This document shows positions 1-64,000 of a stretch of DNA of 64,000 bases, piece by piece; position 1 is the stretch's first letter, and every line of letters begins with the position of its first letter. The notes under the pieces are model-generated. The model was not told where the DNA came from and made no database searches. It saw only the letters and a program-made list of their open reading frames with translations. The stretch comes from an uncultured Armatimonadetes bacterium (GTDB taxonomy: Bacteria; Armatimonadota; Hebobacteria; Hebobacterales; Hebobacteraceae), in the NCBI GenBank assembly GCA_963716175.1, contig OY970296.1, positions 1,568,001 through 1,632,000 of the forward strand. The letters run 5' to 3'. The position numbers and the translations under genes were made by a program.

Positions 1-240
1 TCGGGGGAGAAGCGGATCATCAAGTGCTGGGCGCGAGCCTCTACCATCGTGCCGGACATGATCGGCCACACCATCGCGGTGCACGATGGCCGCAGGCACG
101 TGCCCACCTTCATCACCGAGAACATGGTGGGGCACAAGCTGGGCGAGTTCGCGCCCACCCGCCATTTCCGGGGCCACGGCCGTCACACCGAGCGCTCCAC
201 CGCGCTCGAGATGATGGGGGTGGGAGCAAGCGGCGGCTGA
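1..240 (+). CDS. rpsS: 30S ribosomal protein S19 (5'-truncated by window)
   Basis: Frame 1 reads ...[26 protein letters not shown]...[13 protein letters not shown]; S10 operon position. Confidence 0.97.
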
Positions 241-249
241 GGGAGAGCG

Positions 250-588
250 ATGGAAGCGAAGGCGGTGGCTCGTTATGTGAGGATGTCGTCGCGCAAAGCG
301 CGGCGGACGCTGGAGCTGATCCGGGGCCTGCCGGTGAAAGAGGCGCGGTCGCTGCTGGGGGCGCTGCCTCACCGGTCGGCGCGGGTGGTGCGGCGGGTGA
401 TGGACTCGGCCGCGGCCAATGCGGAGAACAACCACGCGATGGCGGCGGACGAGCTGTGGGTGGTGCGGGCCTTTGCGGACGAGGGCCCCACCATGAAGCG
501 GCTTCGCTTCGCCTCTGGGGGACGCATGGGGATCATCCGGAAGCGGATGACGCACATCAGCGTCGTGCTGAGCGACGAAGAGCGGTGA
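250..588 (+). CDS. rplV: 50S ribosomal protein L22
   Basis: MEAKAVARYVRMSSRKAR...SAAANAENNH...DEGPTMKR...THISVVL; synteny. Confidence 0.97.
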   Translation: MEAKAVARYVRMSSRKARRTLELIRGLPVKEARSLLGALPHRSARVVRRVMDSAAANAENNHAMAADELWVVRAFADEGPTMKRLRFASGGRMGIIRKRMTHISVVLSDEER

Positions 589-603
589 GGTCAGGAGACT
601 GAA

Positions 604-1569
604 ATGGGACAGAAAGTGAACCCGATCGGGTTTCGGCTGGGCGTGATCCGGGACTGGGACAGCCGCTGGTATGCGGGCAAGGCCACCTACCGGGAGTGGG
701 TGCTGGAGGACGCCAAGGTGCGGACGCTGCTGCGGGCGCGGTTCGCCCCGGACGGCGGAGGGGGTGGAGGAGGCGGAGGCCGCGGCCGCAACCGGGACGC
801 CGGGATCAGCCGGGTGGAGATCGAGCGGGCGCCCAATATGCTGAAGCTGACGCTGCACACCGCGAAGCCGGGGATCATCATCGGCCGCGGGGGGCGGGGG
901 GTGGAGGATATTCGGGCTGAGATCGAGCGGCTGGTGAACCGGAAGGTGCACATCAACGTGCAGGAGATCCGGCAGCCGGAGCTGGACGCGCAGCTGGTGG
1001 CGGAGAACGTCTCGGGCCAGATCGAGCGGAGGGTGGCGTTCAAGCGAGCGGTGCGGCAGGCGCTGCAGCGGACCATGAAGGCGGGGGCGCAGGGGATTCG
1101 CGTGATGTGCGCAGGGCGGCTGGGGGGCGCGGAGATGTCTCGCCGCTATGGCGACCGGGAGGGCAAGATCCCGCTGCACACGCTGCGGGCGGACATTGAC
1201 TATGGGTTCACGGAGGCGCGCACCCCCTCCGGCCATATCGGGATCAAGGTGTGGGTGTACCGGGGCGATGTGCTGCCGGCGGCGAAGCCGGCAGAGGCCA
1301 GGCCGGGGCGGCCGGCAGTGGCGGCGGAGAAGCCGCGGAAGGGCTGGCGGCGGGTGGGACCGGCGCGCAGGACGGAGGCGCCAGAGGCCGCGCCGACGGG
1401 AGCCGAGGCCGCGGTCGAGGGGGAGCCGGTAACCCTGGCGGCGGAGCCCGCGGAGGTGGCGGGGGCCGAGCCAGTGGCGCCAGCGCCAGCAGCGGAGGAG
1501 CAGCAGAGCGATGCTAATGCCGTCGAAGGTGAAGTTCCGGAAGCAGCAGAGGGGCCGTCGCAGGGGTAA
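604..1569 (+). CDS. rpsC: 30S ribosomal protein S3 with Gly-rich insert and long C-terminal tail
   Basis: [42 protein letters not shown]; tail overlaps rplP start by 59 nt. Confidence 0.97.
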
Positions 1570-1954
1570 GGCGAGCCGGGGCAACGCGATCGTCTCCGGC
1601 GAGTACGGCCTGCTGGCCCTGGGCAACTGCTGGCTGAGCAGCCGGCAGATCGAGGCCGCGCGGGTGGCGATGACCCGGTACATCAAGCGCGCCGGGAAGG
1701 TGTGGGTGCGGGTGTTTCCGGACAAGCCGGTGACGGCGAAGCCGGCGGAGACTCGGATGGGCAGCGGCAAGGGGTCGCCGGAGTTCTGGGTGGCGGTGGT
1801 GAAGGCGGGGCGGATTCTGTTCGAGATGGGGGGCGTGCCCCCGGAGGTGGCAAAGGAGGCGCTGCGCAAGGCGGCGCACAAGCTGCCGATTCGCACGCGG
1901 GTGGTGATGAGGGCGGAGGCCGGAGGTGAGAGCGGTGAAGCCGGCGGCGCTTAG
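1511..1954 (+). CDS. rplP: 50S ribosomal protein L16
   Basis: [35 protein letters not shown]. Confidence 0.97.
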
Positions 1955-2129
1955 GCAGATGACGACACAAGAGCTGCAGGAGCAACTGGAGAGGGACCGC
2001 CAGGAGCAGTTCAATCTGCGGTTTCGGGCGAGCACGCAGCCGCTGGAGAACCCGCGGCGACTGCGGCAGGTGCGGAAGAACATCGCCCGGATTCTGACGC
2101 TGCTGCAAGAGCGAGAGGCCCATGGCTGA
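1935..2129 (+). CDS. rpmC: 50S ribosomal protein L29
   Basis: FNLRFR...[19 protein letters not shown]; GTG start after GGAGGT. Confidence 0.95.
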
Positions 2130-2406
2130 GAGAGGAAGAGGAAGGGCGCGCGGCGAGCGAGGCGGGCGCAAGATCCGGGAGGGGGTGGTCACCAGCGACA
2201 CCATGGACAAGACGGTGGTGGTGGGGGTGGAGCGGCTGGTCAGGCATCCGAAGTACAAGCGCGTGATCCGGCGGACGGCTCGCCACAAGGCGCACGACGA
2301 GCGCAACGAGTGCGGGGTGGGTGACCGGGTGCGTATCCAGGAGACCCGGCCTCTGAGCAAGACCAAGCGCTGGGTGGTGACGGCGGTGTTGAAGAAGGCG
2401 AAGTAG
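2122..2406 (+). CDS. rpsQ: 30S ribosomal protein S17
   Basis: [33 protein letters not shown]. Confidence 0.97.
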
Positions 2407-2423
2407 CCAGGGATCGGCCGTGG

Positions 2424-4535
2424 GTGAAGACTGCGATGAGCCCGGAAGCAAAGGAGACAGGAAGGGTGCGCAACGTGGCGCTGATCGGCCATGGTCAGGC
2501 GGGCAAGACCTCGCTGGCGGAGGCGATGCTGTTCGCCGCCGGCGTGGTGGAGCGGCTGGGCACGGTGGACGCCGGGACCACGGTATCGGACAGCGACCCG
2601 GAGGAGATCTCGCGCAAGATCTCGATCTCGCTGGCCTTCCTGCCGCACGAGTGGGAGGGGCACAAGATCAACCTCCTGGATACCCCCGGGTATGCCGATT
2701 TCGGGGGCGAGGTGGTGGCCGGGCTGCGAGCGGCGGACGGTGCGGTGGTGGTGGTGGAGGCGCTGGCTGGGGTGCAGGTGCAGACGGAGCGGTACGCGCG
2801 GATGGCGGCGGAGCGGGGGGTGCCGCGGCTGGTGGTGATCAGCAAACTGGACAAGGAGCACACCGACTTCAGGCGCACCCTGGCGCAAGTGAGGGAGCGG
2901 CTGAACTGCAACGCGGTGGCCGTGACCTTGCCGATCGGCAATCAGACCAGCCTGCGAGGGGTGGTTGACCTGGTGAAGGGGGTGGCCTACATCAGCGACG
3001 GGGGCAAGGAATCGCAGGCCCCGATCCCAGAGGAGATGGCGGGCGAGGTGGCCGAGTATCGGGAGCGGCTGATCGAGGCGGCGGCGGAAGCCGACGACAG
3101 GCTGATGGAGAAGTATCTGGAGGAGGAGGCGCTGTCTCCCGCGGAGATCGTGCACGGCCTGCGGGCGGCGACGCTGGCGGGGAAGGTGGTGCCGACGCTG
3201 GCGGCGGCGGCCACCCGGATGATCGGGGTGCGGTCGCTGTCGGAGGCAGTGGCAGCCAACCTGCCAGCGCCGGAGGAGACGGGCCCGGTGGTGGGATCGA
3301 ACCCGCGGAGCAGCGAGCAGGCGGAGCGACAGCCGTCGCCAGAGGCGCCGATGAGCGCGCTGGTGTTCAAGACCACGGCCGATCCCTATGCCGGGCGGCT
3401 GACTTATTTCCGGGTTTACTCGGGGACGCTGTACGGTGATGCCCAGGTCTACAACTCGGCGCAGGGAGAAAGGGAGCGGATTGGCCCGTTGCTCTCCCCG
3501 GCCGGGAGGAGACAGCAGGGCGTGCCGAGCGTGGCGGCCGGAAACATGGGGCTGGTGGCCAAGCTGCACGCCACGGTCACTGGCGACACCTTGTGCGACG
3601 AATCCAACCCCATCCTGCTGCCGGGGATCGAGCTGCCGACACCGGTGTTCTCGGTGGCGATCAGGGCCAAGTCGCGGGCGGACGAGGACAAGGTGGGGAG
3701 CGCGCTGACCCGGATCACGGAGGAGGATCCGACGGTCCGGTTCTCGATGAACGCGGAGACCAAGGAGACGATTCTGTCGGGGATGGGGGACCTGCAGCTG
3801 GAGATCGTGGTGGGCCGGCTGCAGCGGAAGTACGGGGTGGCGGTGGAGACGGGGGCGCCCAGGATCCCGTACCGCGAGACCGTCCGGGGCAAGTCGCGGG
3901 TCCAGGGCCGGCACAAGCGGCAGACCGGGGGCCGGGGGCAGTTCGGGGATGTGTGGGTGAGGTTCGAGCCGCTGCCGCGGGGGACCGGGTTTGAGTTCGT
4001 GGACGAAGTGAGGGGTGGGTCGGTGCCGCGCAACTTCATCCCGGCGGTGGAGAAGGGGATACGGGAGGCGCTGGACCACGGGCCGCTGGCCGGCTATCCG
4101 CTGACCGATCTGCGGGCGATCCTGGATGACGGCTCCTCCCATTCCGTGGACTCCTCCGATATGGCGTTCAAGACGGCGGGCCAGATCGCGCTCCAGAAGG
4201 GCACCGAGGAGGCGGGGCTGGTGCTGCTGGAGCCGATCATGGAGGTGGAGGTGGTGGTGCCTGGGGAGCAGATGGGGGATGTGATCGGAGCGCTGAACGG
4301 GAAGCGGGGCAGCATTCTGGGGATGGAGCCGCAGGGAGAGTACCAGGTGGTGCGGGCGCTGGTGCCGCTGGCGGAGATGGCGAGCTACGCCTCGGAGCTG
4401 CGCTCGATGACCGGGGGCCGGGGCAGCTACAGCATGCGCTTCTCCCACTACCAGGAGGTGCCGCCGCACCTGGCCCAGGCCGTGATCGAGGCGGCGAAGC
4501 GAGAGAAGCAGCAGAAGACCGGGGCCGCGGCCTAG
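2424..4535 (+). CDS. Elongation factor G-like protein (EF-G2 type paralog)
   Basis: Full EF-G layout ([46 protein letters not shown]) with non-canonical [13 protein letters not shown] and SKLD motifs. Confidence 0.93.
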
Positions 4536-4558
4536 GCAAGCGCTCGGCAGGCAAGGAC

Positions 4559-4927
4559 ATGATCCAGCTTCGGACGAGACTGAAAGTGGCGGACAACTCG
4601 GGGGCGCGGGTGGTGGAGTGCATCCGGGTGCTGGGCGGATCGAACCGCCTGTATGCCCGGGTGGGGGACACGATCGTGGTGGCGGTGAAGCAGGTGACTC
4701 CAGGGGGGCAGATCCAGAAGGGGGAGGTGGCGCGGGCGGTGGTGGTGCGGCAGACCCAGCCGTTGCGCCGGGCGGATGGGTCCATCATCCGGTTCGACGA
4801 AAACGCGGTGGTGCTGATCGGGGAGCAGCGGAATCCGCGGGGGACGCGGGTGTTCGGGCCCGTGGCGCGGGAGCTGAGGGAGCGGGAGTTCATGCGCATC
4901 GTCTCGCTGGCGCCGGAGGTGATCTGA
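4559..4927 (+). CDS. rplN: 50S ribosomal protein L14
   Basis: [16 protein letters not shown]...FDENA...[13 protein letters not shown]...SLAPEVI. Confidence 0.98.
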
Positions 4928-5374
4928 ATGAAGAGCAGACCGGGCGCGGCCGAGAGTGTGAAGCTGCAGATCAGGGCCGGGGACACGGTGTTCGTGCGCT
5001 CGGGACGAGACCGGGAGACGCGGCTGACGCCGGAGGAGCTGACGCGGTGGGAGGACCCAGAGCAGCGGAAGCGGGAGGCGAACCGCCGGTCGGGGCGGCG
5101 GGGGCGGGTGCTGCGGGTGCTGCCGGACAAGCAGCACGTGGTAGTGGAAGGGGTGAACATGGTGACCAAGCACAGCCGGCCGCGGGGGCGGGCGACGCGG
5201 GCCCAGCAACTGCAGGCGGGCCGGACCGAGCAGCCGGGGCCCATCGCCATCGCCAACGTGATGCTGGTGTGCCCTCGGTGCGACCGGCCCACGCGGGTGA
5301 AGCGAGGGACCTGGGAGGAGAAGCCGGTGCGGCTGTGCCGACGGTGCGGCGAGCCGGTGGACGCGATCAGATAG
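4928..5374 (+). CDS. rplX: 50S ribosomal protein L24 with internal insertion
   Basis: IRAGDTV...[12 protein letters not shown]...[17 protein letters not shown]; synteny. Confidence 0.93.
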
Positions 5375-5384
5375 GGATGGGAGC

Positions 5385-5984
5385 ATGACTGCGCGCAGGC
5401 GAGAGAAAGAGGAGAAAGCGGAAACCAGCGTGGAGGCGGCGCCGCCACGGCTGAAGGACCGCTACCGGCAGGAGATCGCGCCCGCCATGATGCGGCGCTT
5501 CGGCTACCGGCAGCTGATGGAGGTGCCGCGGCTGTCCAAGGTGGTGGTGAGCATGGGGGTGGGCGCGGCCACTCAGGACCCCAAGATCCTGGAGAACGCG
5601 ATGCGGGATCTGGCGGCGATCACGGGCCAGCAGCCGGCGATCTCGCGGGCGAAGCGGTCCATCGCCCAGTTCCGGGTGAGGGAGAAGAATCCGATCGGGT
5701 GCAAGGTGACCCTGCGGGGCGACCGGATGTACGAGTTCGTGGACCGGCTGATCAGCGTGGCGCTGCCTCGGATCCGGGATTTCCGGGGGCTGCCGCCGGA
5801 GGCGGTGGACGGCCGGGGCAACTACAACCTGGGGCTGCGGGAGCAGAGCGTGTTCCCGGAGATAGACATTGATAAGGTGACCCGGGTGCAGGGCATGAAT
5901 GTGACCATCGTCACCACCGCCCGGACGGACGAGGAGGCGCTGGCCCTGCTGCGAGAGTTCGGGCTGCCGCTGCGGGAGTCCTAA
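5385..5984 (+). CDS. rplE: 50S ribosomal protein L5
   Basis: [33 protein letters not shown]. Confidence 0.98.
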
Positions 5985-6079
5985 TGATGTTCGCACAACG
6001 AAGTAATGTGCGAACATTGCCCTGTGCCTGTCTGGGCCGCTTCTTGAGCTTCGCCGTGTTACTTCATTCGGCGAAGCTC
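5982..6079 (+). repeat. ~100-bp double-hairpin element, family A copy 1 (begins at rplE stop codon)
   Basis: 89/98 nt identical to the reverse complement of 40513-40610; hairpins ATGTTCGCACA/TGTGCGAACAT and GAGCTTCGCCG/CGGCGAAGCTC. Confidence 0.9.
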
Positions 6080-6080
6080 C

Positions 6081-6212
6081 TTAGAAGCTGTTTCATAACC
6101 TTCCCAGGGGAGGTTATGAAACAGCACTGCACGACGTCAGGCCGTGGCAGGCGCATTTCATGCGAGGGCGTGGTGCGGCCAGCCAACAGCTAGGTTATGA
6201 AATGCGCTCTAG
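6081..6212. mobile_element. Putative MITE with imperfect terminal inverted repeats
   Basis: Left end TAGAAGCTGTTTCATAACCT vs reverse complement of right end TAGAGCGCATTTCATAACCT; TTAG/CTAG flanks; internal palindrome GCTGTTTCATAACCT...AGGTTATGAAACAGC. Confidence 0.55.
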
Positions 6213-6234
6213 TGGGAGTGCAGAGGAGAGGGAG

Positions 6235-6420
6235 TTGGCGAAGACATCTTCGATCGTGAGGTCGCGGCGGAAGCCGAAGTTCGCGGTGCGCCAGCACAAC
6301 CGGTGCCAGTTGTGCGGGCGGCCCCGGGCCTACCTCCGGCGCTTTGGGATGTGCCGGATCTGCTTCCGGGAGAGGGCGCACCGGGGGCTGCTGCCCGGAG
6401 TGGTGAAGGCGAGCTGGTAG
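6235..6420 (+). CDS. rpsN: 30S ribosomal protein S14 (zinc-binding type Z)
   Basis: 61 aa from TTG; RCQLCGRPR...MCRICFRE...PGVVKASW. Confidence 0.96.
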
Positions 6421-6434
6421 AGAGCTTGGTGGTG

Positions 6435-6494
6435 GGCTGTGTCAGAGCCCAACCAAGCGGTCTCAGCGCGCGCTGATCGGGTTCCGATACAGCC
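6435..6494. repeat. Small inverted-repeat-bounded insert between rpsN and rpsH
   Basis: GGCTGTGTCAGAGCCC vs reverse complement GGCTGTATCGGAACCC (13/16). Confidence 0.4.
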
Positions 6495-6507
6495 TAAGAG
6501 GAGAGCG

Positions 6508-6906
6508 ATGGCGGTCACTGACCAAGTTGCGGATATGCTGACTCGGATGCGCAATGCCAACCTGGCGCGGCAGGACCACGTGCTGATCCCGGCCTCGAAG
6601 CTGAAGCTGGAGCTGGCGAAGGTGCTGAAGGCGCAGGGGTTCATCCAGAAGTACGATCTGGTGGACGACAAGCGGCAGGGGCAGATTCGCATCCACCTGC
6701 GCTACATGCCGAACCGGGAGCGGGTGATCACCGGGCTGCGGCGGATCAGCCGGCCTGGGGTGAGGGTGTACGTGGATGCGGCTCACATCCCGCGGGTGAT
6801 GGGAGGGCTGGGGATCGCGGTGCTGTCCACCTCTCGCGGGGTGGTGACGGACCGGGAGGCGCGCCGCCGGAGGGTGGGCGGCGAAGTGCTGTGCTACGTC
6901 TGGTAG
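6508..6906 (+). CDS. rpsH: 30S ribosomal protein S8
   Basis: TDQVADMLTRMRNA, RISRPGVRVY, GLGIAVLSTSRG, GGEVLCYVW. Confidence 0.98.
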   Translation: MAVTDQVADMLTRMRNANLARQDHVLIPASKLKLELAKVLKAQGFIQKYDLVDDKRQGQIRIHLRYMPNRERVITGLRRISRPGVRVYVDAAHIPRVMGGLGIAVLSTSRGVVTDREARRRRVGGEVLCYVW

Positions 6907-6917
6907 GGAGAGCGGCG

Positions 6918-7493
6918 ATGTCGCGCGTGGGCAAGCTACCGATTCCTCTGCCCGCCGGGGTGACGGCGGAGCTAAGCGACCACCAGCTCAAGGTGCGGGG
7001 GCCGCAGGGCGAGCTGTCGCGCCGGCTGCCGGAGGCGATGTCCGTGACGGTGGAGGAGGGGGAAATCCGGGTCGGGCGGCCCTCGGAGAGCCGGGAGCAC
7101 CGGGCCTTGCACGGGCTCACCCGGAGCCTGGTGGCGAACATGGTGCAAGGGGTGAGCGAGGGCTACGTGCGAGTGCTCGAGCTCTACGGGGTGGGTTTCC
7201 GCGTCCAGCCCCAAGGCCAGAAGCTGAACCTGCAACTGGGCTTCTCCCACCCGGTGGCATTCGACCTGCCAGACGGGATCAGCGCCCAGATGGAGACCTT
7301 CGTGCCGACCCTGGAGAACGGGTATCTGTCGGTGCGGCTGACCCTGCGCGGGATTGATAAGGAGCTGCTGGGCTTGACGGCGGCGCGGCTGCGAGACACC
7401 AAGAAGCCGGAGCCGTACAAGGGGAAAGGGTTCCGCTATCAGGGCGAGCGCATCCGGCGGAAGGCCGGCAAGGCGGCGCAGGCCGGCACCTGA
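6918..7493 (+). CDS. rplF: 50S ribosomal protein L6
   Basis: MSRVGKLPI, HGLTRSLVANMVQGV, LGFSHPV, PEPYKGKG. Confidence 0.98.
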   Translation: MSRVGKLPIPLPAGVTAELSDHQLKVRGPQGELSRRLPEAMSVTVEEGEIRVGRPSESREHRALHGLTRSLVANMVQGVSEGYVRVLELYGVGFRVQPQGQKLNLQLGFSHPVAFDLPDGISAQMETFVPTLENGYLSVRLTLRGIDKELLGLTAARLRDTKKPEPYKGKGFRYQGERIRRKAGKAAQAGT

Positions 7494-7591
7494 TGATGTT
7501 CGCAGATAGAGGCAACGGCGGCAGGTGTTTCACGCCCCAGCGCGGCGCGATCTGCCTGCATGTCGCCGCTGCTTCGTCCGGCGAAATGCAG
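7491..7591 (+). repeat. Family A element copy 2 (begins at rplF stop codon)
   Basis: Ungapped ~71% identity to 7981-8085; shares the TGATGATGTTCGCA start and a TCGCCG...CGGCGA hairpin with copy 1. Confidence 0.75.
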
Positions 7592-7617
7592 CAGGCAGGA
7601 GAGGGAGCGAGCGCAAG

Positions 7618-7983
7618 GTGAGGACGGTAGAGCGAGTGAGAGGCCGCCAGCGGCGCCATCGGCGCGTGCGCAAGCGGGTGCACGGCAGCGGGGCCCGGCC
7701 CCGGCTGTGCGTATATCGCAGCCTGCGGTATCTGTACGCGCAGGTGATTGACGACGACGCGGGCCGGACGCTGGCGGAGGCGGATTCCCGGGAGCCAGGG
7801 ATGGTGCCGGAGGGCAGCTCGCGCCGGGGCCTGGCGGGGGCGGCCGCGGTGGGAAAGGCGATCGCGGAGCGGGCGCGGGCGGCGGGGGTGACTCAGGTGG
7901 TGTTCGACCGGGGCGGGTATCTCTACCACGGTCGGGTGAAGGCGCTGGCGGAGGGGGCGCGGGAAGCTGGGCTGGAGTTCTGA
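7618..7983 (+). CDS. rplR: 50S ribosomal protein L18
   Basis: [44 protein letters not shown]. Confidence 0.98.
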
Positions 7984-8081
7984 TGGTGCTCGCATACAGA
8001 AGTAAGGGCCGCAGGCACGCTGTGCCCGAACGTGGCGCAATCGGTCTGCAATTCGCGGTTACTGCGTTCGGCGAAATGCAG
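7981..8081 (+). repeat. Family A element copy 3 (begins at rplR stop codon)
   Basis: Collinear with copy 2; TGATGGTGCTCGCATACAGAAGTAA start; CTGCA...TGCAG 3' hairpin. Confidence 0.75.
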
Positions 8082-8092
8082 TAGGAGAGGCG

Positions 8093-8692
8093 ATGCTGGC
8101 ACAGAGATTTGGCAGAGTGGCGCAGAGCGGGGACGAAGCCGAGGAGCTGATCCAGGAGAAACTGGTGGCGCTCAACCGGGTGCAGAAGGTGCACAAGGGC
8201 GGGCGCACCCTGCGCTGGAGCGCGCTGGTGGTGGTGGGGGATAGGCGCGGCTCGGTGGGGGTGGGCCTGGGCAAGTCCGGGGAGGTGCCGGAGGCGGTGC
8301 GGAAGGCGACGGAAGTGGCGAAGAAAGGTATGTTGAAGGTGTCGCTGCTGGGCGGCACCATCCCCCATGCCGTGGAGTCGCGCTACGGGGCGGCGCGGGT
8401 GCTGCTGAAGCCGGCCTCTCCCGGGACGGGGGTGATTGCGGGCGGTGCGGTGCGGGCGGTGGTGGAGGCGGCCGGGATCAAGGATGTGCTCTCCAAGTCT
8501 CTGGGCTCGGATAACCCGATCAACATCGCGCGGGCGACCTTGAAAGGGCTGCAGAGCTTGCGCACGGTATGGGAGGTGGCGGCGCGGCGGGGCCGCAAAC
8601 CGGAGGAGGTGGGAGAGCGCTATCATCTGCTGGGGCGCGAGTACGCGCCGCCGGGGGGCGGCGAAGAGCCGGTTCAGGAGGGCGAGGGATGA
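8093..8692 (+). CDS. rpsE: 30S ribosomal protein S5
   Basis: [46 protein letters not shown]. Confidence 0.98.
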
Positions 8693-8883
8693 GCCGGCTT
8701 CGCATCACCCTGCGCCGGAGCACCATCGGCCGAAAGCAGGATCAGAAGGATACCGCGCGCATCCTGGGGTTGACGAAGCTGAACGGGGCGGTGATCCGGC
8801 CGGATAACCCGGCGATTCGGGGGATGGTCAACAAGCTGCGGCATCTGGTGACGGTGGAGGAGGTGGAGGGCGAGGAAGGTTGA
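8689..8883 (+). CDS. rpmD: 50S ribosomal protein L30
   Basis: [11 protein letters not shown]...LGLTK...[16 protein letters not shown]; ATGA overlap with rpsE. Confidence 0.95.
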
Positions 8884-8894
8884 CGGGGAGCAAG

Positions 8895-8953
8895 AGCCGG
8901 CGGCGATGCGCTCGCCTTCGCTGAAGCTGCGGCAAGCGCATGGCCGCCCTACA
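8895..8953. repeat. GTAG-type REP-like palindrome (family B)
   Basis: Ends in GCATGGCCGCCCTACA, identical to the ends at 10832 and 24868. Confidence 0.6.
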
Positions 8954-8970
8954 GGGATATGGAGATAGGG

Positions 8971-9429
8971 ATGCACGCTGGTGAGCTGCGCCCCGCGCCT
9001 GGGGCGAAGAAGAGAAAAAAGCGAGTGGGCCGAGGCATGGGCTCGGGGCACGGCAAGACCTCCACCCGCGGGATGAAAGGCCAGAAGGCCCGGGAGCAGG
9101 TGCGCCTCGGGTTCGAGGGGGGCCAGACTCCGCTCTATCGCCGGCTGCGCAAGCGCCGGGGGATGGGCAAGTCGGCCCGCAATCTAGGGGTGTTCGCCCG
9201 CGCCTACGCGGAGGTCAACATTGGCCGGCTGGAGGAGCGATTCGAGGCCGGGACGGTGGTGACGCCGGAGCTGCTGGTGGAGCAGCGGGTGGTGCGCAAC
9301 CTGCGGGACGGGGTGCGAGTGCTGGGGGAGGGCGAGCTGACCAAGGCCCTGACAGTGCGGGCACACCATTTCAGCGGGGCGGCGCGCGCCAAGATTGAGG
9401 CTGCTGGGGGCAAGGCGGAGGTGATCTGA
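8971..9429 (+). CDS. rplO: 50S ribosomal protein L15
   Basis: [36 protein letters not shown]. Confidence 0.98.
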
Positions 9430-9430
9430 G

Positions 9431-10726
9431 GTGACCAGCACCGCCCTGGCGCCGGTGATCGGCGCCTTCAAGCTCCCCGACCTGCGCCGGCGCATCCTGT
9501 TCGTGTTCGGGATGTTCGCGGTGTACGTAATCGGCCTGCACATCCCGATCCCGGGTGTGAACAGAGAGGCGATGGGCCGTCTGGTGGAGGGCGGCCTGCT
9601 GGGGTTGATGGATGCGTTCACCGGGGGCGCGTTCCGCAAGTTTTCCATCCTGGCGATGGGGATCATGCCCTATATCAATGCTTCCATTATCTTCCAGCTC
9701 CTGGGCATCGCCATCCCCCGGGTGGCGGAGCTGGCGAAGGAGGGGGAGAGCGGCCGCAAGAAGATCTCGCAGTGGACGCGTTGGCTCACTATCATCTTGG
9801 GCATTTTGCAGGCGGCGATGACGTGCATGATGCTGCGCCAGTACACCCCGCCCATCCTAAGCGCGAGCGGCGTCGCTCTGATCCCGATCATCATCACGCT
9901 GACCGGCGGGACCTGCTTCCTGATGTGGATGGGGGAGCAGATCACGGACAAGGGGATCGGCAACGGGGTCTCGCTGATCATCTTCGCCGGCATCGTGGCG
10001 CGCATGCCGGTGGATGTGGGCCGCACCTACCAGCTCTGGCGCACCGGCAACCTGATGTGGACCAATGTGCTGTTCCTATTGGTGATCTGGCTGGCCACCA
10101 TCGCGGGGATCATCTACATCACCAAGGGACAGCGGCGGATCACCATCCAGTCGGCGAAGCGGGTGGTGGGGACGCGCATCTACAGCGGGGGGAGCAGCTT
10201 CCTGCCCATCCCGGTGAACGCGGCGGGAGTGATCCCGATCATCTTCGCCATCGCGGTGGTGCTGCTGCCGGCGCAGATCGCCCAGTTCCTGTCCGGCGCG
10301 AAGGGAATAGGTCCGTACATGGGGAAGGTGGCGGACTTCTTCAGCCCGGGGCACAGCGCAGTGGCCTCCGCCTTCTACTTTCTGCTAGTCGTTTTCTTCA
10401 CCTATTTCTACACTGCGGTGACCTTCAACGTGGCCGATGTTTCCGATAACCTGAGGAAATACGGGAGCTTCATCCCGGGGATCAGGCCGGGGAAGCCGAC
10501 GGAGCGGCACCTGGATAAGGTGCTGAGCCGGGTGACGCTGGCGGGCGCGCTGTTTCTGGGCGTGATCGCCCTGCTCTCCTACTATGTTCCCACCATCACC
10601 GGGGTGAGCAGCTTCACGGTGGTGGGCGGGACCTCGCTGCTGATCCTGGTGGGAGTGGCGTTGGACACGCTGCAGCAGATCGAGGCGCATTTGGTGATGC
10701 GGCAATACGAAGGGTTCATCAAGTGA
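9431..10726 (+). CDS. secY: Preprotein translocase subunit SecY
   Basis: [61 protein letters not shown]. Confidence 0.98.
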
Positions 10727-10730
10727 TGCG

Positions 10731-10832
10731 CAGGGTCGAGCAGTGCGGAGCGCCGGCGGGCATAGGCATGCCCGCCCGACCAACGCCGACGGCAACGGCC
10801 GGCGGCTATGCCTTCGGCATGGCCGCCCTACA
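10731..10832. mobile_element. 102-bp REP-like (family B) insert flanked by a 35-bp direct repeat
   Basis: GATGCGGCAATACGAAGGGTTCATCAAGTGATGCG at 10696-10730 and 10833-10867; insert ends GCCGCCCTACA. Confidence 0.8.
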
Positions 10833-10862
10833 GATGCGGCAATACGAAGGGTTCATCAAGTG

Positions 10863-11549
10863 ATGCGGATCGTGCTGCTAGGGCCTCCGGGCTCGGGGAA
10901 AGGGACGCAGGCGAGCGCGCTGGAGCGGAAGTGGGGGGTGGCGCATATCTCCTCCGGCGACTTGCTGCGGGGGCACGTGAAGGCCGGCAGCGAGCTCGGC
11001 CGCCGGGCCCAGCCGTTCATGGACCGGGGCGACCTGGTGCCGGATGAGCTGATCCTCGACATGATGGAGCAGCGCCTGTCGGAGCCGGACGCGGAGCGCG
11101 GGTTCGCGCTGGACGGCTTCCCGCGCACGGTGGCGCAGGCGGAGGCGCTGGAGCGGCGGCTGGCGGGGAGGGGGCAGAGCCTGGAGGCGGTGATCTTCCT
11201 GCGGGTGCCGGAGGAGGAGTTGCTGCGGCGGCTGGGGGGGCGGCGCGTGTGCCCTCAGTGCCATGCCATCTATCAACTGGAGACCATGCCGCCGAAGGTG
11301 GAGGGGGTGTGCAACCGCTGTGGCGCGGCGCTGGTGCAGCGACAGGACGAACAGGTGGAGGTGGTGCGGAACCGGCTGCGCGTGTACGCGGACCAGACCG
11401 AGCCGCTGCTGGCCTACTATCGGGGGCAGGGGCTGCTGCACGAGATTGATGGCACCATCGGGGTGGAGAATGTGATGGGCGAGATCGCGCGCCTGGTGGG
11501 TCGCCTGGAGGACCAGGCTCCCGCCGCGTCGAGGGAGAAGCGGCGGTGA
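10863..11549 (+). CDS. adk: Adenylate kinase (zinc-lid type)
   Basis: LLGPPGSGKGTQA, HISSGDLLR, LDGFPRT, CPQC...CNRC lid. Confidence 0.98.
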   Translation: MRIVLLGPPGSGKGTQASALERKWGVAHISSGDLLRGHVKAGSELGRRAQPFMDRGDLVPDELILDMMEQRLSEPDAERGFALDGFPRTVAQAEALERRLAGRGQSLEAVIFLRVPEEELLRRLGGRRVCPQCHAIYQLETMPPKVEGVCNRCGAALVQRQDEQVEVVRNRLRVYADQTEPLLAYYRGQGLLHEIDGTIGVENVMGEIARLVGRLEDQAPAASREKRR

Positions 11550-12406
11550 GGCGGATGCGGCCGGGGAGGAGATCGCACAGGGAGGAGATCCCGCTGAAGA
11601 GCGAGGAGGAGATCGCGCGGATGCGGCGGGCGGGGCAGATCGTGGCCCTCACCCTGGAGCGGCTGGCGGCGGCGGCAGCGCCGGGGGTGATGACCCGCGA
11701 GCTGGACCACATGGCGGAGGCGATCATCCGCAGCTTCGGCGGAGTGCCGACCTTCTACCAGTTCTATGGCTATCCGGCCCATATCTGCGTGTCGGTGGAT
11801 GACGAGGTGGTGCACGGGATCCCGGGGGACCGGGTGCTGGAGAGCGGGCAGATCGTCTCTCTTGACGTAGGGGCGACGGTTGAGGGTATGATAGGAGATG
11901 GGGCGATCACCGTGGGGGTGGGTCCCATCTCGCCGCAGGCCGAGCGCTTGATCAGAGTGACCGAGGAGGCGCTGGCCAAGGGCATGGCAGCGGCGCGGCC
12001 GGGCAATCGGGTGGTGGACATCTCGGCGGCCGTCCAGCAGCATGTGGAAGCGCACGGGTACGCGGTGGTGCGGAAGCTGATCGGGCATGGAGTGGGCCGG
12101 GAGATGCACGAGCCACCGCAAGTGCCCAACTTCGTGGACCGGGAGCGGGAGGAGTCGCCGGAGCTGGCGGTGGGGATGACGCTGGCGATTGAGCCCATGG
12201 TGAACGAGGGGAGCTGGGAGGTGGTCCAGGAGAGAGACGGGTGGACCTACCGGACCAGGGATGGGTCGCTGTCGGCTCACTGGGAGCACACGGTGGTGGT
12301 GAGGGAAGATGGATGCGAGATCCTGACCGCGCGGGAGGTGCCGCCAGGCCGGGGGCAGAGGGCGCCGGGGCGGGTGGCAGCGCCGGTCCGAGGAGAGCTG
12401 GGATGA
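11546..12406 (+). CDS. map: Methionine aminopeptidase type I
   Basis: [41 protein letters not shown]. Confidence 0.97.
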
Positions 12407-12516
12407 AGGTGCGACCATCAGTGAAGAAGATGTGTGACCGCTGCAAGATCGTGCGCCGGCATGGCCGGGTGCGGGTGATCTGTGAGAAGCCCAAGCACAA
12501 GCAGGTGCAGGGCTGA
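12403..12516 (+). CDS. rpmJ: 50S ribosomal protein L36
   Basis: [37 protein letters not shown]. Confidence 0.98.
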
Positions 12517-12534
12517 GGCGAGGGAGAGAGCAGA

Positions 12535-12924
12535 ATGGCGCGGATTGCAGGAGTGGACTTGCCCCGGGACAAGCGGCTGGAGATCGCGCTGACCTACATC
12601 CTTGGGATCGGCCGTTCGCTGAGCAGTCATATCCTGAGCGAGACCGGGGTGAGCCCGGACACGCGGGTGCGGGATATGACGGAGGACGAGATCACCCGGC
12701 TGCGGGAGTTTATCGAGCGCAACCTGCGGGTGGAGGGCGACCTGCGGCGCGTGGTGCAGAGCAACATCCAGCGGCTGATAGACATTGGGTCGTACCGGGG
12801 GATGCGCCACCGCCGGGGCCTGCCGGTGCGGGGGCAGCGGACGCGCACCAATGCCCGGACCCGGAAGGGGCCGGGGGCGAAGGCGAAGCGGTCGGTGGGC
12901 GTGAGGAGGCGAAGGACACCATGA
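12535..12924 (+). CDS. rpsM: 30S ribosomal protein S13
   Basis: [36 protein letters not shown]. Confidence 0.98.
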
Positions 12925-12945
12925 TCAGCGCGAGGAGATGGCACT

Positions 12946-13337
12946 ATGGGGCGTAAAACCGGCGCCAGGCCGAAACGGCGGGAGCGGCGGGTGGTGGCCC
13001 AAGGCCGGGCCTACATCCAGTCCACCTTCAACAACACCATCGTCACGGTGACGGATGCGGAGGGGGCGTGCTGTCCTGGGCCAGCTCCGGGTCGGTGGGG
13101 TTCAAGGGCACCAAGAAGGGGACTCCCTTCGCCGCCCGCCTGGCCGCGGAGACGGCGGCGCGCAAGGCGCTGGAGTACGGGATGCGGCGGGTGGATGTGT
13201 ACGTGAAGGGCCCGGGGAGCGGACGGGAGACGGCGATCCGCTCGCTGCAGACCGCGGGCCTGGAGGTGAGCAGCATTCGGGATATCACGCCCATCCCGCA
13301 CAACGGGTGCCGGCCGCCGCGGCGGCGGCGGATCTAG
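12946..13337 (+). CDS. rpsK: 30S ribosomal protein S11 (1-nt frameshift at G5 run 13062-13066, probable sequencing error)
   Basis: [14 protein letters not shown] in one frame, [13 protein letters not shown]...[13 protein letters not shown] in the next; adding one G fuses them. Confidence 0.95.
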
Positions 13338-13349
13338 GAAGAGCGGAGA

Positions 13350-13982
13350 ATGGCACGATACACGGGTCCATCCTGTCGGCTGTGTCGCCGCGCTGGGGTG
13401 CGGCTCTACCTGCTGGGGGAGCGCTGCTGGCTCCCCAAGTGTGAGATCGAGAAGCGGGCCTATGTGCCGGGAGATCACGCCCACGCCAGGGTGCGCCGGC
13501 GCGCCTCGGCCTATGGGCTGCAATTGGCGGAGAAGCAGAAGCTGCGGCGGATCTACGGGGTGCTGGAGCGGCAGTTCCGCCGCTATTTCCGGGAGGCGGA
13601 GCGGCGGCCCGGGATTACCGGGGAGATCTTGCTGCAGTTCCTGGAGCGGCGCCTGGACAACGTGGTCTACCGGTTGGGGTTTGCCGCCTCCCGGGCGCAG
13701 GCGCGGCAGCTGGTGGTGCACAAGCACTTCGTGGTGAACGATCGGTCGGTGAATATCCCCTCTTTCCAGGTGCGGCCGGGAGATGCGGTGGGGGTGCGGG
13801 AGCGGAGCCGCGGGCTGCCGCCCGTGGTGGCAGCGGTGGAGAAAGCGGGGGGGAGGCGGCTTCCGAGCTGGCTGCAGATCGAGGGAGACGCCATGCGGGG
13901 CCGGGTGCTGGCGCTGCCCGCGCGCGCCGATATTGACACCCAGGTGCAGGAGGAGTTGATCGTCGAGTTTTACTCGCGGTAG
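13350..13982 (+). CDS. rpsD: 30S ribosomal protein S4
   Basis: [41 protein letters not shown]. Confidence 0.98.
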
Positions 13983-14084
13983 ACTGGCGGGGGACGCCGC
14001 AAGCGCGGTGAAGGCGGCGGCGGCACTCACGTCGTTATAGGCGCTGCGATTTTCTTTGTGATGGCGGGGACGGAGGAGACGCGG

Positions 14085-15115
14085 ATGATCATAGATACCC
14101 TGACACCCCGGATCGAGCGGCTGGATGATGGCAAGGACCCGCGGTTCGGGTCGTTTCTGGTGGAGCCGCTGGAGCGGGGGTATGGCACCACCCTGGGGAA
14201 CGCGCTGCGGCGGGTGCTGCTATCTTCCATCCCGGGGGCGGCGATCACGTTCGTCACCATCGAGGGGGTGCTGCACGAGTTCTCGACCATCCCGGGGGTG
14301 GTGGAGGACACCACCGAGATCCTGCTCAACCTGAAGGAGCTGGCGATCAGGGTGCTGGAGGCCCCGGAGGGGGAGAGCTCTCGCAGGCCCCCAGCGAGGG
14401 GGCGCGGATCCTGCGCATCGAGCGGGTGGGGCCTGGGGAGGTGCTGGGTGCGGACGTGGAGGCGCCCAGCGATGTGGAGATCGTGAACAAGGACCTGCAC
14501 ATCGCCACCCTGGACAGCGGGGAGGCCTCGCTCTCGGTGCAGATGGAGGTGGAGCGGGGCCGGGGGTACGTGTCGGCGGAGGAGCACGACACCACCCGGC
14601 GGCCGATTGGGGCGATCCCGCTGGACTCCATCTTCACCCCGGTGCGGAGGGTGGGCTTTCGGGTGGAGCCGACCCGGGTCGGCCATATGACCGACTTCGA
14701 TCGTCTGGTGCTGGAGGTCACGACCAATGGGACGATTGACCCGGCGGACGCGATCAGCGATGCGGCGAAGATCCTGGACCGCTACCTGATCCTGTTCTTC
14801 GACTTCCAGCAGCAGGAAGAGGAGCTGGCCGGGGCGCCGGAGGTGGAGTCCGCGCTGGCCCGGCAGCTTCAGACCAGGGTGGAGGATCTGGATTTCTCGG
14901 TGCGCACCTCCAACTGCCTGCGGCGGGAGGGGATCACCACGGTGGGGGAGCTGGTGCACCGGACGGAGGCGGACCTGATGGCGATCCGCAACTTCGGCCG
15001 CAAGTCGCTGCAAGAGGTGAAGGATAAGCTGGCCACCATGGATCTGAAGCTGACCAGCGGCGGCGAGGTGGCGGTGGGTGAGGACGAGGAAGAGGAAGGG
15101 GAGACTGAGGAGTAG
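14085..15115 (+). CDS. rpoA: RNA polymerase alpha subunit (1-nt frameshift near 14369-14402, probable sequencing error)
   Basis: [22 protein letters not shown] then, in the shifted frame, [33 protein letters not shown]. Confidence 0.95.
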
Positions 15116-15130
15116 GAGGGGCGTGCTGCG

Positions 15131-15600
15131 GTGAGACATCGTATCGCCGGGCGGCGACTGGGCCTGCCCACTGACCAAAGGATGGCGCTGCTGCGCAATC
15201 TGGTGACCTCTCTGCTCTGGCACGGCAGCGTGGTGACCACGGAGACGCGGGCGAAAGAGGCGCGCAGCATCGCGGAGAAGCTGATCTCGCTGGCCAAGCA
15301 GGACAACCTGCACCGGCGGCGGCAGGCGCGGCGCCTGCTGATGCCGCGCACGGGGCTGATCCGGATGAAGGAGGGATCGCACCGGGAGGCGCCGGCCGGC
15401 GGGGAGGCGGAGAAGATCGGCCTGGCCGGACGCAGCCCCAGCTCCGTGGAGAACTCGGTGCGCCATTTGTTCGAGCACGTGGCGCCCCAGTATCAGGACC
15501 GGCCGGGGGGCTTTTCCCGGATGGTGCGGATCGGGTACCGGCGGGGGACGGGGTGTCGCGGGTGAAGCTGCAACTGGTTGACTATCGGCCCCCGGAATAG
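15131..15600 (+). CDS. rplQ: 50S ribosomal protein L17 (internal insertion; 1-nt frameshift at G5 run 15543-15547)
   Basis: MRHRIAGRRLG, TTETRAKE, RPGGFSR; one added G restores RRGDG...LQLVDYRPPE*. Confidence 0.93.
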
Positions 15601-15614
15601 CCGGTCGGCGGGCG

Positions 15615-16352
15615 ATGCGCAATATCAAGCTGACGCTGGAGTACGACGGCACCGATTTCCACGGGTTCCAACGCCAGCGGCGGCTGCGCACGGTGCAGGG
15701 GGTGCTGGAGGACAGCTTCTCCCGGGTGTTGGGGGAGCGGATCAGGGTGATCGGGGCGGGGCGGACGGACGCGGGGGTGCACGCCCTGGGGCAGGTGGTG
15801 AATTTCCGGACTAGCCGCCCGGTGCCGATGGCGCGGATGGCGCAGGCGCTGAACGGCGGGCTGCCGGAGGATGTCAAGGTCCAGGGCTGTGAGGAGGTGG
15901 AGGAGGGCTTCCACGCGCGCCGCGATGCGCGCAGCCGGGTCTACCAGTACTCGGTAGTGGAGCGGGCGATGCCGTCGCCGGTGCTGGGGCGGTATGCGCT
16001 GATCGTGCGGGAGAAGCTTGCGCTGGAGCGGATGGCGGCAGGGGCGCGGTTGCTGTTGGGCAGGCACGATTTCCGGGCCTTTCGGGCCAGCGGGTCGGAG
16101 ACCAGGACGACGGAGCGGAACTTGCTCCGGTTGGAGTGCCGGCGGGCAGGGGAGCGAACCTGGATCACGGCGGAAGCGGATAGCTTCCTCTACCAGATGG
16201 TGCGGAACATAGTGAGTGGGCTGCTGGCGGTGGGGCGGGGCGAACTGGCGCCAGAGGCGCTGAGGGCGGCGTTGGAGACGGGTGAGCGGCCAGCGGCGGC
16301 CCGGAAACCGGCGCCGGCTTGCGGGCTTTGCCTGTTGGAGGTATTATACTAG
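15615..16352 (+). CDS. truA: tRNA pseudouridine(38-40) synthase
   Basis: YDGTDFHGFQ, GAGRTDAGVHALGQV, HDFRAF, FLYQMVRNIV. Confidence 0.97.
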   Translation: MRNIKLTLEYDGTDFHGFQRQRRLRTVQGVLEDSFSRVLGERIRVIGAGRTDAGVHALGQVVNFRTSRPVPMARMAQALNGGLPEDVKVQGCEEVEEGFHARRDARSRVYQYSVVERAMPSPVLGRYALIVREKLALERMAAGARLLLGRHDFRAFRASGSETRTTERNLLRLECRRAGERTWITAEADSFLYQMVRNIVSGLLAVGRGELAPEALRAALETGERPAAARKPAPACGLCLLEVLY

Positions 16353-16391
16353 TTCCGCACTGCCGGCTGGGGCGAATGAGCCGAGGATAGC

Positions 16392-17006
16392 ATGAGGGTC
16401 AATCACAGGAAAACCTATTCCGCGAAGCCGGGCGAGGTGGCGAGCCGCTGGCTGCTGGTTGATGCGCAGGGGCAGGTGTTGGGCCGGCTGGCGGCGGATG
16501 TGGCGGCTCTGCTGCGGGGCAAGCACAAGGCGAGCTTCACCCGGCACGTAGATACCGGCGACCACGTGGTGGTGATCAACGCGGCCGGGCTGGTGCTGAC
16601 CGGGAATAAGGCGCAGCGGACCATGCGCTATCGGCACTCGGGCTACCCGGGTGGGCTGAAAGTCGAGCCCTATGGCGAGCTGTTGAAGAGGAACCCGGAG
16701 CGGGCCTTCCGGGCCGCGGTGAGGGGGATGCTGCCGCACAGCTCGCTGGGCAGGGCCCTGCTGCGCAAGCTGCAGGTGTACGGAGGCGGGGAGCATCCCC
16801 ACCAGGCGCAGGCGCCGGTGCCCTATCAGGCGCCGCACGCGCCGGCCGGCGGCGCAGCCGGAGCCGTCAGGATAGGAGGTAAAGGGATCTCGTGGCTCAG
16901 GAATTCTATGGTACCGGGCATCGCAAGAACGCCACCGCGAAAGTCTGGGTTGCGCCGGGCGAGGAGCAGTTCACGGTCAACGGAGCTTCGCTCCTGGAGT
17001 ATGTGA
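16392..17006 (+). CDS. rplM: 50S ribosomal protein L13 (true end probably near 16875)
   Basis: [40 protein letters not shown]; reading frame runs 115 nt into rpsI. Confidence 0.93.
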
Positions 17007-17281
17007 GGCGGCCCACGCTGGCGGTGATGGTGCGGGAGCCGCTGGAGCTGGTGCGGGCGCTGGGCACTTTCAGCGTGCGCGCCACCTGCCTGGGGGGCGG
17101 GATCACGGGCCAGGCCGGGGCGCTGCGGCACGGTCTGGCGAGGGCGCTGGTGGCGATGGACGCGGAGCTGCGCAAGACGATGCGCGGTGCCGGGCTGCTC
17201 ACCCGCGATCCGCGGGTGAAGGAGCGGAAGAAGTACGGCCGCAAGCGGGCGCGGCGGGGATTCCAGTTCAAGAAGCGGTGA
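16892..17281 (+). CDS. rpsI: 30S ribosomal protein S9
   Basis: [34 protein letters not shown]...FQFKKR. Confidence 0.97.
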
Positions 17282-17303
17282 GGCGTCATTGGGCGAGGGT
17301 GGC

Positions 17304-18257
17304 GTGAGGAAGATTCGGCTGCAATTGGGGCTCATCGGGTCGGCGCTGGCGATCTCGGTCGCGGCGCTGGCGATGCTGGCCGGCGCGGCCTGGGGGCAGC
17401 CGCAGGGAAGCGCGCTGGCGGCCGCTGCGACAGTAGCGGGCTGGGGCGGGGCCTACGAGGTATACCAGGTGCAAGCGGGCGACACGGTGGAGAACGTGGC
17501 GGCCCGCTTCGGCATTGCCCCGGAGCTAGTACGTAACCTGAACGTCCTGGGCCAGGGGACGGCGCTGGCGCCCGGCCAGGACCTGGCGATCCCGCTCCCG
17601 GGCTCCGCCAAAGATACCGCGGGCGGGGCAAACGCGGGAGTGGCGGCGGTGGGGCGGATGGTGCCGCCGCGCTACGCCGCCGTGAAGCAGGTGGGCCGGA
17701 TCACCAGTGAGCCGGATGCGGGCCGGCTGCTCTACGAGCCGGTGCTCGGGACGCGGCTGGTGGTGAAGGTGGACCGGGGGTCGCACTGGGGAGTGGTGAT
17801 GGTGGACGGGTCCATCGGCTGGATGGACAAGGCCTGCCTGGAAATGTCGGATCAGACCCTCCCGCCGGAGCAGTTGGAGGCGCTGCTGCGCGGGGCCAGG
17901 CCGGATATCGTGCTGGAGGCCTCTCGCTATCTGGGCACGCCCTATCGCTACGGGGCCTCGCTGCCGGAGGCGGTGGACTGCTCGGCTTTGGCGCAGGCGG
18001 CGTGCGCGGCGCGGGGCTTCTCTCTGCCTCGCACCGCGGCGGCGCAGTTCGAGGTGGGCAGGCCGGTGAACCTCAACGAGCTGGCGCCGGGCGACCGGCT
18101 CTACTTCGTCAGCAAGTCGGGGCGGATCAGCCACACCGGGATCTACAAAGGGGATGGGGAGTTCATCCATGCCTCGGCCCGCCGGGGCTGCGTGGCGGTT
18201 GATTCGTTGAGTGAGCCGTTCTACTGGAGCCGCTTCATCGGCGCGCGAAGGTTCTGA
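17304..18257 (+). CDS. Secreted LysM + SH3-like + NlpC/P60 peptidoglycan endopeptidase
   Basis: Signal peptide; YQVQAGDTVENVAARFG (LysM); YLGTPYRYG, DCSAL, LPRTAAAQ, SHTGIY...FIHAS. Confidence 0.92.
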   Translation: MRKIRLQLGLIGSALAISVAALAMLAGAAWGQPQGSALAAAATVAGWGGAYEVYQVQAGDTVENVAARFGIAPELVRNLNVLGQGTALAPGQDLAIPLPGSAKDTAGGANAGVAAVGRMVPPRYAAVKQVGRITSEPDAGRLLYEPVLGTRLVVKVDRGSHWGVVMVDGSIGWMDKACLEMSDQTLPPEQLEALLRGARPDIVLEASRYLGTPYRYGASLPEAVDCSALAQAACAARGFSLPRTAAAQFEVGRPVNLNELAPGDRLYFVSKSGRISHTGIYKGDGEFIHASARRGCVAVDSLSEPFYWSRFIGARRF

Positions 18258-18286
18258 GCGCCCGGCAGCAAGCCGGGCAGGTACCT

Positions 18287-18317
18287 GCAAGCTCGCCTCG
18301 GCGGGCTTGCTCGTTTT
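18287..18317 (+). terminator. Probable intrinsic terminator
   Basis: GCAAGCTCGCC/GGCGGGCTTGC stem followed by TCGTTTT. Confidence 0.55.
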
Positions 18318-18369
18318 GGGGGGCATGGTCGCGGCAGGGAGGTCGCGGTTGCGGGGGTGGGGCCGGCGG

Positions 18370-18399
18370 TTGTCCGCCGGCGGGCGGTTGGTGTAGAAT
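18370..18399 (+). promoter_or_regulatory. Putative sigma70 promoter of arg operon
   Basis: TTGTCC-18 nt-TAGAAT upstream of argC. Confidence 0.45.
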
Positions 18400-18423
18400 G
18401 TGGCCGCGCAGAGGACTACAGAC

Positions 18424-19464
18424 ATGGTGAACGTGGCGATTCTCGGGGCCACGGGATACGGGGGCATCGAGCTGATTCGATTGCTCCAGGCCCACCCGCA
18501 GGTGAGGTTGGCGTACCTTCACTCTGAGAGCTACGCCGGCCAGCGGGTATGCGACGTCTATCCGCAACTGGCGGGTGTCGAGACCAGGCTGCGCGACCTC
18601 GACGCGGTAGCGGTGGCCGCCGAGTGCAAGTTCGCGCTGCTGGCAGTGCCGGCCGGGAAGTCCATGCAGGTGGCGCCGAAGCTGCTGGAGGCGGGGGTGC
18701 GGGTGGTTGACGTCAGCCCCGACTTCCGGCTGAAGGACCCAGCGCTCTATCCGACATGGTACAAGCTGGATCACACCCATCCGGAGCTGCTGAAGGAGGC
18801 CGTATTCGGCATTCCGGAGTGGTACCGGGAGGCGATGTCAGGGGCGCGGCTGGTGGCAGCGCCCGGGTGCTACAGCACGGCCGCGATCCTGGCGCTGGCA
18901 CCACTGGCGGCGGAGAAGCTGATTGACAGCAGTGATATCGTGGCCGACGGCAAGACCGGGATCTCGGGCGCGGGACGGACATCGCTCAAGCTGCAGTACC
19001 ATTTCCCGGAGGCGAGCGAGGACGTATCCCCCTATTCGGTCGGCGGCCACCGGCATCTGCCGGAGATGGTGCAGGTGCTGGAGGCGATCGGCGGGTCCGG
19101 GGCCGCGGTGACGTTCACTCCCCACCTGGTGCCGATGAGCCGGGGCATCCTGATGACGTGCTATGTGAGACCGAAGGCCGGTGTGGGAACGGCAGAGCTG
19201 CGGGAGGCAATGCTGCGCCGGTATCGGGATGAACCGTTCGTGCACGTGCTGCCGGAGGGAGTGTGGCCCCATACCAAGTGGGCGGCAGGGACTAACCAGT
19301 GCTTCCTGGCGCTAGCAATGGACCGTGGTTCCGGCCGGGCGATAGTGGTATCCGCGATTGACAATCTGGGCAAAGGCATGTCAGGGCAGATGGTGCAGTG
19401 CCTGAATGTGATGCTGGGGGTTGGTGAGACGACGGCGTTGGGCACGCCCGCGACGTACCCATAG
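18424..19464 (+). CDS. argC: N-acetyl-gamma-glutamyl-phosphate reductase
   Basis: ILGATGYGG, SPDFRL, PGCY, GISGAGR, HRHLPE, IDNLGKG. Confidence 0.96.
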   Translation: MVNVAILGATGYGGIELIRLLQAHPQVRLAYLHSESYAGQRVCDVYPQLAGVETRLRDLDAVAVAAECKFALLAVPAGKSMQVAPKLLEAGVRVVDVSPDFRLKDPALYPTWYKLDHTHPELLKEAVFGIPEWYREAMSGARLVAAPGCYSTAAILALAPLAAEKLIDSSDIVADGKTGISGAGRTSLKLQYHFPEASEDVSPYSVGGHRHLPEMVQVLEAIGGSGAAVTFTPHLVPMSRGILMTCYVRPKAGVGTAELREAMLRRYRDEPFVHVLPEGVWPHTKWAAGTNQCFLALAMDRGSGRAIVVSAIDNLGKGMSGQMVQCLNVMLGVGETTALGTPATYP

Positions 19465-19486
19465 AAGAAGACGGCAACGGCGCAAC

Positions 19487-19515
19487 CACAGATGAACGCA
19501 GATGGACACAGATGA
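19487..19515. repeat. Short tandem ~10-mer repeat (CACAGATGAA-like x3)
   Basis: CCACAGATGAACGCAGATGGACACAGATGAA between argC and argJ. Confidence 0.6.
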
Positions 19516-19529
19516 AGACGGATAAGGCG

Positions 19530-20747
19530 ATGACGAAGCTGCCAGCCGGGTTGCGCCTGGTTTCCGGGGGAGTGACAGCGCCCTGCGGATTCGAGGCCGC
19601 GGGTGTGCGCTGCGGCCTGAAAGCGCGGGGTCGGGACCTGGCGCTGATCTACAGCGTGGCCCCGGCCGCGGGGGCGGGGATGTTCACCACCAACCGGGTG
19701 CAGGCGGCGCCAGTAGTCGTGAGCAAAGATCGGCTGGGCCGGGGGCCGCTGCACGGGATCATCATCAACAGCGGGAACGCCAATGCCTGCACCGGGGCCC
19801 GCGGCTACCGGGATGCGGTGCGAATGGCGGAGGACACGGCGAGGGCGCTGGGGGTGCCGCCGCGCTCGATCCTGGTGTGCTCGACGGGCGTCATTGGCCG
19901 TGCGCTGCCGATGGACAAGATAGCGGCGGGCATCGGCAAGGCGGTGGATGCGTTGCGCCCGGACGGCGGGGAGGAGGCGGCGGCCGCGATCCTGACCACG
20001 GACACCAGGCCCAAGTCCGTAGCGGTCGAGTTCGAGCTGGCGGGACGGCCAGTGCGGGTGGGGGGAATGGCGAAGGGGTCGGGCATGATCGCCCCTCACC
20101 TGGCGACCATGCTGGCCTTCATCACGACAGATGCGGACGTGGGGCCCGATCTGCTGCACTCCTGCCTGGTCCCGGCGGTGGAGCGGTCTTTCAACCGGGT
20201 CACGGTGGATGGTGACACCAGCACCAATGATGCGGTGATGATAATGGCGAACCGGCAGGCGGAGGCAGGGCAGATCACCCGCCGCCGCGGCCTGAGCCAG
20301 CTCCAGGCCGCGCTGGACTGGGTGACGGCGCGCCTGGCGCGGGAGATCGTGCAAGATGGGGAGGGGGCGTCGAAAGTGATCGAGGTGCGAGTGCGCGGGG
20401 CGGAGACAGAGCGAGAGGCGGTGCGCATCGCCCGCAGCATCGCCAACTCGCCGCTGGTGAAGGCCGCGCTGGGCGGAGGCGACCCCAACTGGGGGCGGGT
20501 GCTGGCGGCGGCGGGGAGGGCGGGGGTGCGGTTTCGGCCGGACCTGGTGGATCTGCGGCTGGGGAAGGTGCGAGTGGTGCGGCGCGGCGCGGCGGCCAGG
20601 CATGACCAGGCGGCGGCCGCGGCGGCGGTGGCCGGGCCGGAGGTGCTGGTGCTGCTGGACCTGAACGGGGGAGAGCAGGAGGCGGTGGTGTGGACGTGCG
20701 ATTTGACCGCGGGCTATGTGAAGATCAACGCGGCGTATCATACGTAG
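19530..20747 (+). CDS. argJ: Ornithine acetyltransferase / N-acetylglutamate synthase
   Basis: FTTNRVQAAPV, NSGNANACTG, STGVIG, ILTTDT, KGSGMI, ATML, DGDTSTND, DPNWGR. Confidence 0.97.
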   Translation: MTKLPAGLRLVSGGVTAPCGFEAAGVRCGLKARGRDLALIYSVAPAAGAGMFTTNRVQAAPVVVSKDRLGRGPLHGIIINSGNANACTGARGYRDAVRMAEDTARALGVPPRSILVCSTGVIGRALPMDKIAAGIGKAVDALRPDGGEEAAAAILTTDTRPKSVAVEFELAGRPVRVGGMAKGSGMIAPHLATMLAFITTDADVGPDLLHSCLVPAVERSFNRVTVDGDTSTNDAVMIMANRQAEAGQITRRRGLSQLQAALDWVTARLAREIVQDGEGASKVIEVRVRGAETEREAVRIARSIANSPLVKAALGGGDPNWGRVLAAAGRAGVRFRPDLVDLRLGKVRVVRRGAAARHDQAAAAAAVAGPEVLVLLDLNGGEQEAVVWTCDLTAGYVKINAAYHT

Positions 20748-20749
20748 GG

Positions 20750-20823
20750 GTCTGGGATTTGGGATCTGAGATTTGAGATGGGAGAGGAACGGCGGTCAGC
20801 GCGGAGGCACAGAGGGCGCGGAG
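20750..20823. repeat. Short tandem 7-mer (TGGGATT-like) and 9-mer (CGCGGAGG-like) repeats
   Basis: TGGGATTTGGGATCTGAGATTTGAGAT and CGCGGAGGCACAGAGGGCGCGGAG between argJ and argB. Confidence 0.5.
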
Positions 20824-20825
20824 CG

Positions 20826-21710
20826 ATGAAGAGAGGGAAGGGTCAACCGGATATAGAGGGGCTGGGGCAGAGAGCGGCGGTGCTGATCGAGGCGCTGCCG
20901 TATCTGCGGGCGTTCCGCGGGGAGACGGTGGTGATCAAGTATGGGGGCGCGGCGATGGTGGAAGCGGAGCTGCGCGGGCAGGTGCTGAAGGACATCGTGC
21001 TGCTGGAGCACGTGGGACTGCATCCGGTGGTGGTGCACGGCGGGGGGCCGGAGATCACCGAGATGATGCGGCGGTTGGGCAAGGAGCCCGAATTCGTGGA
21101 GGGGCTGCGGGTGAGTGATGAGGAGACGGTGGGGATCGCGCAGATGGTGCTGACGGGCAAGACCAACCCCGACCTGGTGGCCGCCATCGCGCAGCAGGGG
21201 GGCCGCGCCATCGGCTTGAGCGGCAAGGACGGCGGAATGGTGGTGGCGCGCAAGCTGGCCGGGCCGCAGGATCTGGGAATGGTGGGGGAGGTGGCGGAGG
21301 TGAGGCCAGAGCTGGTGAAGAGGTTGGTGGCGCAAGGCCTGATACCGGTGATCGCGCCGATTGCGGCCGGGGCGGGGGGCGAGACCTTCAATATCAACGC
21401 GGATCACTTCGCGGGGAAGTTTGCGGGCGCGCTGGGGGCAGGCAAGCTGATGCTGCTGACAGACGTGCGCGGGGTGCTGCGGGATCGGTCCGACCCGGAG
21501 AGCCTGATCTCGGAGCTGGCGGCGGAACGGGGCAAGGAGATGATCGCCGCGGGGGAGATCGAGTCCGGGATGATCCCGAAAGTGGAGGCCTGCCTGGAGG
21601 CGCTGGCGGCGGGCGTGGAGCGGTGCCATATCATTGACGGCCGGCTGCCGCACGCGCTGCTGATGGAGCTGTTCACGGATGTGGGGATCGGGACGATGGT
21701 GGTGGCCTGA
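20826..21710 (+). CDS. argB: Acetylglutamate kinase
   Basis: LIEALPY, VIKYGGAAM, VHGGGPEI, GLRV, NINAD, GMIPKV. Confidence 0.97.
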   Translation: MKRGKGQPDIEGLGQRAAVLIEALPYLRAFRGETVVIKYGGAAMVEAELRGQVLKDIVLLEHVGLHPVVVHGGGPEITEMMRRLGKEPEFVEGLRVSDEETVGIAQMVLTGKTNPDLVAAIAQQGGRAIGLSGKDGGMVVARKLAGPQDLGMVGEVAEVRPELVKRLVAQGLIPVIAPIAAGAGGETFNINADHFAGKFAGALGAGKLMLLTDVRGVLRDRSDPESLISELAAERGKEMIAAGEIESGMIPKVEACLEALAAGVERCHIIDGRLPHALLMELFTDVGIGTMVVA

Positions 21711-21797
21711 GGGAATGGGGCAGGAGCAGGTTGCCAGAGGCGACTGAAGCTCCTGCCGAACAGAGAAGGCGCGATGATGGTGGCGAGGTGAGGAGAG

Positions 21798-22052
21798 ATG
21801 CCGCTGTTCGAGTATCGGTGCAATGAGTGCGGGAGGAAGTTCACGCTGCTGGTGGGAATGACGGCGGAGAAGGCGAAGCTGCGCTGCCCGAAATGCGGGG
21901 CGACGAAGGCGACGAAGCTGATCTCGCGGATCGCGCGCACGCCCAAGGGAGATGATTTCGACGACGACCTGGGCGATCTGGGAGATGAGGGACCGGGCCT
22001 GGATGACGACACGGGCGATGACCTCGGGGACGACTTCGATGATGAGGAATGA
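21798..22052 (+). CDS. FmdB-family zinc-ribbon protein with acidic tail
   Basis: MPLFEYRCNECG...CPKCG...KLIS followed by an Asp-rich C-terminus. Confidence 0.85.
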   Translation: MPLFEYRCNECGRKFTLLVGMTAEKAKLRCPKCGATKATKLISRIARTPKGDDFDDDLGDLGDEGPGLDDDTGDDLGDDFDDEE

Positions 22053-22064
22053 GGGAGAACCGGC

Positions 22065-23267
22065 TTGAAGCTAGAGGAAGCGAAAGCACTGGAGCGCGCG
22101 CACCTGCTGAACCTCTATACGCCGATCCGGATGCCGATGGTGGTGGCGCGGGGTAAGGGGGCGCGGCTGTGGGATACGGAGGGCAAGGAGTATCTGGACT
22201 TCGTGAGCGGCGGGCGGGCGGTGACCGGGCTGGGGCACTGCCACCCGAAGGTGGTGGCGGCGATCTGCGAGCAGGCCCACACTTTGCTGCACGTCTCCAA
22301 TGACTTCTACACCGAGCCGCAGCTCCGGCTGGCGGAGCGCTTATCCAGGATGTTCGGGGGCCGCTGCTTCCTGTGCAACAGCGGCGCAGAGGCGAACGAG
22401 GCGGCGATCAAGCTGGCGCGCAAGCACGGCTTCAAGACCGCGGGGCCCGAGAAGTTCGAGATCGTGAGCGCGCTGAAGTCGTTCCATGGACGGACCCTCG
22501 CCGCGCTGGCGGCGACTGGCCAGCCCAAGTATCACCGCGGCTTTCAGCCCCTGCCAGCGGGGTTCGTGCACGTGCCCTTCAATGATGTGGCGGCGCTGCG
22601 GGGCGCGGTGTCGGCGCGCACCTGTGCGGTGCTGCTGGAGCCGATCCTGGGTGAGAGCGGGGTCTACCCGGCGACGCCGGAATACCTGGCGGCGGCGCGG
22701 GAGGTGTGCGATCAGCAGGGAGCGGTGCTGATCCTGGATGAGATCCAGACCGGGCTGGGACGCACGGGGAAGCTGTTCGCCTATCAGCATTACGATATCC
22801 AGCCGGATGTGATCACGCTGGCGAAGGCGCTGGGGGGAGGGCTGCCCATCGGGGCGATGATCGCGCGGGAGCCGGCCGCGAGCGCGTTCGAGCCGGGGGA
22901 TCACGCCTCCACGTTCGGGGGGAGCGCGTTGCCGGCGGCCGCGGCGCTGGCGGCGCTGGAGGTGATCGAGGAGGAGGGGCTGGTGGCGAATGCGGACCGC
23001 ATGGGGCAGCGGCTGGCACAGGGGCTGGAGGCGCTGCGAGCGAAGACGCGGCTGGTGAAAGAGGTGCGGGCGCGGGGGTTGATGATCGCGGTGGACCTGA
23101 CGCAGCCGAAGGCGGCCCAGGTGAAGGAAGAGTGCGCGGCGCGGGGATTGCTGGTCAACACCGTGGGTGATAATATGCTCCGCCTGCTGCCGCCAATGGT
23201 GCTGACCCTGGAGGAGGCGGACCGGGGCCTGCGATTGCTGGGGGAGGCGCTGGCGGCGCAGAGCTAG
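22065..23267 (+). CDS. argD: Acetylornithine aminotransferase
   Basis: NSGAEANEAAIKLAR, SFHGRT, DEIQTGLGRTG, TLAKALGGG. Confidence 0.95.
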   Translation: MKLEEAKALERAHLLNLYTPIRMPMVVARGKGARLWDTEGKEYLDFVSGGRAVTGLGHCHPKVVAAICEQAHTLLHVSNDFYTEPQLRLAERLSRMFGGRCFLCNSGAEANEAAIKLARKHGFKTAGPEKFEIVSALKSFHGRTLAALAATGQPKYHRGFQPLPAGFVHVPFNDVAALRGAVSARTCAVLLEPILGESGVYPATPEYLAAAREVCDQQGAVLILDEIQTGLGRTGKLFAYQHYDIQPDVITLAKALGGGLPIGAMIAREPAASAFEPGDHASTFGGSALPAAAALAALEVIEEEGLVANADRMGQRLAQGLEALRAKTRLVKEVRARGLMIAVDLTQPKAAQVKEECAARGLLVNTVGDNMLRLLPPMVLTLEEADRGLRLLGEALAAQS

Positions 23268-23276
23268 GCGAGCGCG

Positions 23277-23630
23277 GTGGACGCGGCCTTCCTGATCGTG
23301 GTCGGGATCAACCTCTGTTTCCTGAGCGGACTGATCATCTACCGGATGCGGACCCTGGGGGCGACGGTCAGGCGGACGGCGGGGCCAGTGATTGAGTTGT
23401 GGGTGGCATTCGCGCTCTGGATCGGGGTTTTCCGCGCCCTCTCGGCCCGGATTGGGGCTCCCGGCAGCGAGGGTGCGGTGGGCGAGCTCGGGCAACTGGG
23501 GCATCGCCTCCTGGACTTGCCGACCTTCACCCGGGGATGGGTGCTGGGCGGGGTTGGGATCGCGATGGGGCTGCTGGTGCATTTGCTGTGGACGTTGAGC
23601 CGGGTGATGCGCGGAGGGGCCGAGGGATAG
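23277..23630 (+). CDS. Hypothetical membrane protein (about 3 TM segments)
   Basis: Three hydrophobic stretches; sits within the operon between argD and argF. Confidence 0.7.
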   Translation: MDAAFLIVVGINLCFLSGLIIYRMRTLGATVRRTAGPVIELWVAFALWIGVFRALSARIGAPGSEGAVGELGQLGHRLLDLPTFTRGWVLGGVGIAMGLLVHLLWTLSRVMRGGAEG

Positions 23631-23715
23631 AAGGGGCGGCGGGCATGCAGAGATGGCTAGGTCGCCAGAGGCGACCGCCATGGCGGCCCAAGCCTAGCCA
23701 CATGCCCGCCCTACA
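23631..23715. mobile_element. REP-like (family B) insert followed by a 22-bp copy of upstream sequence
   Basis: GGCGGGCATG...CATGCCCGCC palindrome ending CTACA; GGACGTTGAGCCGGGTGATGCG at 23590-23611 and 23716-23737. Confidence 0.7.
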
Positions 23716-23764
23716 GGACGTTGAGCCGGGTGATGCGGGGGGAAGCCTGATCAGGGGGGAGAGA

Positions 23765-24703
23765 ATGGCGCTGTCACTCAAGGGGAGAAGTCTGCTGTCC
23801 ATCGCCGATCTCACGCGGGAGGAGATCGAGGAGATGCTGCGCCTGGCGGCGGCGCAGAAGGCGGGCCAGGTTCCGGCGGAGGCGCTGTGGTCAGTGGCGC
23901 GGGGCCGGAATCTAGCGATCCTGTTCGATAAGTCATCGCTGCGGACGCGGGTGGGCTTCGAGGTGGCGATGAGCCAGCTTGGGGGGCACAGCGTCTACCT
24001 GGCGCCGGCGGATGTGCGGCTCGGGGACCGGGAGCCGGTGCGGGATGTGGCGCGGGTGTTGGGCCGGATGGTAGATGCGATTGCGGCCCGTCTCTCCGCG
24101 CACGAGCACGTGCAAGAGCTGGCCCGGTTCTCCGGGGTGCCGGTGATCAATGCCATGTCTCACCTGGAGCACCCCTGCCAGGCGCTGGCCGATCTGCTCA
24201 CCATCAAGGAGCGCAAGGGCGAGGTGCGGGGGGTGGAGCTGGCCTGGGTGGGAGATGGCAATAACGTCTGCCACTCTCTGCTGCTGATCGGGGCGATGTT
24301 CGGCCTGCGGATGCGGATCGCCACGCCGGCCGCCTATGAGCCGCGGCCGGCGATAGTGGCGAAGGCGGAGGAACTTGCGAGGGCGAGCGGGGCGAGCATC
24401 AGCATCGGCAATAACCCGGCGGCCGCGGTGAAGGGGGCAGATGTGGTCTCCACCGATGTGTGGGTGAGCGCGGGGATGGAGGAGCACGCCACGCGCCGGC
24501 GAGTGGATTTCCGCGAGTTCCAGGTGAACGAGGAGCTGGTGAGGCAGGCGAAGCCGGAGGCGTTTGTGCTGCACTGCCTGCCGGCTCACCGGGGGGAGGA
24601 GATCGCGGACGAGGTGATAGAAGGGCCGCAGTTCGCGGGCTTCGAGCAGGCGGAGAATCGGCTGCACACGCAGCGCGCGCTGTTGAGCTTGGTGTTTGCG
24701 TGA
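23765..24703 (+). CDS. argF: Ornithine carbamoyltransferase
   Basis: SLRTR, HPCQALAD, GDGNNV, TDVWVS, HCLPAHRG, QAENR. Confidence 0.95.
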   Translation: MALSLKGRSLLSIADLTREEIEEMLRLAAAQKAGQVPAEALWSVARGRNLAILFDKSSLRTRVGFEVAMSQLGGHSVYLAPADVRLGDREPVRDVARVLGRMVDAIAARLSAHEHVQELARFSGVPVINAMSHLEHPCQALADLLTIKERKGEVRGVELAWVGDGNNVCHSLLLIGAMFGLRMRIATPAAYEPRPAIVAKAEELARASGASISIGNNPAAAVKGADVVSTDVWVSAGMEEHATRRRVDFREFQVNEELVRQAKPEAFVLHCLPAHRGEEIADEVIEGPQFAGFEQAENRLHTQRALLSLVFA

Positions 24704-24707
24704 ACCT

Positions 24708-24868
24708 GGGGCAGGTCGCGGACCTGCCCTACCGGGGGTTTCTGTAGGGCGGCTAGGCGGCCGAGGAGCATAGGCGAAGCGGCCGCCTAGCCGCCGCTGG
24801 ATGAACGGAAACGGCCGGCGGCTATGCCTCCGCCCGCTAGTGGTGGGCGTCGGCATGGCCGCCCTACA
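24708..24868. repeat. Cluster of GTAG-type REPs: GGGCAGGTCGCGGACCTGCCCTAC plus REPIN-like TGTAGGGCGGC...GCCGCCCTACA
   Basis: Inverted termini TGTAGGGCGGC/GCCGCCCTACA; right arm matches the right arm of the 10731-10832 insert apart from a 20-nt loop insert; first unit recurs near 37043 and 63818. Confidence 0.75.
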
Positions 24869-24886
24869 AGGTGGAAGGAGGATCAG

Positions 24887-26089
24887 GTGGCCAAGGTGGT
24901 GCTGGCTTATTCGGGAGGGCTGGATACCTCGGTGGCGATCCGCTGGATCAAGGAGCACTACGGCCTGGAGGTGTATGCCGTGGCGGTTGATCTGGGGGAG
25001 GAGCGCGACTACGCGGGGATCAGGGAGAAGGCGCTGAAGATCGGGGCGATCGGGTCGGAGGTGGTGGAGGCCAAGGAGGAGTTCGCCCGCGACTTCATCG
25101 TCCCGGCCCTGAAGGCGAACGCGGTCTACGAGGACCGGTATCCGCTCTCGACCGCGCTGGGCCGGCCACTGATCGCGAAGGCGGTGGGCGAGGTGGCGGT
25201 GCGCGAGGGCGCGGAGGCGGTGGCTCACGGGGCCACGGGGAAGGGCAATGACCAGGTTCGGTTCGAGGTCACCTGGGCCTGCCTGTTCCCGCAGCTCAAG
25301 TGCCTGGCCCCGATCCGGGAGTGGGCGATGAGCCGGGAGCAGGAGATTGACTATGCCAAGCAGCACGGCATTCCGGTCCCGGTGGAGAAGAAGTCGCCCT
25401 ACAGCTATGACACCAACCTCTGGGGCAAGAGCGCGGAGGCGGGACCGCTGGAGGACCCCTGGGTGGAGCCGCCGGCCGATGTGCACCAGTGGACCAAGGA
25501 CCCGGAGGCGGCGCCCGACCGGCCGGCCTATGTGGAGATCGGGTTCGAGCAGGGGGCGCCGGTCAGCCTGGATGGCAAGAAGCTGACACCGGCGGTCTTG
25601 ATCGCGCGGCTGAACGCGCTGGCGGGCGAGCACGGGGTGGGCCGGATTGACATGATGGAGAATCGGCTGGTAGGGATCAAGTCGCGGGAGACGTATGAGT
25701 GTCCCGCGGCGGCGGTGCTGCTGGCGGCGCACCGCGACCTGGAGAGCCTTTGCCTGGAGAGGGAGCTGGCGCACTACAAGCGGGTGCTGGAGCTGAAGTA
25801 CGCGGAGCTGGTCTACTACGGCCTCTGGTACAGCCCGCTGCGCCGGGCGCTGGATGCCTTCATGGAGAGCACGCAGGAGACAGTGACCGGAACGGTGCGG
25901 ATGAAGCTGCACAAGGGCAACTGCATGGCGGCGGGCCGCAAGTCGCCCAGCTCGCTCTATCGCTACGATCTCGCCACCTACGAGAAGGGGGACCGGTTCG
26001 ATCAGCAAGCGAGCGTGGGGTTCATCCGGCTGTGGGGGCTGTCGGCCCAGATCGCGGAACAGGTGCGCCGGGAGGGGGAGAAGGGATAG
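24887..26089 (+). CDS. argG: Argininosuccinate synthase
   Basis: VLAYSGGLDTS, TALGRPLI, HGATGKGNDQVRF, ENRLVGIKSRE.YE. Confidence 0.98.
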   Translation: MAKVVLAYSGGLDTSVAIRWIKEHYGLEVYAVAVDLGEERDYAGIREKALKIGAIGSEVVEAKEEFARDFIVPALKANAVYEDRYPLSTALGRPLIAKAVGEVAVREGAEAVAHGATGKGNDQVRFEVTWACLFPQLKCLAPIREWAMSREQEIDYAKQHGIPVPVEKKSPYSYDTNLWGKSAEAGPLEDPWVEPPADVHQWTKDPEAAPDRPAYVEIGFEQGAPVSLDGKKLTPAVLIARLNALAGEHGVGRIDMMENRLVGIKSRETYECPAAAVLLAAHRDLESLCLERELAHYKRVLELKYAELVYYGLWYSPLRRALDAFMESTQETVTGTVRMKLHKGNCMAAGRKSPSSLYRYDLATYEKGDRFDQQASVGFIRLWGLSAQIAEQVRREGEKG

Positions 26090-26092
26090 GCC

Positions 26093-27466
26093 ATGCGGCT
26101 GTGGGGGGGACGTTTTGGCGAGGGCCCTGACGATCTGGCGGGCGCGTTCACCAGCTCGCTGGCCTTCGACCAGAGGCTGGCCGAGCACGACATCACGGGC
26201 AGCATCGCGCACGTGCGGATGTTGGGGCACTGTGGGGTGATCAGCGCGGACGAGGCGCGGCTGCTGGAGGCGGGCCTAGAGCAGGTGCGGGCGGCGCTGG
26301 CCAGCCGCCAGATCAAGTTCGACCCGAGCGCGGAGGACATCCACAGCGAGATCGAGCGCTTGCTAGGTCAGCAGGTAGGCGAGCTGGCGGGCAAGCTGCA
26401 TACCGCGCGCAGCCGCAACGACCAGGTGGCGCTGGACCTGCGCCTGTTCCTGCGGGACGAGATTGACCAGCTTCGGGGGCGCATCGCGGCTCTCCAGGGG
26501 ACACTGGTGGACCTGGCGGAGCAGCACCTGGACCTGGTGCTTCCCGGCTACACGCATCTGCAGCGGGCGCAGCCGGTGCTGCTGGCGCAGCACCTGATGG
26601 CCTATTTCTTCATGCTCGAGCGAGACCGGGAGCGGCTGGCCGACTGCCGCAAGCGGGTGAACCTGTGCCCTCTGGGCGCGGCCGCGCTGGCCGGGACCAG
26701 CTTCCCGATTGACCCGGGGTTCGTGGCGGAGCAACTCGGATTTGCCGGCCTCTGCCCCAACAGCATGGACGCGGTCTCGGACCGGGACTTCGCAGTGGAA
26801 TTCCTGGGAGATGCCGCCATCGCCATGGTGCATCTCTCTCAGCTCTGCGGGGAGATCGTGCTGTGGGCGAGCGCGGAGTTCGGCTTTCTGCAGCTGGATG
26901 AGGCCTGGAGCACGGGGTCGAGCATCATGCCGCAGAAGCGAAACCCGGACGCGGCGGAGCTGGTGCGGGCGAAGGCGGGCAGGGTGATGGGGCGGCTGGT
27001 GGGGACGCTGGCGGTGCTGAAGGGGCTGCCCCTCGCGTACAACCGGGACCTGCAGGAGGATAAGGAAGCGCTGTTCGAGGCGGTGGACACGCTGGGCGCG
27101 TCACTGGCGGTGACGCGCGAGATGCTGGCGAGCGCCACCTTTGACGGGAAGCGGATGCAGGAGGCGCTGGCGCGCGAGTTCATCGCCGCCACGGAGATTG
27201 CAGACTACCTGGCCAGGCAAGGGGTGCCGTTTCGCCAGGCCCACGCCATCGTGGGGCAGATCGTGAGGTATTGCGAGAAGCAGGCGATCGGGCTGGCGGA
27301 TATGTCGCGGGAGGAATGGCGGTCGTTCTCGACCGAGTTCGGGGAGGACATCGGGCAGTACATCTCGCCGGCCGGGGCGGCGGCGGCGAAGAAGTCGCCG
27401 GGGGGGACGGCGCCGGAGCGGGTGCGGGAGCAGATCGCAAGGGCAAGGCAACTGCTGAACGGCTGA
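26093..27466 (+). CDS. argH: Argininosuccinate lyase
   Basis: LWGGRF, LHTARSRNDQ, PGYTHLQRAQP, GSSIMPQKRNPD. Confidence 0.98.
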   Translation: MRLWGGRFGEGPDDLAGAFTSSLAFDQRLAEHDITGSIAHVRMLGHCGVISADEARLLEAGLEQVRAALASRQIKFDPSAEDIHSEIERLLGQQVGELAGKLHTARSRNDQVALDLRLFLRDEIDQLRGRIAALQGTLVDLAEQHLDLVLPGYTHLQRAQPVLLAQHLMAYFFMLERDRERLADCRKRVNLCPLGAAALAGTSFPIDPGFVAEQLGFAGLCPNSMDAVSDRDFAVEFLGDAAIAMVHLSQLCGEIVLWASAEFGFLQLDEAWSTGSSIMPQKRNPDAAELVRAKAGRVMGRLVGTLAVLKGLPLAYNRDLQEDKEALFEAVDTLGASLAVTREMLASATFDGKRMQEALAREFIAATEIADYLARQGVPFRQAHAIVGQIVRYCEKQAIGLADMSREEWRSFSTEFGEDIGQYISPAGAAAAKKSPGGTAPERVREQIARARQLLNG

Positions 27467-27478
27467 GTGACGGCGATC

Positions 27479-27504
27479 CGCAGATTACGCAGATTGCGCA
27501 GATA
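27479..27504. repeat. Short tandem 9-mer repeat (CGCAGATTR x3)
   Basis: CGCAGATTACGCAGATTGCGCAGAT just after argH. Confidence 0.6.
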
Positions 27505-27528
27505 GCGAACGTACGAGAAGATGCGCCG

Positions 27529-28338
27529 CTAGCCGCGGGGTATGCCGAGTTCGCGCAGAAGCTCGGCTAGATAGCGGGCGGCGTGGGGGAAGGCGACCTC
27601 GGGGTCGGGCAGTTCGGGGTGCCAGGCTTTCTCCCACTCCAGCGAGATGTATCCTGAGTATCCCAGCTGGTGCGCCTCCACGAGCAATTCGCGCAGGGGG
27701 AGGTCTCCATCGCCCAGGAGGGTGAGCGCGCCATCCGACTTGCCGTCCTTGATGTGTACATGGGAGGTGCGGGGCCCGATGAGACGGGCGGTCTGGGCTG
27801 GTGACTCGCCAAGTCGGACTGGGTGGTGGAAGTCCCAAAGCGCACCTACACCCTCCTCTCCCGCCATGGCCAGGGCCTCGGCAACCTGAGCGCCAGTGGA
27901 GAAGGCGTCATGGGTCTCCAGCAACACGCGCAGGCCGCGCTGAGCGGCGCGACGGCCCAGGCGGGAGAGCTTCTCGGCGGCGCGTTTGGTGGCCTGGGCG
28001 CGGGTCTCTCCCTCTGGGACTTCGCCGCCGAAGACGCGCAGGTAGGGCGCGCCCAGGGCCAGGGCGAGGTCAATCATCTGCTCGCCCTCGCTCACCCCGG
28101 CCTCCACGGCGGTGAGCACGACCGAGGTGTCGAGGCAGCAGATGGCGAGGTTGACGCGCTGGAAGCGGCGGCGGAACTCGCGGGGACCTCCCGGGAAGGC
28201 AGATAGCGCTTGCTTAAGGTCGAGAGTGCCCTGGAAGAAGCGCAACTCAATACCGTCGTAGCCATCTGCGCGGGCCGCGTCGAGGATCTCATCAACTCCC
28301 CAGTTCGGGCAACCGAGGGTGCTGAACGCGAGCTTCAT
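27529..28338 (-). CDS. Sugar phosphate isomerase/epimerase (xylose-isomerase-like TIM barrel)
   Basis: MKLAFSTLGCP, GYDGIELR, LLETHD, WDFHH, HVHIKD, SLEWEK. Confidence 0.9.
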   Translation of the reverse strand: MKLAFSTLGCPNWGVDEILDAARADGYDGIELRFFQGTLDLKQALSAFPGGPREFRRRFQRVNLAICCLDTSVVLTAVEAGVSEGEQMIDLALALGAPYLRVFGGEVPEGETRAQATKRAAEKLSRLGRRAAQRGLRVLLETHDAFSTGAQVAEALAMAGEEGVGALWDFHHPVRLGESPAQTARLIGPRTSHVHIKDGKSDGALTLLGDGDLPLRELLVEAHQLGYSGYISLEWEKAWHPELPDPEVAFPHAARYLAELLRELGIPRG

Positions 28339-28423
28339 GTGGTTGGGTCTCCCATGGTGGAGTGCGGTGTTCATTCGGCGTGGAGGGGGGCGCGTCCTTG
28401 CGGGGCCGCGGCAAGCTCGTGAG

Positions 28424-28469
28424 GGGCGCCCGGCCTTCGACTCCGCTCAGGGTGAACTCCGGGCTGCCC
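28424..28469. repeat. Palindrome with CCTTCGACTCCGCTCAGG core (family C)
   Basis: Related cores at 36972-36994 and 40478-40497, each inside a different GC-rich inverted repeat. Confidence 0.55.
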
Positions 28470-28516
28470 TGCCAGTCATCCCGCCGCACGTCAGGACTTG
28501 CCACAGCGTGGTCGCC

Positions 28517-28545
28517 TTGAAAACAGGTGCGGGCTGTGCTACACT
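28517..28545 (+). promoter_or_regulatory. Putative sigma70 promoter
   Basis: TTGAAA-17 nt-TACACT with extended TGn. Confidence 0.55.
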
Positions 28546-28587
28546 CGCGCCAGCTTGTCTGGAAGAGACGCGAGCAGGGGAAGAGTG

Positions 28588-30027
28588 ATGCGGGGCCGGT
28601 ATCTCTTGCTGTTGGCGATCTCACTGGTCTGTCTCTGGGCGGGGAGCCTGGGGGCGGCCCCCGACTCGCTGGACCGGGGGATCGCGGCTTTCAACCAGGG
28701 TGATTTCGCGGCCGCGATAGAGCAGTTCACCACGGCGGCCAAGGAGCAGCCGAAGGAGGCGAGCGCGCAGGCCTGGCTGGGGCTGGCGCAACTGCGCGCG
28801 AGGCGGTATGAGGAGGCGGTGGCAAGCCTGAGCAAGGCGGTGGCGCTCGACCCCAAGATGTCGGAGGCGGAGAGCAACCTGGGCAACGCCTATTGGGCGC
28901 TGGGCAAGAGCCAGCAGGCGATCGAGCACTACCAGCAGGCGATCTATCTGCAGCCGCATTACGCGGTGCCGCACTACAACCTGGGGACGATCTACCTGGC
29001 GAGCAATGCCCTGGAGCAGGCGGTGGGGGAGTTTGCAGCAGCAGTGGAGCTGGACCCCGAGAACGCGGATGCCTACAACAACCTGGGGGTTGCCTACGAG
29101 CGGAAGGGGCAGCTGCCAGAGGCGATCGGGGCCTACGAGAAGGCGGTGGCGGCAAAGCCGGACAATCAACCTTTCCGGCTGAATCTGGCCACCGCGCTGC
29201 GGGCGGCCGGGAAGAGCGATCAGGCGCTGCCTCATCTCGCGCGGCTGGCGGCGGCCGGGAGCAAGGACCCGGCGGTCTATCTGAACCTGGGGCTGATCCG
29301 CTATGAGCGCAAGGAGTACGCGCTGGCTGGGACGGCCTTCCGCCAGGCAGTGAAGCGGGACCCGCAGAATGCCACCGCCTACTACAATCTGGGGCTGTGC
29401 GCGCGGCAGGCTGGCGCCAAGGAGGAGGCCAAGGAAGCGTTCGCGAAGGTGGTGGAGCTGAACCCGGGGCAGGTGAACGCGCGCATCAACCTGGGAGCGA
29501 TGGAGCTGGATGACGGCAACGCGGACGCAGCGGTGAAGCAGTTCGCGGCCGCCTTGCAGGCGGCCCCGGACAGCTATCCCGCGGCCTTCAACCTGGGGCT
29601 GGCCTATGTCCGGCTGGGCAGCGAGAGCGATGCGATTCGGGTGTGGTCGGGCCTGGCCGAGCGCTCGCCGGAGGACCCGGCGGTGCGAGAGGCGCTGGCC
29701 TCCACTCATTTCCGGCTGCATCACTATGATGATGCGAAGCGGGAGTACGAGGCGCTGCTGAAGCTGAAGCCCAATGACGTGGTAGCGCACAGCAACCTCG
29801 GCATCATCTACGAGGAGTTCGGTCAGCTCGACCAGGCGGTGGCGGCCTATCAGGCGGCGCTGGCACTGGACCCGAAGCATGCGCCCGCGCACAACAACCT
29901 GGGCGTAGTGTATGAGCGCCAGGGCAAGCGGGAGGAGGCGATCGCGGAGTACCGCGCGGCGCTGGCGGCGGACCCGGAGTTGAAGGACGCCAAGCGCAAC
30001 CTCGACCGCCTGGTGCCCCCGGGGTGA
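28588..30027 (+). CDS. Exported tetratricopeptide repeat protein
   Basis: Signal peptide; many TPRs (AYNNLGVAY, AYYNLG, AHNNLGVVY). Confidence 0.93.
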   Translation: MRGRYLLLLAISLVCLWAGSLGAAPDSLDRGIAAFNQGDFAAAIEQFTTAAKEQPKEASAQAWLGLAQLRARRYEEAVASLSKAVALDPKMSEAESNLGNAYWALGKSQQAIEHYQQAIYLQPHYAVPHYNLGTIYLASNALEQAVGEFAAAVELDPENADAYNNLGVAYERKGQLPEAIGAYEKAVAAKPDNQPFRLNLATALRAAGKSDQALPHLARLAAAGSKDPAVYLNLGLIRYERKEYALAGTAFRQAVKRDPQNATAYYNLGLCARQAGAKEEAKEAFAKVVELNPGQVNARINLGAMELDDGNADAAVKQFAAALQAAPDSYPAAFNLGLAYVRLGSESDAIRVWSGLAERSPEDPAVREALASTHFRLHHYDDAKREYEALLKLKPNDVVAHSNLGIIYEEFGQLDQAVAAYQAALALDPKHAPAHNNLGVVYERQGKREEAIAEYRAALAADPELKDAKRNLDRLVPPG

Positions 30028-30036
30028 GCTGAGGCC

Positions 30037-30954
30037 ATGTCCGAGACTTCCTCTCCGCACCCGCAGGGCGGCGCTTTCGACCCCAGGTCAGTGCGCTGCG
30101 TCGGGATTGTGGCGGCACTGCACAAGCGCCGGGTGGCAGCTGCGGTGCGGGAGGTGGTGGCCTGGTGCGAGGAGCGCGGCATCCGGGCCTTGCTTCAGGC
30201 CGAGCAAGCGGCAGCGCTATCTCTCCCTCAACTCGCAGTAGAGCCCTCGGAACTGGGGCGGGCGGCCAATCTGCTGCTGGCGATGGGGGGTGACGGGACT
30301 TTCCTGGCGGCGAGTCGGGTGGGCGCTCCCCGCGGCAAACCCATCCTGGGGATCAACCTGGGCGGCTTCGGGTTCCTGGCTGGCATCCCCCAGGCGGGAA
30401 TGCTGGACTCGTTGGCGGAGGTGATGTCGGGCCGGCTACGCGTGGAGGAGCGGATGATGCTGGCGACGCGAGTGCTGCGGCGGGAGCAGGAGATCGGGTC
30501 GTTCATCGCGCTCAATGACGTGGTAGTGGGGAAGGGGGCCTTTGGACGGCTGCTGCGCTTGCAGACCAGAATCTCCGGCGAGCCGGTCTCGGATCTGCAC
30601 GCCGATGGCATCATCGTCGCCACTCCCACTGGGTCCACAGGCTACACACTGGCCGCCGGGGGGCCGGTGGTGTCACCGCAGGCGCGGGCGCTGATCGTCA
30701 CCCCCATCTGTGCGCACGCGGCGTCGGCGCGGGCGCTGGTGGTGCCGGCCGGGGAAGTGGTCGAGGTCACGGCGCCGGACCCGGAGGGACAGGAAGTGAG
30801 GCTGACCGCGGACGGGCAGGAGGGACTGGAGTTGGGCGCGGGGGACCGGGTGGAGGTGCGGGAGGCGGGGTTCTCGGCCCGCCTGGTCTGCCCGGAGAAT
30901 ACCAGCTTCTACGCGAAGCTACGCGGTAAGCTGGGCTGGATGATCTCGCGCTGA
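30037..30954 (+). CDS. nadK: NAD kinase
   Basis: GGDGTFL, GINLGGFGFL, ALND, DGIIVATPTGSTGY.LAAGGP. Confidence 0.95.
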   Translation: MSETSSPHPQGGAFDPRSVRCVGIVAALHKRRVAAAVREVVAWCEERGIRALLQAEQAAALSLPQLAVEPSELGRAANLLLAMGGDGTFLAASRVGAPRGKPILGINLGGFGFLAGIPQAGMLDSLAEVMSGRLRVEERMMLATRVLRREQEIGSFIALNDVVVGKGAFGRLLRLQTRISGEPVSDLHADGIIVATPTGSTGYTLAAGGPVVSPQARALIVTPICAHAASARALVVPAGEVVEVTAPDPEGQEVRLTADGQEGLELGAGDRVEVREAGFSARLVCPENTSFYAKLRGKLGWMISR

Positions 30955-30967
30955 TGGCGGTGAGGCG

Positions 30968-32098
30968 ATGCGCATTCGGGGCCCGGCAAGAGTTGACCGC
31001 CGCACCAAACACCTGATCCATCGCCTGGGGCCGGGCGATATCGCGGTGATCTCTCACACGGATCTGGACGCGCCCTGCGCCTCGGCGCTGGTGGGCCGGC
31101 GAGTGGCGGCGGTGATCAATGCCCAGCGCTCTCTCTCGGGCCGCTTCCCTCACCGCGGCCCCGGGCTGGTGGTGCGGGCGGGGATACCGCTGGTAGACAA
31201 TGCGGGAGATCACGTGATGGAAGGGGTGCGGGAGGGAGAGCTGCTCGAGATCGTGGATGGCTCGGTCTACTCGAACGGCACGCTGCTGGCGACCGGCACG
31301 GTGCTGACGGATTCGCTGCTCGCCAGCCAACTGGAAGAGGCGAAGCAGGGGCTGAGCGGGGAGCTGGCGCGGTTCGTCGAGAACACGCTGAGCTATGTGG
31401 CGAATGAGCAGTACCTGCTGTTTCAGCCCTCCAGCATGCCGGCGCTCCGCACCCAGATCAAGGGGAGGCATTGCCTGGTGGTGGTCCGCGGCGGCGGGGC
31501 GGAGCAGGACCTGCGCGCGATTCGCTCCTACATCGGGGCGATGTACCCGGTGCTGATCGCGGTGGACGGGGGCGCCGACGTGCTGCTGCAGGAGGGCTAT
31601 ACCCCGGACATCATTGTGGGCGACATGGACAGCGTATCCGACGCGGCGCTGCGGTGCGGCGCGGAGCTGATCGTGCACGCCTACCCGGACGGGATTGCGC
31701 CCGGGCTGCAGCGCCTGGAGGCGCTGGGGCTGCCCTCCACCACGCTCGCCTCGCAGGGGACGAGCGAGGATGTGGCCATGCTGCTGGCCTACGAGCAAGA
31801 CGCGGAACTGATCGCGGCGGTGGGCACTCATTTCTCGCTGACGGAATTCCTCGAGAAATCGCGGGGCGGCATGTCGTCCACGTTTCTGGTGCGGCTGAAG
31901 GTGGGCGCGATTCTGGTGGACGCGAAGGGGATCAGCCGGCTCTACCCCTCCACCCGGTCGGCGCGGCTCTTTCTCTACCTGGGGACAGTGGCGGCAATCA
32001 TCATCCTGGTGCTGCTGACCGTGGCTCCCTCCATCCGCAACGTGCTCGATCTCTGGGGGCTGCGGCTACTGGCATTCTTCAGGTCTTTTCATCTTTGA
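30968..32098 (+). CDS. steA: SteA-like protein (thiamine-pyrophosphokinase-like domain, C-terminal TM)
   Basis: RVDRRTKHL, LIAVDGGAD, IVGDMDSVSD, VHAYPDG, FLEKSRGGMSSTFLVRLKVG..LVDAKG. Confidence 0.85.
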   Translation: MRIRGPARVDRRTKHLIHRLGPGDIAVISHTDLDAPCASALVGRRVAAVINAQRSLSGRFPHRGPGLVVRAGIPLVDNAGDHVMEGVREGELLEIVDGSVYSNGTLLATGTVLTDSLLASQLEEAKQGLSGELARFVENTLSYVANEQYLLFQPSSMPALRTQIKGRHCLVVVRGGGAEQDLRAIRSYIGAMYPVLIAVDGGADVLLQEGYTPDIIVGDMDSVSDAALRCGAELIVHAYPDGIAPGLQRLEALGLPSTTLASQGTSEDVAMLLAYEQDAELIAAVGTHFSLTEFLEKSRGGMSSTFLVRLKVGAILVDAKGISRLYPSTRSARLFLYLGTVAAIIILVLLTVAPSIRNVLDLWGLRLLAFFRSFHL

Positions 32099-32119
32099 GC
32101 ACGAGCCGGTCAGGAGGCT

Positions 32120-33007
32120 GTGGTGCCCATTGACTACCGCTATCATATCGGCAGCTTCGTCGCCATCTTCGTGGCGCTACTGCTGGGAATTCTGATCGGC
32201 ATCGGGCTGGCCCCGAACCCGGAGGAGCTGGACCGCAAGGTGGGAGAGCTGAAACAGCTCTACCGGGAGACACAGACTGCGAAGGAGGCGGAGCTGGCCA
32301 GCCTGGGCCAGGAGAAGAGCGAATATGAGACAGTGGCCAAGGAAGCGGTCTCCGGGGTGATACGCGACCGCTTGGCGGGCCGGCGGGTGGCGATCGTGCT
32401 GGATCACGATTTCGGGCGCGATCCTCTGCCGGATGTGCTGCGGGGGCTGATGAAGCAAGCAGGCGCCACCCTGGCATCTACGACCACCGTCACCCGGGAG
32501 TTCGTCTCCCTGCCCAGGCCGGTGCAGCAGCGGGTGACTGAGCAGCTTGCGCTGTACCCCGCGCCGGGGGTTCACTATCGCAGCCTGATCGCGGAGGCGC
32601 TGGCGCGGGCCTTGGCCCAGGGCCGGCGCGAGGTGGTACTGGAGCTGCAGTCCGCGGGCCTGGTGAAGTCGAGCGCCGACTCCGACTACGGGCCTCCAGT
32701 GGACACCGTGCTGCTGGTGGGCGGAGCGCAGTCGAGCGCGGAGGCCTCGCCGGAGCGGATTGACCTTCCTCTGATCGCGGAGTTGACTCGCCTGCGGGTG
32801 CGGGTGGTTGGCTGCGAGTCCAGCCGGGCTGCGACCTCCTCGACACCACTCTACAAATCGAAGGGGATTCCCACCGTGGACAATGCCGACACCCTGGCGG
32901 GGAGGATGGCGATCGTGCTGGCGCTGGCCGGGGCAGATGGGCACTTCGGTGTGAAGGAAGCGGCCGACCGCTTGCTGCCGGATCTCTCTGCCGCCGGCCG
33001 CCGCTGA
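32120..33007 (+). CDS. SteB/MctB-like (DUF3186) protein
   Basis: IDYRYHIGSFVAIFVALLLGILIG, coiled coil, PTVDNADT..G, GHFG.KE.A; directly after steA. Confidence 0.85.
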   Translation: MVPIDYRYHIGSFVAIFVALLLGILIGIGLAPNPEELDRKVGELKQLYRETQTAKEAELASLGQEKSEYETVAKEAVSGVIRDRLAGRRVAIVLDHDFGRDPLPDVLRGLMKQAGATLASTTTVTREFVSLPRPVQQRVTEQLALYPAPGVHYRSLIAEALARALAQGRREVVLELQSAGLVKSSADSDYGPPVDTVLLVGGAQSSAEASPERIDLPLIAELTRLRVRVVGCESSRAATSSTPLYKSKGIPTVDNADTLAGRMAIVLALAGADGHFGVKEAADRLLPDLSAAGRR

Positions 33008-33010
33008 AAG

Positions 33011-34612
33011 ATGCCGGTCTCAGCCATCATCCCGGCCTACCGAGCCGCCGCCATCGTGGGCGAGACGGTGAAGGCGGCCCGCCGCATTCCCCAGGTGTCG
33101 GAAGTGATCGTGGTGGACGACGGCTCGAACGACGGCACCGGCGAGGCGGCGCGGCTGGCCGGGGCCGATGTGGTGATGGCGCTGCCGAGGAATGCGGGCA
33201 AGGGAGGGGCGCTGGCGGCGGGAGTAGCGGCAGCTCACTGCGATCGCGTGCTCTTTCTCGATGCCGACCTGGGCGGGTCGGCGGCGGAGGCGGGGCCGCT
33301 GGTCGAGGCGGTGGGTGAGGCCGCGGCGATGGCGATCGCGGTGCTGCCGAAACGCGGCGGTGGAGGCGGCTTCGGGCTGGCGCGGGGCCTGGCGTGGGCG
33401 AGCATCCGGCTGCTCGCGGGCCGGGAGGTGGCGGCTCCGCTCTCGGGACAGCGCGCGCTGCCGGCGCAACTGGTGCGGCACGTGGGCCTGGCGCCTCGCT
33501 TTGGGGCGGAGACCGGGCTGACGGTGGAGGTGGCACACCTCAACCTGCCGATCGTGGAGATTCCGCTTCCCCTGGAACACGAGCCGACGGGGCGGACGCT
33601 CTCGGGATTCCTGCACCGCGGCAGGCAGTTCAGGGATGTGCTGCGGTTTGCTCTGCTGGCGGGGTATGGGCTGGGATGGCCGGCGCTGTCACCGGCGCGG
33701 ACGGCGGTCCGCATGGCGGCGTGGCTGGCGGCGCTGGCGGCGGTGATCGCGCTGGCAGGGGTGAGGTTGCCATCGGCGGCCGAGCTGGTGGGCATCACGG
33801 CTGGGGCCGGGGTGGCCGCGTGGCTCCCGTCGCTGTGGGTGGGCGCGGTGTGGCTTCGGCTGCGGAGGCCCAACTACCTGGGCCGGTCGCTGCCGGCAGG
33901 GGCGGGGCTGCTGTTTCTTGCGGTGGGGCTGCCGGCGCTCTGGTTCTCGCCACTTGCCAGGGAGCTGCGCGCGCCGGGGCTGATCGTGGTCGGCGTGCTG
34001 GGCGCGGCCGGTCTGCTGGACGATCTGCTGGCGCGGCGGCGCCAGGCGCGGGGGCTGCGCGGGCACCTGGGGTCTCTGCTGCGGGGGAGGCTGACCACAG
34101 GCGCAGTGAAGGCCATCGCCGGACTGGGCGCAGGCCTGGCGGCCGGCGCGATGCTGGCGCCCGGGCGGCCCGCGATGATAGCACTGGACGCGCTGCTGAT
34201 CGCGCTCTCCGCGAACGTGGTCAACCTGCTCGACCTGCGGCCGAGCCGGGCCCTGAAGGGGTTCGGGGTGATGTGCGCGGTGGCGATCGCGGCCTCGCCC
34301 AAATCCATTGACCTGCTGGGGCCGCTGCTGGCGCTGGCGGTGGTGGCGGCGCCGGCCGAGTTTGCGGGGCGGGTGATGCTGGGCGATGTGGGGGCGAATG
34401 TGCTGGGGGGCGCGGCGGGCCTGGGGCTGGCGATTGCGCTATCACCGGTAGCGCGCTTGATGGCAGTCGCGCTCTTGCTTGCGGTTCACCTGGTCTGCGA
34501 ACGCGTTTCCCTGACCGACGTGATTGCGGGAAACCGCGTGCTGGCCTGGCTCGACCGCATCGGCACCGCGCACCTGGCGCCATTCCCGGCGCCGGAGGCG
34601 GTGAAGACGTGA
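33011..34612 (+). CDS. Fusion of GT2 glycosyltransferase and MraY/WecA-like membrane domain
   Basis: N-terminal IIPAY, VVDDGS, GKGGAL, FLDAD; C-terminal PNYLG, GLLDD, NLLDLRP.RALK, MLGDVGAN. Confidence 0.8.
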   Translation: MPVSAIIPAYRAAAIVGETVKAARRIPQVSEVIVVDDGSNDGTGEAARLAGADVVMALPRNAGKGGALAAGVAAAHCDRVLFLDADLGGSAAEAGPLVEAVGEAAAMAIAVLPKRGGGGGFGLARGLAWASIRLLAGREVAAPLSGQRALPAQLVRHVGLAPRFGAETGLTVEVAHLNLPIVEIPLPLEHEPTGRTLSGFLHRGRQFRDVLRFALLAGYGLGWPALSPARTAVRMAAWLAALAAVIALAGVRLPSAAELVGITAGAGVAAWLPSLWVGAVWLRLRRPNYLGRSLPAGAGLLFLAVGLPALWFSPLARELRAPGLIVVGVLGAAGLLDDLLARRRQARGLRGHLGSLLRGRLTTGAVKAIAGLGAGLAAGAMLAPGRPAMIALDALLIALSANVVNLLDLRPSRALKGFGVMCAVAIAASPKSIDLLGPLLALAVVAAPAEFAGRVMLGDVGANVLGGAAGLGLAIALSPVARLMAVALLLAVHLVCERVSLTDVIAGNRVLAWLDRIGTAHLAPFPAPEAVKT

Positions 34613-35319
34613 GGGCGGAGCCGGCGCCTGTGCTCTCGGCGCAGCCCACCGTGATCTTCACCGGGGCCTATGGCAGCGGGAAGACGGAGGTGGCGATCAA
34701 CTACGCGCTGGCGGCGCGGGCGAGGGGCAAGGCCGCGTGCATCGTGGACCTGGATGTGGTCACGCCCTACTTCCGGGTGGGGGACTACCGGGAGCAGCTC
34801 AAGCGGGCGGGCGTGCGGGTGGTAGCGCCGGAGGGCGGGCTGGCTTCGTTCGAGCTGCCCGCGCTGCCGGCGGAGATCGCGGGCGCGCTGGATGATCGCA
34901 CCATGCACGTGGTGCTGGACGCGGGGGGCGACCCGGAGGGGGCGCGCCTGCTGGCGATCTACGCGGACCGGATCAGAGGCCGGGGATATGACCTGTGGGT
35001 GGTGGTGAATCCTTTTCGTCCGGCCACCAGCTCGGCGGCTGCGGCGGCGGAGCAGGCGCGAGCGATCGAGGAGCAAACCGGCCTGCGCCTCACCGGGGTG
35101 GTGGCGAACCCGAATCTCGGACCCGCAACGACGGTTGCGGAGGTAAGGCGCGGCCTGGAGATCATCCAGCAAGGTGCGGCGCGGCTGGGGCTGCCGGTAG
35201 TGCTGGTGGCAGCCGCACGTTCGCTGGCGCTGGAGGAGCGGCTGCTCGGGGTCAGGGTGCTGGCGCTGGAGCTGGCGGTGAGGTTGCCGTGGGAGGGGGG
35301 AAGCGGAATGGGCGCATAG
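34609..35319 (+). CDS. P-loop ATP-binding protein (MinD/ParA/CobQ-like)
   Basis: FTGAYGSGKTEVAINYA, VDLDVVTPYFR, LDAGGD, VNPFRP. Confidence 0.85.
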   Translation: MRAEPAPVLSAQPTVIFTGAYGSGKTEVAINYALAARARGKAACIVDLDVVTPYFRVGDYREQLKRAGVRVVAPEGGLASFELPALPAEIAGALDDRTMHVVLDAGGDPEGARLLAIYADRIRGRGYDLWVVVNPFRPATSSAAAAAEQARAIEEQTGLRLTGVVANPNLGPATTVAEVRRGLEIIQQGAARLGLPVVLVAAARSLALEERLLGVRVLALELAVRLPWEGGSGMGA

Positions 35320-35462
35320 CGGCGCATATGTCGCGCTCGGCGCTGTGTCAGTCACGGCTGCTCGATGTGACCGTCAATCTGCCGTTACAGCAGCGAGAGG
35401 ATGTGTTCTGTTCCCCTGCGAACTACGCTGACCGGCGTGATCACACAGGAGGCGGTCGCAGC

Positions 35463-36488
35463 ATGGGCGACGCCGCACGGGGCCCCTGCATATACTGCCG
35501 GGCGTTAGCACAACCGGGGGCGATGAAGCCGCCCAGAGAGCACGTGATACCTGCTTCGCTGTCGGCCGGCTTCGCTGGCAACCTGACGATCCCATGCGTG
35601 TGCCTTCGGTGCAACCGAAGGCTAGGAAAGGAACTTGACCAGATCCTAGTCGAGGGCACGCTGCTAGGCCCACTTCGGTACCGATCAGGCCTCAAGCAGG
35701 ACGTGCACCGAGCGCCAGTACCACGGGCGCCCCGCTTCACGGTCCTGTGGCGAGGCATGAACCTCCAGCTAAGACCGCGCGCTGACGGGCTCGACTACGA
35801 GCTCCATCTGCCGACACAGGTGGGCTTCCGGTGCCGCGAAACGGGGGAGTTCAGGTACTGGCTGCTCAGCGAGCTGTGCACTGTCCGGACCGACGCAGCA
35901 GTTGATACCGACGGAGAGCATCACATCGTTGGCGAAGATCCAAGCTACCTCGAAGATGCGGTCCGAAGTCTTGCGGAAGTCGGTATAGAGTCAGTAGGAC
36001 ACACCCGCGAACAGGTGCCCTTGTCGGGATCTAGCCCCGGTGGCGAGCCGTGTCAGCTCGATGTCGAGACATGTACTCTGGTTGATACTACGATCAAGCG
36101 GAGCATGGCGAAAATCGCCTTCAACTACCTGGCGTGGATTGTCATGGCCAGGACTGGGCGATCGGACTGGCTCATGCGCGACGAGTTTGACACGGTCAGA
36201 AGCTACGTGGTGGATCCGGCATCAACGTCTGGACCTCGACTCGCCACGGGTGCGAGACCACAGTGGCGCGGGAGTCCGGGGGCGGGCGCGCTGACCGGCC
36301 ATGTCGTCACATTGTCCTGGGAGCGCGGCCGCACCGACATTGTTGCGAGAGTCAGTCTGTTCTCCGAGCTGTCCTGGGATGTCGAACTGGCACGGTCGTT
36401 CCGCGGAGTCTGGTGGGAACTGTCATCAGGCCACCTCTGGGACCTGGACACACGGACTGTCAGCATGATGCGGAAGGCATCGATCTGA
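35463..36488 (+). CDS. HNH endonuclease domain protein
   Basis: CIYC...EHVIPASL...CLRCN at N-terminus, AKIAFNYL in C-terminal part; atypical codon usage. Confidence 0.8.
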   Translation: MGDAARGPCIYCRALAQPGAMKPPREHVIPASLSAGFAGNLTIPCVCLRCNRRLGKELDQILVEGTLLGPLRYRSGLKQDVHRAPVPRAPRFTVLWRGMNLQLRPRADGLDYELHLPTQVGFRCRETGEFRYWLLSELCTVRTDAAVDTDGEHHIVGEDPSYLEDAVRSLAEVGIESVGHTREQVPLSGSSPGGEPCQLDVETCTLVDTTIKRSMAKIAFNYLAWIVMARTGRSDWLMRDEFDTVRSYVVDPASTSGPRLATGARPQWRGSPGAGALTGHVVTLSWERGRTDIVARVSLFSELSWDVELARSFRGVWWELSSGHLWDLDTRTVSMMRKASI

Positions 36489-36809
36489 CTGGGGACCGTG
36501 TCATGCCCACACGGGTTGCTTCATTGGAGCTCGTACTCCCATGGGCTCATACGGAGCGCTATGGCGCCATTGGCGCTGTCGCCTCTGCGGGAGGCGTTGG
36601 GGTTCGGCCTCTGCGCGAATGCGTTGCTGCGAGATCCTCCGCTGGGATCCGGAGGCGCAGGAGTGGGGCGGAGGTGGGGTGGGGCAGGTCGCGTGGCTAG
36701 GCCTGTGCAGCAGGCCGTGGCTAGGCTTCCAGCCGCCATCCCGGTCGAAGACCTAGGGACCACCCCGGCCGCGGCAGGCGGCCCAGGGGGACCTACCCTG
36801 CCGAAGGCG

Positions 36810-37068
36810 GCCGGCGGGCATGCAAGATATGCCCGCCCGACAGAGGGTGTCGCAAAAAGGGCTCACCGCGGGTGAGCGGCTTCAGCCATGGGGCCTGCGA
36901 GGCAACTGGGCAGGAGCAAGCTCCCGCCGAACGGGTTTCGCGATACACTCTACAGGGGTAGGTCGCGGATTCCTTCGGCTGCGCTCGGGACAGGCCTGCG
37001 CTACTACCCCAGATCGCCCGGAGGGCCAGGCTCGCACGTTGTGGGCAGGTCGGGGGACCTGCCCTACT
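36810..37068. repeat. Cluster of REP-like palindromes (families B and C)
   Basis: GCCGGCGGGCATG...ATGCCCGCCCGAC (cf. 10752-10780), GGGGTAG...CTACCCC with family C core, GGGCAGGTC...GACCTGCCCTAC. Confidence 0.6.
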
Positions 37069-37220
37069 GGGGTCGCAGGGTTACGCTCAGGATGATAACC
37101 GGGGCAGGAGGCCGGCTCCTGCCCAACGTGAATGCGGCGGGAGAGGGTGTGACTTCCGCCCTGTCGAAAGCGCTGAGGGACGGGTTCCGGTACTGTAAGG
37201 GGCCCAGGAGGCGAGGACAG

Positions 37221-38456
37221 ATGCTCAAGGTTGGGTTTGTCGGAGCAGGTTTCGTTGCGAAGTTCCATGCCACTGCGCTGTGTTCGGTGCGTGGTGTTGA
37301 GGTGGCCGGCGTGACGGCTCTCGCCGGCGCGGAAGCACTCTCACAACAAATCCGAGGACTGGGGATCGGCGCCGGCAGGGTGTTCCCGACGGTGGGCGAG
37401 TTGTGCAAGAAGGTAGACGTGGTGGCCATCTTCGCTCCCAACTACGCGCGATTGGAAGTCATGCAGATGATCGCGGAAACTCGAACAGCCGGGGCTGAAC
37501 TCAAGGGGATCATCTGCGAGAAGCCCCTGGCGCGCAACGTGAGGGAAGCTGAAGCCATGGTGGCACTGGCTCGGGACGCCAAGGTGCTCACGGCGTATTT
37601 CGAGAACCAGATCCACATGCCCGCGGTTCGCAACGCCAGAGCACAACTGGCCAGCGTCGAGCAGGTAATGGGTCCTGTGCATCTGACTCGATCCGCCGAG
37701 GAGCACGGCGGGCCCCATGAGCCCTGGTTCTGGGATCCAACCCGGCAGGGCGGCGGCGTCCTCTGCGATATGGGCTGTCACTCGATTGCCGTGGGATGGT
37801 ATATGCTCACGCCCTCGGGGAAGGGACCGAGATTCCTATCACCGCGTCGGGTCGCCGCCCAGACCATGCTTCTGAAATGGGGTCTTGAGGAGTGGCGTAG
37901 TAAGCTGATGGCGCGTGGAGTTGACTACTCTAAGCACCCAGCCGAGGACTATGCTACAGGCACCATTGCGTTCCAGCACCCGGAGACCCACCAGGTGGTC
38001 CTGGCGCAGTTCACCGATTCCTGGATGTACGATGCTCCGGGTCTAAGGCTGCTGATGGAGGCTCTGGGGCCGGGCTACTCCTACACCGTCAACAGCCTTG
38101 AGTCTCCGGCAGGACTGTTCATCAGCGATGAGGCCGCGGCCGCGGTCGTGGACAAGGAGATAGCATTGGAGAAGTCCCAGGCAAGCCGCGGTGCACTCGT
38201 GCTGCAACCGAACGAGGCCGACTTGTATGGGTACGTCAACGAGTGGCGAGACGCGGTTGCCGCATTCTCGGAACAGCGGAACGGCCTTCTGGACTGGGAA
38301 TACGGCCGAGACATCACGCGCCTCGTGATGGCCGCTTACCTCTCGGCCGAGAAAGGGGTGACCATTGATCTCGGCGATCCCGAGGTCATCGCGAGCCTGG
38401 TCACCTACATCCCTGCTATCCAGGCCGGGGACGGCTGCAAAGTGCTCGGCCTATGA
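37221..38456 (+). CDS. Gfo/Idh/MocA-family oxidoreductase
   Basis: VGFVGAGFVA, ICEKPLA, GGGVLCDMGCH. Confidence 0.92.
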   Translation: MLKVGFVGAGFVAKFHATALCSVRGVEVAGVTALAGAEALSQQIRGLGIGAGRVFPTVGELCKKVDVVAIFAPNYARLEVMQMIAETRTAGAELKGIICEKPLARNVREAEAMVALARDAKVLTAYFENQIHMPAVRNARAQLASVEQVMGPVHLTRSAEEHGGPHEPWFWDPTRQGGGVLCDMGCHSIAVGWYMLTPSGKGPRFLSPRRVAAQTMLLKWGLEEWRSKLMARGVDYSKHPAEDYATGTIAFQHPETHQVVLAQFTDSWMYDAPGLRLLMEALGPGYSYTVNSLESPAGLFISDEAAAAVVDKEIALEKSQASRGALVLQPNEADLYGYVNEWRDAVAAFSEQRNGLLDWEYGRDITRLVMAAYLSAEKGVTIDLGDPEVIASLVTYIPAIQAGDGCKVLGL

Positions 38457-38562
38457 CCATCGCGAGACGGGCGTAGTATTGCAGAAGTGATCTGTGGTGC
38501 GAGAGTGGCCCGGAGGTGGGGTGGAGCAGGTGCCTAGGCCTGCTGACTGACGGAGGCGAGGT

Positions 38563-39360
38563 ATGCATCCTGCGCTGAGAGAGCTGCTCGACCAGACGGT
38601 GGCGCGGTTCCGGGAAGATGCCCGCGCCATCGCCGCCTTTCACAGCGGGTCCATCGGGACAGAGCACGAGGATGAGTATTCCGACGTGGACCCGGTGTTC
38701 GTGATCGCGCCCGAGGCATTCGAGGAGGTGGACTCAGAGCTGCCGGGGATCTTCCAGGGGCTGTGCGAAGTCATCCATCTCTGGTGGCCGGAGCGGGGCC
38801 ATAGCGACAGGTGGCGGAACTACGCTTGTCTGTTCGAGGCCGGTGGGGCGCTCTTGCAGTACGATGTGACCATCATGAAGCCTCCGGCGGAGCTGCCCAT
38901 CCGGGTGGCGCCGCCGCAGTTCCTGTTCGACAAGGCCGGGCTGCTGGCAGTGGCGGCGCCGGAGCCGCAGCCAGTCCACGCGCCAAGCCGCCTGCTGTGG
39001 ACGGTGCAGCGGTACTGGCTCTACGTGTTCATCCAGGCGAAATACCTGCGGCGGGGCGATCCCTTCAAGCTGGCCTTCGCCCAGGGGGAGCTGTTCCAGG
39101 ACCATCTTCAGGTTCTGCGCGCGCGGCACGGGCAGGCCGATACGGATTGGTGGCCTCTGGCGGCAAGGGCGGGGGTGTCACCGGAGCGCCGGGATGAGAT
39201 GCTGCTGTATTTCGGGCCGCCCGACCGCGACTCAGTCCTGTCAGCGCTGCCGCGCGAGCTGGATGCCTTCTCGCGGGATGCCCGGGCCGCTTGCACTCGC
39301 TGGGGGCTCCCATACCCCGAGGCCCTCGAGAGCACCGTGCGGGCCCATGTCGGGAGGTAA
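38563..39360 (+). CDS. Pol-beta-like nucleotidyltransferase (aminoglycoside/lincosamide adenylyltransferase-like)
   Basis: SGSIG...DEYSDVD motif; helical C-terminal domain (YWLY...AKYLRRG). Confidence 0.75.
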   Translation: MHPALRELLDQTVARFREDARAIAAFHSGSIGTEHEDEYSDVDPVFVIAPEAFEEVDSELPGIFQGLCEVIHLWWPERGHSDRWRNYACLFEAGGALLQYDVTIMKPPAELPIRVAPPQFLFDKAGLLAVAAPEPQPVHAPSRLLWTVQRYWLYVFIQAKYLRRGDPFKLAFAQGELFQDHLQVLRARHGQADTDWWPLAARAGVSPERRDEMLLYFGPPDRDSVLSALPRELDAFSRDARAACTRWGLPYPEALESTVRAHVGR

Positions 39361-39441
39361 TGCCGGCTGCTCCCGGCCTCGGTGATCGTACCGCGCGCGA
39401 GACCGGCAGGGGATGCGGTCGGGGGTGACGAAGAAGTGGTC

Positions 39442-39669
39442 ATGTCCAAGACAACGACGCGCGCGAGCGTGATTATAGATGAGGAGCTGTGCAAAGGGTG
39501 TGGGTTGTGCATCATGGCCTGCGGGCGCCAGGTGTTGGGGCTGGCCAGGCACATCAACAGCCGAGGCTTTCATCCGGCGGCTGCGCTGCACCTGGAGAGG
39601 TGCACGGCCTGCGCGCAGTGCGGGGTGATGTGTCCCGACGCGTGCATCACCATCATGAAGTCAGAATAG
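39442..39669 (+). CDS. 2x[4Fe-4S] ferredoxin (2-oxoacid:ferredoxin oxidoreductase delta-subunit-like)
   Basis: CKGCGLCIMAC and CTACAQCGVMCPD; N.RGFHP linker. Confidence 0.9.
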   Translation: MSKTTTRASVIIDEELCKGCGLCIMACGRQVLGLARHINSRGFHPAAALHLERCTACAQCGVMCPDACITIMKSE

Positions 39670-39696
39670 GAGCAAGTCGCGGCAGGAATGCTGCTC

Positions 39697-40395
39697 CTAC
39701 GGTGATAGTTGCTCTCGGCGGAGCTCTCGCCACTCCTCCAGGATCTTCGCGGTCTGGCTCACGCCGATGCGGCGGACGCCGAGTTCGCGGAGATGCAGGA
39801 TCCGGGCGCAGGTCCGGATGCCGCCGGCGGCCTTCACGCCCATCTCAGGGCCGGCCTCCTCCAGCATCAGCAGCACGTCCTCCTCTGTCGCTCCGCCGCT
39901 GCCATAGCCGGTGGAGGTCTTGATGAAATCGGCACCGACTCGGCGGCTGATGCGGCAGAGCTGGCGCTTCTCGTCATCGGATAGATAGCAGTTCTCGAAG
40001 ATCACCTTCACCAGCGCGCCGCTCTCGTGGCCGGCCTCCACTACGGCCCCGATCTCATCCTCCAGGTAGCGCCAGTCGCCGCTCTTCGCCTTGCCGATGT
40101 TCACGACCATGTCCAGCTCCTGCGCGCCGGTGCCCACTGCACCCCTGGCCTCAGCGACTTTGATGGCGATGGCGTGGCCGCCGTGCGGGAAGCCCACGGT
40201 GGCGCCGGCGGCGACGGATGAGTTCTCCAGCAGCTGGCGGGCGCGCCCCACGAAGTAGGGCTTGATGCAGACGCAGGCCACACCCCATTCGGCGGCCGAC
40301 TGGCAGCCGGCCTCGAGCTCCTGGTCGGTGAGAGCGGGCTGCAGCAGGGAATGGTCGAGCAGTTTGGCGATCTCGGGCCAGTCGGGGGTGGTCAT
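39697..40395 (-). CDS. deoC: Deoxyribose-phosphate aldolase
   Basis: LDHSLL, VGFPHG, ELDMV, KVIFE, FIKTSTG, VKAAGGIR. Confidence 0.95.
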   Translation of the reverse strand: MTTPDWPEIAKLLDHSLLQPALTDQELEAGCQSAAEWGVACVCIKPYFVGRARQLLENSSVAAGATVGFPHGGHAIAIKVAEARGAVGTGAQELDMVVNIGKAKSGDWRYLEDEIGAVVEAGHESGALVKVIFENCYLSDDEKRQLCRISRRVGADFIKTSTGYGSGGATEEDVLLMLEEAGPEMGVKAAGGIRTCARILHLRELGVRRIGVSQTAKILEEWRELRREQLSP

Positions 40396-40512
40396 GGTCT
40401 CCTCTCACGGTAAGAGCTGAGCGACAGGTCAGAGTATATCACGAACGGAAGGGGCTTCGCCCATCACGCGGGTTGTCCCTCGCTGCGCTCGCGACAAACC
40501 CGCGCCACCAGA

Positions 40513-40610
40513 GAGCTTCGTCGGATGAAGTAACACGGTGAAGCTCAGGAAGCGGCCCAGACAGGCACAGGGCGATGTTCGCACATCACCTCATTGTGCG
40601 AACATCATCA
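40513..40610 (-). repeat. Family A element copy 4 (begins at LysM gene stop codon)
   Basis: Reverse complement is 89/98 identical to 5982-6079. Confidence 0.9.
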
Positions 40611-40919
40611 GGGGGCGTGAGACGGATCTTCTGGCCGCCGCGGCAGGCACTCGGCGGGGATAAGGAGGGTGGCGCCGGGTTGGAGCTGGGCCGGGGTGAC
40701 GGAGTTGGCGCTCATGATGGCCGCGACGATCTCGCGCACATCCCGGTCAGGGTCGCCATAGGTCCGGGCGAGCGTCCAGAGGCTGTCGCCGTATCGCACC
40801 TTGAGGGTGAGGGGAGCTGCATTCAACGCCGCGTCGGGGCGAGCGGCCACGGGCACTGCCGCCAGGGCGGCGGCGAGGCCGCCCAGCAGGGCCCATCTTG
40901 ACCAGCGGGGTCGTCTCAT
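40608..40919 (-). CDS. Small TM/signal + LysM protein, YneA/ChiZ-like SOS cell-division inhibitor candidate
   Basis: N-terminal hydrophobic helix, KVRYGDSLWTLA...LQPGATLLIP; divergent from lexA. Confidence 0.8.
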   Translation of the reverse strand: MRRPRWSRWALLGGLAAALAAVPVAARPDAALNAAPLTLKVRYGDSLWTLARTYGDPDRDVREIVAAIMSANSVTPAQLQPGATLLIPAECLPRRPEDPSHAP

Positions 40920-40939
40920 CGTGTTACCCTCTCTTGGCT

Positions 40940-41049
40940 CAAACGTAGGTTTGCTACCACGGCAAGATACCACACATAAGTTTGCTAGCAAGACGTCCGC
41001 GGAGAATTTCAAACGGCTGTTTGCGAAGAAGGCGAAAACGTGGTATTAT
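40940..41049. promoter_or_regulatory. Divergent lexA/yneA promoters with three putative LexA operators
   Basis: CAAACgtagGTTTG 40940-40953, CACACataaGTTTG 40971-40984, CAAACggctGTTTG 41010-41023; lexA promoter TTGCGA-17-TATTAT (41021-41049). Confidence 0.75.
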
Positions 41050-41083
41050 CCCCGCGCACCCATGTTGGCAGGAGGAGGAGAGC

Positions 41084-41698
41084 ATGCAGAAGATCACAGA
41101 CCGGCAGAGGAAAGTCCTGGAGGGCGTCTACCGAATTGCGCAGGAGAAGGGGTATCCGCCCACGGTGCGCGAGATCGGAGAGAAGCTGGGCCTGCGCTCG
41201 AGCTGCACTGTGCAGCGACACCTGGAGGCGCTGGAGCGCAAGGGTTACATCAGGCGCAGCCCCACCAAGGCGCGCTCGATCGAGATCGTGCAGGCGGAGG
41301 ACCCGACCATGGTGCCGGTGCCGATGGTGCCGGTGCCGGTGGTAGGCGCGGTGGCGGCAGGTCAGCCCATTCTGGCGGCCGAGAATATCGAGGAGGTCTT
41401 CCCCCTGCCGCGGGACATCGTGAAGGATGACCAGTGCTTCATGCTGCAGGTGAAGGGCGACTCGATGATCCAGGCGGGCATCTTCGACCGCGATTATGTG
41501 GTGGTGCGGCAGCAGCCGTATGCCGAGGACGGGGATATCGTGGTGGCACTGCTGGGGGAGGAGGCGACGGTCAAGTACTTCCGACGTCGGCGCAACCGCA
41601 TTTATCTGGATCCTGCCAACCCTTCCATGCAGCCGATCATCGCCACCGATGTCAAGATCATCGGCAAGGTGGTGATGAGCATACGGAGGTATGCTTGA
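41084..41698 (+). CDS. lexA: SOS repressor LexA
   Basis: GYPPTVREIG wHTH, VAAGQP cleavage site, GDSM (Ser), ATVK (Lys). Confidence 0.97.
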   Translation: MQKITDRQRKVLEGVYRIAQEKGYPPTVREIGEKLGLRSSCTVQRHLEALERKGYIRRSPTKARSIEIVQAEDPTMVPVPMVPVPVVGAVAAGQPILAAENIEEVFPLPRDIVKDDQCFMLQVKGDSMIQAGIFDRDYVVVRQQPYAEDGDIVVALLGEEATVKYFRRRRNRIYLDPANPSMQPIIATDVKIIGKVVMSIRRYA

Positions 41699-41723
41699 CG
41701 GGGGTGCGGGTGGTTGGTATGGT
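41695..41723 (+). promoter_or_regulatory. Putative tRNA promoter overlapping the lexA stop codon
   Basis: TTGACG-17 nt-TATGGT with TGn. Confidence 0.55.
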
Positions 41724-41761
41724 CAGGGGCAGGTCGCGGAGCCGGCGTACCGCGCAGGCGC

Positions 41762-41849
41762 GGAGGGGTGTCCGAGCGGTTGATGGAGACGGTCTTGAAA
41801 ACCGTTGGGGCGAAAGCCCTCGTGGGTTCGAATCCCACCCCCTCCGCCA
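41762..41849 (+). tRNA. tRNA-Ser (anticodon TGA)
   Basis: GGAGGGG/CCCCTCC acceptor stem, ACGGT-CTTGAAA-ACCGT anticodon arm, long variable arm, GGTTCGAATCC, 3' GCCA. Confidence 0.97.
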
Positions 41850-41899
41850 GATGGGTGAGATCATCGTGGACCCGTCTAAGATGCGCCTAGAGGCCTCTG

Positions 41900-41921
41900 G
41901 TGGGTTCGAACCCCACTCCCC
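41900..41921 (+). repeat. Degenerate copy of tRNA-Ser T-arm (att-like scar)
   Basis: GTGGGTTCGAACCCCACTCCCC vs tRNA GTGGGTTCGAATCCCACCCCCT (19/22). Confidence 0.6.
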
Positions 41922-42092
41922 CGGTCGAAAGTGACAGAGACGACAAACCCTCCGGCGTGGCCAAGCAGTGGCTATGTGCGTGCTCGTCCGTAGATAGGCT
42001 GATCCGCCCGGACGAGGGCCTCGAGGAACCCTGGGGAGGCCCTCGGGTGGCTCGCCACCAACACGCTGGCGAGCCCTTCGCCGCGCTGTGTA

Positions 42093-42210
42093 GCCGACGG
42101 CCCCGGCCACCTCCCGACTCCGGCTGCCCCCTCGGCTGGAGTCACTGTCCGGGGTTCGGCCGCGCGCCGGGACAGCAGCCGCGCCACGGGGCGATCACGG
42201 CCAGCCCCGT
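42093..42210 (+). repeat. Island repeat family D copy 1
   Basis: CCCGACTCCGGCT...CGGCTGGAGTCACTGTCCGGGG core; downstream CAGCCGCGCCA shared with copy 3. Confidence 0.85.
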
Positions 42211-42384
42211 CCATCCTCGGTGCCTCTCAGCGCAGGGGTATGCACGAGGGGAGAGAATACCATGAGAGGGGATCTAGGAGCATTCTGGCAGCCAGGTGAT
42301 CACCTGGAGAGCACGGGCCCAGAACAGGCAGGACTGCCTATCCTACGCGGCGCCCCTCGGTCGCCGCCTCAAGGAGGACGACCG

Positions 42385-44754
42385 GTGCGACTGGCGATCA
42401 TGTCCCTTCTCCTGCTGACCGCGGCGATCGCGCCTTCGGTGGCTCACTGGACCGTCGATGCCTCCGTGCCTGACTGGTGCTGGCGCGGCGACCTGCACTG
42501 GGCCGTCCACTACGGGACCGTCACGCGGTCCGATGTCGACCTGATGCTAAAGGCCCGGCAGAACCTGGACCACGGTGCGAGCTACGACTCCGATGCCACG
42601 ACCGCCTATGCCGCCCAGAGCGGCCTGCACGACCTCATCTACATCTGTTCCCGCACCTTCGTGGTCGACGACTACCAGAAGCACCCTGAGCTAAAGCAGG
42701 GGGTAGTGCGGGCCTTCGATGGCAGCGAGGTCCTGGCCTACGGTAACCCCGTCCGGCGTTTCGGGTGTGTGAACTCCCCCGAGTGGAAGGCGTTTGTGCT
42801 CGGTCAGGTCGATGAGGTGCAGGCGCGGCGCCATCCGGCCGGCATCTTCTTCGACAACGAAGCCTGGTTCGTGCAGTGCCACTGTCCCGTGTGCCGCGCG
42901 AAGTTCCGCGAGTACTCGCGCCAGCACTACGGGGTCGAGATGGAACTGCCGGAGCGAGTTGAGGTGTCCACCCAGGTGGGGCGCGCAGCGCAAATGTTCT
43001 TACTCGATTCGCAGACGGCGTTCCACCAGGCGCTGCTCGGCTATTGCCATCGACAGAGGCCGCGCCTGCTGTGTGTGCCCAACACCTGCGGGCTGGACGC
43101 CTGGCCGATGCACGGGATCGAGGAGGGCGTCACCGATCTGCCTTTCTACGAGTCCTCCAGCCATCCCCCCTTCGAGGACAGCCTCTATGCCTACAAGCTC
43201 GCCCTAGCCGCCGGGCACGGCCGGAACGTAGGACGGTTGATGTACCTGCCCTCTACGGTGGCGGGTGAGCGGGGCAAGCGCGTCTGGGTCGAGACCTGGC
43301 ACGCATTCGAGAACCCGTCGTCACCACTGGCGAAGGAGTTCGCGCTGGGGATCGCGGAGAGCGCGGCGTGCGACGCCACCTATGTCGCGAACTACGACCT
43401 CAGCCCATCGACGCCGATCACCGACACGAAGGACCCGTTCAACGTCAATATCTACCAGACCATGAACCGCTACTACGGGTTCCTGGTGCGGAACCGCGAG
43501 CTCTACCTCAATGCTGATCAGGGAGCGCTGCTGGCGATCCTGCACTCGGTGCCAACGGACCTCTGGACGCACTCGTCCGACCGTTGGGCGAAGCTGGCGC
43601 AGAGTCTGAACCGCGCCGGGGTGCCCTACGAGGTGATCGTGGAACAGGACCTGAAGGCCAACCTGCTGGCGCGCTACCGGGCCGTCATCATCTCCGGCGT
43701 CCGCGCCATCTCGGAAGAGGGGGCGGCACAACTGGCCGCCTACGTCAGGGCTGGCGGGCGAGTGCTCTTCGGCGGGGAGTGCGGCCTGACCGACGAACGG
43801 GGAGAGGCGCATCCGAGCCGGGCGATCGAGGAGCTGCGCCGCAGTGGGGGCCGGGTAATCAACGTGGCCGAGGACCTCTCTGAGCTCGATGGCAGCCGGC
43901 TGCGGGAGCTGGTGACGCGCCTGATGGGGGAGCCGGAGATCAACGTTCGCAACCCGAGCGGGAAACTCTCGATCAACGTGCTCTCCGAACCCGGGCAAGG
44001 GCTGCGAACGGTACATCTGCTCAACTACGATTTCACCTACGACCGGCCGGCGTGGGTGATCTCCGATGACGACCAGTTCTCGGAGGCCCGCAGCTACCTG
44101 TCGGATAGGGCCTGGCGCATCCGCAAGGTGCTGGTGGTCCCGGACCCGGCAGCGCTGGAGCATCCGACGCTGGAGATCATCGGGTCAGCGGCTACGGAGA
44201 AGGCGCTGTTCCGGCTGGTAGTGACCCTGAACGCCACCGATGTCGCCTCCTTCTCGGGGGACGAAGTGCGCACGAACCTCTCCGTGCCCCTGACGGCCGA
44301 CCGCCTCGTCAAGGGCGAGAACGAGGTGGTCCTGCGGGTGGAGGGCCAGCCCAACGTGATGAGCGAGTGGTATCAGGTGATGATCGACAAGGACGCGAAG
44401 ACGGGGCGCTCGTACTTCAGCACGGATGCTGGGAAGACGTGGGCCCAAGACGATCTCTCGCGGGACCCCCAACCGCAGCAGGGCGAGTTCATGATCCGTC
44501 TGGTAGACCCGGACAAGCGACCGTCGCAGCTCGAGTGGGAGAACATGTGCCACGTGCACCCGGCACGGGGCGTCCAAGTGTTCGTGGCCGGCGCTCGGGT
44601 GCCGTGGGCGCTGGCTCTGTCACCCACGGCGGACCCCAGGCGGATCTCCGGTTCGCGGGTGTCGGGCGGGGCCGAGTTCATCGTGGACGTGGAGACATAC
44701 ACCGTGCTGGCACTGGCGGACGATCCGAAGGCGCTGCAGGTGTACGGGTACTAG
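42385..44754 (+). CDS. Secreted glycoside-hydrolase-like protein (TIM barrel + beta-galactosidase trimerisation-like domain)
   Basis: Signal peptide; GIFFDNE...CHCPVCRAKF; GVPYEVI...YRAVII...YVRAGG; SD AAGGAGG before GTG. Confidence 0.7.
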   Translation: MRLAIMSLLLLTAAIAPSVAHWTVDASVPDWCWRGDLHWAVHYGTVTRSDVDLMLKARQNLDHGASYDSDATTAYAAQSGLHDLIYICSRTFVVDDYQKHPELKQGVVRAFDGSEVLAYGNPVRRFGCVNSPEWKAFVLGQVDEVQARRHPAGIFFDNEAWFVQCHCPVCRAKFREYSRQHYGVEMELPERVEVSTQVGRAAQMFLLDSQTAFHQALLGYCHRQRPRLLCVPNTCGLDAWPMHGIEEGVTDLPFYESSSHPPFEDSLYAYKLALAAGHGRNVGRLMYLPSTVAGERGKRVWVETWHAFENPSSPLAKEFALGIAESAACDATYVANYDLSPSTPITDTKDPFNVNIYQTMNRYYGFLVRNRELYLNADQGALLAILHSVPTDLWTHSSDRWAKLAQSLNRAGVPYEVIVEQDLKANLLARYRAVIISGVRAISEEGAAQLAAYVRAGGRVLFGGECGLTDERGEAHPSRAIEELRRSGGRVINVAEDLSELDGSRLRELVTRLMGEPEINVRNPSGKLSINVLSEPGQGLRTVHLLNYDFTYDRPAWVISDDDQFSEARSYLSDRAWRIRKVLVVPDPAALEHPTLEIIGSAATEKALFRLVVTLNATDVASFSGDEVRTNLSVPLTADRLVKGENEVVLRVEGQPNVMSEWYQVMIDKDAKTGRSYFSTDAGKTWAQDDLSRDPQPQQGEFMIRLVDPDKRPSQLEWENMCHVHPARGVQVFVAGARVPWALALSPTADPRRISGSRVSGGAEFIVDVETYTVLALADDPKALQVYGY

Positions 44755-45006
44755 GCCCGGTCAGCAAGCCCCGGTTGCTGCGAAAGGGTCGGTCTGCCTG
44801 TGCTTCCGACTCTGGCGCAGGTCGCGTTGCTCCCGCCCGCCATGTGTTGACAACATAGCTTACCGACGCTGCATCACCCGCGGAAGAGCGGGGAACCTTC
44901 GGCGCGGCCCGACTCGCGCTACGGGCAGCGGTCAGTGCTTGAGCGAAGCGTGCTGCTCTGACGACGCGCCCAGATACGCGACCAACCGCCCCGGAGGTGA
45001 GGGCAG

Positions 45007-45036
45007 TTGGTCGCAGGCTTCACCCTGATCGAGCTG
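45007..45036 (+). pseudogene. Truncated prepilin-type N-terminus
   Basis: SD GGAGGTG then TTG-GTC-GCA-GFTLIEL; the hydrophobic helix that should follow is absent. Confidence 0.5.
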
Positions 45037-45130
45037 AGACGATGCTGTCCCCGCAGCACTCGTATCTTCTCACGACATGATGTGGGCGACGTGAAAGCCA
45101 CTGGAAACTTCCGTGTAGGGACCGCTCCAG
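45037..45130 (-). mobile_element. Possible IS5-family transposase C-terminal remnant
   Basis: Minus-strand SFQWLSRRPHHVVRRYE resembles the ERSFAWL.R.RRL..RYE motif; abuts the prepilin truncation. Confidence 0.35.
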
Positions 45131-45463
45131 TGGAGAAACCGCTGTGAGGCACGGCATGCCCAGCCAAGTCCCGCAGGGGGTCTGTCCGCGTCCGCGCCGG
45201 ATGAACATCCTGTGTCAGCAGAGACACGTCCTGCTGTGCCGCCCAAGAGAAGAGCCGGGGAGAGCCCACGTCCGCGGGCCCCGCCCTGGCTCCATGCGTA
45301 GGGGCCAACCCACACTGAAACCGCCCTGAGCCGTTCCGTTGGGAGCAGCTAGCGCTGGGGTGATGTGGCCTCTTGCCGGCATGAGACCGCGATCCGGGCG
45401 GTTCGCCGGCGGAATGGTCTCATAGGGCGTGCGCGTGCAGTGCGTTGCCGGGCGCGAGGAAGA

Positions 45464-45510
45464 GCCCCAGGCACCCCCGACTCCGGCTACCCGCTCGGCG
45501 CGGAGTCACG
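45464..45510 (+). repeat. Island repeat family D copy 2 (3'-truncated)
   Basis: GCACCCCCGACTCCGGCTACCCGCTCGGCGCGGAGTCA. Confidence 0.8.
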
Positions 45511-45791
45511 ATCTTCTCAGGGCGAAGCGGCCGCTTCAGCCGGTCTCAGGGTCGCCCGACATGCGCAGGTGGTCCACGTGTACCGTTCACTGACAGGCGT
45601 ACCCAACAATGTGCTGGAACCGGCCCCCGGCTGTCGTCCTGGGCACATGAGAACCTGAGATGCGTCTCTGTGCCCCCTGGACCGCCTTACCGTCTCGCAC
45701 CTGGAGCCGGAGGCTGGCGGAGGTATGCATAGGCGAGCAGGCGAATTCCCTATCTTCCGCGATGCGCGTGCTGATCACCAGGAGCTACGCG

Positions 45792-46904
45792 ATGAGTGTG
45801 TTGGCGCCGATCCTAATCGCTTGTGTTTTCGGGATGGTGCTGCATTCCGCCGCCCAGGCCGACGACGAGCTGACATGGCATGACGCGACCAGCCTGCGAA
45901 TCGAAGGGAAGGCATGGCAGGACACTGAGAGCTTCTTCGACCGGCTCCCCGCACGTGCGCTGAGCCACGTGAACGGCGATCTCAAGGGACTGGCCAGACT
46001 CAGCGCTGGCATGGCAATCCGCTTCACCACTGACTCCGACACGCTCCGGGTGCGCTGGAGCCTGGGAGATCCAGTCTACGTCATGACCCATATGGCAGCT
46101 ACGGGCACCAGCGGCCTCGACCTGTACGTGAAGGGGGCCGACGGCCACTGGGCCTACGCCGGGACGGGGCGCCCGGAGGACAAGCGAGACAACGAGGCGA
46201 CGTTCTTCTCGAACCGGCCGAAGGCCGAGCGGACGTACCTGCTCTACCTGCCTCTCTTCAACAAACTGACTTCTCTCAGCATCGGAGTGACCGCCGGCTC
46301 CTCCTTGGAGACGGTTGGGAACGGCGCCGGCAAGCGCGTCGTGTTCTATGGCACGAGTATTGTCCACGGCGGTTGTGCCTCCCGGCCGGGGATGGCCTAT
46401 CCCGCAATCATCGGGCGTGCCCTCGACTGCGAGACTGTCAACCTCGGCTTCTCGGGCAGCGCCAGAATGGAGCCTGTGGTCTGCGATCTGCTGGCTGAGC
46501 TCAACCCGGATGTCTTCGTCATCGACGCGCTCCCCAACATGCACGAGGAGCCGATCACCGAGAGGACGCTGAACCTGGTCCGGACCATCCGCAAGAGCTG
46601 TCCGACCACGCCCATCGTGCTCGTCGGGAACATCACCTATCAGACCACCCGCGCCTTTGGGGGTGACGGCGGCGAGGTCCGCGAGATCAACGCGCGATTC
46701 CGAAAGGCCTACGACCAGCTCCTCGCCGAAGGCTGCGCCGGGCTCCTGTATGTTCCCGGGCGCAACCTGCTCGGGGCTGACGGTGAGGGGACGGTTGACG
46801 GCACTCACCCCACAGACTTGGGCTTCAGCAGGATGGCCGAGGTGATCGGTGCGGCAGTGGCAGACGCGCTCGCCCAGGCTGCCTCAGCCGAGGAGAAGCC
46901 ATGA
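45792..46904 (+). CDS. Secreted SGNH/GDSL hydrolase with GxDLY N-terminal domain
   Basis: SGLDLY, FYGTSI.HG, NLGFSG, DGTHPTDLG. Confidence 0.9.
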   Translation: MSVLAPILIACVFGMVLHSAAQADDELTWHDATSLRIEGKAWQDTESFFDRLPARALSHVNGDLKGLARLSAGMAIRFTTDSDTLRVRWSLGDPVYVMTHMAATGTSGLDLYVKGADGHWAYAGTGRPEDKRDNEATFFSNRPKAERTYLLYLPLFNKLTSLSIGVTAGSSLETVGNGAGKRVVFYGTSIVHGGCASRPGMAYPAIIGRALDCETVNLGFSGSARMEPVVCDLLAELNPDVFVIDALPNMHEEPITERTLNLVRTIRKSCPTTPIVLVGNITYQTTRAFGGDGGEVREINARFRKAYDQLLAEGCAGLLYVPGRNLLGADGEGTVDGTHPTDLGFSRMAEVIGAAVADALAQAASAEEKP

Positions 46905-47116
46905 ACAAGGTGTCGGTTACGCTGGAAGAGGATGCCCTGCTAGAGCTCCACGCCGTGCTTCTGGACGATGACCCGGTCGCGGCGCTGGAGTTCCTGAAGA
47001 GGCACATCGCCCCCAAGATCCCGCGCAAGGGAAGCGCGGCCTGTGATTCCACTCGGCTCAATCCGTTCATTCTGCGCGCGAGGCCTGGGCAACGCGGCGG
47101 CGTAGAGCCCGGATGA
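46901..47116 (+). CDS. Hypothetical protein (71 aa)
   Basis: ATGA overlap with upstream gene, GAGGAG SD, natural codon usage. Confidence 0.6.
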   Translation: MNKVSVTLEEDALLELHAVLLDDDPVAALEFLKRHIAPKIPRKGSAACDSTRLNPFILRARPGQRGGVEPG

Positions 47117-47325
47117 TGTCCTGCGCGCCCCGGCCGCAGCAAGAGGATCGCAGACAGATCCCGGCGCTGGCATCGCCAGGGGCCCCGATTGTCCAGTGTG
47201 TGGGTGTCAAGTTAGCATGAAAGCATGATGCACCCCGGCGGTGCCGCTGATAGGATCAGCGATCAGGCACCTCGTCCCGGCTGCGAGACTCAGCTCGAGC
47301 GGGAGCACCGGGTGACTGGCGCAAC

Positions 47326-47464
47326 TTGTCGGTGTCAACCGCCCGTGAAGCCGACCCCGTGCACCTCCGACTCCGGCTAGCCCCTCAACTCGGGGTCATC
47401 AATCGGAGTTCTGTCGCGTGTGGGCACATCAGCCGCGCCATGGGAGCGATTGCGGGCAGGCCCG
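47326..47464 (+). repeat. Island repeat family D copy 3 (longest)
   Basis: TTGTCGGTGTCAACCG.CCGTGAAGCCG shared with copy 5, then core, then 3' extension shared with copy 1. Confidence 0.85.
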
Positions 47465-47606
47465 CTCAGTCGAATCCCCCCTGGGCAGCCCTCCAGTCCC
47501 GGCAGCCCGCTAGGATAGGGCTATCAGCGAGTGCGGGGAACACAGCGAGAGAGCTTCCGGGAACCCCCTCGAAGCCAGATGGGGTGGTCGACAGGACTCC
47601 TGGGTC

Positions 47607-47658
47607 TTGACAGTCGGCCGGTTCCTGCGTATGCTACTCTCGCCCAAACATATGTTTG
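47607..47658 (+). promoter_or_regulatory. sigma70 promoter with LexA-type operator just downstream of -10
   Basis: TTGACA-17-TATGCT (47607-47635); CAAACatatGTTTG (47645-47658) immediately before AGGAGG. Confidence 0.7.
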
Positions 47659-47672
47659 CCAGGAGGGGAACC

Positions 47673-49793
47673 ATGGCTTCTGTATGTCAGGTGGCCGTGG
47701 GGGCGGTGCTGGGGGTGGGCCTGCTGGCGCTGTCGGCGCCGATAGGTGCCGAAGGAAGCGGAGGGGCATCTGGGGCGCGGCCTGATTACGGCAAGCTCGT
47801 ACTGCGCGGCAAGGGCATGGCCCAGGACTCGTTCTCGCTCGCCCTTCAGGCGGCCGCCCGCCTCCTGGGACGAGACGCTGACTACGAGACCATCGCAGCT
47901 ATGACCACCAGCGTCTTCTCGCCCGCCATCACCCCGGGTGAGGACTGCACGTCCTGGTGGCACGTGGACGCGCGTTACCTCGCTACGGCCGCGGACCTCC
48001 AGCCGGTCTCCGAGCTGATCGGGGTGCGCCTGAGGCGCCTCGATGTCCCTGTGTTCAAGGGCGATGGGAAGGACGAGGAGGAGGCGCGCCGCCACCGTCG
48101 CGACGTGGCGAAGCTCCTCGCCCAGACCATGGATGCCGGTGCCGTCATCGTTGTCAGTGGCAGATGGGAACCGACAGGAGGGCCGCATGGCTTCGTGCCC
48201 TGGGGATGGGCCGGCATCGTCACAGAGGCGAGGCCCGACGGCACGATTCTCGGCGCCTGCCTGAACGGTGAGAAGGACAACCCGCTGCGCTGGTTTGCCC
48301 CGATGTGGGCGGTCTCGGCCGGTGAGGTGACGGCCACGCCTGCCCAAGCCAGCCGGGCGACGCTGCGTCAGGCCGTCTCGCGGATCCGCGGCACAGGCCG
48401 CTTCCAGCGCGGCGAGTCCAGCGTCTACGGCCTTGATGCGATGGATCTGTGGATCAAACAGATGGAGCAGGTGCCAGGGTTCTGTGCCCAGTGCCAGGAG
48501 AGGGGCGGGCGCGGTTGGACTGACGCCGTCGACAATGCCGTGGCGATGCGCGAGCGCGCGGCGGCCGCTGCCTCCTACCTGCGCCGCGTTGGGTCCACCT
48601 TCTCGCCCGCTGGGCGCCCCTACCTGGAGTCCGCCGCGCAGCACTACGATCGCATCCGGCAGTTGCTCAACCCGGCGCTAACCGGCGAGGGTGGCGAGAA
48701 GTTCGAGCAGTTCGTCGGGGATCTTGCCAAGCAGAAGGCGCACGCCCAGACCGTGCTGCGGCCGGCGCGCTCCGAGCTGTCCGCGGCCGCCGACGACATG
48801 GACAAGGCGCTCGCCGTTCCGCTTCCGGAGGCGCGACTCCTCCGTGATGTGCCGGCCGGCAAGGGCGATGGCAACGAATTCGTCCGCGGCCTGGAGGTCA
48901 TCCTGGATCACGCGGGCACGCCCGTGGACTACGACACGCTGATGGGCGATCTGGGACTTGCCTTCATCCTGCAGGCCAGCGATCAGGTCCCAAGGTACAA
49001 CGGCGCGCTGGACGTCGGCTGGTGGCCTCTCGACCCGGCCTGCATACCTAGCTATCTCGACTTCGTGAGCCGCACTGCTGGGCGCTGCATCGACTTCCTC
49101 CACCTCGAGACCGTCTCCGAAGCAGAGCTACCACAGGCCTTCCGAGAGAGAGCGCTGCCGCGTGCGGAAGCCACCCTCAACAACGGCTCCCCCTTCCTGG
49201 CGATAGACTGCTGCTGGAAGGTCGTCACCGGCTGCGACGGAGGCGAGCCCCCGCTGCTGGGGTTCCTGGCCAGCGCGGGGAGCGCAGAACCGGCCCGCTT
49301 CCCGTCGTACCCATGGGCCTTCGCCTTCCTCGATGACACTGTGCCGAAGGTGGACCGCCGCACCGCGGATCGAGAGGCGCTGCGGCACGCGGTCGCACTC
49401 AGCCGCGACGAGGTCGCGATGCCGTGGGGATTCGTCACCGGGCAGAAGGCCTACGCACTGTGGGCGCAGACCCTGCGGGACACTGAGCACCTGGGTGAGG
49501 CGCGCTGGCACTGTAACATGGTGAGGCATCTCACCCTCAACCGCACCAGCGCCACCGCCTACCTCCGCGGCATGGTGGAGCGACAACCAGCCGCGGCCCC
49601 TCGTCTGTTGGCCGCCGCCGCGTGCTACGAGTGTACTCTAGCACGGCTCAAGGAGGCCGACCTCAGTGAAGCCGCTCTCATGTCCAGCGACGGACGCAAG
49701 AAGCTGGCCGCGCTGGTGGAAGGGATCGCCCGGATCGAGGCGGATGCCGTCGGTGAGCTGGAGGCGGCGGTCGCCGCGATGCCGGCCCGCTGA
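47673..49793 (+). CDS. Exported hypothetical protein with two tandem homologous domains
   Basis: Signal-like N-terminus; paired motifs ADYETI/VDYDTL, SWW/GWW, YGLDAMDLW/TGQKAYALW, ASYLRR/TAYLRG. Confidence 0.75.
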   Translation: MASVCQVAVGAVLGVGLLALSAPIGAEGSGGASGARPDYGKLVLRGKGMAQDSFSLALQAAARLLGRDADYETIAAMTTSVFSPAITPGEDCTSWWHVDARYLATAADLQPVSELIGVRLRRLDVPVFKGDGKDEEEARRHRRDVAKLLAQTMDAGAVIVVSGRWEPTGGPHGFVPWGWAGIVTEARPDGTILGACLNGEKDNPLRWFAPMWAVSAGEVTATPAQASRATLRQAVSRIRGTGRFQRGESSVYGLDAMDLWIKQMEQVPGFCAQCQERGGRGWTDAVDNAVAMRERAAAAASYLRRVGSTFSPAGRPYLESAAQHYDRIRQLLNPALTGEGGEKFEQFVGDLAKQKAHAQTVLRPARSELSAAADDMDKALAVPLPEARLLRDVPAGKGDGNEFVRGLEVILDHAGTPVDYDTLMGDLGLAFILQASDQVPRYNGALDVGWWPLDPACIPSYLDFVSRTAGRCIDFLHLETVSEAELPQAFRERALPRAEATLNNGSPFLAIDCCWKVVTGCDGGEPPLLGFLASAGSAEPARFPSYPWAFAFLDDTVPKVDRRTADREALRHAVALSRDEVAMPWGFVTGQKAYALWAQTLRDTEHLGEARWHCNMVRHLTLNRTSATAYLRGMVERQPAAAPRLLAAAACYECTLARLKEADLSEAALMSSDGRKKLAALVEGIARIEADAVGELEAAVAAMPAR

Positions 49794-49818
49794 TCATTCC
49801 TCGGAGAGGGAGGGAAAC

Positions 49819-50877
49819 ATGCCATCATGCGCTAGCCCGGAGGCCCTCACACGCGAACTGACGCAGCACGGCCATTCCCTGGGCGTGGACCTCGTCGGCT
49901 GCACTTCGTCCGCGCCCTTCGTCGTCGGCGAGGCGGCGCGAGAGATACTGCCGGAGGCGATCCTTCCCGGCGCACGCTCCATCGTCGTTGCCGCCTGCGC
50001 AACTAGCGGGGTCGATCGCTACCAGCCCTCCCGACCCGGCGCTCCTCGCGGCCGGCTGGGCCCGTGGACACGCGCCTCCGTGCCCGCCTACGACCATACG
50101 CTCGGCGTCATCACCGAGTTCCTCACCGCGCGCGGCTATCGCACGGCCGCCGGCCACGAGCTTCCACTCAAGGCGACCGCGGTCCGCGCGGGGATTGCGT
50201 ACTACGGCAAGAACAGCATCGTCCACGCCGAGGGTTTCGGCTCGTACCTCGAACTGGCGGCCGCACTGACAGATGCCGAGTTGATCTGCACTGATCGCCC
50301 GGTTCAGTCCTCCGACTGCCCGGACGACTGCCGCGCGTGCATGGAGGCGTGCCCGACGGGCGCGCTCGCGGAGCCGTTCCGGCTCACTCGCGACAAGTGC
50401 ATCTGCCATTACCTCTGGGGCGCGCCGATTCCGCGCGAGCATAGACAGGCTGTTGGCGATCTCATCTTCCGGTGCGACGCGTGCCAGCAAGCCTGCCCAC
50501 GCAATCACAAGCTGTGCGGGGGTCGCGAGCTCGCCTACCGTCCTCAGGAAGGAGATGACTCGCCGGTGCTGCTGCCCTTGCTGCTCGGAGACGAGACCTA
50601 CTACCGAAGCGCCATTCCGGAGTTCGTGCAGCAGGCCGGGCTCGACACCGTACGCCGCAACGCGGCCATCGCAGCTGGGAACATAGGCGATGTGGCGACC
50701 CTGCCTGCCCTGCTCACGTGCCTGAGCTCCGCTCACGATCTCACCCGCATCGCCGCCGCCTGGGCCCTCGGCCGCTTCAGCGGCACAGAAGTCGCCCGCG
50801 CCCTTGCCGAGCGGCTCGCCGTAGAGGAGAACGCCGAAGTCCGCGACGAGATTGCCTGTGCCCTCCACACAGACTGA
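49819..50877 (+). CDS. Epoxyqueuosine reductase (QueG)-like 2x[4Fe-4S] protein with HEAT repeats
   Basis: AVRAGIAYYGKN, GFGSY, CRACMEACPTGAL, CDACQQACP, RRNAAIAAGN, AAWALG. Confidence 0.8.
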   Translation: MPSCASPEALTRELTQHGHSLGVDLVGCTSSAPFVVGEAAREILPEAILPGARSIVVAACATSGVDRYQPSRPGAPRGRLGPWTRASVPAYDHTLGVITEFLTARGYRTAAGHELPLKATAVRAGIAYYGKNSIVHAEGFGSYLELAAALTDAELICTDRPVQSSDCPDDCRACMEACPTGALAEPFRLTRDKCICHYLWGAPIPREHRQAVGDLIFRCDACQQACPRNHKLCGGRELAYRPQEGDDSPVLLPLLLGDETYYRSAIPEFVQQAGLDTVRRNAAIAAGNIGDVATLPALLTCLSSAHDLTRIAAAWALGRFSGTEVARALAERLAVEENAEVRDEIACALHTD

Positions 50878-50939
50878 GGCGCCCTCCCGCGCCCGCAGAG
50901 CCAGCTAGCGCAGGACTGATCCTCGCCCGCAGGTGGCGG

Positions 50940-51020
50940 GCCGACGGCCTCTGGCGTCGCCGACTCCGGCTACCCACTCGGTTCGGGTCGCTGGTCGGGG
51001 TCTCGTCGCGCGTACGGCAG
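50940..51020 (+). repeat. Island repeat family D copy 4
   Basis: CCGACTCCGGCTACCCACTCGGTTCGGGTCGCTGGTCGGGG...GTCGCG. Confidence 0.8.
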
Positions 51021-51362
51021 GCGTGCTCGTCGAAGGGGAACGGCGCCCGAAGGCGCCGCCTTACCGGTCCCAGGTAGTGCGAGGGGTGAGCTGAGGCAAG
51101 CCCGGGACGCTCCCAGGACGGTCCTACGGGTCCTCGGCACCTACAGAGGATCCCGCCAGAACAAGGCTAGGGTGGTGCAACAGCGAAGTAATCACGACAC
51201 ACGGTCCTACGGGCGCCCAACACCCCCAGGAGGTCCCACGGAGGCAGGACTCAACTCTGGGACTTTCACCCCTTCTCGTGACGCCCGCCATGGCGTACAG
51301 TGCTCAGCGACGGTAGCCGATGAGCCCGGCCCAACACTTTCGGCCGGAGTGGAGGTGTCGCC

Positions 51363-52334
51363 ATGAAGGCCAGTCTAGCGCCTTGCCGTTTCCCTTTCGG
51401 CGTGGTTCGCTCTGCGCTGACGCTGGCTGTAGTTCTGCCGGCCGCGCTCTGCCTCGGAGGCTGCGGCCCTGTGCCAGAGACATCTTGGTCTCCGACAGAT
51501 CAGGAGATTGCCTACCTCGACAACGGCGCCCTCCGCATCCTGGACATGGCCACGAAACAGTCGCGGGCGCTCGACACCGGACCCGGCGCGGTCTGCTCTC
51601 CTTCCTGGTCTCCCGATGGCAAGACGATCGCCTTCTACTCGGCGGTGTTCGGCAAGGAGCCGAGCGTATCGTTGCGGGCCATTGATCTGTCCTCCGGCCA
51701 GGTGCGCACTCTTGCCTCGGACGTCTGGCCCTTACCCACTGAGGCAAGCGGCGGCACGACGCACCCGGGCCAGTCGCCCGAGGAGGCCCTCGAGGAGGCT
51801 CAGCGCGAGGAACTCTCCGGGCTGATGCTTTTCGGCACTATCCCTTGGAGCCCGGACAGCGCGCGCCTCGCCTGCTCGGCGGGGCCTATCAGCCCCGGCT
51901 CGCTGCTCGTCGTTGACGCGGCCACCGCCGCCGCGACTCCTATCACCCAGCACACGAAAGTGCCGGGCATGATGATGATGGCGGCCTGGTCCCCTGACGG
52001 CAAGCGAATTGCCTAGCTGCTGTGCCCGGGTGATCCGGCTGAGGCTCAGTCCGGGTCAGACGAGCCGCCGGGCAGCAACAGCTTCTGGGTGTACGACCTA
52101 ACAACCGGCGCCGCTGATCGGTTATACGATGTGCCGACCGATAGCTCGGGCGATACCTATGTGATCGGTCCGCGACTCGAATGGTCGGCCGACTCCACCC
52201 GGATCGGTTTCATCATGGAGGACGTTCACAATGAGGGGCGGGCGATCGCCTACACGATCGCGGCGGAGCCGGGGGCGACGGTGCGAGAGGAGATGCAGGG
52301 CATCACTCCCATTGTCCGTGTCAACCGGCCGTGA
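51363..52334 (+). pseudogene. TolB/PD40 beta-propeller lipoprotein pseudogene
   Basis: LGGC lipobox, repeated WSPD motifs; in-frame TAG at 52014-52016 (KRIA*), frame continues and runs into repeat D copy 5. Confidence 0.75.
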
Positions 52335-52411
52335 AGCCGGCCTCGGGCACCCCCGACTCGGGCTGCCCTCTCGGCTTGGAGTCGCTGTCCGGGGGTTCGT
52401 CGCGTATGGGA
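52312..52411 (+). repeat. Island repeat family D copy 5
   Basis: TTGTCCGTGTCAACCGGCCGTGAAGCCG...CCCCGACTCGGGCT...CGGCTTGGAGTCGCTGTCCGGGG. Confidence 0.85.
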
Positions 52412-52548
52412 TCTGGGGGAGGGAGGGGCTGAGCCCTGCGACACCTGACCAGACTGGGTGCCACACCCGGCCTGGCTACGTAGAGTCCCGAATGCCGTCT
52501 GCATCCTCCTGGCTTGACAGCTTCGACAGGCCGAGTATCCTCAGGCCG

Positions 52549-53745
52549 ATGACCGTCACCCGGCGCCACACGAAGCTGCGTGCCCTTGGCGCTGCCCTGG
52601 CCGTTTTGGCTGGCCTGAGCTTGGCGCCAGGTGCGACCAGTGTGTCCGGTCCCAGAGAGGATGCCTACGCCATGAGTAGTGCACCGAAGATGCGCTTCGA
52701 GCATCGCATCATCGATCCCGAGCCGCCACGCGATCCGCATATCAAGGCGGCCGGCGACATCGATGGCGACGGTAACCCCGATGTCGTCGTCGCCAGTAGT
52801 GACGGCGGCCCTCTGGTCTGGTACCGGAACCCGGACTGGAGCAGGCACGTGGTTCACCCTTCCGGGAAATGGAGCTGTTATGCCCGGGTTGTGGACATGG
52901 ACGGGGATGGCGATGCCGACATCCTGATCTCGGAGTGGTACACCCACAACCGATTGGAGTGGTACGAGAACCCCCGGCCGGACGGTGACCCCACCAAGGA
53001 CCCTTGGCACCAGCACATCATCGGGAGCCCGCGGGCTCACGATATCTGCAGCGGCGACATCGACGGCGATGGACAGATGGAGATCGCGACCCGCGCCCAA
53101 GGTGAGGACGGACGCGAGATCGTCCTCTGGAAGCGCGCCGGCGGCGGCTCGTGGTCGAGGCGCAGCCTCCCGTGTCCCGCAGGCGAAGGGCTGAGCATCG
53201 GCAGCATCGCCGGGGACGGGCGGCTGGATATCGTGATCGGCGGCCGCTGGTACGAAGCGCCGGAGGACATCATGGCCGGCCACTGGCAGGAGCATGTCTT
53301 CGCCGACTGGCCTGCGGACGCGGTAGTGGCGGTGGCCGATGTGGACAGGGAGGGCCGGGCGGACATCGTGCTCACCCGCTCCGAGGGCGCTCACCGTCTC
53401 TCGTGGTTTGGTGCGCCACCCGACCCAAAGCGCGGCCAATGGTCGGAGCACGTGGTGGACGATTCCGTGGACTTCGCTCACAGCCTGGTAGTGTGCGACA
53501 TTGACGGCGACGGTCAGCTCGACATCGTCACCGCCGAGATGCACCAGTCGCCGCGCAAGCGTGTCATGGTCTACCTGGGCGGTCGGAGGGGGACCGAATG
53601 GACACGGGAGGTCATCGCCGAGACGGGTTCGCATAACGTTTGTGTTGTCCGTCTGGGGGATACCGGAAGGATCGGCATCGTCGGGGCAAACTGGAGCGGC
53701 GGGTACCAGCCGCTTGAGCTGTGGGAACAGATAGCTGGTGGATAG
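52549..53745 (+). CDS. Secreted FG-GAP/VCBS repeat beta-propeller protein
   Basis: Repeated GDIDGDG.PD/LEWYEN; TTGACA-16-TATCCT ends 7 nt before the ATG (possibly leaderless). Confidence 0.88.
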   Translation: MTVTRRHTKLRALGAALAVLAGLSLAPGATSVSGPREDAYAMSSAPKMRFEHRIIDPEPPRDPHIKAAGDIDGDGNPDVVVASSDGGPLVWYRNPDWSRHVVHPSGKWSCYARVVDMDGDGDADILISEWYTHNRLEWYENPRPDGDPTKDPWHQHIIGSPRAHDICSGDIDGDGQMEIATRAQGEDGREIVLWKRAGGGSWSRRSLPCPAGEGLSIGSIAGDGRLDIVIGGRWYEAPEDIMAGHWQEHVFADWPADAVVAVADVDREGRADIVLTRSEGAHRLSWFGAPPDPKRGQWSEHVVDDSVDFAHSLVVCDIDGDGQLDIVTAEMHQSPRKRVMVYLGGRRGTEWTREVIAETGSHNVCVVRLGDTGRIGIVGANWSGGYQPLELWEQIAGG

Positions 53746-53788
53746 GGCGGCCTCGGTTCCCCCCAACTGGGGTATAGCAAGGCGCGGC

Positions 53789-54931
53789 ATGCGATCGGCG
53801 GCAGTTGTGCTGCTGGCGCTGTGCGCGGCGGCAGCGCCCGGAGGAGGTTATGCGGTGGCTGGAGGTAAGCTCGCGTTCGAGCATCAGGTGGTGGACGCCG
53901 ACCCGCCCAGTGGGACCGGATGCTGCCTCGACGTTTGCGCATTGGGTGATCTCGACGGCGACGGCCGCACCGATATCGTGGTGGGCTCTCAGGAGTCGAT
54001 CGGGCTGGCCTGGTACCACAACCCGCACTGGAAGCGCTACCTCATCGGTCCGGGCGAGTTCACCACCGATGGTGAGGTCGCCGACATCGACGGGGACGGC
54101 AAGGCCGAGGTCATCGCGAGCTGCATGCAGCGCGATCAGATCGAGTGGTATGAGCGAGTCGGTGATCCGTTCCGCAGCGAGGGCTGGAAGCGTCATCGCA
54201 TCGGCGGCGGGTGGGCGCACGACCTGGCCGTCGGCGACATCAACGGCGACGGCCGCCTCGACGTGATCGCCTTCTCGAAATACGTCACCCCGCCGCACCT
54301 GGTGTGGTACGAGGCGCCGCCCGATCCGCGGAGCGAGTGGATCCGCCACCAGATCGACCAGCCCGCGGGCGAGGGGCTGGACGTGAGCGACCTCAATGGT
54401 GACGGCCATCTCGAGATTGTGGCAGGGCGGTACTGGTACCAGAATGTGGATGGTCGTGGCCTCAAGTGGGAGAAGCGCGAGCTAACGTCGGACTGGACCC
54501 ACGATTGCCGCGTCGTCATCGCCGACATGAATGGCGATAGGAGGCCCGACATCGTGCTGAGCTACTCCGAGGGCAAGGGCCGCCTCTCCTGGTTCGAGAA
54601 CCCGACCTGGCGCGAGCACCGCATCGATGCGGGGCCGCTGGAGGGGGCGCACAGCTTGGGGGTGGCCGACTTCGATGGAGACGGCAGGCTGGACGTGATG
54701 GCCGGGGAGATGCATAGCAGCAGCACGCGGCGCGTCCTGGTGTACCGGAACCTATCGCGCGGCGACAGGTGGCAGCGAATGGTGCTCGCGACCACCGGCA
54801 CTCACAACGCGCGGGTCGGCCGTCTGGCTCCTGGCGCGCTACCGGCCATCGTGGGGAAGAACTACGACGGTTCGAAGCAGGTCGAGATTTGGCAGGCGGT
54901 CACCGGGCCGGCTGGGGAGGTGCGGCGGTAA
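53789..54931 (+). CDS. Secreted FG-GAP/VCBS repeat protein (paralog of upstream gene)
   Basis: GDLDGDGRTD, DINGDGRLD, AHSL..ADFDGDG, GEMH. Confidence 0.88.
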   Translation: MRSAAVVLLALCAAAAPGGGYAVAGGKLAFEHQVVDADPPSGTGCCLDVCALGDLDGDGRTDIVVGSQESIGLAWYHNPHWKRYLIGPGEFTTDGEVADIDGDGKAEVIASCMQRDQIEWYERVGDPFRSEGWKRHRIGGGWAHDLAVGDINGDGRLDVIAFSKYVTPPHLVWYEAPPDPRSEWIRHQIDQPAGEGLDVSDLNGDGHLEIVAGRYWYQNVDGRGLKWEKRELTSDWTHDCRVVIADMNGDRRPDIVLSYSEGKGRLSWFENPTWREHRIDAGPLEGAHSLGVADFDGDGRLDVMAGEMHSSSTRRVLVYRNLSRGDRWQRMVLATTGTHNARVGRLAPGALPAIVGKNYDGSKQVEIWQAVTGPAGEVRR

Positions 54932-54987
54932 TGCTCGCCGGCGTATGCGCGCGGACGAGCCACAGGCAGCGACGGGAGGAGCCAGTG

Positions 54988-56373
54988 ATGGTTATCGGAC
55001 CGATGGGATGGGGTGTAGCAGCCTGCCTGTTGGTGCTGCTCTGTGCCGGCGCCGCCACCGCGGGGCCCGCCGGGCTGCCACGGCTGAAGGTGAGTGAGAA
55101 CGGCCGCTTCCTGGTGACGGAGGAGGGAAAGCCCTTCTTCTGGCTCGGGGACACCGCCTGGCTGCTGTTCGCGCGGCTGAGCAAGGAGGAAGCCTGGCAC
55201 TACCTGAAGGCCCGTGCTGCACAGGGCTTCACGGTCATCCAGGCCATGACTGTGCCTTGGGATGCGCGGCACGTGCCGAACGCGGCCGGTGAGCTGGCCT
55301 TCCTCGACGGCGATCCCGCCAAGCCCAACGAGCGGTACTTCGCGCACGTGGACGCTGTGGTGGAGATGGCGGCTCGACTCGGCCTCTACATGGGCCTGCT
55401 GCCGACCTGGGGGGACGCCTGGAACCCGTGGGATGGAGGCACGGAGCTGCTCAGCCCGGAGAGCGCCGAGGTCTACGGGGAGTTCCTGGGCCGGCGCTAC
55501 CGGGACAGGCCGGTGATCTGGATCCTGGGCGGTGACCGGAACCCGGAGAACGAGCGCCACCGCGCCACCGTGCGGGCGCTGGCGAGAGGGCTGCGCCGGG
55601 GCGATGGCGGGCGTCACCTGATGACCTTCCACCCGAGCGGCTGGAGCAGTTCGTCGCGCTGGTTCCATGGGGATGACTGGCTGGCCTCGAATATGATGCA
55701 GAGCGGCCACTCCACGCGCAACGCGCGGAACTACGAGCTGATCGCGGCAGACTACGCGCGCACGCCCGCGAAGCCGTGTCTGGACGGGGAAGCGGACTAT
55801 GAGGATCATCCGGTAGACTGGAAGCCGGAGAACGGCTACTTCGACGACTATGATGTCCGGAAGACCGCCTACTGGGCGGTGTTTGCAGGTGCCCACGGGC
55901 ACACGTATGGCTGCAACGATGTCTGGCAGTTCTACAGGACGGGTGGCCAACCGGAGACCAACGCGCGCACGCCATGGCGGGAAGCGCTCCTGCTCCCAGG
56001 CGCGCGCCAGATGCATCACCTGCGCGCGCTGATGGAGTCGCGGCCGTTCCTCACGCGCGTCCCGGACCAGAGTCTGATTGTGGGGGCCGCCGGGGATGGG
56101 GCGCGCCATGTGCACGCCACCCGCGACGCGAGCGGCTCCTACGCGATGCTCTACGTGCCGACGGCTGGCCAGACGGTGACGGTGGACAGCAGCGAGCTGT
56201 CCGGGAAGCGGCTGAAGGCCTGGTGGTATGACCCGCGTACGGGGAAGGCCACCGCGCTCAAGGACGACTTCCTCGTCGGCGGGAAGCTGGAGTTCACCAC
56301 CCCGGCCGAGGGGCCGGACTGGGTGCTCGTGCTCGACGACGCGGCGAAGAGGTACCCGAAGCCCGGAAGCTGA
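54988..56373 (+). CDS. DUF4038/GH140 (apiosidase-like) glycoside hydrolase with C-terminal collagen-binding-like domain
   Basis: PFFWLGDTAW, IWILGGD, TFHP, QSGH, KPCLDGE..YE, GHTYG, WYDPRTG, DWVLVL. Confidence 0.88.
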   Translation: MVIGPMGWGVAACLLVLLCAGAATAGPAGLPRLKVSENGRFLVTEEGKPFFWLGDTAWLLFARLSKEEAWHYLKARAAQGFTVIQAMTVPWDARHVPNAAGELAFLDGDPAKPNERYFAHVDAVVEMAARLGLYMGLLPTWGDAWNPWDGGTELLSPESAEVYGEFLGRRYRDRPVIWILGGDRNPENERHRATVRALARGLRRGDGGRHLMTFHPSGWSSSSRWFHGDDWLASNMMQSGHSTRNARNYELIAADYARTPAKPCLDGEADYEDHPVDWKPENGYFDDYDVRKTAYWAVFAGAHGHTYGCNDVWQFYRTGGQPETNARTPWREALLLPGARQMHHLRALMESRPFLTRVPDQSLIVGAAGDGARHVHATRDASGSYAMLYVPTAGQTVTVDSSELSGKRLKAWWYDPRTGKATALKDDFLVGGKLEFTTPAEGPDWVLVLDDAAKRYPKPGS

Positions 56374-56494
56374 TGAGTGCCGTCTGAGGTCCCAGCGCCA
56401 CCGGCTGGGGCATGCCCCAGCAACCGCTGACATAGGCGCCGACGTCTCGCAGGCCCCGGCCAAAGTCCGCCGCGCGACTCAGGGAGGCGGGCTG

Positions 56495-56573
56495 GACGGC
56501 GGCCCCATGCCCCCCCGACTCCGGCTACCGCTTCGGCTTGGAGTCAGTGGCCGGGGTGGCGTCGGGTGTGGGA
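56495..56573 (+). repeat. Island repeat family D copy 6
   Basis: CCCCGACTCCGGCTACCGCTTCGGCTTGGAGTCAGTGGCCGGGG...GTGTGGG. Confidence 0.85.
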
Positions 56574-56836
56574 AGGGAGACCGGCTGCCGGCTCTGACTG
56601 CGACTGCATCCCTGGCCGGATTGCTCTGGAATCAGTGGCCAGCTTCGAGCGGAATCCGCAGATATGCCCAGCTGTGAACAGGAAGCGCGAAACGGTACTC
56701 ATGGGAGCAAGGATAGCACCGACTCAGCCGGGAAGGAGACCGCCCGGAAGTGCCCCGGATAGGGTTTCTGGGGAGGGCAAGGGGGTGCCGAAGCGATACC
56801 GAACCGACCCTCTATTGCTCAGGGAGGAGGTAGGAC

Positions 56837-57508
56837 ATGAAGCGACTCATTGCCGTGCTCATTGTGGTGGCGGCGATGGCCGTGCCCACCGCCGTGGTCG
56901 GCGGGGCGACGGCGCCGGCCGCCGGTCCGCAGGAGGTCACGCTTCCCGCGCCGGAGACCAAGGGAGGGATGTCGCTGAACGAAGCTCTGTCGCGCCGGCG
57001 TTCGGTACGCGGCTTCGACGCGAAGACCCTCGATCAGCAGCAGCTGGGGCAGTTGCTGTGGGCGACCCAGGGCATCACCGACCCGGCCACCGGGCACCGG
57101 ACGTCGCCCTCCGCGATGGCGATGTATCCGCTCACAGTGTACGTCTGCACGGCCGACGGCGTGTTCACCTACGAGCCGAAGGGCCACAAGCTGGTGCGCG
57201 TCTCCACCGAAGATCGGCGCGCCGATGTCACCCAGCCCCCGCGGGGAGGACAGCCGGCCCCGGTGAGCTTCGTGTTCACCGGTGACCCGAGCAAGTTCGG
57301 GTCGCGCCTCCCGGATCGGGCCGCCGCGTTCGTCTATCTGGAGGTCGGGCACGCGGCCGAGAACTTGGCCCTGGAGGCGACCGCGCTGGGGCTCGCAACC
57401 GTGACCCAAGGCGGCATCGACGCGGCGAAGGTGTCGAAGGCGCTCAACCTGCCGCAGGGCACGCTGGTAGTCTACACCATGCCCGTGGGCTATCCCGTCG
57501 CGCGGTAG
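56837..57508 (+). CDS. Exported SagB/ThcOx-type nitroreductase family protein
   Basis: Signal peptide; RRRSVR, QLLWATQG, RTSPSA, EVGHAAEN. Confidence 0.88.
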   Translation: MKRLIAVLIVVAAMAVPTAVVGGATAPAAGPQEVTLPAPETKGGMSLNEALSRRRSVRGFDAKTLDQQQLGQLLWATQGITDPATGHRTSPSAMAMYPLTVYVCTADGVFTYEPKGHKLVRVSTEDRRADVTQPPRGGQPAPVSFVFTGDPSKFGSRLPDRAAAFVYLEVGHAAENLALEATALGLATVTQGGIDAAKVSKALNLPQGTLVVYTMPVGYPVAR

Positions 57509-57864
57509 CAGGCACGCCCCCGGGACAAGGCGGCGCGGCAACCATCGGTGGCGGCAGGTTCTGCCTCGTGTCGTCCGGATTGCACCGCGAGCGCATGCTC
57601 GAGGATAGCCTATTCGCGACCTCCCGCTGCCATCTCGCGTGTTGCACCGAGCTGCCCATGCTGGTATCCATGACCCGTTCGCCCTTGACAACCCGCTCGG
57701 GTGGGGCTACGATCCGTCTGGCTGACGAGAGACAAAACAAGAGAGGTCGCAGGCTTACGCGCATCAGCCCTTGACGCGCCTGCTTCGCGCCACCCGAAGC
57801 ATCGGGTGGCGCGAGGCGGGCGCGTTGTGTCCGGGGTGGGCCCTACTCGGGAGGGGATGAGGAG

Positions 57865-58971
57865 TTGACCGAGACGAGCTGGCCGGGACTCCATGGAAGC
57901 TGGATAACGCCGGAATCGGCGCTCCATGACTGGCGGGACCGGATCGCACGCGTGGAGGCCCAGGAGACGGCGCATTTCGCGAACCTGCCGTACGTGACGG
58001 GCGTGGCGGTCATCGGATCGGTGGGCCGCGGGACGCAGTGGCCGCTCTCGGACCTCGACCTGCTGGTGGTGGCTGACTTCTGGGAGGGCGAGGACCCAGA
58101 GTGGCTGATCCGACGCGAGGAAGAAGAGCGCATCAGGCGGCTGCACGCGGCCGGGATCCCGAACGACGTGGAGGCCGGCAACTGGGTGCTTACCACGGAT
58201 GAGGTCCGTGCCGCCATGGATGGGGACGATGACACGTTCCTGAAGACGCTCGACCATGGGCACTGGTTGGGGATCGCGATCAAGGCTGAGGGGGCGCGGG
58301 TGGCACTGGATTTCGATGGCTACGTGACTCGGTTCATCAGCAGATGCAATCGCATGCTGTGGACTGATCGCTTTGTGAAGCTGTGGCTGCGGCGGGCCGG
58401 GGAGGACGCGGAGGAGCGGGTCGAGGGGGCTCGAAGCCGCCTGCGAAACGGCGATGCCGCGGCGGCTTCGCTCGAGCTGATCCTCGCCGCCCAGGTGATG
58501 ACAGGGCCCATGTACGCGCTGTGGCGAAAGCTGCCGGAGAGCATCAGCAGAGGGGTGACGCGATTCCTCGCGGCGGCAGCAGAGATGCGCGAGCAGGAGG
58601 TCTCCTCACACTTCCTGTCAGCAGCGAGGTTGAGCGAGGATGAGGTGGGCGAACGGTTCGCAGCGACTCCACCGGCGGGACAGCGGGAGCGTGATGTGTG
58701 CCTCGCTATCCGTCGTGGGAATGGCGAGAGCCTGGACGCGTTAGGGGCCACCCGCGACCTGCTTCACATAAGCCTGTGGGTCGCCGTGATGCTCGACCGC
58801 AGTCTCTGCGCTCCGTATGCCCTGTGGACGGGCGTGACCGCGGACGAGCAGATCGTCCGCCGGCAGTTGGATGCTGCACAGGCGATGCTCGCGCGGCTGC
58901 AGAGGCCCAGGGCCGACCTGGAGGCAGCTGAGGGAGCTACTGAGCGGTCGCGCGGGACTGCGTCGGAATGA
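57865..58971 (+). CDS. Nucleotidyltransferase-domain protein
   Basis: VIGSVGRG...SDLDLLVV motif; helical C-terminus. Confidence 0.7.
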   Translation: MTETSWPGLHGSWITPESALHDWRDRIARVEAQETAHFANLPYVTGVAVIGSVGRGTQWPLSDLDLLVVADFWEGEDPEWLIRREEEERIRRLHAAGIPNDVEAGNWVLTTDEVRAAMDGDDDTFLKTLDHGHWLGIAIKAEGARVALDFDGYVTRFISRCNRMLWTDRFVKLWLRRAGEDAEERVEGARSRLRNGDAAAASLELILAAQVMTGPMYALWRKLPESISRGVTRFLAAAAEMREQEVSSHFLSAARLSEDEVGERFAATPPAGQRERDVCLAIRRGNGESLDALGATRDLLHISLWVAVMLDRSLCAPYALWTGVTADEQIVRRQLDAAQAMLARLQRPRADLEAAEGATERSRGTASE

Positions 58972-59235
58972 CCTCGCGAAGATGGGCGATGTCAGCGCCG
59001 ATAGAGGCGTGTCTGAAGAGACCGATCACGGGATCTGGCCGTCGCCAACACTTGCAGGGGGTATTGGCTGTCCGTCCTATGGAGACACTAAGGACGGGCT
59101 CGCCATAGCTGTCGCGGAATCCTCGCCAGAGCCAGCGCGCGATCTCTCGAGGCAGAGCAGGCGACAGCCCGATGGGTGTCGAACGCGCACAGCGGCGAGC
59201 GCGCCATGGTCTGCGGCGGCTCGCCGGAGAGAGGG

Positions 59236-59961
59236 ATGCCAATCCTTTACATCATCGCAACTCCCATCGGCAACCTGGAGGACATAAGCTACCGCGCGGT
59301 GCGGGTGCTCGGAGAGCTTGAGGCGCTGGCCTGCGAGGACACGCGGCGCACGCGCATACTGCTGGATCGCTATCACATTCCCAGGCCGAAGAGGCTCTTC
59401 TCCTACCACGAGCACAATGAGAAGGAGGCCGCGGCGCGCATTCTCGGGCTGCTTGAGAAGGGCACGGCGCTAGGACTAGTGACGAAGGCGGGTTACCCTG
59501 GGGTGAGCGATCCCGGCTATCGGGTGATCTCGCAGGCGGTGGAGCGGGGGTTCCGGGTGGAGGTGCTTCCGGGCGCGGGAGCGGTGGAGGCGGCGCTGGT
59601 GCTGTCGGGCCTGCCCGGCGCCAGCTTCACGTTCAAGGGATTCCCTCCGAGAGGCGCGAGCAAGAGGCGGCGCTTTCTGGAGGCGGAGAAGGAGCTGCCG
59701 CACACTCTGATATTGTTCGAGTCTCCCCGCAGGTTCGCAGCGCTTCTGGCCGACGCGCTCGCGGTGCTGGGCGATCGGAAGGCGGCGGTGTGCATCGAGA
59801 TCACGAAGATGTTCGAGGAGGTGGCCCGGGGCTACCTCTCGGAGCTGGCCGAGAAGTTCCGGGGCACCACGATCAAGGGTGAAGTCACGGTGGTGATCGC
59901 GGGCAATAACCCGAAGTTCATGAAGCCGGAGGAGAAGGCGCGGGAGGCCGGCTCGCCATGA
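59236..59961 (+). CDS. rsmI: 16S rRNA C1402 2'-O-methyltransferase
   Basis: LYIIATPIGNLEDI, ACEDTR, SYHEHNE, SDPG, FESP.R, ITKMFEE, KGE. Confidence 0.95.
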   Translation: MPILYIIATPIGNLEDISYRAVRVLGELEALACEDTRRTRILLDRYHIPRPKRLFSYHEHNEKEAAARILGLLEKGTALGLVTKAGYPGVSDPGYRVISQAVERGFRVEVLPGAGAVEAALVLSGLPGASFTFKGFPPRGASKRRRFLEAEKELPHTLILFESPRRFAALLADALAVLGDRKAAVCIEITKMFEEVARGYLSELAEKFRGTTIKGEVTVVIAGNNPKFMKPEEKAREAGSP

Positions 59962-61066
59962 ATGAGCTGTGCACTGCAGATGGGAGGATTCGGCTCCCTG
60001 CATTCCTGCCGGACGCGACGAGGGGCGTTGTGCGCAGCCTCGATTCGGAGGACCTGGCCCGGGTGGGAGTCGAGGGGATCGTTGTGAACGTGCTTCATTC
60101 TCCTCCGACCCCGGTGCGTCGGTGATATCGGGCCTCGGAGGGATCGGCCGTTTCATGGGGTGGAAGGGTGTGGTGGCCTGCGATTCGGGAGGGTTTCAGG
60201 TCTACTCGCTGATCGCGCGTTCGGCCAAGATGGGAAGTGTGTCGGAGCGGGGGTTCAGCTACCGGCTTGGACAAGGGCAGAAGAAGGAGATGCTGACCCC
60301 GGAGAGGTGTATCGAGAGGCAGTTCCAGATCGCGGCCGATCTGATGTTCTGTCTCGACTACTGCACACACCCCGATGCGCCCGCAGATGTCCAGCGGGAG
60401 AGCGTGGAGTGGACGATCGCGTGGGCCAGAAGGTGTAAGGAGGAGTTCTCGCGACGGCTGGAGGGCGTGGCGTCGAGGGGACACAGGCCCATGCTCTTCG
60501 CGGTTGTCCAGGGAGGGGCGGACCGGGATCTTCGCAGGCGATGCGCGGAGGAGCTGCTGGAGATCGGCTTCGACGGGTATGGCTACGGGGGGTGGCCGGT
60601 GGATTCGAAGGGGTCGCTGGTGGAGATGGTGGAGTACGTCAGGGAACTAGTGCCGCGGGAGTTCCTGCTTCACGGGCTGGGGATTGGAAAGCCCGAAAGT
60701 GTGGTGCGCTGCGCCAAGATAGGCTATCAGCTTTTCGACTGCGTGCTGCCGACGCGGGATGCGCGGCACGGCAGGCTTTACGTCTCGACCGACGGCTTTG
60801 CAGACCTCACCGCGGAAGATGGATCCTGCTACGAGTACTTGTACATCCGGGATGACAGATACCGGAGGGACGAACGTACGCTGGAGGAGGGCTGTGACTG
60901 TCCAGCATGCGGCAGCCATTCACGCTCTTACCTGCGGCATCTCTTCGAGATTGGGGACGCGGCGGGGTGGAGGCTGGCCACACTTCACAACCTGCGGTTC
61001 TACGCGCGGCTGATGGAAAAGCTGCAGTCACAGCGGGACCGCGGGGGAGGGCCGCAGAGCGGGTGA
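59958..61066 (+). CDS. Divergent tRNA-guanine transglycosylase family protein (1-nt frameshift near 60097-60099)
   Basis: ATGA overlap with rsmI; PAFLPDAT...VNVLH, then shifted frame DSGGFQ, QGG, FDCVLPTRDARHG, CDCPAC, HNL. Confidence 0.85.
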
Positions 61067-61070
61067 AGAG

Positions 61071-61877
61071 ATGACCGAGGATGAACTCGGCGAGATCGTC
61101 TCGGCCCTCAGGCGGTCGCGGAAGTACCGCTTTGTGTGTGAGGACACTCTTCGGCGGATTGCGCGCTGGGCCGCCGCGCGGCATGGGAAGAGGAAGGACA
61201 TCGTCAAGGCGGCGAAGCGGAAGCTCCACCAGGCCTATGGCGCGTACCTCGAGGGGTTCGATCCGGCCGAGGTTGAGGCATTAGTGGAGGCTCTCCCCTC
61301 AGATCCCCCGGAGGGAATGCTGCGGGAGACCTGTCTGAAGATACTGGAGCAGCACGCCTCGGCCAAGGAGCGCATACCATTTATGGAGGAGGCCTTTGCC
61401 GAGGTCTTTCGGAGAACGGGCCGGCCGGAGGTCATCCTCGACCTTGCCTGTGGGCTGAATCCGTTCGCCTTTCCGTGGATGGGGCTGTCGAGGGAGACGG
61501 AGTATCACGCGTACGACATGGAGAGCCGACTTGTGTCGGCGGTGGACGCATTCCTGCTGCGGGTCGGCGTCGAACACAGTGCGGTCTGCTGCGATCTCCT
61601 GGTGTCGGTGCCGGAGGCGGAGGCGGATGTCGCTTTTCTGCTGAAGACGATGCCTTGTCTGGAGCGGCAGGAGAAAGGCGCGAGCAGCCGGATCCTGCGC
61701 GGGGTGAAGGCCCGCAATGTCGTTATCTCATTCCCCGCTCAGTCGCTGGGCGGGAGGGACAAGGGAATGCACGAGCACTACGGGGAGGAGGTGCTGCGGC
61801 TTGGTGCAGACCTCGGCCTCGCTGCAGAGGAGGTCGCCTTCCCGAACGAGACCTTCTACCTGCTGACGAAGGCTTGA
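61071..61877 (+). CDS. ArmA/Rmt/FmrO-family 16S rRNA m7G1405 methyltransferase
   Basis: KRKLHQAYGAY, HASAKER, ILDLACGLNP, LLKTMPCLERQ, VISFP.QSLGGR.KGM. Confidence 0.88.
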   Translation: MTEDELGEIVSALRRSRKYRFVCEDTLRRIARWAAARHGKRKDIVKAAKRKLHQAYGAYLEGFDPAEVEALVEALPSDPPEGMLRETCLKILEQHASAKERIPFMEEAFAEVFRRTGRPEVILDLACGLNPFAFPWMGLSRETEYHAYDMESRLVSAVDAFLLRVGVEHSAVCCDLLVSVPEAEADVAFLLKTMPCLERQEKGASSRILRGVKARNVVISFPAQSLGGRDKGMHEHYGEEVLRLGADLGLAAEEVAFPNETFYLLTKA

Positions 61878-62291
61878 GCAGCGCTCGCTCTGCGAATCAG
61901 CGCAGCTCCCGCGGGCTCCAGGTCGCGCTCCTGGAGCCGGATTTCGACCTTCTGAGCATCTTGCTGGCCGCGGATGACGGCAGGACCGCAGGGGTGGCCG
62001 CGGCGGTGGGACTGAGGCGGGCGGTCCGGGGTGCCCGTGAGACGCGAGACGGTTCGATTCCCACGCGGACCAGGAAGACGCTCTGGCATCGAAATCCCCG
62101 ACTTCGTCCGAAGGCCCGTCGTTTCGATGCCAGGATGTTGTCCTCCGCCAAGTGCGTGGCGATAGGTCTGGTGCATGCGAGGGGGGAGGGAAACCATCCC
62201 CCCTCGGTTCTTCCCCCACCTTGTGGGAGGAGAACGATAGGCTTGGCGCCGTTCGCGGGGCAGGGTCATGCTCCTGCCCGGCCTGCGGGAG

Positions 62292-63788
62292 CTATCTGTG
62301 CGCCAACACCCGCATCACTTCGTCAATGGTGGTGAGGCCGTCTTTGGCCTTGCGCAGGCCATCCTGAAGCATGGTGACCATGCCGGACTCGATGGCGGCC
62401 TGGCGCAGCTCGCCGGTGGGGGCGCGGCGGATGGTCATCTCCTTAAGGCGGTCGTCCATCTCCAACAGCTCGAAGAGCGAGATGCGCGCCCGATAGCCGG
62501 TGCCGCGGCAGTCGGCGCACCCCCGCCCGCGGTAGAAGGCCGCGCCGGTGAGGTCCAGGCCAGAGAGCGACTGGACGTGCTCGGCCAGCCCTGTCCCAGG
62601 CTGGAAGGGCGCTTTGCACTTCTGGCAGAGGCGGCGCGCCAGGCGCTGCGCGAGCACCGCGGTGAGCGCGGTGCCGACGAGGAAGGGCTCGGCGCCCATA
62701 TCGAGTAGGCGGGTGATGGTGCTGGGAGCGTCGTGCGGAAGCATCGTGGTCAGGACCAGGTGGCCAGTCAGGGCGGCCTGGATGGAGGTTTCGGCAGTGG
62801 CCAGGTCCTCGATCGCCCCGACCAGTATGATGTCGGGGTCGGCGCGCTGGAAGTAGCGCATGGCGGCGGCGTAGGTTAACCCCATCTTCCGGTTGACGTG
62901 CATCTGGGAGACACCGCGCATGCGGTAGATCACGGGATCCTCAATCGTGACCAGCTTCCTGGTGGGCGAGTTGAGGATGTTGAGCGCCGAGTAGAGGGTG
63001 GTCGTCTTGCCTGATCCCGCAGGCCCCACGACGACGATCAGCCCGTTCGGGTCGCGCAGCCTGCGCTCGAAGCGCTCCTGGATCTCCGGGTAGAAACCAA
63101 GCTTCTCCATGCCGATGAGCACACTGCTCTGGTCGTAGATGCGTACCACCGCGCTCTCCCCATAGAGGGCGGGGAAGGTGAGGGTCCGCAGGTCATACTC
63201 GCGACCCTCGTACTCATAGATGATGCGGCCGTCCTGGGGGATGCGGCGCTCGCCGACCTCGGCGTCGGCCATGATCTTCAGGCGCGCGACCAGGGGACGA
63301 TGCGCCTCTTTAGGGAGGGATAGTGCCTCGCTAAGCACGCCGTCAACGCGGTAGCGGATCACAACCTGGTCGCGGCTGGTGTCGAGGTGGATGTCGCTGG
63401 CGCGGGCTGCGATCGCTTCCCTGAAGATGGTGTTCCAGGTGGCAGCGACCGCGCTCTGTGGGCCTGCCTCCTCGGTGCTGACTTGGTCCCAGTCAATCGG
63501 AGGGAGGTGGCGCTCCTGGCGGGCCTTGTTGACGGCCTTCGCCAACCCGGCGGGCTCGTGCAGCTCGGCCGGCTCTTCGGCCTGGAGGAACTGCTCCAGG
63601 TCCCGGCGGTAGAACCTCCACTGGGTGCCGGCCTTGAAGCCCTTGATCTTCTCCTGCGCGAGCCAGCGGTAGAAGGTGGGCTTGCTCACTTTCAGGAAGG
63701 CCGCCGCGGCTGTCAAGTCCAGCACCTCGTCCGGCGGGGGTGCCTGGGGCTGCTCCTTCGTCGTCTTCGCCTGCTTTGCTCTACGCAT
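62292..63788 (-). CDS. Excisionase-type HTH fused to GspE/PilB-family ATPase with degenerate catalytic motifs
   Basis: AAAFLKVSKPTFYRW...GTQWRF HTH; ASDIH, RYRVDG, PQDGR, GPAGSGKTT, TGHLVL, AQRLAR. Confidence 0.88.
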   Translation of the reverse strand: MRRAKQAKTTKEQPQAPPPDEVLDLTAAAAFLKVSKPTFYRWLAQEKIKGFKAGTQWRFYRRDLEQFLQAEEPAELHEPAGLAKAVNKARQERHLPPIDWDQVSTEEAGPQSAVAATWNTIFREAIAARASDIHLDTSRDQVVIRYRVDGVLSEALSLPKEAHRPLVARLKIMADAEVGERRIPQDGRIIYEYEGREYDLRTLTFPALYGESAVVRIYDQSSVLIGMEKLGFYPEIQERFERRLRDPNGLIVVVGPAGSGKTTTLYSALNILNSPTRKLVTIEDPVIYRMRGVSQMHVNRKMGLTYAAAMRYFQRADPDIILVGAIEDLATAETSIQAALTGHLVLTTMLPHDAPSTITRLLDMGAEPFLVGTALTAVLAQRLARRLCQKCKAPFQPGTGLAEHVQSLSGLDLTGAAFYRGRGCADCRGTGYRARISLFELLEMDDRLKEMTIRRAPTGELRQAAIESGMVTMLQDGLRKAKDGLTTIDEVMRVLAHR

Positions 63789-63817
63789 TTCGATGCTCCT
63801 TCAGGCTTGTCTCTTGC

Positions 63818-63842
63818 CGGGCAGGTCGCGGACCTGCCCTAC
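63818..63842. repeat. GTAG-type REP-like palindrome
   Basis: GGGCAGGTCGCGGACCTGCCCTAC, same as the unit at 24708-24732. Confidence 0.7.
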
Positions 63843-64000
63843 GCGGGCTGGGCGCGCCTTCGCGGCTTCATCCAGCAGGTAGTCCGCTACGATGGAAAGG
63901 GTTTCGGCCAGCCTTCCGGTTTGCTCACCATCGCGGATCATCTCAATGGTCATCGGCGGCAGGTCGGCGGCCACCGGGGCGAGCGCTTCGCTGAGATCGG

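Follow-up and report, generated by a model that had tools for sequence, protein, structure and literature searches.

The tRNA-Ser-proximal region of the window (the whole stretch of 64,000 nt that was analysed) contains six co-oriented repeats, each ahead of a different gene unit, and raises the question of whether they are the sites of an integron-like gene-capture array, cis-regulatory RNAs, or another kind of element. The six same-strand copies reported in the preliminary description are real: a search for their core with up to 3 mismatches yields 6 matches versus 0.92 expected in the window, a count attained in 0 of 100 shuffles, and model R1 (filters off) scores the copies at 45.9 to 71.9 bits. 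They constitute the ~85 nt 'head' of a modular repeat. The head is a GC-rich, imperfect palindrome with GACTCC...GGAGTC arms and two unpaired ACCCCC motifs on its top strand, and an extension (A or B) may adjoin it on the 5′ side and a tail, either L of ~180 nt or S of ~90 nt, on the 3′ side. Extension A is a ~30 nt sequence resembling a terminal inverted repeat (TIR), and the S-tail ends in its inverse. The features of the locus are:

41762..41849, + strand: tRNA-Ser (tga), 246 nt upstream of the first head
42096..42174, + strand: head copy 1 (64.0 bits)
42174..42319, + strand: shortened version of the L-tail after copy 1 (nhmmer, 87.6 bits; genome 1610174-1610319)
42385..44754, + strand: unit 1 gene, weak GH42-like Pfam match; start from a crude gene caller
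45464..45512, + strand: head copy 2, 5′ half only (model positions 6-54; 45.9 bits)
45762..46904, + strand: unit 2 gene, GxDLY and GDSL/SGNH esterase (Pfam)
47316..47353, + strand: A extension of copy 3, TIR-like (module search)
47350..47427, + strand: head copy 3 (58.8 bits)
47429..47596, + strand: L-tail after copy 3 (module search)
47607..47635, + strand: sigma-70-like promoter (10/12 consensus positions), downstream of head 3 and its L-tail
47691..50877, + strand: unit 3, a 700-aa protein without Pfam family, then a Fer4_16 and HEAT (QueG-like) protein
50943..51022, + strand: head copy 4 (50.3 bits)
51363..52016, + strand: unit 4, PD40 (TolB-like) repeat protein (Pfam)
52299..52340, + strand: A extension of copy 5 (module search)
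52336..52414, + strand: head copy 5 (71.9 bits)
52514..52541, + strand: sigma-70-like promoter (10/12), ~100 nt downstream of head 5
52600..56373, + strand: unit 5, two FG-GAP proteins and an apiosidase/GH140 protein (Pfam); first start approximate
56498..56577, + strand: head copy 6 (65.3 bits)
56837..57508, + strand: unit 6, nitroreductase (Pfam)

A + strand unit follows every window copy, and the gene names first proposed broadly agree with Pfam. Copy 2 is a half head, its model match ending at position 54 of 85; the first start of unit 5 is approximate, with a long frame from 52231 overrunning the head; and the promoter at 47607..47635 is also kept in the copy of unit 3 carried by a related metagenome-assembled genome (MAG), G265. 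The left boundary common to copies 3 and 5 proves to be the A extension, a separate module with 27 matches in the genome. The suggestion that this boundary cuts off the TolB-like gene at copy 5 lacks support: the PD40 frame ends at 52016, 283 nt before it, and the 81-aa frame between the two has no Pfam match. Further, the suspected seventh, degraded copy around 44908 can be dismissed as noise (2.7 bits, E = 9.4), and the window has no further strong head, the runner-up at 63566-63608 reaching 12.1 bits (E = 0.011, model R1). In agreement with the preliminary description, no tyrosine or serine recombinase domain was found in the window. The tRNA-Ser at 41762..41849 has no sign of membership in the repeat system.

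The absence of copies outside the region holds within the window, but not genome-wide, where there are 101 heads at E < 1e-3 in about seven clusters (0.72-0.80, 1.03-1.09, 1.61-1.62, 1.71-1.73, 1.90-2.10, 2.26-2.30 and 2.79-2.82 Mb; the third is the window). An island peculiar to the tRNA-Ser locus is ruled out, as the locus is one cluster of this 101-copy family. Only 6 of the 101 head midpoints fall within called genes, all six being over-long frames. Heads are spaced at a median of 1970 nt; the arrays of relatives are dense, their units measuring 0.5-0.9 kb. In a sample of the phylum, 5 of 401 genomes match, all from one family; the related MAGs G265 and G045 carry 41 and 83 heads, and the genomes G151, G212 and G169 carry 1 each. 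The core 21-mer is present on at least 119 metagenome contigs, and its exact form occurs, among all species genomes searched, only in G265, G045 and one contig labelled otherwise.

The other modules have 58 (L-tail), 24 (S-tail) and 9 (B extension) matches in the genome. The L, S and A modules are found also apart from heads: more than 20 of the 58 L-tails stand without one, and the A extension is present on only 16 of 101 heads. G265 and metagenome contigs show the same module grammar. Assemblies of the form A-head-S span ~215-250 nt and have ~30 nt inverted repeats at both ends, starting with TGT; no target-site duplication was found at the ends of A-head-L or A-head-S assemblies. Half heads, deleted heads and heads split by insertion sequences (IS) all occur. 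In particular, an IS481-family element (Pfam rve, HTH_32 and LZ_Tnp_IS481) is found at one and the same place in the loop of three heads whose left flanks differ; two of these split heads, read on both sides, show a 5-bp duplication. A further, fourth copy is flanked by two half heads scoring only E 0.2-0.34.

The copies form co-oriented clusters in the genome, rather than being scattered in random orientation. Across adjacent head pairs within 20 kb, 87 of 90 are co-oriented, and the direction is kept over up to 200 kb. Among loci of relatives and metagenomes that carry two or more heads, co-orientation holds in 46 of 49 (29 of 31 clusters after merging near-identical loci). In the genome, head direction flips between 1.087 and 1.610 Mb, an interval containing both the minimum of the cumulative GC skew (~1.15 Mb) and dnaA (1.343 Mb); to either side of the origin region, the head top strand has leading-strand sense, which makes it the lagging-strand template. 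In the one closed genome on which the replication-polarity test rests, this leading-strand rule is followed by 91 of 101 heads versus 2211 of 3914 genes, and by only about 7 of 9 arrays. With respect to neighbouring genes, 41 heads are tandem, 24 divergent and 19 convergent, 17 have both genes opposite, and 36 of the 101 heads are followed by a gene on the other strand; these counts depend on a crude gene caller. Pfam confirms three reversed genes after heads, among them genes for a genuine aminotransferase and a genuine member of the enolase superfamily.

The proposal that co-oriented arrays separate gene units is borne out. Moreover, comparing cargo order in relatives reveals the same units with different neighbours, and junctions at or in repeat modules. 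For example, G265 carries the c3, nitroreductase and 2.104-2.109 Mb units in another order or with other neighbours, with heads at the junctions; its nitroreductase unit, homologous to unit 6, also has a head upstream and a different upstream neighbour. Rightward from the 5′ edge of a head, two contigs (L088 and L111) share 1247 nt at 99.84% identity, and their sequences to the left of this edge are unrelated. Within the genome, duplicated flanks stop at differing positions, inside the head or next to it, and other junctions are located in the loop, 3′ arm, 3′ edge, L-tail or S-tail, or outside the A extension. When metagenome contigs are matched to the genome, 11 of 44 internal match ends fall within 60 nt of a module, compared to 7.4% expected; most ends (33 of 44) are away from modules. 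Overall, the repeats mark where gene units get reshuffled, and they are neither a classical integron nor a regulatory RNA.

In particular, the alternative that the head is a cis-regulatory structured RNA, acting as the 5′ leader of downstream genes, is largely refuted and extremely improbable. All six window heads precede + strand genes at 200-400 nt, and a same-strand gene follows the L-tail in 45 of 58 cases; however, the opposite-strand genes at more than a third of all heads, the unrelated functions of the downstream genes, and the sigma-70-like promoters located downstream of the heads in two window units contradict a leader. The described fold is weak (dinucleotide-shuffle z = -1.53, -0.49, -1.01, -1.35, +0.51 and -2.48 for copies 1 to 6), and the six copies fold in differing registers. 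The compensatory change seen in copy 3 lacks statistical support: across 73 heads, 84.3% of cells pair versus 84.8% in shuffles, changes on both sides are rarer than in shuffles, and covariation is absent. RNAalifold calculations yield no consensus structure for the 73 heads or for 28 L-tails, and Rfam contains no match, even at E up to 10. It is very unlikely, too, that the head is a polar protein-binding or architectural DNA site that selection maintains between transcription units as a boundary, an insulator or a terminator-like element. Its strictly intergenic location between self-promoted units is consistent with such a role, as are ACCCCC motifs and arms more conserved than structure needs, and a tail type that tracks the strand of the next gene (same strand after 22 of 30 L-tailed heads, opposite strand after 11 of 15 S-tailed heads). 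Yet half, deleted and IS-split heads are tolerated, the stem has no following T-run, there is no known partner protein, and the presence of 40-100 copies in two genera only, with single copies elsewhere, is a pattern typical of an expanding selfish repeat.

Of the gene-capture array first proposed, the co-oriented arrays and the reshuffling of units hold, but the hallmarks of integron-like site-specific capture are missing, namely an integron integrase (best TIGR02249 score of 90 bits versus a cut-off of 265), R″/R′ boxes, a recombinase consistently adjoining the arrays, and a single crossover point, the crossovers being scattered. A non-canonical cassette system, where the head would be the site of a site-specific recombinase other than IntI and circular one-head units would insert at heads, is unlikely. 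Such insertion would give direct-repeat arrays with genes of either orientation, and the arrays are indeed co-oriented whatever the gene strand; the head spacing and the dense arrays of relatives, the units' own promoters, their permutation at heads between genomes, the sharp junction at the head edge in the two near-identical contigs, and three junctions that fit a crossover in a common CGGCC stretch at the head 5′ edge all agree with it. The head is also targeted by an IS, and the IS1111-attC group targets attC sites in integrons. An Xer-like recombinase of 316 aa is present in several copies; copies at 84-89% identity occur chiefly in head-rich genomes, and its gene lies on the strand opposite to nearby heads. 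However, 12 of its 13 loci have no head within about 6 kb, the unit conserved around the gene spans just ~1.1 kb, and a palindrome adjoining one copy is found at no other. Further, junctions also occur away from the 5′ edge, structure is not conserved beyond the consensus, and L, S and A modules without heads, as well as many clusters in place of one platform, argue against cassettes. Quite unlikely, as well, are remnants of single-strand (hairpin) transposons mobilised in trans by a HUH/Y1 transposase (REP/RAYT or IS200/IS605-like), whose insertion into the lagging-strand template would make copies polar with replication. A replication-linked orientation bias is typical of this class and agrees with the top strand's placement on that template; the top strand also has a slight folding advantage over the bottom strand (its energy being lower in 50 of 73 heads; G-U pairs in the consensus stem), and the genome has 5 Y1_Tnp matches above cut-off. 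In contrast, no Y1 gene is close to any head or module, Y1 numbers do not track head numbers across the 15 genomes of the taxonomic family (7 matches and 0 heads in G115; 1 match and 41 heads in G265), no conserved flanking tetranucleotide was seen, and some assemblies have terminal inverted repeats, which are absent from the HUH/Y1 class.

The best reading of the family is a new polar BIME/MITE-like mosaic repeat, characterized by its copy number, modularity, polarity, lack of an RNA-type signature, reshuffling of units at the repeats, and targeting by IS481. On balance, the six window repeats are probably heads of this lineage-restricted, non-coding, modular interspersed DNA repeat, serving as portable homology. 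No transposase or recombinase was tied to the family, making it a 'mobile repeat' without an engine. Its spread or retention may depend on which strand is involved at some step, perhaps through a hairpin formed by single-stranded DNA at the replication fork. Its main effect would be that of portable homology, where ectopic recombination or gene conversion between copies could excise, insert and permute the intervening gene units, and would lead arrays to grow in direct orientation.

Several known systems share parts of this behaviour. In attC arrays, including CALINs (attC clusters without integrase) and the Vibrio cholerae super-integron repeats, direct-orientation imperfect palindromes of ~60-140 nt lie between short gene units; the heads similarly separate short units, the units vary between relatives, the sites are alike within one host, and particular IS elements target them. 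Unlike integron arrays, heads lack IntI, R″/R′ boxes and a single crossover point, are spread over many clusters rather than one platform, and are combined with other repeat modules that also stand alone, while the units carry promoters of their own and often comprise several genes. IS200/IS605 palindrome-associated elements leave hairpin-bearing non-coding copies whose orientation follows replication direction, as heads do, but the heads have no link to a Y1 transposase and some assemblies have inverted terminal repeats. A-head-S assemblies resemble MITEs in being non-coding, multi-copy and bounded by ~30 nt inverted repeats; they differ in having no target-site duplication and no autonomous partner found, in the A end being limited to 16 of 101 heads, and in their polar orientation, ordinary MITEs and REPs being less polar. 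The extragenic palindromic mosaic repeats comprise BIMEs/REPs of enterobacteria and pseudomonads, BOX of pneumococcus, and NIME of Neisseria. Like these, heads are GC-rich extragenic palindromes with about 100 copies, form mosaics with short motifs, are lineage-restricted, and are both IS targets and recombination substrates. In contrast, no RAYT partner was found for heads, REPs within BIMEs alternate in orientation whereas heads are co-oriented over as much as 200 kb, and heads, unlike BIME, BOX or NIME repeats, are grouped into arrays in which they set individual gene units apart.

A profile of the six heads in the window (42096-56577, + strand), core repeats of ~85 nt, finds 101 matches at E < 1e-3 in the 4.56-Mb single-contig source genome. 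The repeat is not local to the island of the preliminary description, but is clustered along the chromosome.

Clusters of heads in the source genome
0.72-0.80 Mb
1.03-1.09 Mb
1.61-1.62 Mb (window)
1.71-1.73 Mb
1.90-2.10 Mb, about 60 copies
2.26-2.30 Mb
2.79-2.82 Mb

Within the window, the six copies of the core motif hold up (6 matches at ≤3 mismatches versus 0.92 expected; none of 100 shuffles reaches 6), and they score 45.9-71.9 bits, with filters off, under R1, a sequence model trained on 73 heads of the genome. By the same model, the possible seventh copy near 44908 is noise (2.7 bits, E 9.4). The next match after the six is marginal and lies outside the island, at 63566-63608 (+), with 12.1 bits and E 0.011. 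Pfam bears out in outline the cargo names given earlier.

Alignments that include the flanks show that the head is one module among several.

Modules adjoining the head
A-ext, 5′ extension, 27 genome hits
B-ext, alternative 5′ extension, 9 genome hits
L-tail, 3′, ~180 nt, 58 genome hits, more than 20 of them headless
S-tail, 3′, ~90 nt, 24 genome hits

Among the 101 heads, 16 carry A, 8 carry B, 30 carry L and 15 carry S. The grammar of an array is an optional A or B, a head and an optional L or S, then 1-10 genes on either strand, the whole being repeated. In the window, copy 1 is head with L, copy 3 is A with head and L, copy 5 is A with head, while copies 2, 4 and 6 consist of the head only, copy 2 being just its 5′ half. 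The sharp left boundary described for copies 3 and 5 is a separate module, the A-ext. The heads at 1917872 and 2261685 share an identical 16-nt deletion between two ACCCCC direct repeats. Headless L-tails occur in the source genome at 35.6, 75.0, 98.4, 136.6, 157.2, 195.7, 215.1, 1463, 2105.6, 2304.7, 2789.9, 2861.8, 2959.6 and 4524.1 kb, and at 6381-6555 of locus L036. L-tails mostly lie just 5′ of same-strand genes (45 of 58) of unrelated functions, and the frames that open at the GGGAG...ATG motif of their 3′ end are all very short and not conserved; a 183-aa ORF in metagenome contig L088 is spurious, as it is a translation of the L-tail.

The heads keep one direction along arrays. In particular, 87 of 90 adjacent pairs within 20 kb are co-oriented in the source genome, with a median spacing of 1970 nt. 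Among loci of relatives and metagenomes that hold two or more heads, 46 of 49 are likewise co-oriented, or 29 of 31 clusters once near-identical contigs are merged. Gene-based counts are approximate because they rely on our own crude codon-score caller (3914 genes): the downstream gene is on the head's strand at 65 of the 101 heads and the upstream gene at 60, and the four neighbour-gene classes hold 41, 24, 19 and 17 heads. Tail type tracks the next gene, with a same-strand gene after 22 of 30 L-tails and an opposite-strand gene after 11 of 15 S-tails. Three consecutive units of head, S-tail and reversed gene include a genuine class-III aminotransferase and an enolase-superfamily gene on the opposite strand.

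Cumulative GC skew is lowest near 1.15 Mb and highest near 3.55 Mb, with dnaA at 1.343 Mb, and heads are on the - strand over 0.72-1.09 Mb and on the + strand over 1.61-2.8 Mb. The head's top strand has leading-strand sense (lagging-strand template) at 91 of 101 heads, and 2211 of 3914 genes have that sense. Those that deviate are the 5 heads of the 1.713-1.727 Mb cluster, a three-head segment at 2.056-2.059 Mb that repeats a stretch at 2.26 Mb in inverted form, and two single heads. Counted per array, just about 7 of 9 obey the rule, and this in a single genome; for G265, a genome from another genus of the family, 29 sampled stretches reveal no skew pattern and are uninformative on head polarity. 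These data are suggestive of a tie between head direction and replication. The source genome's skew is noisy, with several local reversals, which suggests past inversions.

Comparison of unit order with relatives, all of them from other genera, finds the same units beside other neighbours with heads at the junctions, in agreement with the cargo exchange that had been anticipated. G265 contains the unit of window copy 3 (head, L-tail and 700-aa gene) behind a different upstream unit; its nitroreductase unit, as in the source genome, has a head in front and differs in its upstream neighbour; and the two units at 2.104-2.109 Mb occur there in reverse order with heads between them. The 265-aa gene upstream of the window's tRNA-Ser is also present in G265, without further synteny and without a tRNA. 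Small units are divided by heads in a more distant relative as well; these comprise a GreA-like gene and a Roadblock/LC7 gene and adjoin glnA. Further, two metagenome contigs, L088 and L111, match at 99.84% identity for 1247 nt rightwards from the 5′ edge of a head and are unrelated leftwards, where one has the A-ext and the other the B-ext. Overall, match ends are enriched at modules: for matches of ≥85% identity and ≥400 nt between metagenome contigs and the source genome, 11 of 44 internal ends fall within 60 nt of a module versus 7.4% expected, while most lie elsewhere. Contigs from four public DNA runs over 40001-59000 are pieces of 150-1100 nt in which every joint has sides shorter than 35 nt, making them uninformative for unit gain or loss.

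The modules are restricted in their distribution. In a phylum sample of 401 genomes, 5 match, all from one family. Among the 15 genomes of the family, pattern hits number 60 in the source genome, 40 in G045, 13 in G265 and 1 each in G151, G169 and G212, and model hits number 83 in G045 and 41 in G265. The G212 copy is a full A-head-L assembly before a putative catalase-like gene, as its translation reads by eye. Across all species genomes searched, the exact 21-mer from the head's core occurs only in the MAGs G265 and G045 and in one contig labelled Solirubrobacterales (locus L061, 6667-6687), where mis-binning or transfer could account for it; the 21-mer is also borne by at least 119 metagenome contigs. 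The A-head-L assembly has no match in plasmid and phage collections.

Heads are also entered by other elements. An IS481-family element with a 379-aa transposase gene occupies the same loop position in three heads with different left flanks, each time on the head's opposite strand. Two of the split heads, read on both sides, show a 5-bp duplication, and the element copies are 99.0-99.6% identical. A fourth copy is flanked by two weak head halves.

Copies of the IS481-family element in the source genome, all near-identical
1725620-1726759 (locus L002)
1904532-1905671 (locus L003)
1934792-1936085 (locus L007)
1974024-1975163 (locus L010)

The head loop appears to be a sequence- or structure-specific insertion target. 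In three heads the 3′ arm is followed by a short related element that has a 193-aa ORF; in a metagenome contig this element is 95-97% identical, while its flank is just 80-88% identical.

The head is not an RNA-type element, although a cis-regulatory RNA had been offered as an alternative. Rfam (release 15), which the preliminary description had named as a check, matches only the tRNA-Ser at gathering scores, and relaxing the limit to E 10 adds no match on the repeats. A leader or riboswitch-like role is contradicted by the 36 of 101 downstream genes that are on the other strand, three of them examined and verified. Across 73 heads, a three-helix structure is paired in 84.3% of cells versus 84.8% in shuffles (a value at least as high is reached by 467 of 500), with 5 both-side pair changes versus 8.2; an alternative helix is paired in 91.6% versus 91.4%. 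No covarying base pair is supported in the head or L-tail alignments, and RNAalifold gives no consensus structure for the 73 heads and merely 3 pairs for 28 L-tails. Folding z-scores of the window heads range from -2.48 to +0.51, in registers that differ between copies, and average -0.51 over the 73 heads (mononucleotide shuffles). Moreover, of three sigma-70-like sites found within 41500-57500, two are located 100-180 nt 3′ of heads 3 and 5, and the one after head 3 is kept in G265.

The direct orientation and short spacing of the heads are as in an integron array, but integrase, boxes, a single crossover and conserved structure are lacking; the repeat system is not a classical integron. The best match to the integron integrase model TIGR02249 has 90 bits against a cut-off of 265, and 0 of 28 matches pass. 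CALINs need no adjacent integron integrase. The ends of attC sites carry an R″ box (RYYYAAC) and an R′ box (GTTRRRY); the consensus of 73 heads ends GACGG.../...CCGTCGCG, and GTTCCGT misfits GTTRRRY. A single exact crossover with the site travelling on one side is not seen among the duplicated-flank junctions, which are scattered over the modules.

Duplicated-flank junctions in the source genome, by head position
In the head loop: 1914523 and 2007027
In the 3′ arm: 2279837 versus 789413 and 2267663
At the 5′ edge: 1033581 versus 1976373; 2259778 versus 1949996
At the 3′ edge: 2057735 versus 1065328; 2259778 versus 2058847
Elsewhere: inside the L-tail; inside the S-tail; at the outer edge of the A-ext

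Dedicated capture could instead rely on another enzyme, with heads acting as polar hairpin sites at which self-promoted units, whichever way they face, are taken up and permuted, in a new integrase-independent or Xer-like-driven cassette system of Armatimonadota. We consider this unlikely; if true, it would be an integron analogue of independent origin, handling units of several kilobases. None of the genome's 27 Phage_integrase and 8 Resolvase matches consistently adjoins the arrays, and none falls in the window (PF00589 likewise), as the preliminary description had stated. The best candidate enzyme, though not head-adjacent, is a 316-aa Xer-like tyrosine recombinase, which is multi-copy mainly in head-rich genomes (G000, the source genome; G265; G045), with one copy each in G106 and G160 that has an internal stop codon. 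Its copies are 84-89% identical in protein between two genera and form a conserved unit of ~1.1 kb carrying no other gene.

Copies of the Xer-like unit
Source genome 808700-809841 (locus L021, 8700-9841)
Source genome 2242368-2243385
G265, seven copies

This lead was rejected, as heads lie within about 6 kb at just 1 of 13 loci. Shortened copies are found inside head arrays at 2027195, 1952893, 2102488-2103166 and 2113942. Only one copy of the gene has a 10-6-10 palindrome on its 5′ side. Just 3′ of the recombinase at L021, ~560 nt at positions 9908-10477 (809908-810477) belong to a gene family that counts over 40 genome copies at 65-72% DNA identity. An adjacent tyrosine recombinase pair or trio, present in three copies (2841.6-2843.3, 2959.8-2961.5 and 3032.2-3033.9 kb), is probably a recombinase-borne mobile element. 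A tblastn search with 27 recombinase and transposase proteins of the source genome against 101 loci from relatives and metagenomes gave sporadic hits only, mostly fragments.

The results fit a lineage-restricted, polar mosaic DNA repeat, expanded in two genera, that provides portable homology for ectopic exchange. Exchange between repeat copies would shuffle the intervening gene units, so that units are permuted and breakpoints are scattered over the modules. Interspersed repeats are common; this family is unusual in holding to one direction, regardless of genes, along arrays as long as 200 kb, in its flip at the origin region and in its position exactly between reshuffled gene units. The heads are a tractable case for the origin of repeat polarity, through replication-coupled spread, growth via circular intermediates or selection against inversions, and for accessory gene-unit exchange in a phylum with almost no genetics. 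They also break short-read assemblies, as many G045 contigs stop at heads, and can serve as a lineage marker for wetland and sediment metagenomes.

In the part of the literature available to us, no paper linked Armatimonadota with integrons, REPs or MITEs, and the mosaic shares single traits with several known elements. The S-tail ends in a reverse complement of the A-ext, so that A-head-S assemblies bear MITE-like terminal inverted repeats of ~30 nt, but the A-ext is present at just 16 of 101 heads; no target-site duplication is seen at 11 inspected ends, and no autonomous element with matching ends was found. An ORF beside a solo A-ext was rejected as a partner, being single-copy and of no Pfam family. 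The strand bias points to a spreading step on single-stranded DNA at the fork, yet no HUH enzyme tracks the heads: none of the 5 Y1_Tnp (RAYT-type) matches in the source genome is near a module, and Y1 gene numbers are uncorrelated with head numbers across the 15 genomes of the family. Orientation coupled to replication is a trait of IS200/IS605-type elements; for the heads such coupling is only suggested, by 91 of 101 heads but just about 7 of 9 arrays, in a single genome. Like REPs and BIMEs, the heads form many extragenic palindromic copies in a mosaic with other motifs; however, the units of BIMEs alternate in orientation, whereas the heads are co-oriented.

Follow-up and report, generated by a model that had tools for sequence, protein, structure and literature searches.

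The locus considered here raises the question of why six short, similar sequences should each lie ahead of a different gene unit downstream of a tRNA-Ser gene in an uncultured member of the Armatimonadota. The window, the whole stretch of 64,000 nucleotides that was analysed, had been interpreted in a preliminary description as carrying either an integron-like gene-capture array or a new cis-regulatory RNA. That observation is partly confirmed, and its interpretation is partly supported. The best reading of the present results is that about 100 dispersed repeats facing in the same direction serve as hot spots of recombination and insertion, and that they do not form an integron-like island.

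A pattern scan of the window with the core motif, allowing up to three mismatches, returned six matches, all on the + strand, against 0.92 expected and with 0 of 100 shuffles reaching six, so the six co-oriented repeats are well founded. The features of the region are listed below, with covariance-model scores for the cores.

41762-41849, + strand: tRNA-Ser(TGA), bordering the window cluster on its upstream side
42112, 45475, 47365, 50958, 52351 and 56513, + strand: motif starts of copies 1-6 in the pattern scan of the window
42090-42176, + strand: core of copy 1 (80.9 bits), left arm of CGACGG type
after this core to about 42322, + strand: right module of copy 1, D1 type (D1 extent 86-236 from the anchor)
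42306-44861, + strand: gene-1 unit, a glycosidase-like gene together with its upstream and 3' flanks, recurring elsewhere with equal ends, about 93% identity and other contexts
45454-45540, + strand: core of copy 2 (60.4 bits)
47326-47360, + strand: left module A of copy 3, the IS481/IS3-like terminal inverted repeat TGTCnnTGTCAACCGCCCGTGAAGCC, one mismatch to the 24-nt motif
47344-47430, + strand: core of copy 3 (86.7 bits), with a D1 module after it to about 47590
47607-47635, + strand: sigma-70-like promoter TTGACA-17-TATGCT between copy 3 and its gene (10/12 matches)
50937-51022, + strand: core of copy 4 (74.4 bits)
52089-52334, + strand: ORF, PD40/TolB-like in its C-terminal part, whose final codons and stop fall inside module A of copy 5
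52312-52416, + strand: copy 5 (91.5 bits), module A at 52312-52345 and core at 52330-52416
52514-52541, + strand: sigma-70-like promoter after copy 5 and ahead of the FG-GAP gene, TTGACA-16-TATCCT
56492-56578, + strand: core of copy 6 (84.6 bits)

The alignment shows that copy 2 has diverged more than the other five on its 3' side, and a degraded seventh copy proposed near position 44908 shows only a faint resemblance, without an nhmmer match at E<=10. The tRNA gene is present as described, and the cargo assignments were broadly right, as judged by domain matches to SGNH/GxDLY, Fer4_16 with HEAT, PD40, two FG-GAP, apiosidase/GH140 and nitroreductase. The sharp left boundary TTGTC.GTGTCAAC common to copies 3 and 5 is real. 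At copy 5, ORF 52089-52334, with a PD40-like C-terminal part and preceded by a PD40 match on ORF 51363-52016, enters this boundary and stops inside it, its translation ending ...GITPIVRVNRP and a stop.

The statement that no copies occur outside the region holds within the window and fails for the genome as a whole (G000, 4.56 Mb), in which nhmmer finds 101 matches at E<0.001 and the covariance model 77. The copies are intergenic and clustered, at about 0.72-0.80, 1.03-1.09, 1.61-1.62 (the window), 1.71-1.73, 1.90-2.10, 2.26-2.30 and 2.79-2.82 Mb, and more than half of the chromosome carries none; instead of an island-specific array downstream of a tRNA, the family numbers about 100 copies genome-wide, with housekeeping genes such as panB among its neighbours. 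When 41 related genomes were searched with the covariance model, five matched, namely G000 (77), the sister-genus genomes G005 (49) and G011 (18), and G003 and G014 with one match each, while 10 of the other 14 genomes of the family and all 26 genomes outside it gave no match. At least 132 stretches of metagenomic sequence contain the exact 22-nt core pattern, and the G000 homologs of genes that adjoin cores on metagenome contigs lie far from any core. These repeats are best read as a lineage-specific, dispersed, non-coding and mosaic intergenic family of uncultured Armatimonadota.

Each copy is built around a conserved core of about 95 bp (...GGCCCCGGGCACCCCCGACTCCGGCTACCCCCTCGGCTnGGAGTCACTGyCCGGGGTTCCGTCGCG...), which is joined to interchangeable and freely combined left and right modules, including two large right-module families of 30 and 17 copies. 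Conservation of module A starts exactly at TG, and its 24-nt motif, with up to six mismatches, has 73 matches: 23 just upstream of a core, 14 inverted at 118-246 nt past the core start, and 36 elsewhere, some of the last being chance matches. Elsewhere in the genome, the same end also stands at the head of a truncated rve transposase ORF and of other MITE families. One left and one right module are the terminal inverted repeats from the two ends of an IS481/IS3-like element, and part of the family therefore consists of MITE-like derivatives; the left boundary recognized earlier is such a terminal inverted repeat. Like IS481/IS3-derived MITEs, the copies are short, non-coding and intergenic, fall into several subfamilies, and include a subset with TG-starting inverted repeats of about 30 bp common to a transposase-bearing element of the same genome. 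In contrast to such MITEs, one or both inverted repeats are missing from most copies, recognisable ends being confined to a minority, the copies form co-oriented rather than random clusters, and it is the internal core rather than the ends that is common to them. As no target-site duplication was seen in the few element flanks read by eye, a further difference from these MITEs, transposition of the core-bearing element is something that we only infer. The cores are themselves targets: the insertion sequence found in them belongs to the IS481 family (NF033577, 261 bits against a cut-off of 224) and occupies the same point of the core in three copies whose flanks differ, which shows that the copies are hot spots for IS481-family insertion.

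The copies point like neighbouring copies and not like neighbouring genes. Among 90 adjacent pairs less than 20 kb apart in G000, 87 share a direction and three differ; all 10 contigs of G005 with two or more matches (26 matches) are co-oriented, as are 22 of 23 metagenome loci with two or more cores (adjacent pairs: 32 same, one different; n=33). By contrast, the downstream gene lies on the strand of the core in only 65/101 cases in G000 and 45/76 in the metagenome loci, and the upstream gene in 64/101 and 46/78, so that the description of each repeat as heading a co-oriented unit does not extend beyond the window; of 11 opposite-strand neighbour genes tested, six have strong Pfam matches. 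A dispersed family in random orientation, as in an ordinary REP or MITE, is thus matched in its genome-wide spread and not in its orientation. To the right of dnaA in G000, 70 copies are on the + strand and nine on the - strand, and to the left one and 21, a polarity far above that of the genes near cores (188/294). This polarity requires an extra assumption under the reading favoured here, because a common orientation over hundreds of kilobases is not a property of ordinary MITEs and REPs.

Another reading is a strand-specific transposable element ("peel and paste", IS200/IS605-like, or replication-fork-targeted), whose orientation would depend on which way replication was running when it inserted, recombination being secondary. 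The polarity in G000 and the differing positions of copies between related genomes fit such an element, and PMC3971601 describes an orientation bias linked to replication in IS200 and Tn7 and, less strongly, in IS3 and IS481. However, the five Y1 (HUH) transposase-like genes of the genome are flanked by inverted repeats without similarity to the core, the core hairpin is no better than shuffled sequence and folds slightly better on the bottom strand (mean -25.1 kcal/mol) than on the top (-23.8 kcal/mol), only 11/18 copies in G011 fit the polarity rule, the copies are restricted to parts of the chromosome, and no clean insertion site was found, since none of four indel candidates held a core in the comparison of filled and empty sites. 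A strand-specific element is therefore unlikely. REP/BIME elements with RAYT are likewise high-copy, intergenic, imperfectly palindromic and mosaic, and they are targets of IS insertion, as are the cores here; nevertheless, the core is about 95 bp rather than 20-40 bp, the RAYT-like genes have unrelated flanking repeats, and the repeats are direct, whereas REP orientation alternates in BIMEs according to PMC2817692.

Synteny supports the proposal that the copies behave as junctions, since agreement with relatives breaks at or beside them, and gene blocks that have been duplicated or rearranged have their limits in cores. In G000, both ends fall within cores in four families of duplicated blocks, with breakpoints at the 5' edge, in the loop, in the inner 3' arm, between the arms or at the 3' edge; such differing positions fit homologous recombination and not a single site-specific crossover. 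Across G000, G011 and G005, units keep their content while changing order and neighbours. Contig C242 of G005 is 93% identical over 42316-44859, homology to this ortholog beginning at 42316, directly after the copy 1 module, and a metagenome contig of 3216 nt covers 42306-44861 with flanks unlike those of the window. In G011, a core with D1 also lies upstream of the ortholog of the copy 3 gene, and the nitroreductase ortholog has a core upstream too, which carries a different left module and stands about 125 nt nearer the gene. Ends of HSPs fall near cores in 25/76 cases against a background of 12.6%, an excess that may only reflect both being between genes.

These shuffled, core-bounded units, duplicated between clusters, are also what would be expected of a site-specific cassette system, in which the core would be the site of a non-IntI tyrosine recombinase, such as a multi-copy Xer-like one, and circles with one core would integrate at chromosomal cores to give co-oriented arrays. 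The strict co-orientation of cores independent of gene strand agrees with it, and so does the Xer-like recombinase at 808848-809825, of which copies above 80% identity occur in 5/15 family genomes (G000, G011, G005, G008 and G012), at eight or more places in G011; G003 has a 73% fragment, and the remaining family genomes reach only 41-45%. Of the nine copies or fragments of this gene in G000, six are no more than 16 kb away from a core, a zone covering 14.6% of the genome, and the gene is found in several cases 7-15 kb upstream of an array and divergently transcribed from it. Because this family tracks repeat-bearing genomes and regions, a recombinase-driven mechanism keeps some probability. 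Against it, crossover points within the core vary from case to case, and no core directly adjoins an intact Xer-like gene (best nearby match E about 0.8, filters off). G008 and G012 have the recombinase, with an in-frame stop in each, but no core match, a close Xer-like fragment (89% identity) occurs in only 1/58 metagenome loci, a second locus giving only a weak 47% match, and panB and similar housekeeping genes lie within arrays. A cassette system is accordingly quite improbable.

Nor does the specifically integron-like version hold, as the best integron integrase match scores 90 bits against a cut-off of 265, no attC boxes (R''/R') were found, the crossovers vary, and the window, as noted originally, contains no recombinase gene. 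Integron arrays and CALINs (attC clusters without an integrase) share with this family co-oriented repeats, units shuffled between genomes and targeting by IS, and differ from it in that the fold is at chance level here, the units, 0.4-19 kb long, have promoters of their own and frequently hold several genes, on either strand, and the repeat, where tested, travels with the downstream gene, unlike attC. The pdif sites are 28-bp XerC/XerD sites in alternating orientation, whereas the cores are about 95 bp, all direct and chromosomal, and no XerC/XerD-type half-sites with a 6-bp spacer were identified in the core. The Xer-dependent dif modules of Acinetobacter plasmids resemble the present units in the co-occurrence of repeats with an Xer-like family, and, according to PMC6449649, PMC13141974 and PMC10132070, in being gene modules bounded by short sites, shuffled between replicons and accompanied by site-targeting IS.

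A cis-regulatory RNA (a 5' leader or riboswitch-like element), or a terminator, of a regulon for polysaccharide degradation and secreted proteins is suggested by the position of all six window copies roughly 120-340 nt upstream of + strand genes, by the same-strand next gene in 20/28 copies with D1, by the core and D1 kept upstream of one ortholog in another genus, and by a slight excess of compensatory pairs (10 vs 6.1 in shuffles). The compensatory change reported in copy 3 exists, as the sole U-A at pair 14/84 among 80 distinct rows. However, the structure itself is weak: four window copies folded on the + strand gave z from -0.32 to +1.55 against dinucleotide shuffles, 85 genome copies averaged -0.03, paired cells amount to 88.6% against 87.3% in shuffles, and RNAalifold keeps six pairs for the core and three for D1. 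Rfam returned no match to the repeat even at E<=1, no + strand terminator was found, with no T-run after the stem, and orientation relative to flanking genes is loose. Promoter-like sites also lie downstream of copies 3 and 5, the gene of copy 3 having its likely start at an ATG near 47687 after AGGAGG; as the visible promoters are downstream of the repeat, the repeats are probably not needed for expression of the units. A regulatory RNA is very improbable on these grounds. Equally slight is the likelihood of a protein-bound polar motif under selection for chromosome organisation or as a DNA translocase guide, neither mobile nor selfish, since 95 bp with mosaic flanks is unlike known polar motifs, more than half of the chromosome and 10/14 other family genomes lack copies, positions differ between relatives and G011 breaks the polarity rule, even though the polarity flips at dnaA in G000 and the non-palindromic central sequence is conserved across genera.

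A further parallel is offered by the neisserial intergenic mosaic elements (NIMEs, dRS3 and RS units) and Correia elements, which are likewise intergenic mosaics of a short conserved repeat and variable modules, and are hot spots of recombination and integration and breakpoints of rearrangement. The present family differs from NIMEs in sequence and phylum, and its core is much longer than the 20-bp dRS3; to our knowledge, co-orientation at the scale of replichores or clusters is not a described NIME feature. On balance, the repeats are probably a new polar and mosaic MITE/REP/NIME-like family that shuffles gene units by homologous recombination, with no dedicated recombinase. They would have spread as a non-autonomous element, with polar insertion or retention by strand, and today the copies would provide movable stretches of homology. 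The DNA lying between co-oriented copies may be excised, duplicated and re-inserted when these undergo homologous recombination or gene conversion with each other, and such exchange would give rise to mosaic flanks and to the appearance of a cassette array.

The six co-oriented repeats that had been described as heading the units of a cassette-array-like island belong to a genome-wide, lineage-specific mosaic family of intergenic repeats, of which the island is one cluster. The observation itself is real: a motif scan of the window for the conserved core recovered six + strand copies, against 0.92 expected, with six or more found in 0 of 100 shuffles, and the left boundary shared by copies 3 and 5 was recovered, with the same copies, by an independent repeat finder. 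All six copies precede + strand genes, the upstream tRNA-Ser is present, and the cargo proposed in the preliminary description comes near to the ORF assignments, while the suspected degraded seventh copy near 44908 gave no profile-search match even at E ≤ 10.

Features of the repeat cluster and its surroundings (window positions)
directly upstream of tRNA-Ser(TGA), LexA
41762–41849, tRNA-Ser(TGA)
42112, 45475, 47365, 50958, 52351 and 56513, + strand, core copies 1 to 6
cluster ORF, large protein with a weak GH42-type match
cluster ORF, GxDLY/SGNH esterase
cluster ORF, 728-aa protein with no assignment
cluster ORF, Fer4_16+HEAT protein
cluster ORF, PD40 protein
cluster ORFs, two FG-GAP proteins
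cluster ORF, apiosidase-like GH140
cluster ORF, nitroreductase

The T-arm and 3′ end of the tRNA-Ser gene are duplicated ~50 nt past the gene (GTGGGTTCGAACCCCAC at 41900–41916, matching 41822–41838), where none would be expected by chance, and the duplicate looks like the remnant att site of an element once integrated into tRNA-Ser. The GC skew upstream of the cluster (window 1–36000) is unusually high, at +0.11 to +0.30 per 2 kb, and drops to ~0 over 42–52 kb, tracking the local gene-strand bias.

A profile built from the six window copies and searched against the whole 4.56-Mb genome returned 101 matches at E < 0.001, and a covariance model returned 77–81. The cores are clustered at ~0.72–0.80, 1.03–1.09, 1.61–1.62 (the window), 1.71–1.73, 1.90–2.10, 2.26–2.30 and 2.79–2.82 Mb, the rest of the chromosome being core-free except for a single copy at 2.9 kb, so that the repeats are not special to the island. 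The covariance model matched five of 41 related genomes (77 matches in the genome under study, 49 and 18 in another genus, and one in each of two genomes) and none of 26 genomes outside the family. The exact 22-nt core pattern is also present in public contigs titled as Armatimonadota MAGs and in at least 132 metagenome stretches. The literature matches listed for Armatimonadota included no paper describing repeats of this kind, which does not prove that none exists. On the practical side, cores interrupt short-read assemblies, and many contigs of the related genome G005 terminate at them.

All copies share ~95 nt, outside of which lie interchangeable modules. On the right, D1 (~190 nt) occurs in 30 copies, window copies 1 and 3 among them, and D2 (~95 nt) in 17, the remaining copies having smaller or unique continuations. 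Two left-side types are found: module A (TGTCCnTGTCAACCGCCCGTGAAGCCGGCC), which is the "sharp boundary" of the preliminary description, and a CCGCCGAAGCATCC...CGACGG arm that pairs partially with sequence 3′ of the core. Module A is a terminal inverted repeat, with its TG as the exact point where conservation starts. A scan by Hamming match to a 24-nt motif (up to 6 mismatches) gave 73 matches, of which 23 directly precede a core and 14, inverted, make up the D2 end; the remaining 36 are located elsewhere, some of them by chance. The module A end also heads a truncated rve-type transposase ORF, whose intact relatives are IS481/IS3-like, as well as core-less MITE families. Among ~100 cores, the inverted-repeat ends shared with the truncated ORF number 23 on the left and 14 on the right, and part of the flanks derives from an insertion sequence. 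No intact parent with exactly the end of module A was found, the nearest intact relative ending differently, and the 6-nt sequences beside three two-ended copies, read by eye, showed no target-site duplication. The pairing of left with right modules is free, and in one copy, which lacks the core, module A directly abuts the latter half of D1. The free combination of modules and the IS-derived flanks make the family a mosaic with the core as its common denominator, MITE/REP/NIME-like and partly derived from IS481/IS3-like ends. A separate ~250-nt MITE family at genome positions 26733, 79211 and 4553763, bounded by TGTGGGTGTCGAGCG.../...CGCTCGACACCCACA, has ends related to module A and contains no core.

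The cores are themselves preferred landing sites for a 1.36-kb IS481-family element (NF033577, 261 bits against a cut-off of 224), which encodes a 383-aa rve transposase and has the ends TGTGCGGACCGG....

IS481-family elements (genome positions; among them L008:4451–5813, on a locus excerpt)
1904.45–1905.81 kb, IS481-family element
1725.48–1726.84 kb, IS481-family element
1973.94–1975.31 kb, IS481-family element
1934.76–1936.12 kb, IS481-family element

In three copies with unrelated flanks, the core is interrupted by this element after GGCTACC, with a 5-bp duplication, CTACC, in junctions read by eye, and the element lies inverted at the mirror position of a fourth core (1058.9 kb). The identical position in three cores, together with the mirror-site insertion, indicates that the element targets the core sequence-specifically. 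IS110-type transposases, with 11 matches in the genome, were rejected as the source of the core-inserted IS, none of them being that element.

The orientation of the cores is tied to neighbouring copies and not to genes. Adjacent core pairs less than 20 kb apart in the genome under study are co-oriented in 87 of 90 cases (median spacing 1970 bp), as are the cores in 10 of 10 G005 contigs with at least two matches (26 matches) and in 22 of 23 metagenome loci with at least two cores (32 adjacent pairs the same, 1 different; median spacing 1330 bp). The gene downstream lies on the strand of the core in 65 of 101 cases genome-wide and the gene upstream in 64 of 101; the corresponding counts across 58 non-redundant metagenome loci are 45 of 76 and 46 of 78. 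When 11 large opposite-strand neighbours were tested, five had no strong Pfam match and six did (a rhamnogalacturonan lyase, an enolase-superfamily enzyme, a hybrid histidine kinase, DUF6785, a GNAT and ketopantoate hydroxymethyltransferase), so these gene calls are real, and housekeeping genes are among those in the clusters. Core orientation in the genome under study also switches at dnaA (1.343 Mb), with 70 + and 9 − copies to the right and 1 + and 21 − to the left; nearby genes obey the same rule in only 188 of 294 cases. A replication polarity of the cores is therefore suggested, but is not established, because in the related genome G011 (dnaA at 2.648 Mb) the rule fits only 11 of 18 copies. 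Replication-dependent orientation bias is among the features reported for some IS families in surveys (PMC3971601). GC skew was discarded as a guide to replication direction, as it is too weak and too gene-strand-bound in the genome under study and in the G011 loci.

Comparison with relatives reveals reordering around the cores. The window units are found in G011 at 76–86% identity and in changed order: the gene at 47.6–49.8 kb retains its upstream core and D1, the nitroreductase is preceded by a core that sits ~125 nt nearer and has a different left module, and the FG-GAP/GH140 block is syntenic and core-free. The glycosidase-like gene unit that follows copy 1 (42306–44861) recurs in G005 and on a metagenome contig (~93% identity), where its ends match and its flanks differ. 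Contigs from four DNA runs compared with window 41001–60000 were short, and only a 3216-nt contig with this unit was used; core–core joints in the others, with sides of 21–56 letters at 90% likeness, probably reflect the repeat itself and were left out as evidence for cargo gain or loss. Homologs of core-adjacent metagenome genes are often distant from any core in the genome under study, so core positions change between lineages. No clean filled-versus-empty site was found among metagenome loci, relatives and the genome under study, a core being present in none of four indel candidates.

Within the genome under study, duplicated blocks of four families start and finish inside cores. Switch points, mapped by aligning these blocks and pairs sharing only one flank, fall at the core 5′ edge, in the loop, in the inner 3′ arm, between the arms and at the 3′ edge, a scatter that is the pattern of homologous recombination or gene conversion, not of a site-specific recombinase. 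Three copies of a ~0.8–0.9-kb unit (genome 1949.15–1949.99, 2026.23–2027.03 and 2258.93–2259.86 kb) each run from inside a core, where they have an IS481-like end (TGTGCGGACCGGATACA), to the next core; the unit encodes a glycine-rich, secreted-looking protein, and a 96% identical copy of the unit is found on metagenome contig L128. Most likely, the family was at first a non-autonomous element that spread with a polar bias, after which co-oriented copies would have recombined to duplicate and reorder the intervening DNA. Spread and recombination between copies would together produce an integron-like look without integron machinery.

One alternative, though it appears improbable, is that the cores are sites of a dedicated non-integron gene-shuffling system in Armatimonadota, in which DNA circles with one core would integrate at chromosomal cores. 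Integration would rely either on a multi-copy Xer-like tyrosine recombinase dedicated to it or on recombination limited to the core, and would yield arrays of self-expressed gene units that extend over hundreds of kb and recur, reordered, in different genera. If true, this would constitute a second, independently evolved cassette platform beside integrons and dif modules. A family of Xer-like recombinases (XerC model 232 bits, below the cut-off of 335) stands out and is present in two intact and several fragmentary copies.

Xer-like recombinase genes (genome positions)
808848–809825 (locus excerpt L058:4848–5825), Xer-like recombinase copy
2242359–2243840 (locus excerpt L059:4359–5840), Xer-like recombinase copy
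1934.3, 1952.9, 2027.2, 2102.5 and 2113.8 kb, Xer-like recombinase fragments

The family is 82–89% identical across three genera and occupies at least eight places in G011. Its copies and fragments tend to fall in or close to the repeat clusters: in the genome under study, six of nine are no more than 16 kb from a core, a zone that makes up 14.6% of the genome. Copies above 80% identity occur in only five of 15 family genomes (G000, the genome under study, and G011, G005, G008 and G012), with a 73% fragment in G003 and 41–45% in the rest; G008 and G012 have the gene and no core match. Directly beside the intact genes there are chance-level core matches alone, and of 58 metagenome loci just one has a close fragment (89% identity), a second having a weak 47% match. 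The co-occurrence is a lead, not support. Two Xer-type genes (genome 4482779–4483635 and 3112493–3113069) appear broken up across neighbouring ORFs, an in-frame TGA being present in one, and may be long-read assembly frameshifts or pseudogenes; G011, a closed 4.66-Mb contig of 65% completeness, may have the same problem. A gene adjoining one intact Xer-like recombinase (genome 809907–810412) has ~40 scattered paralogs at 65–72% DNA identity.

The proposal that the repeats are recombination sites of an integron-like array holds for the junctions and the reordering, but not for IntI, the attC boxes or a fixed crossover. The best match to the IntI model TIGR02249 in the whole genome scored 90.1 bits against a cut-off of 265, and no PF00589 match falls within the window, in agreement with the earlier remark that it contains no recombinase. 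The lack of attC boxes was likewise borne out: between −80 and +160, GTTRRRY occurs at none of six copies and RYYYAAC at one, on the wrong side, and neither the R″ nor the R′ box is in the consensus of 81 copies. An attC array requires one fixed crossover point and a stable single-strand hairpin, whereas the cores show at least five breakpoint positions and fold no better than shuffles. Xer/dif modules are bounded by 28-bp sites with XerC and XerD arms around a 6-bp spacer, which alternate in orientation and are recombined by XerC/XerD; the cores, in contrast, are direct, and no XerC/XerD half-site pair was found in the core by eye. REP sequences are 20–40 nt long and alternate, unlike the ~95-nt direct core, and in REP/BIME systems a RAYT gene is flanked by the same repeats. 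Here, five small Y1 (HUH) transposase-like genes (genome 3132162, 962134, 4050831, 3625861 and 1199920) are each flanked by their own inverted repeats of 27–48 nt, and the flanks of the five Y1_Tnp matches have no significant similarity to the studied repeat; a RAYT link to the cores was discarded, and these genes are probably RAYT/REP-type systems unrelated to it.

Conservation of the element lies in its sequence, not in a fold. The inverted repeats described earlier (inner GACTCC/GGAGTC, outer CCCCGGGCA/TGCCCGGGG) are present, but the evidence that the fold is selected is thin: among 80 distinct copies, 88.6% of cells are paired versus 87.3% after partner shuffling, with double changes at 10 pairs versus 6.1 in shuffles. 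RNAalifold retained six pairs in the core (−2.65 kcal/mol) and excluded D1 as a structured RNA, with three pairs, −0.6 kcal/mol and essentially no consensus structure. As + strand single-stranded DNA, four window copies gave z = −0.32 to +1.55 against dinucleotide shuffles, and the mean fold z over 85 genome copies was −0.03. Copies 3 and 5 are each separated from their gene by a strong sigma-70-like promoter, which places the repeat there upstream of the promoter and outside the leader. The suggested cis-regulatory RNA is thus unlikely, as the repeat has no fixed orientation to genes, no supported structure and no Rfam match (tRNA alone at gathering thresholds across the window, and nothing at E ≤ 1 over 41900–57000).

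What had looked like a possible new integron-like island becomes a new dispersed intergenic repeat family in a little-known uncultured phylum. What is unusual for such repeats is the near-perfect co-orientation of neighbours regardless of gene strand, seen in three genomes and many metagenome contigs. If this polarity reflects replication-coupled insertion, the repeats would mark the direction of replication where GC skew is a poor guide; if it reflects recombination-based insertion of DNA circles, the family would represent a recombinase-light, cassette-like form of genome plasticity around carbohydrate-active genes.
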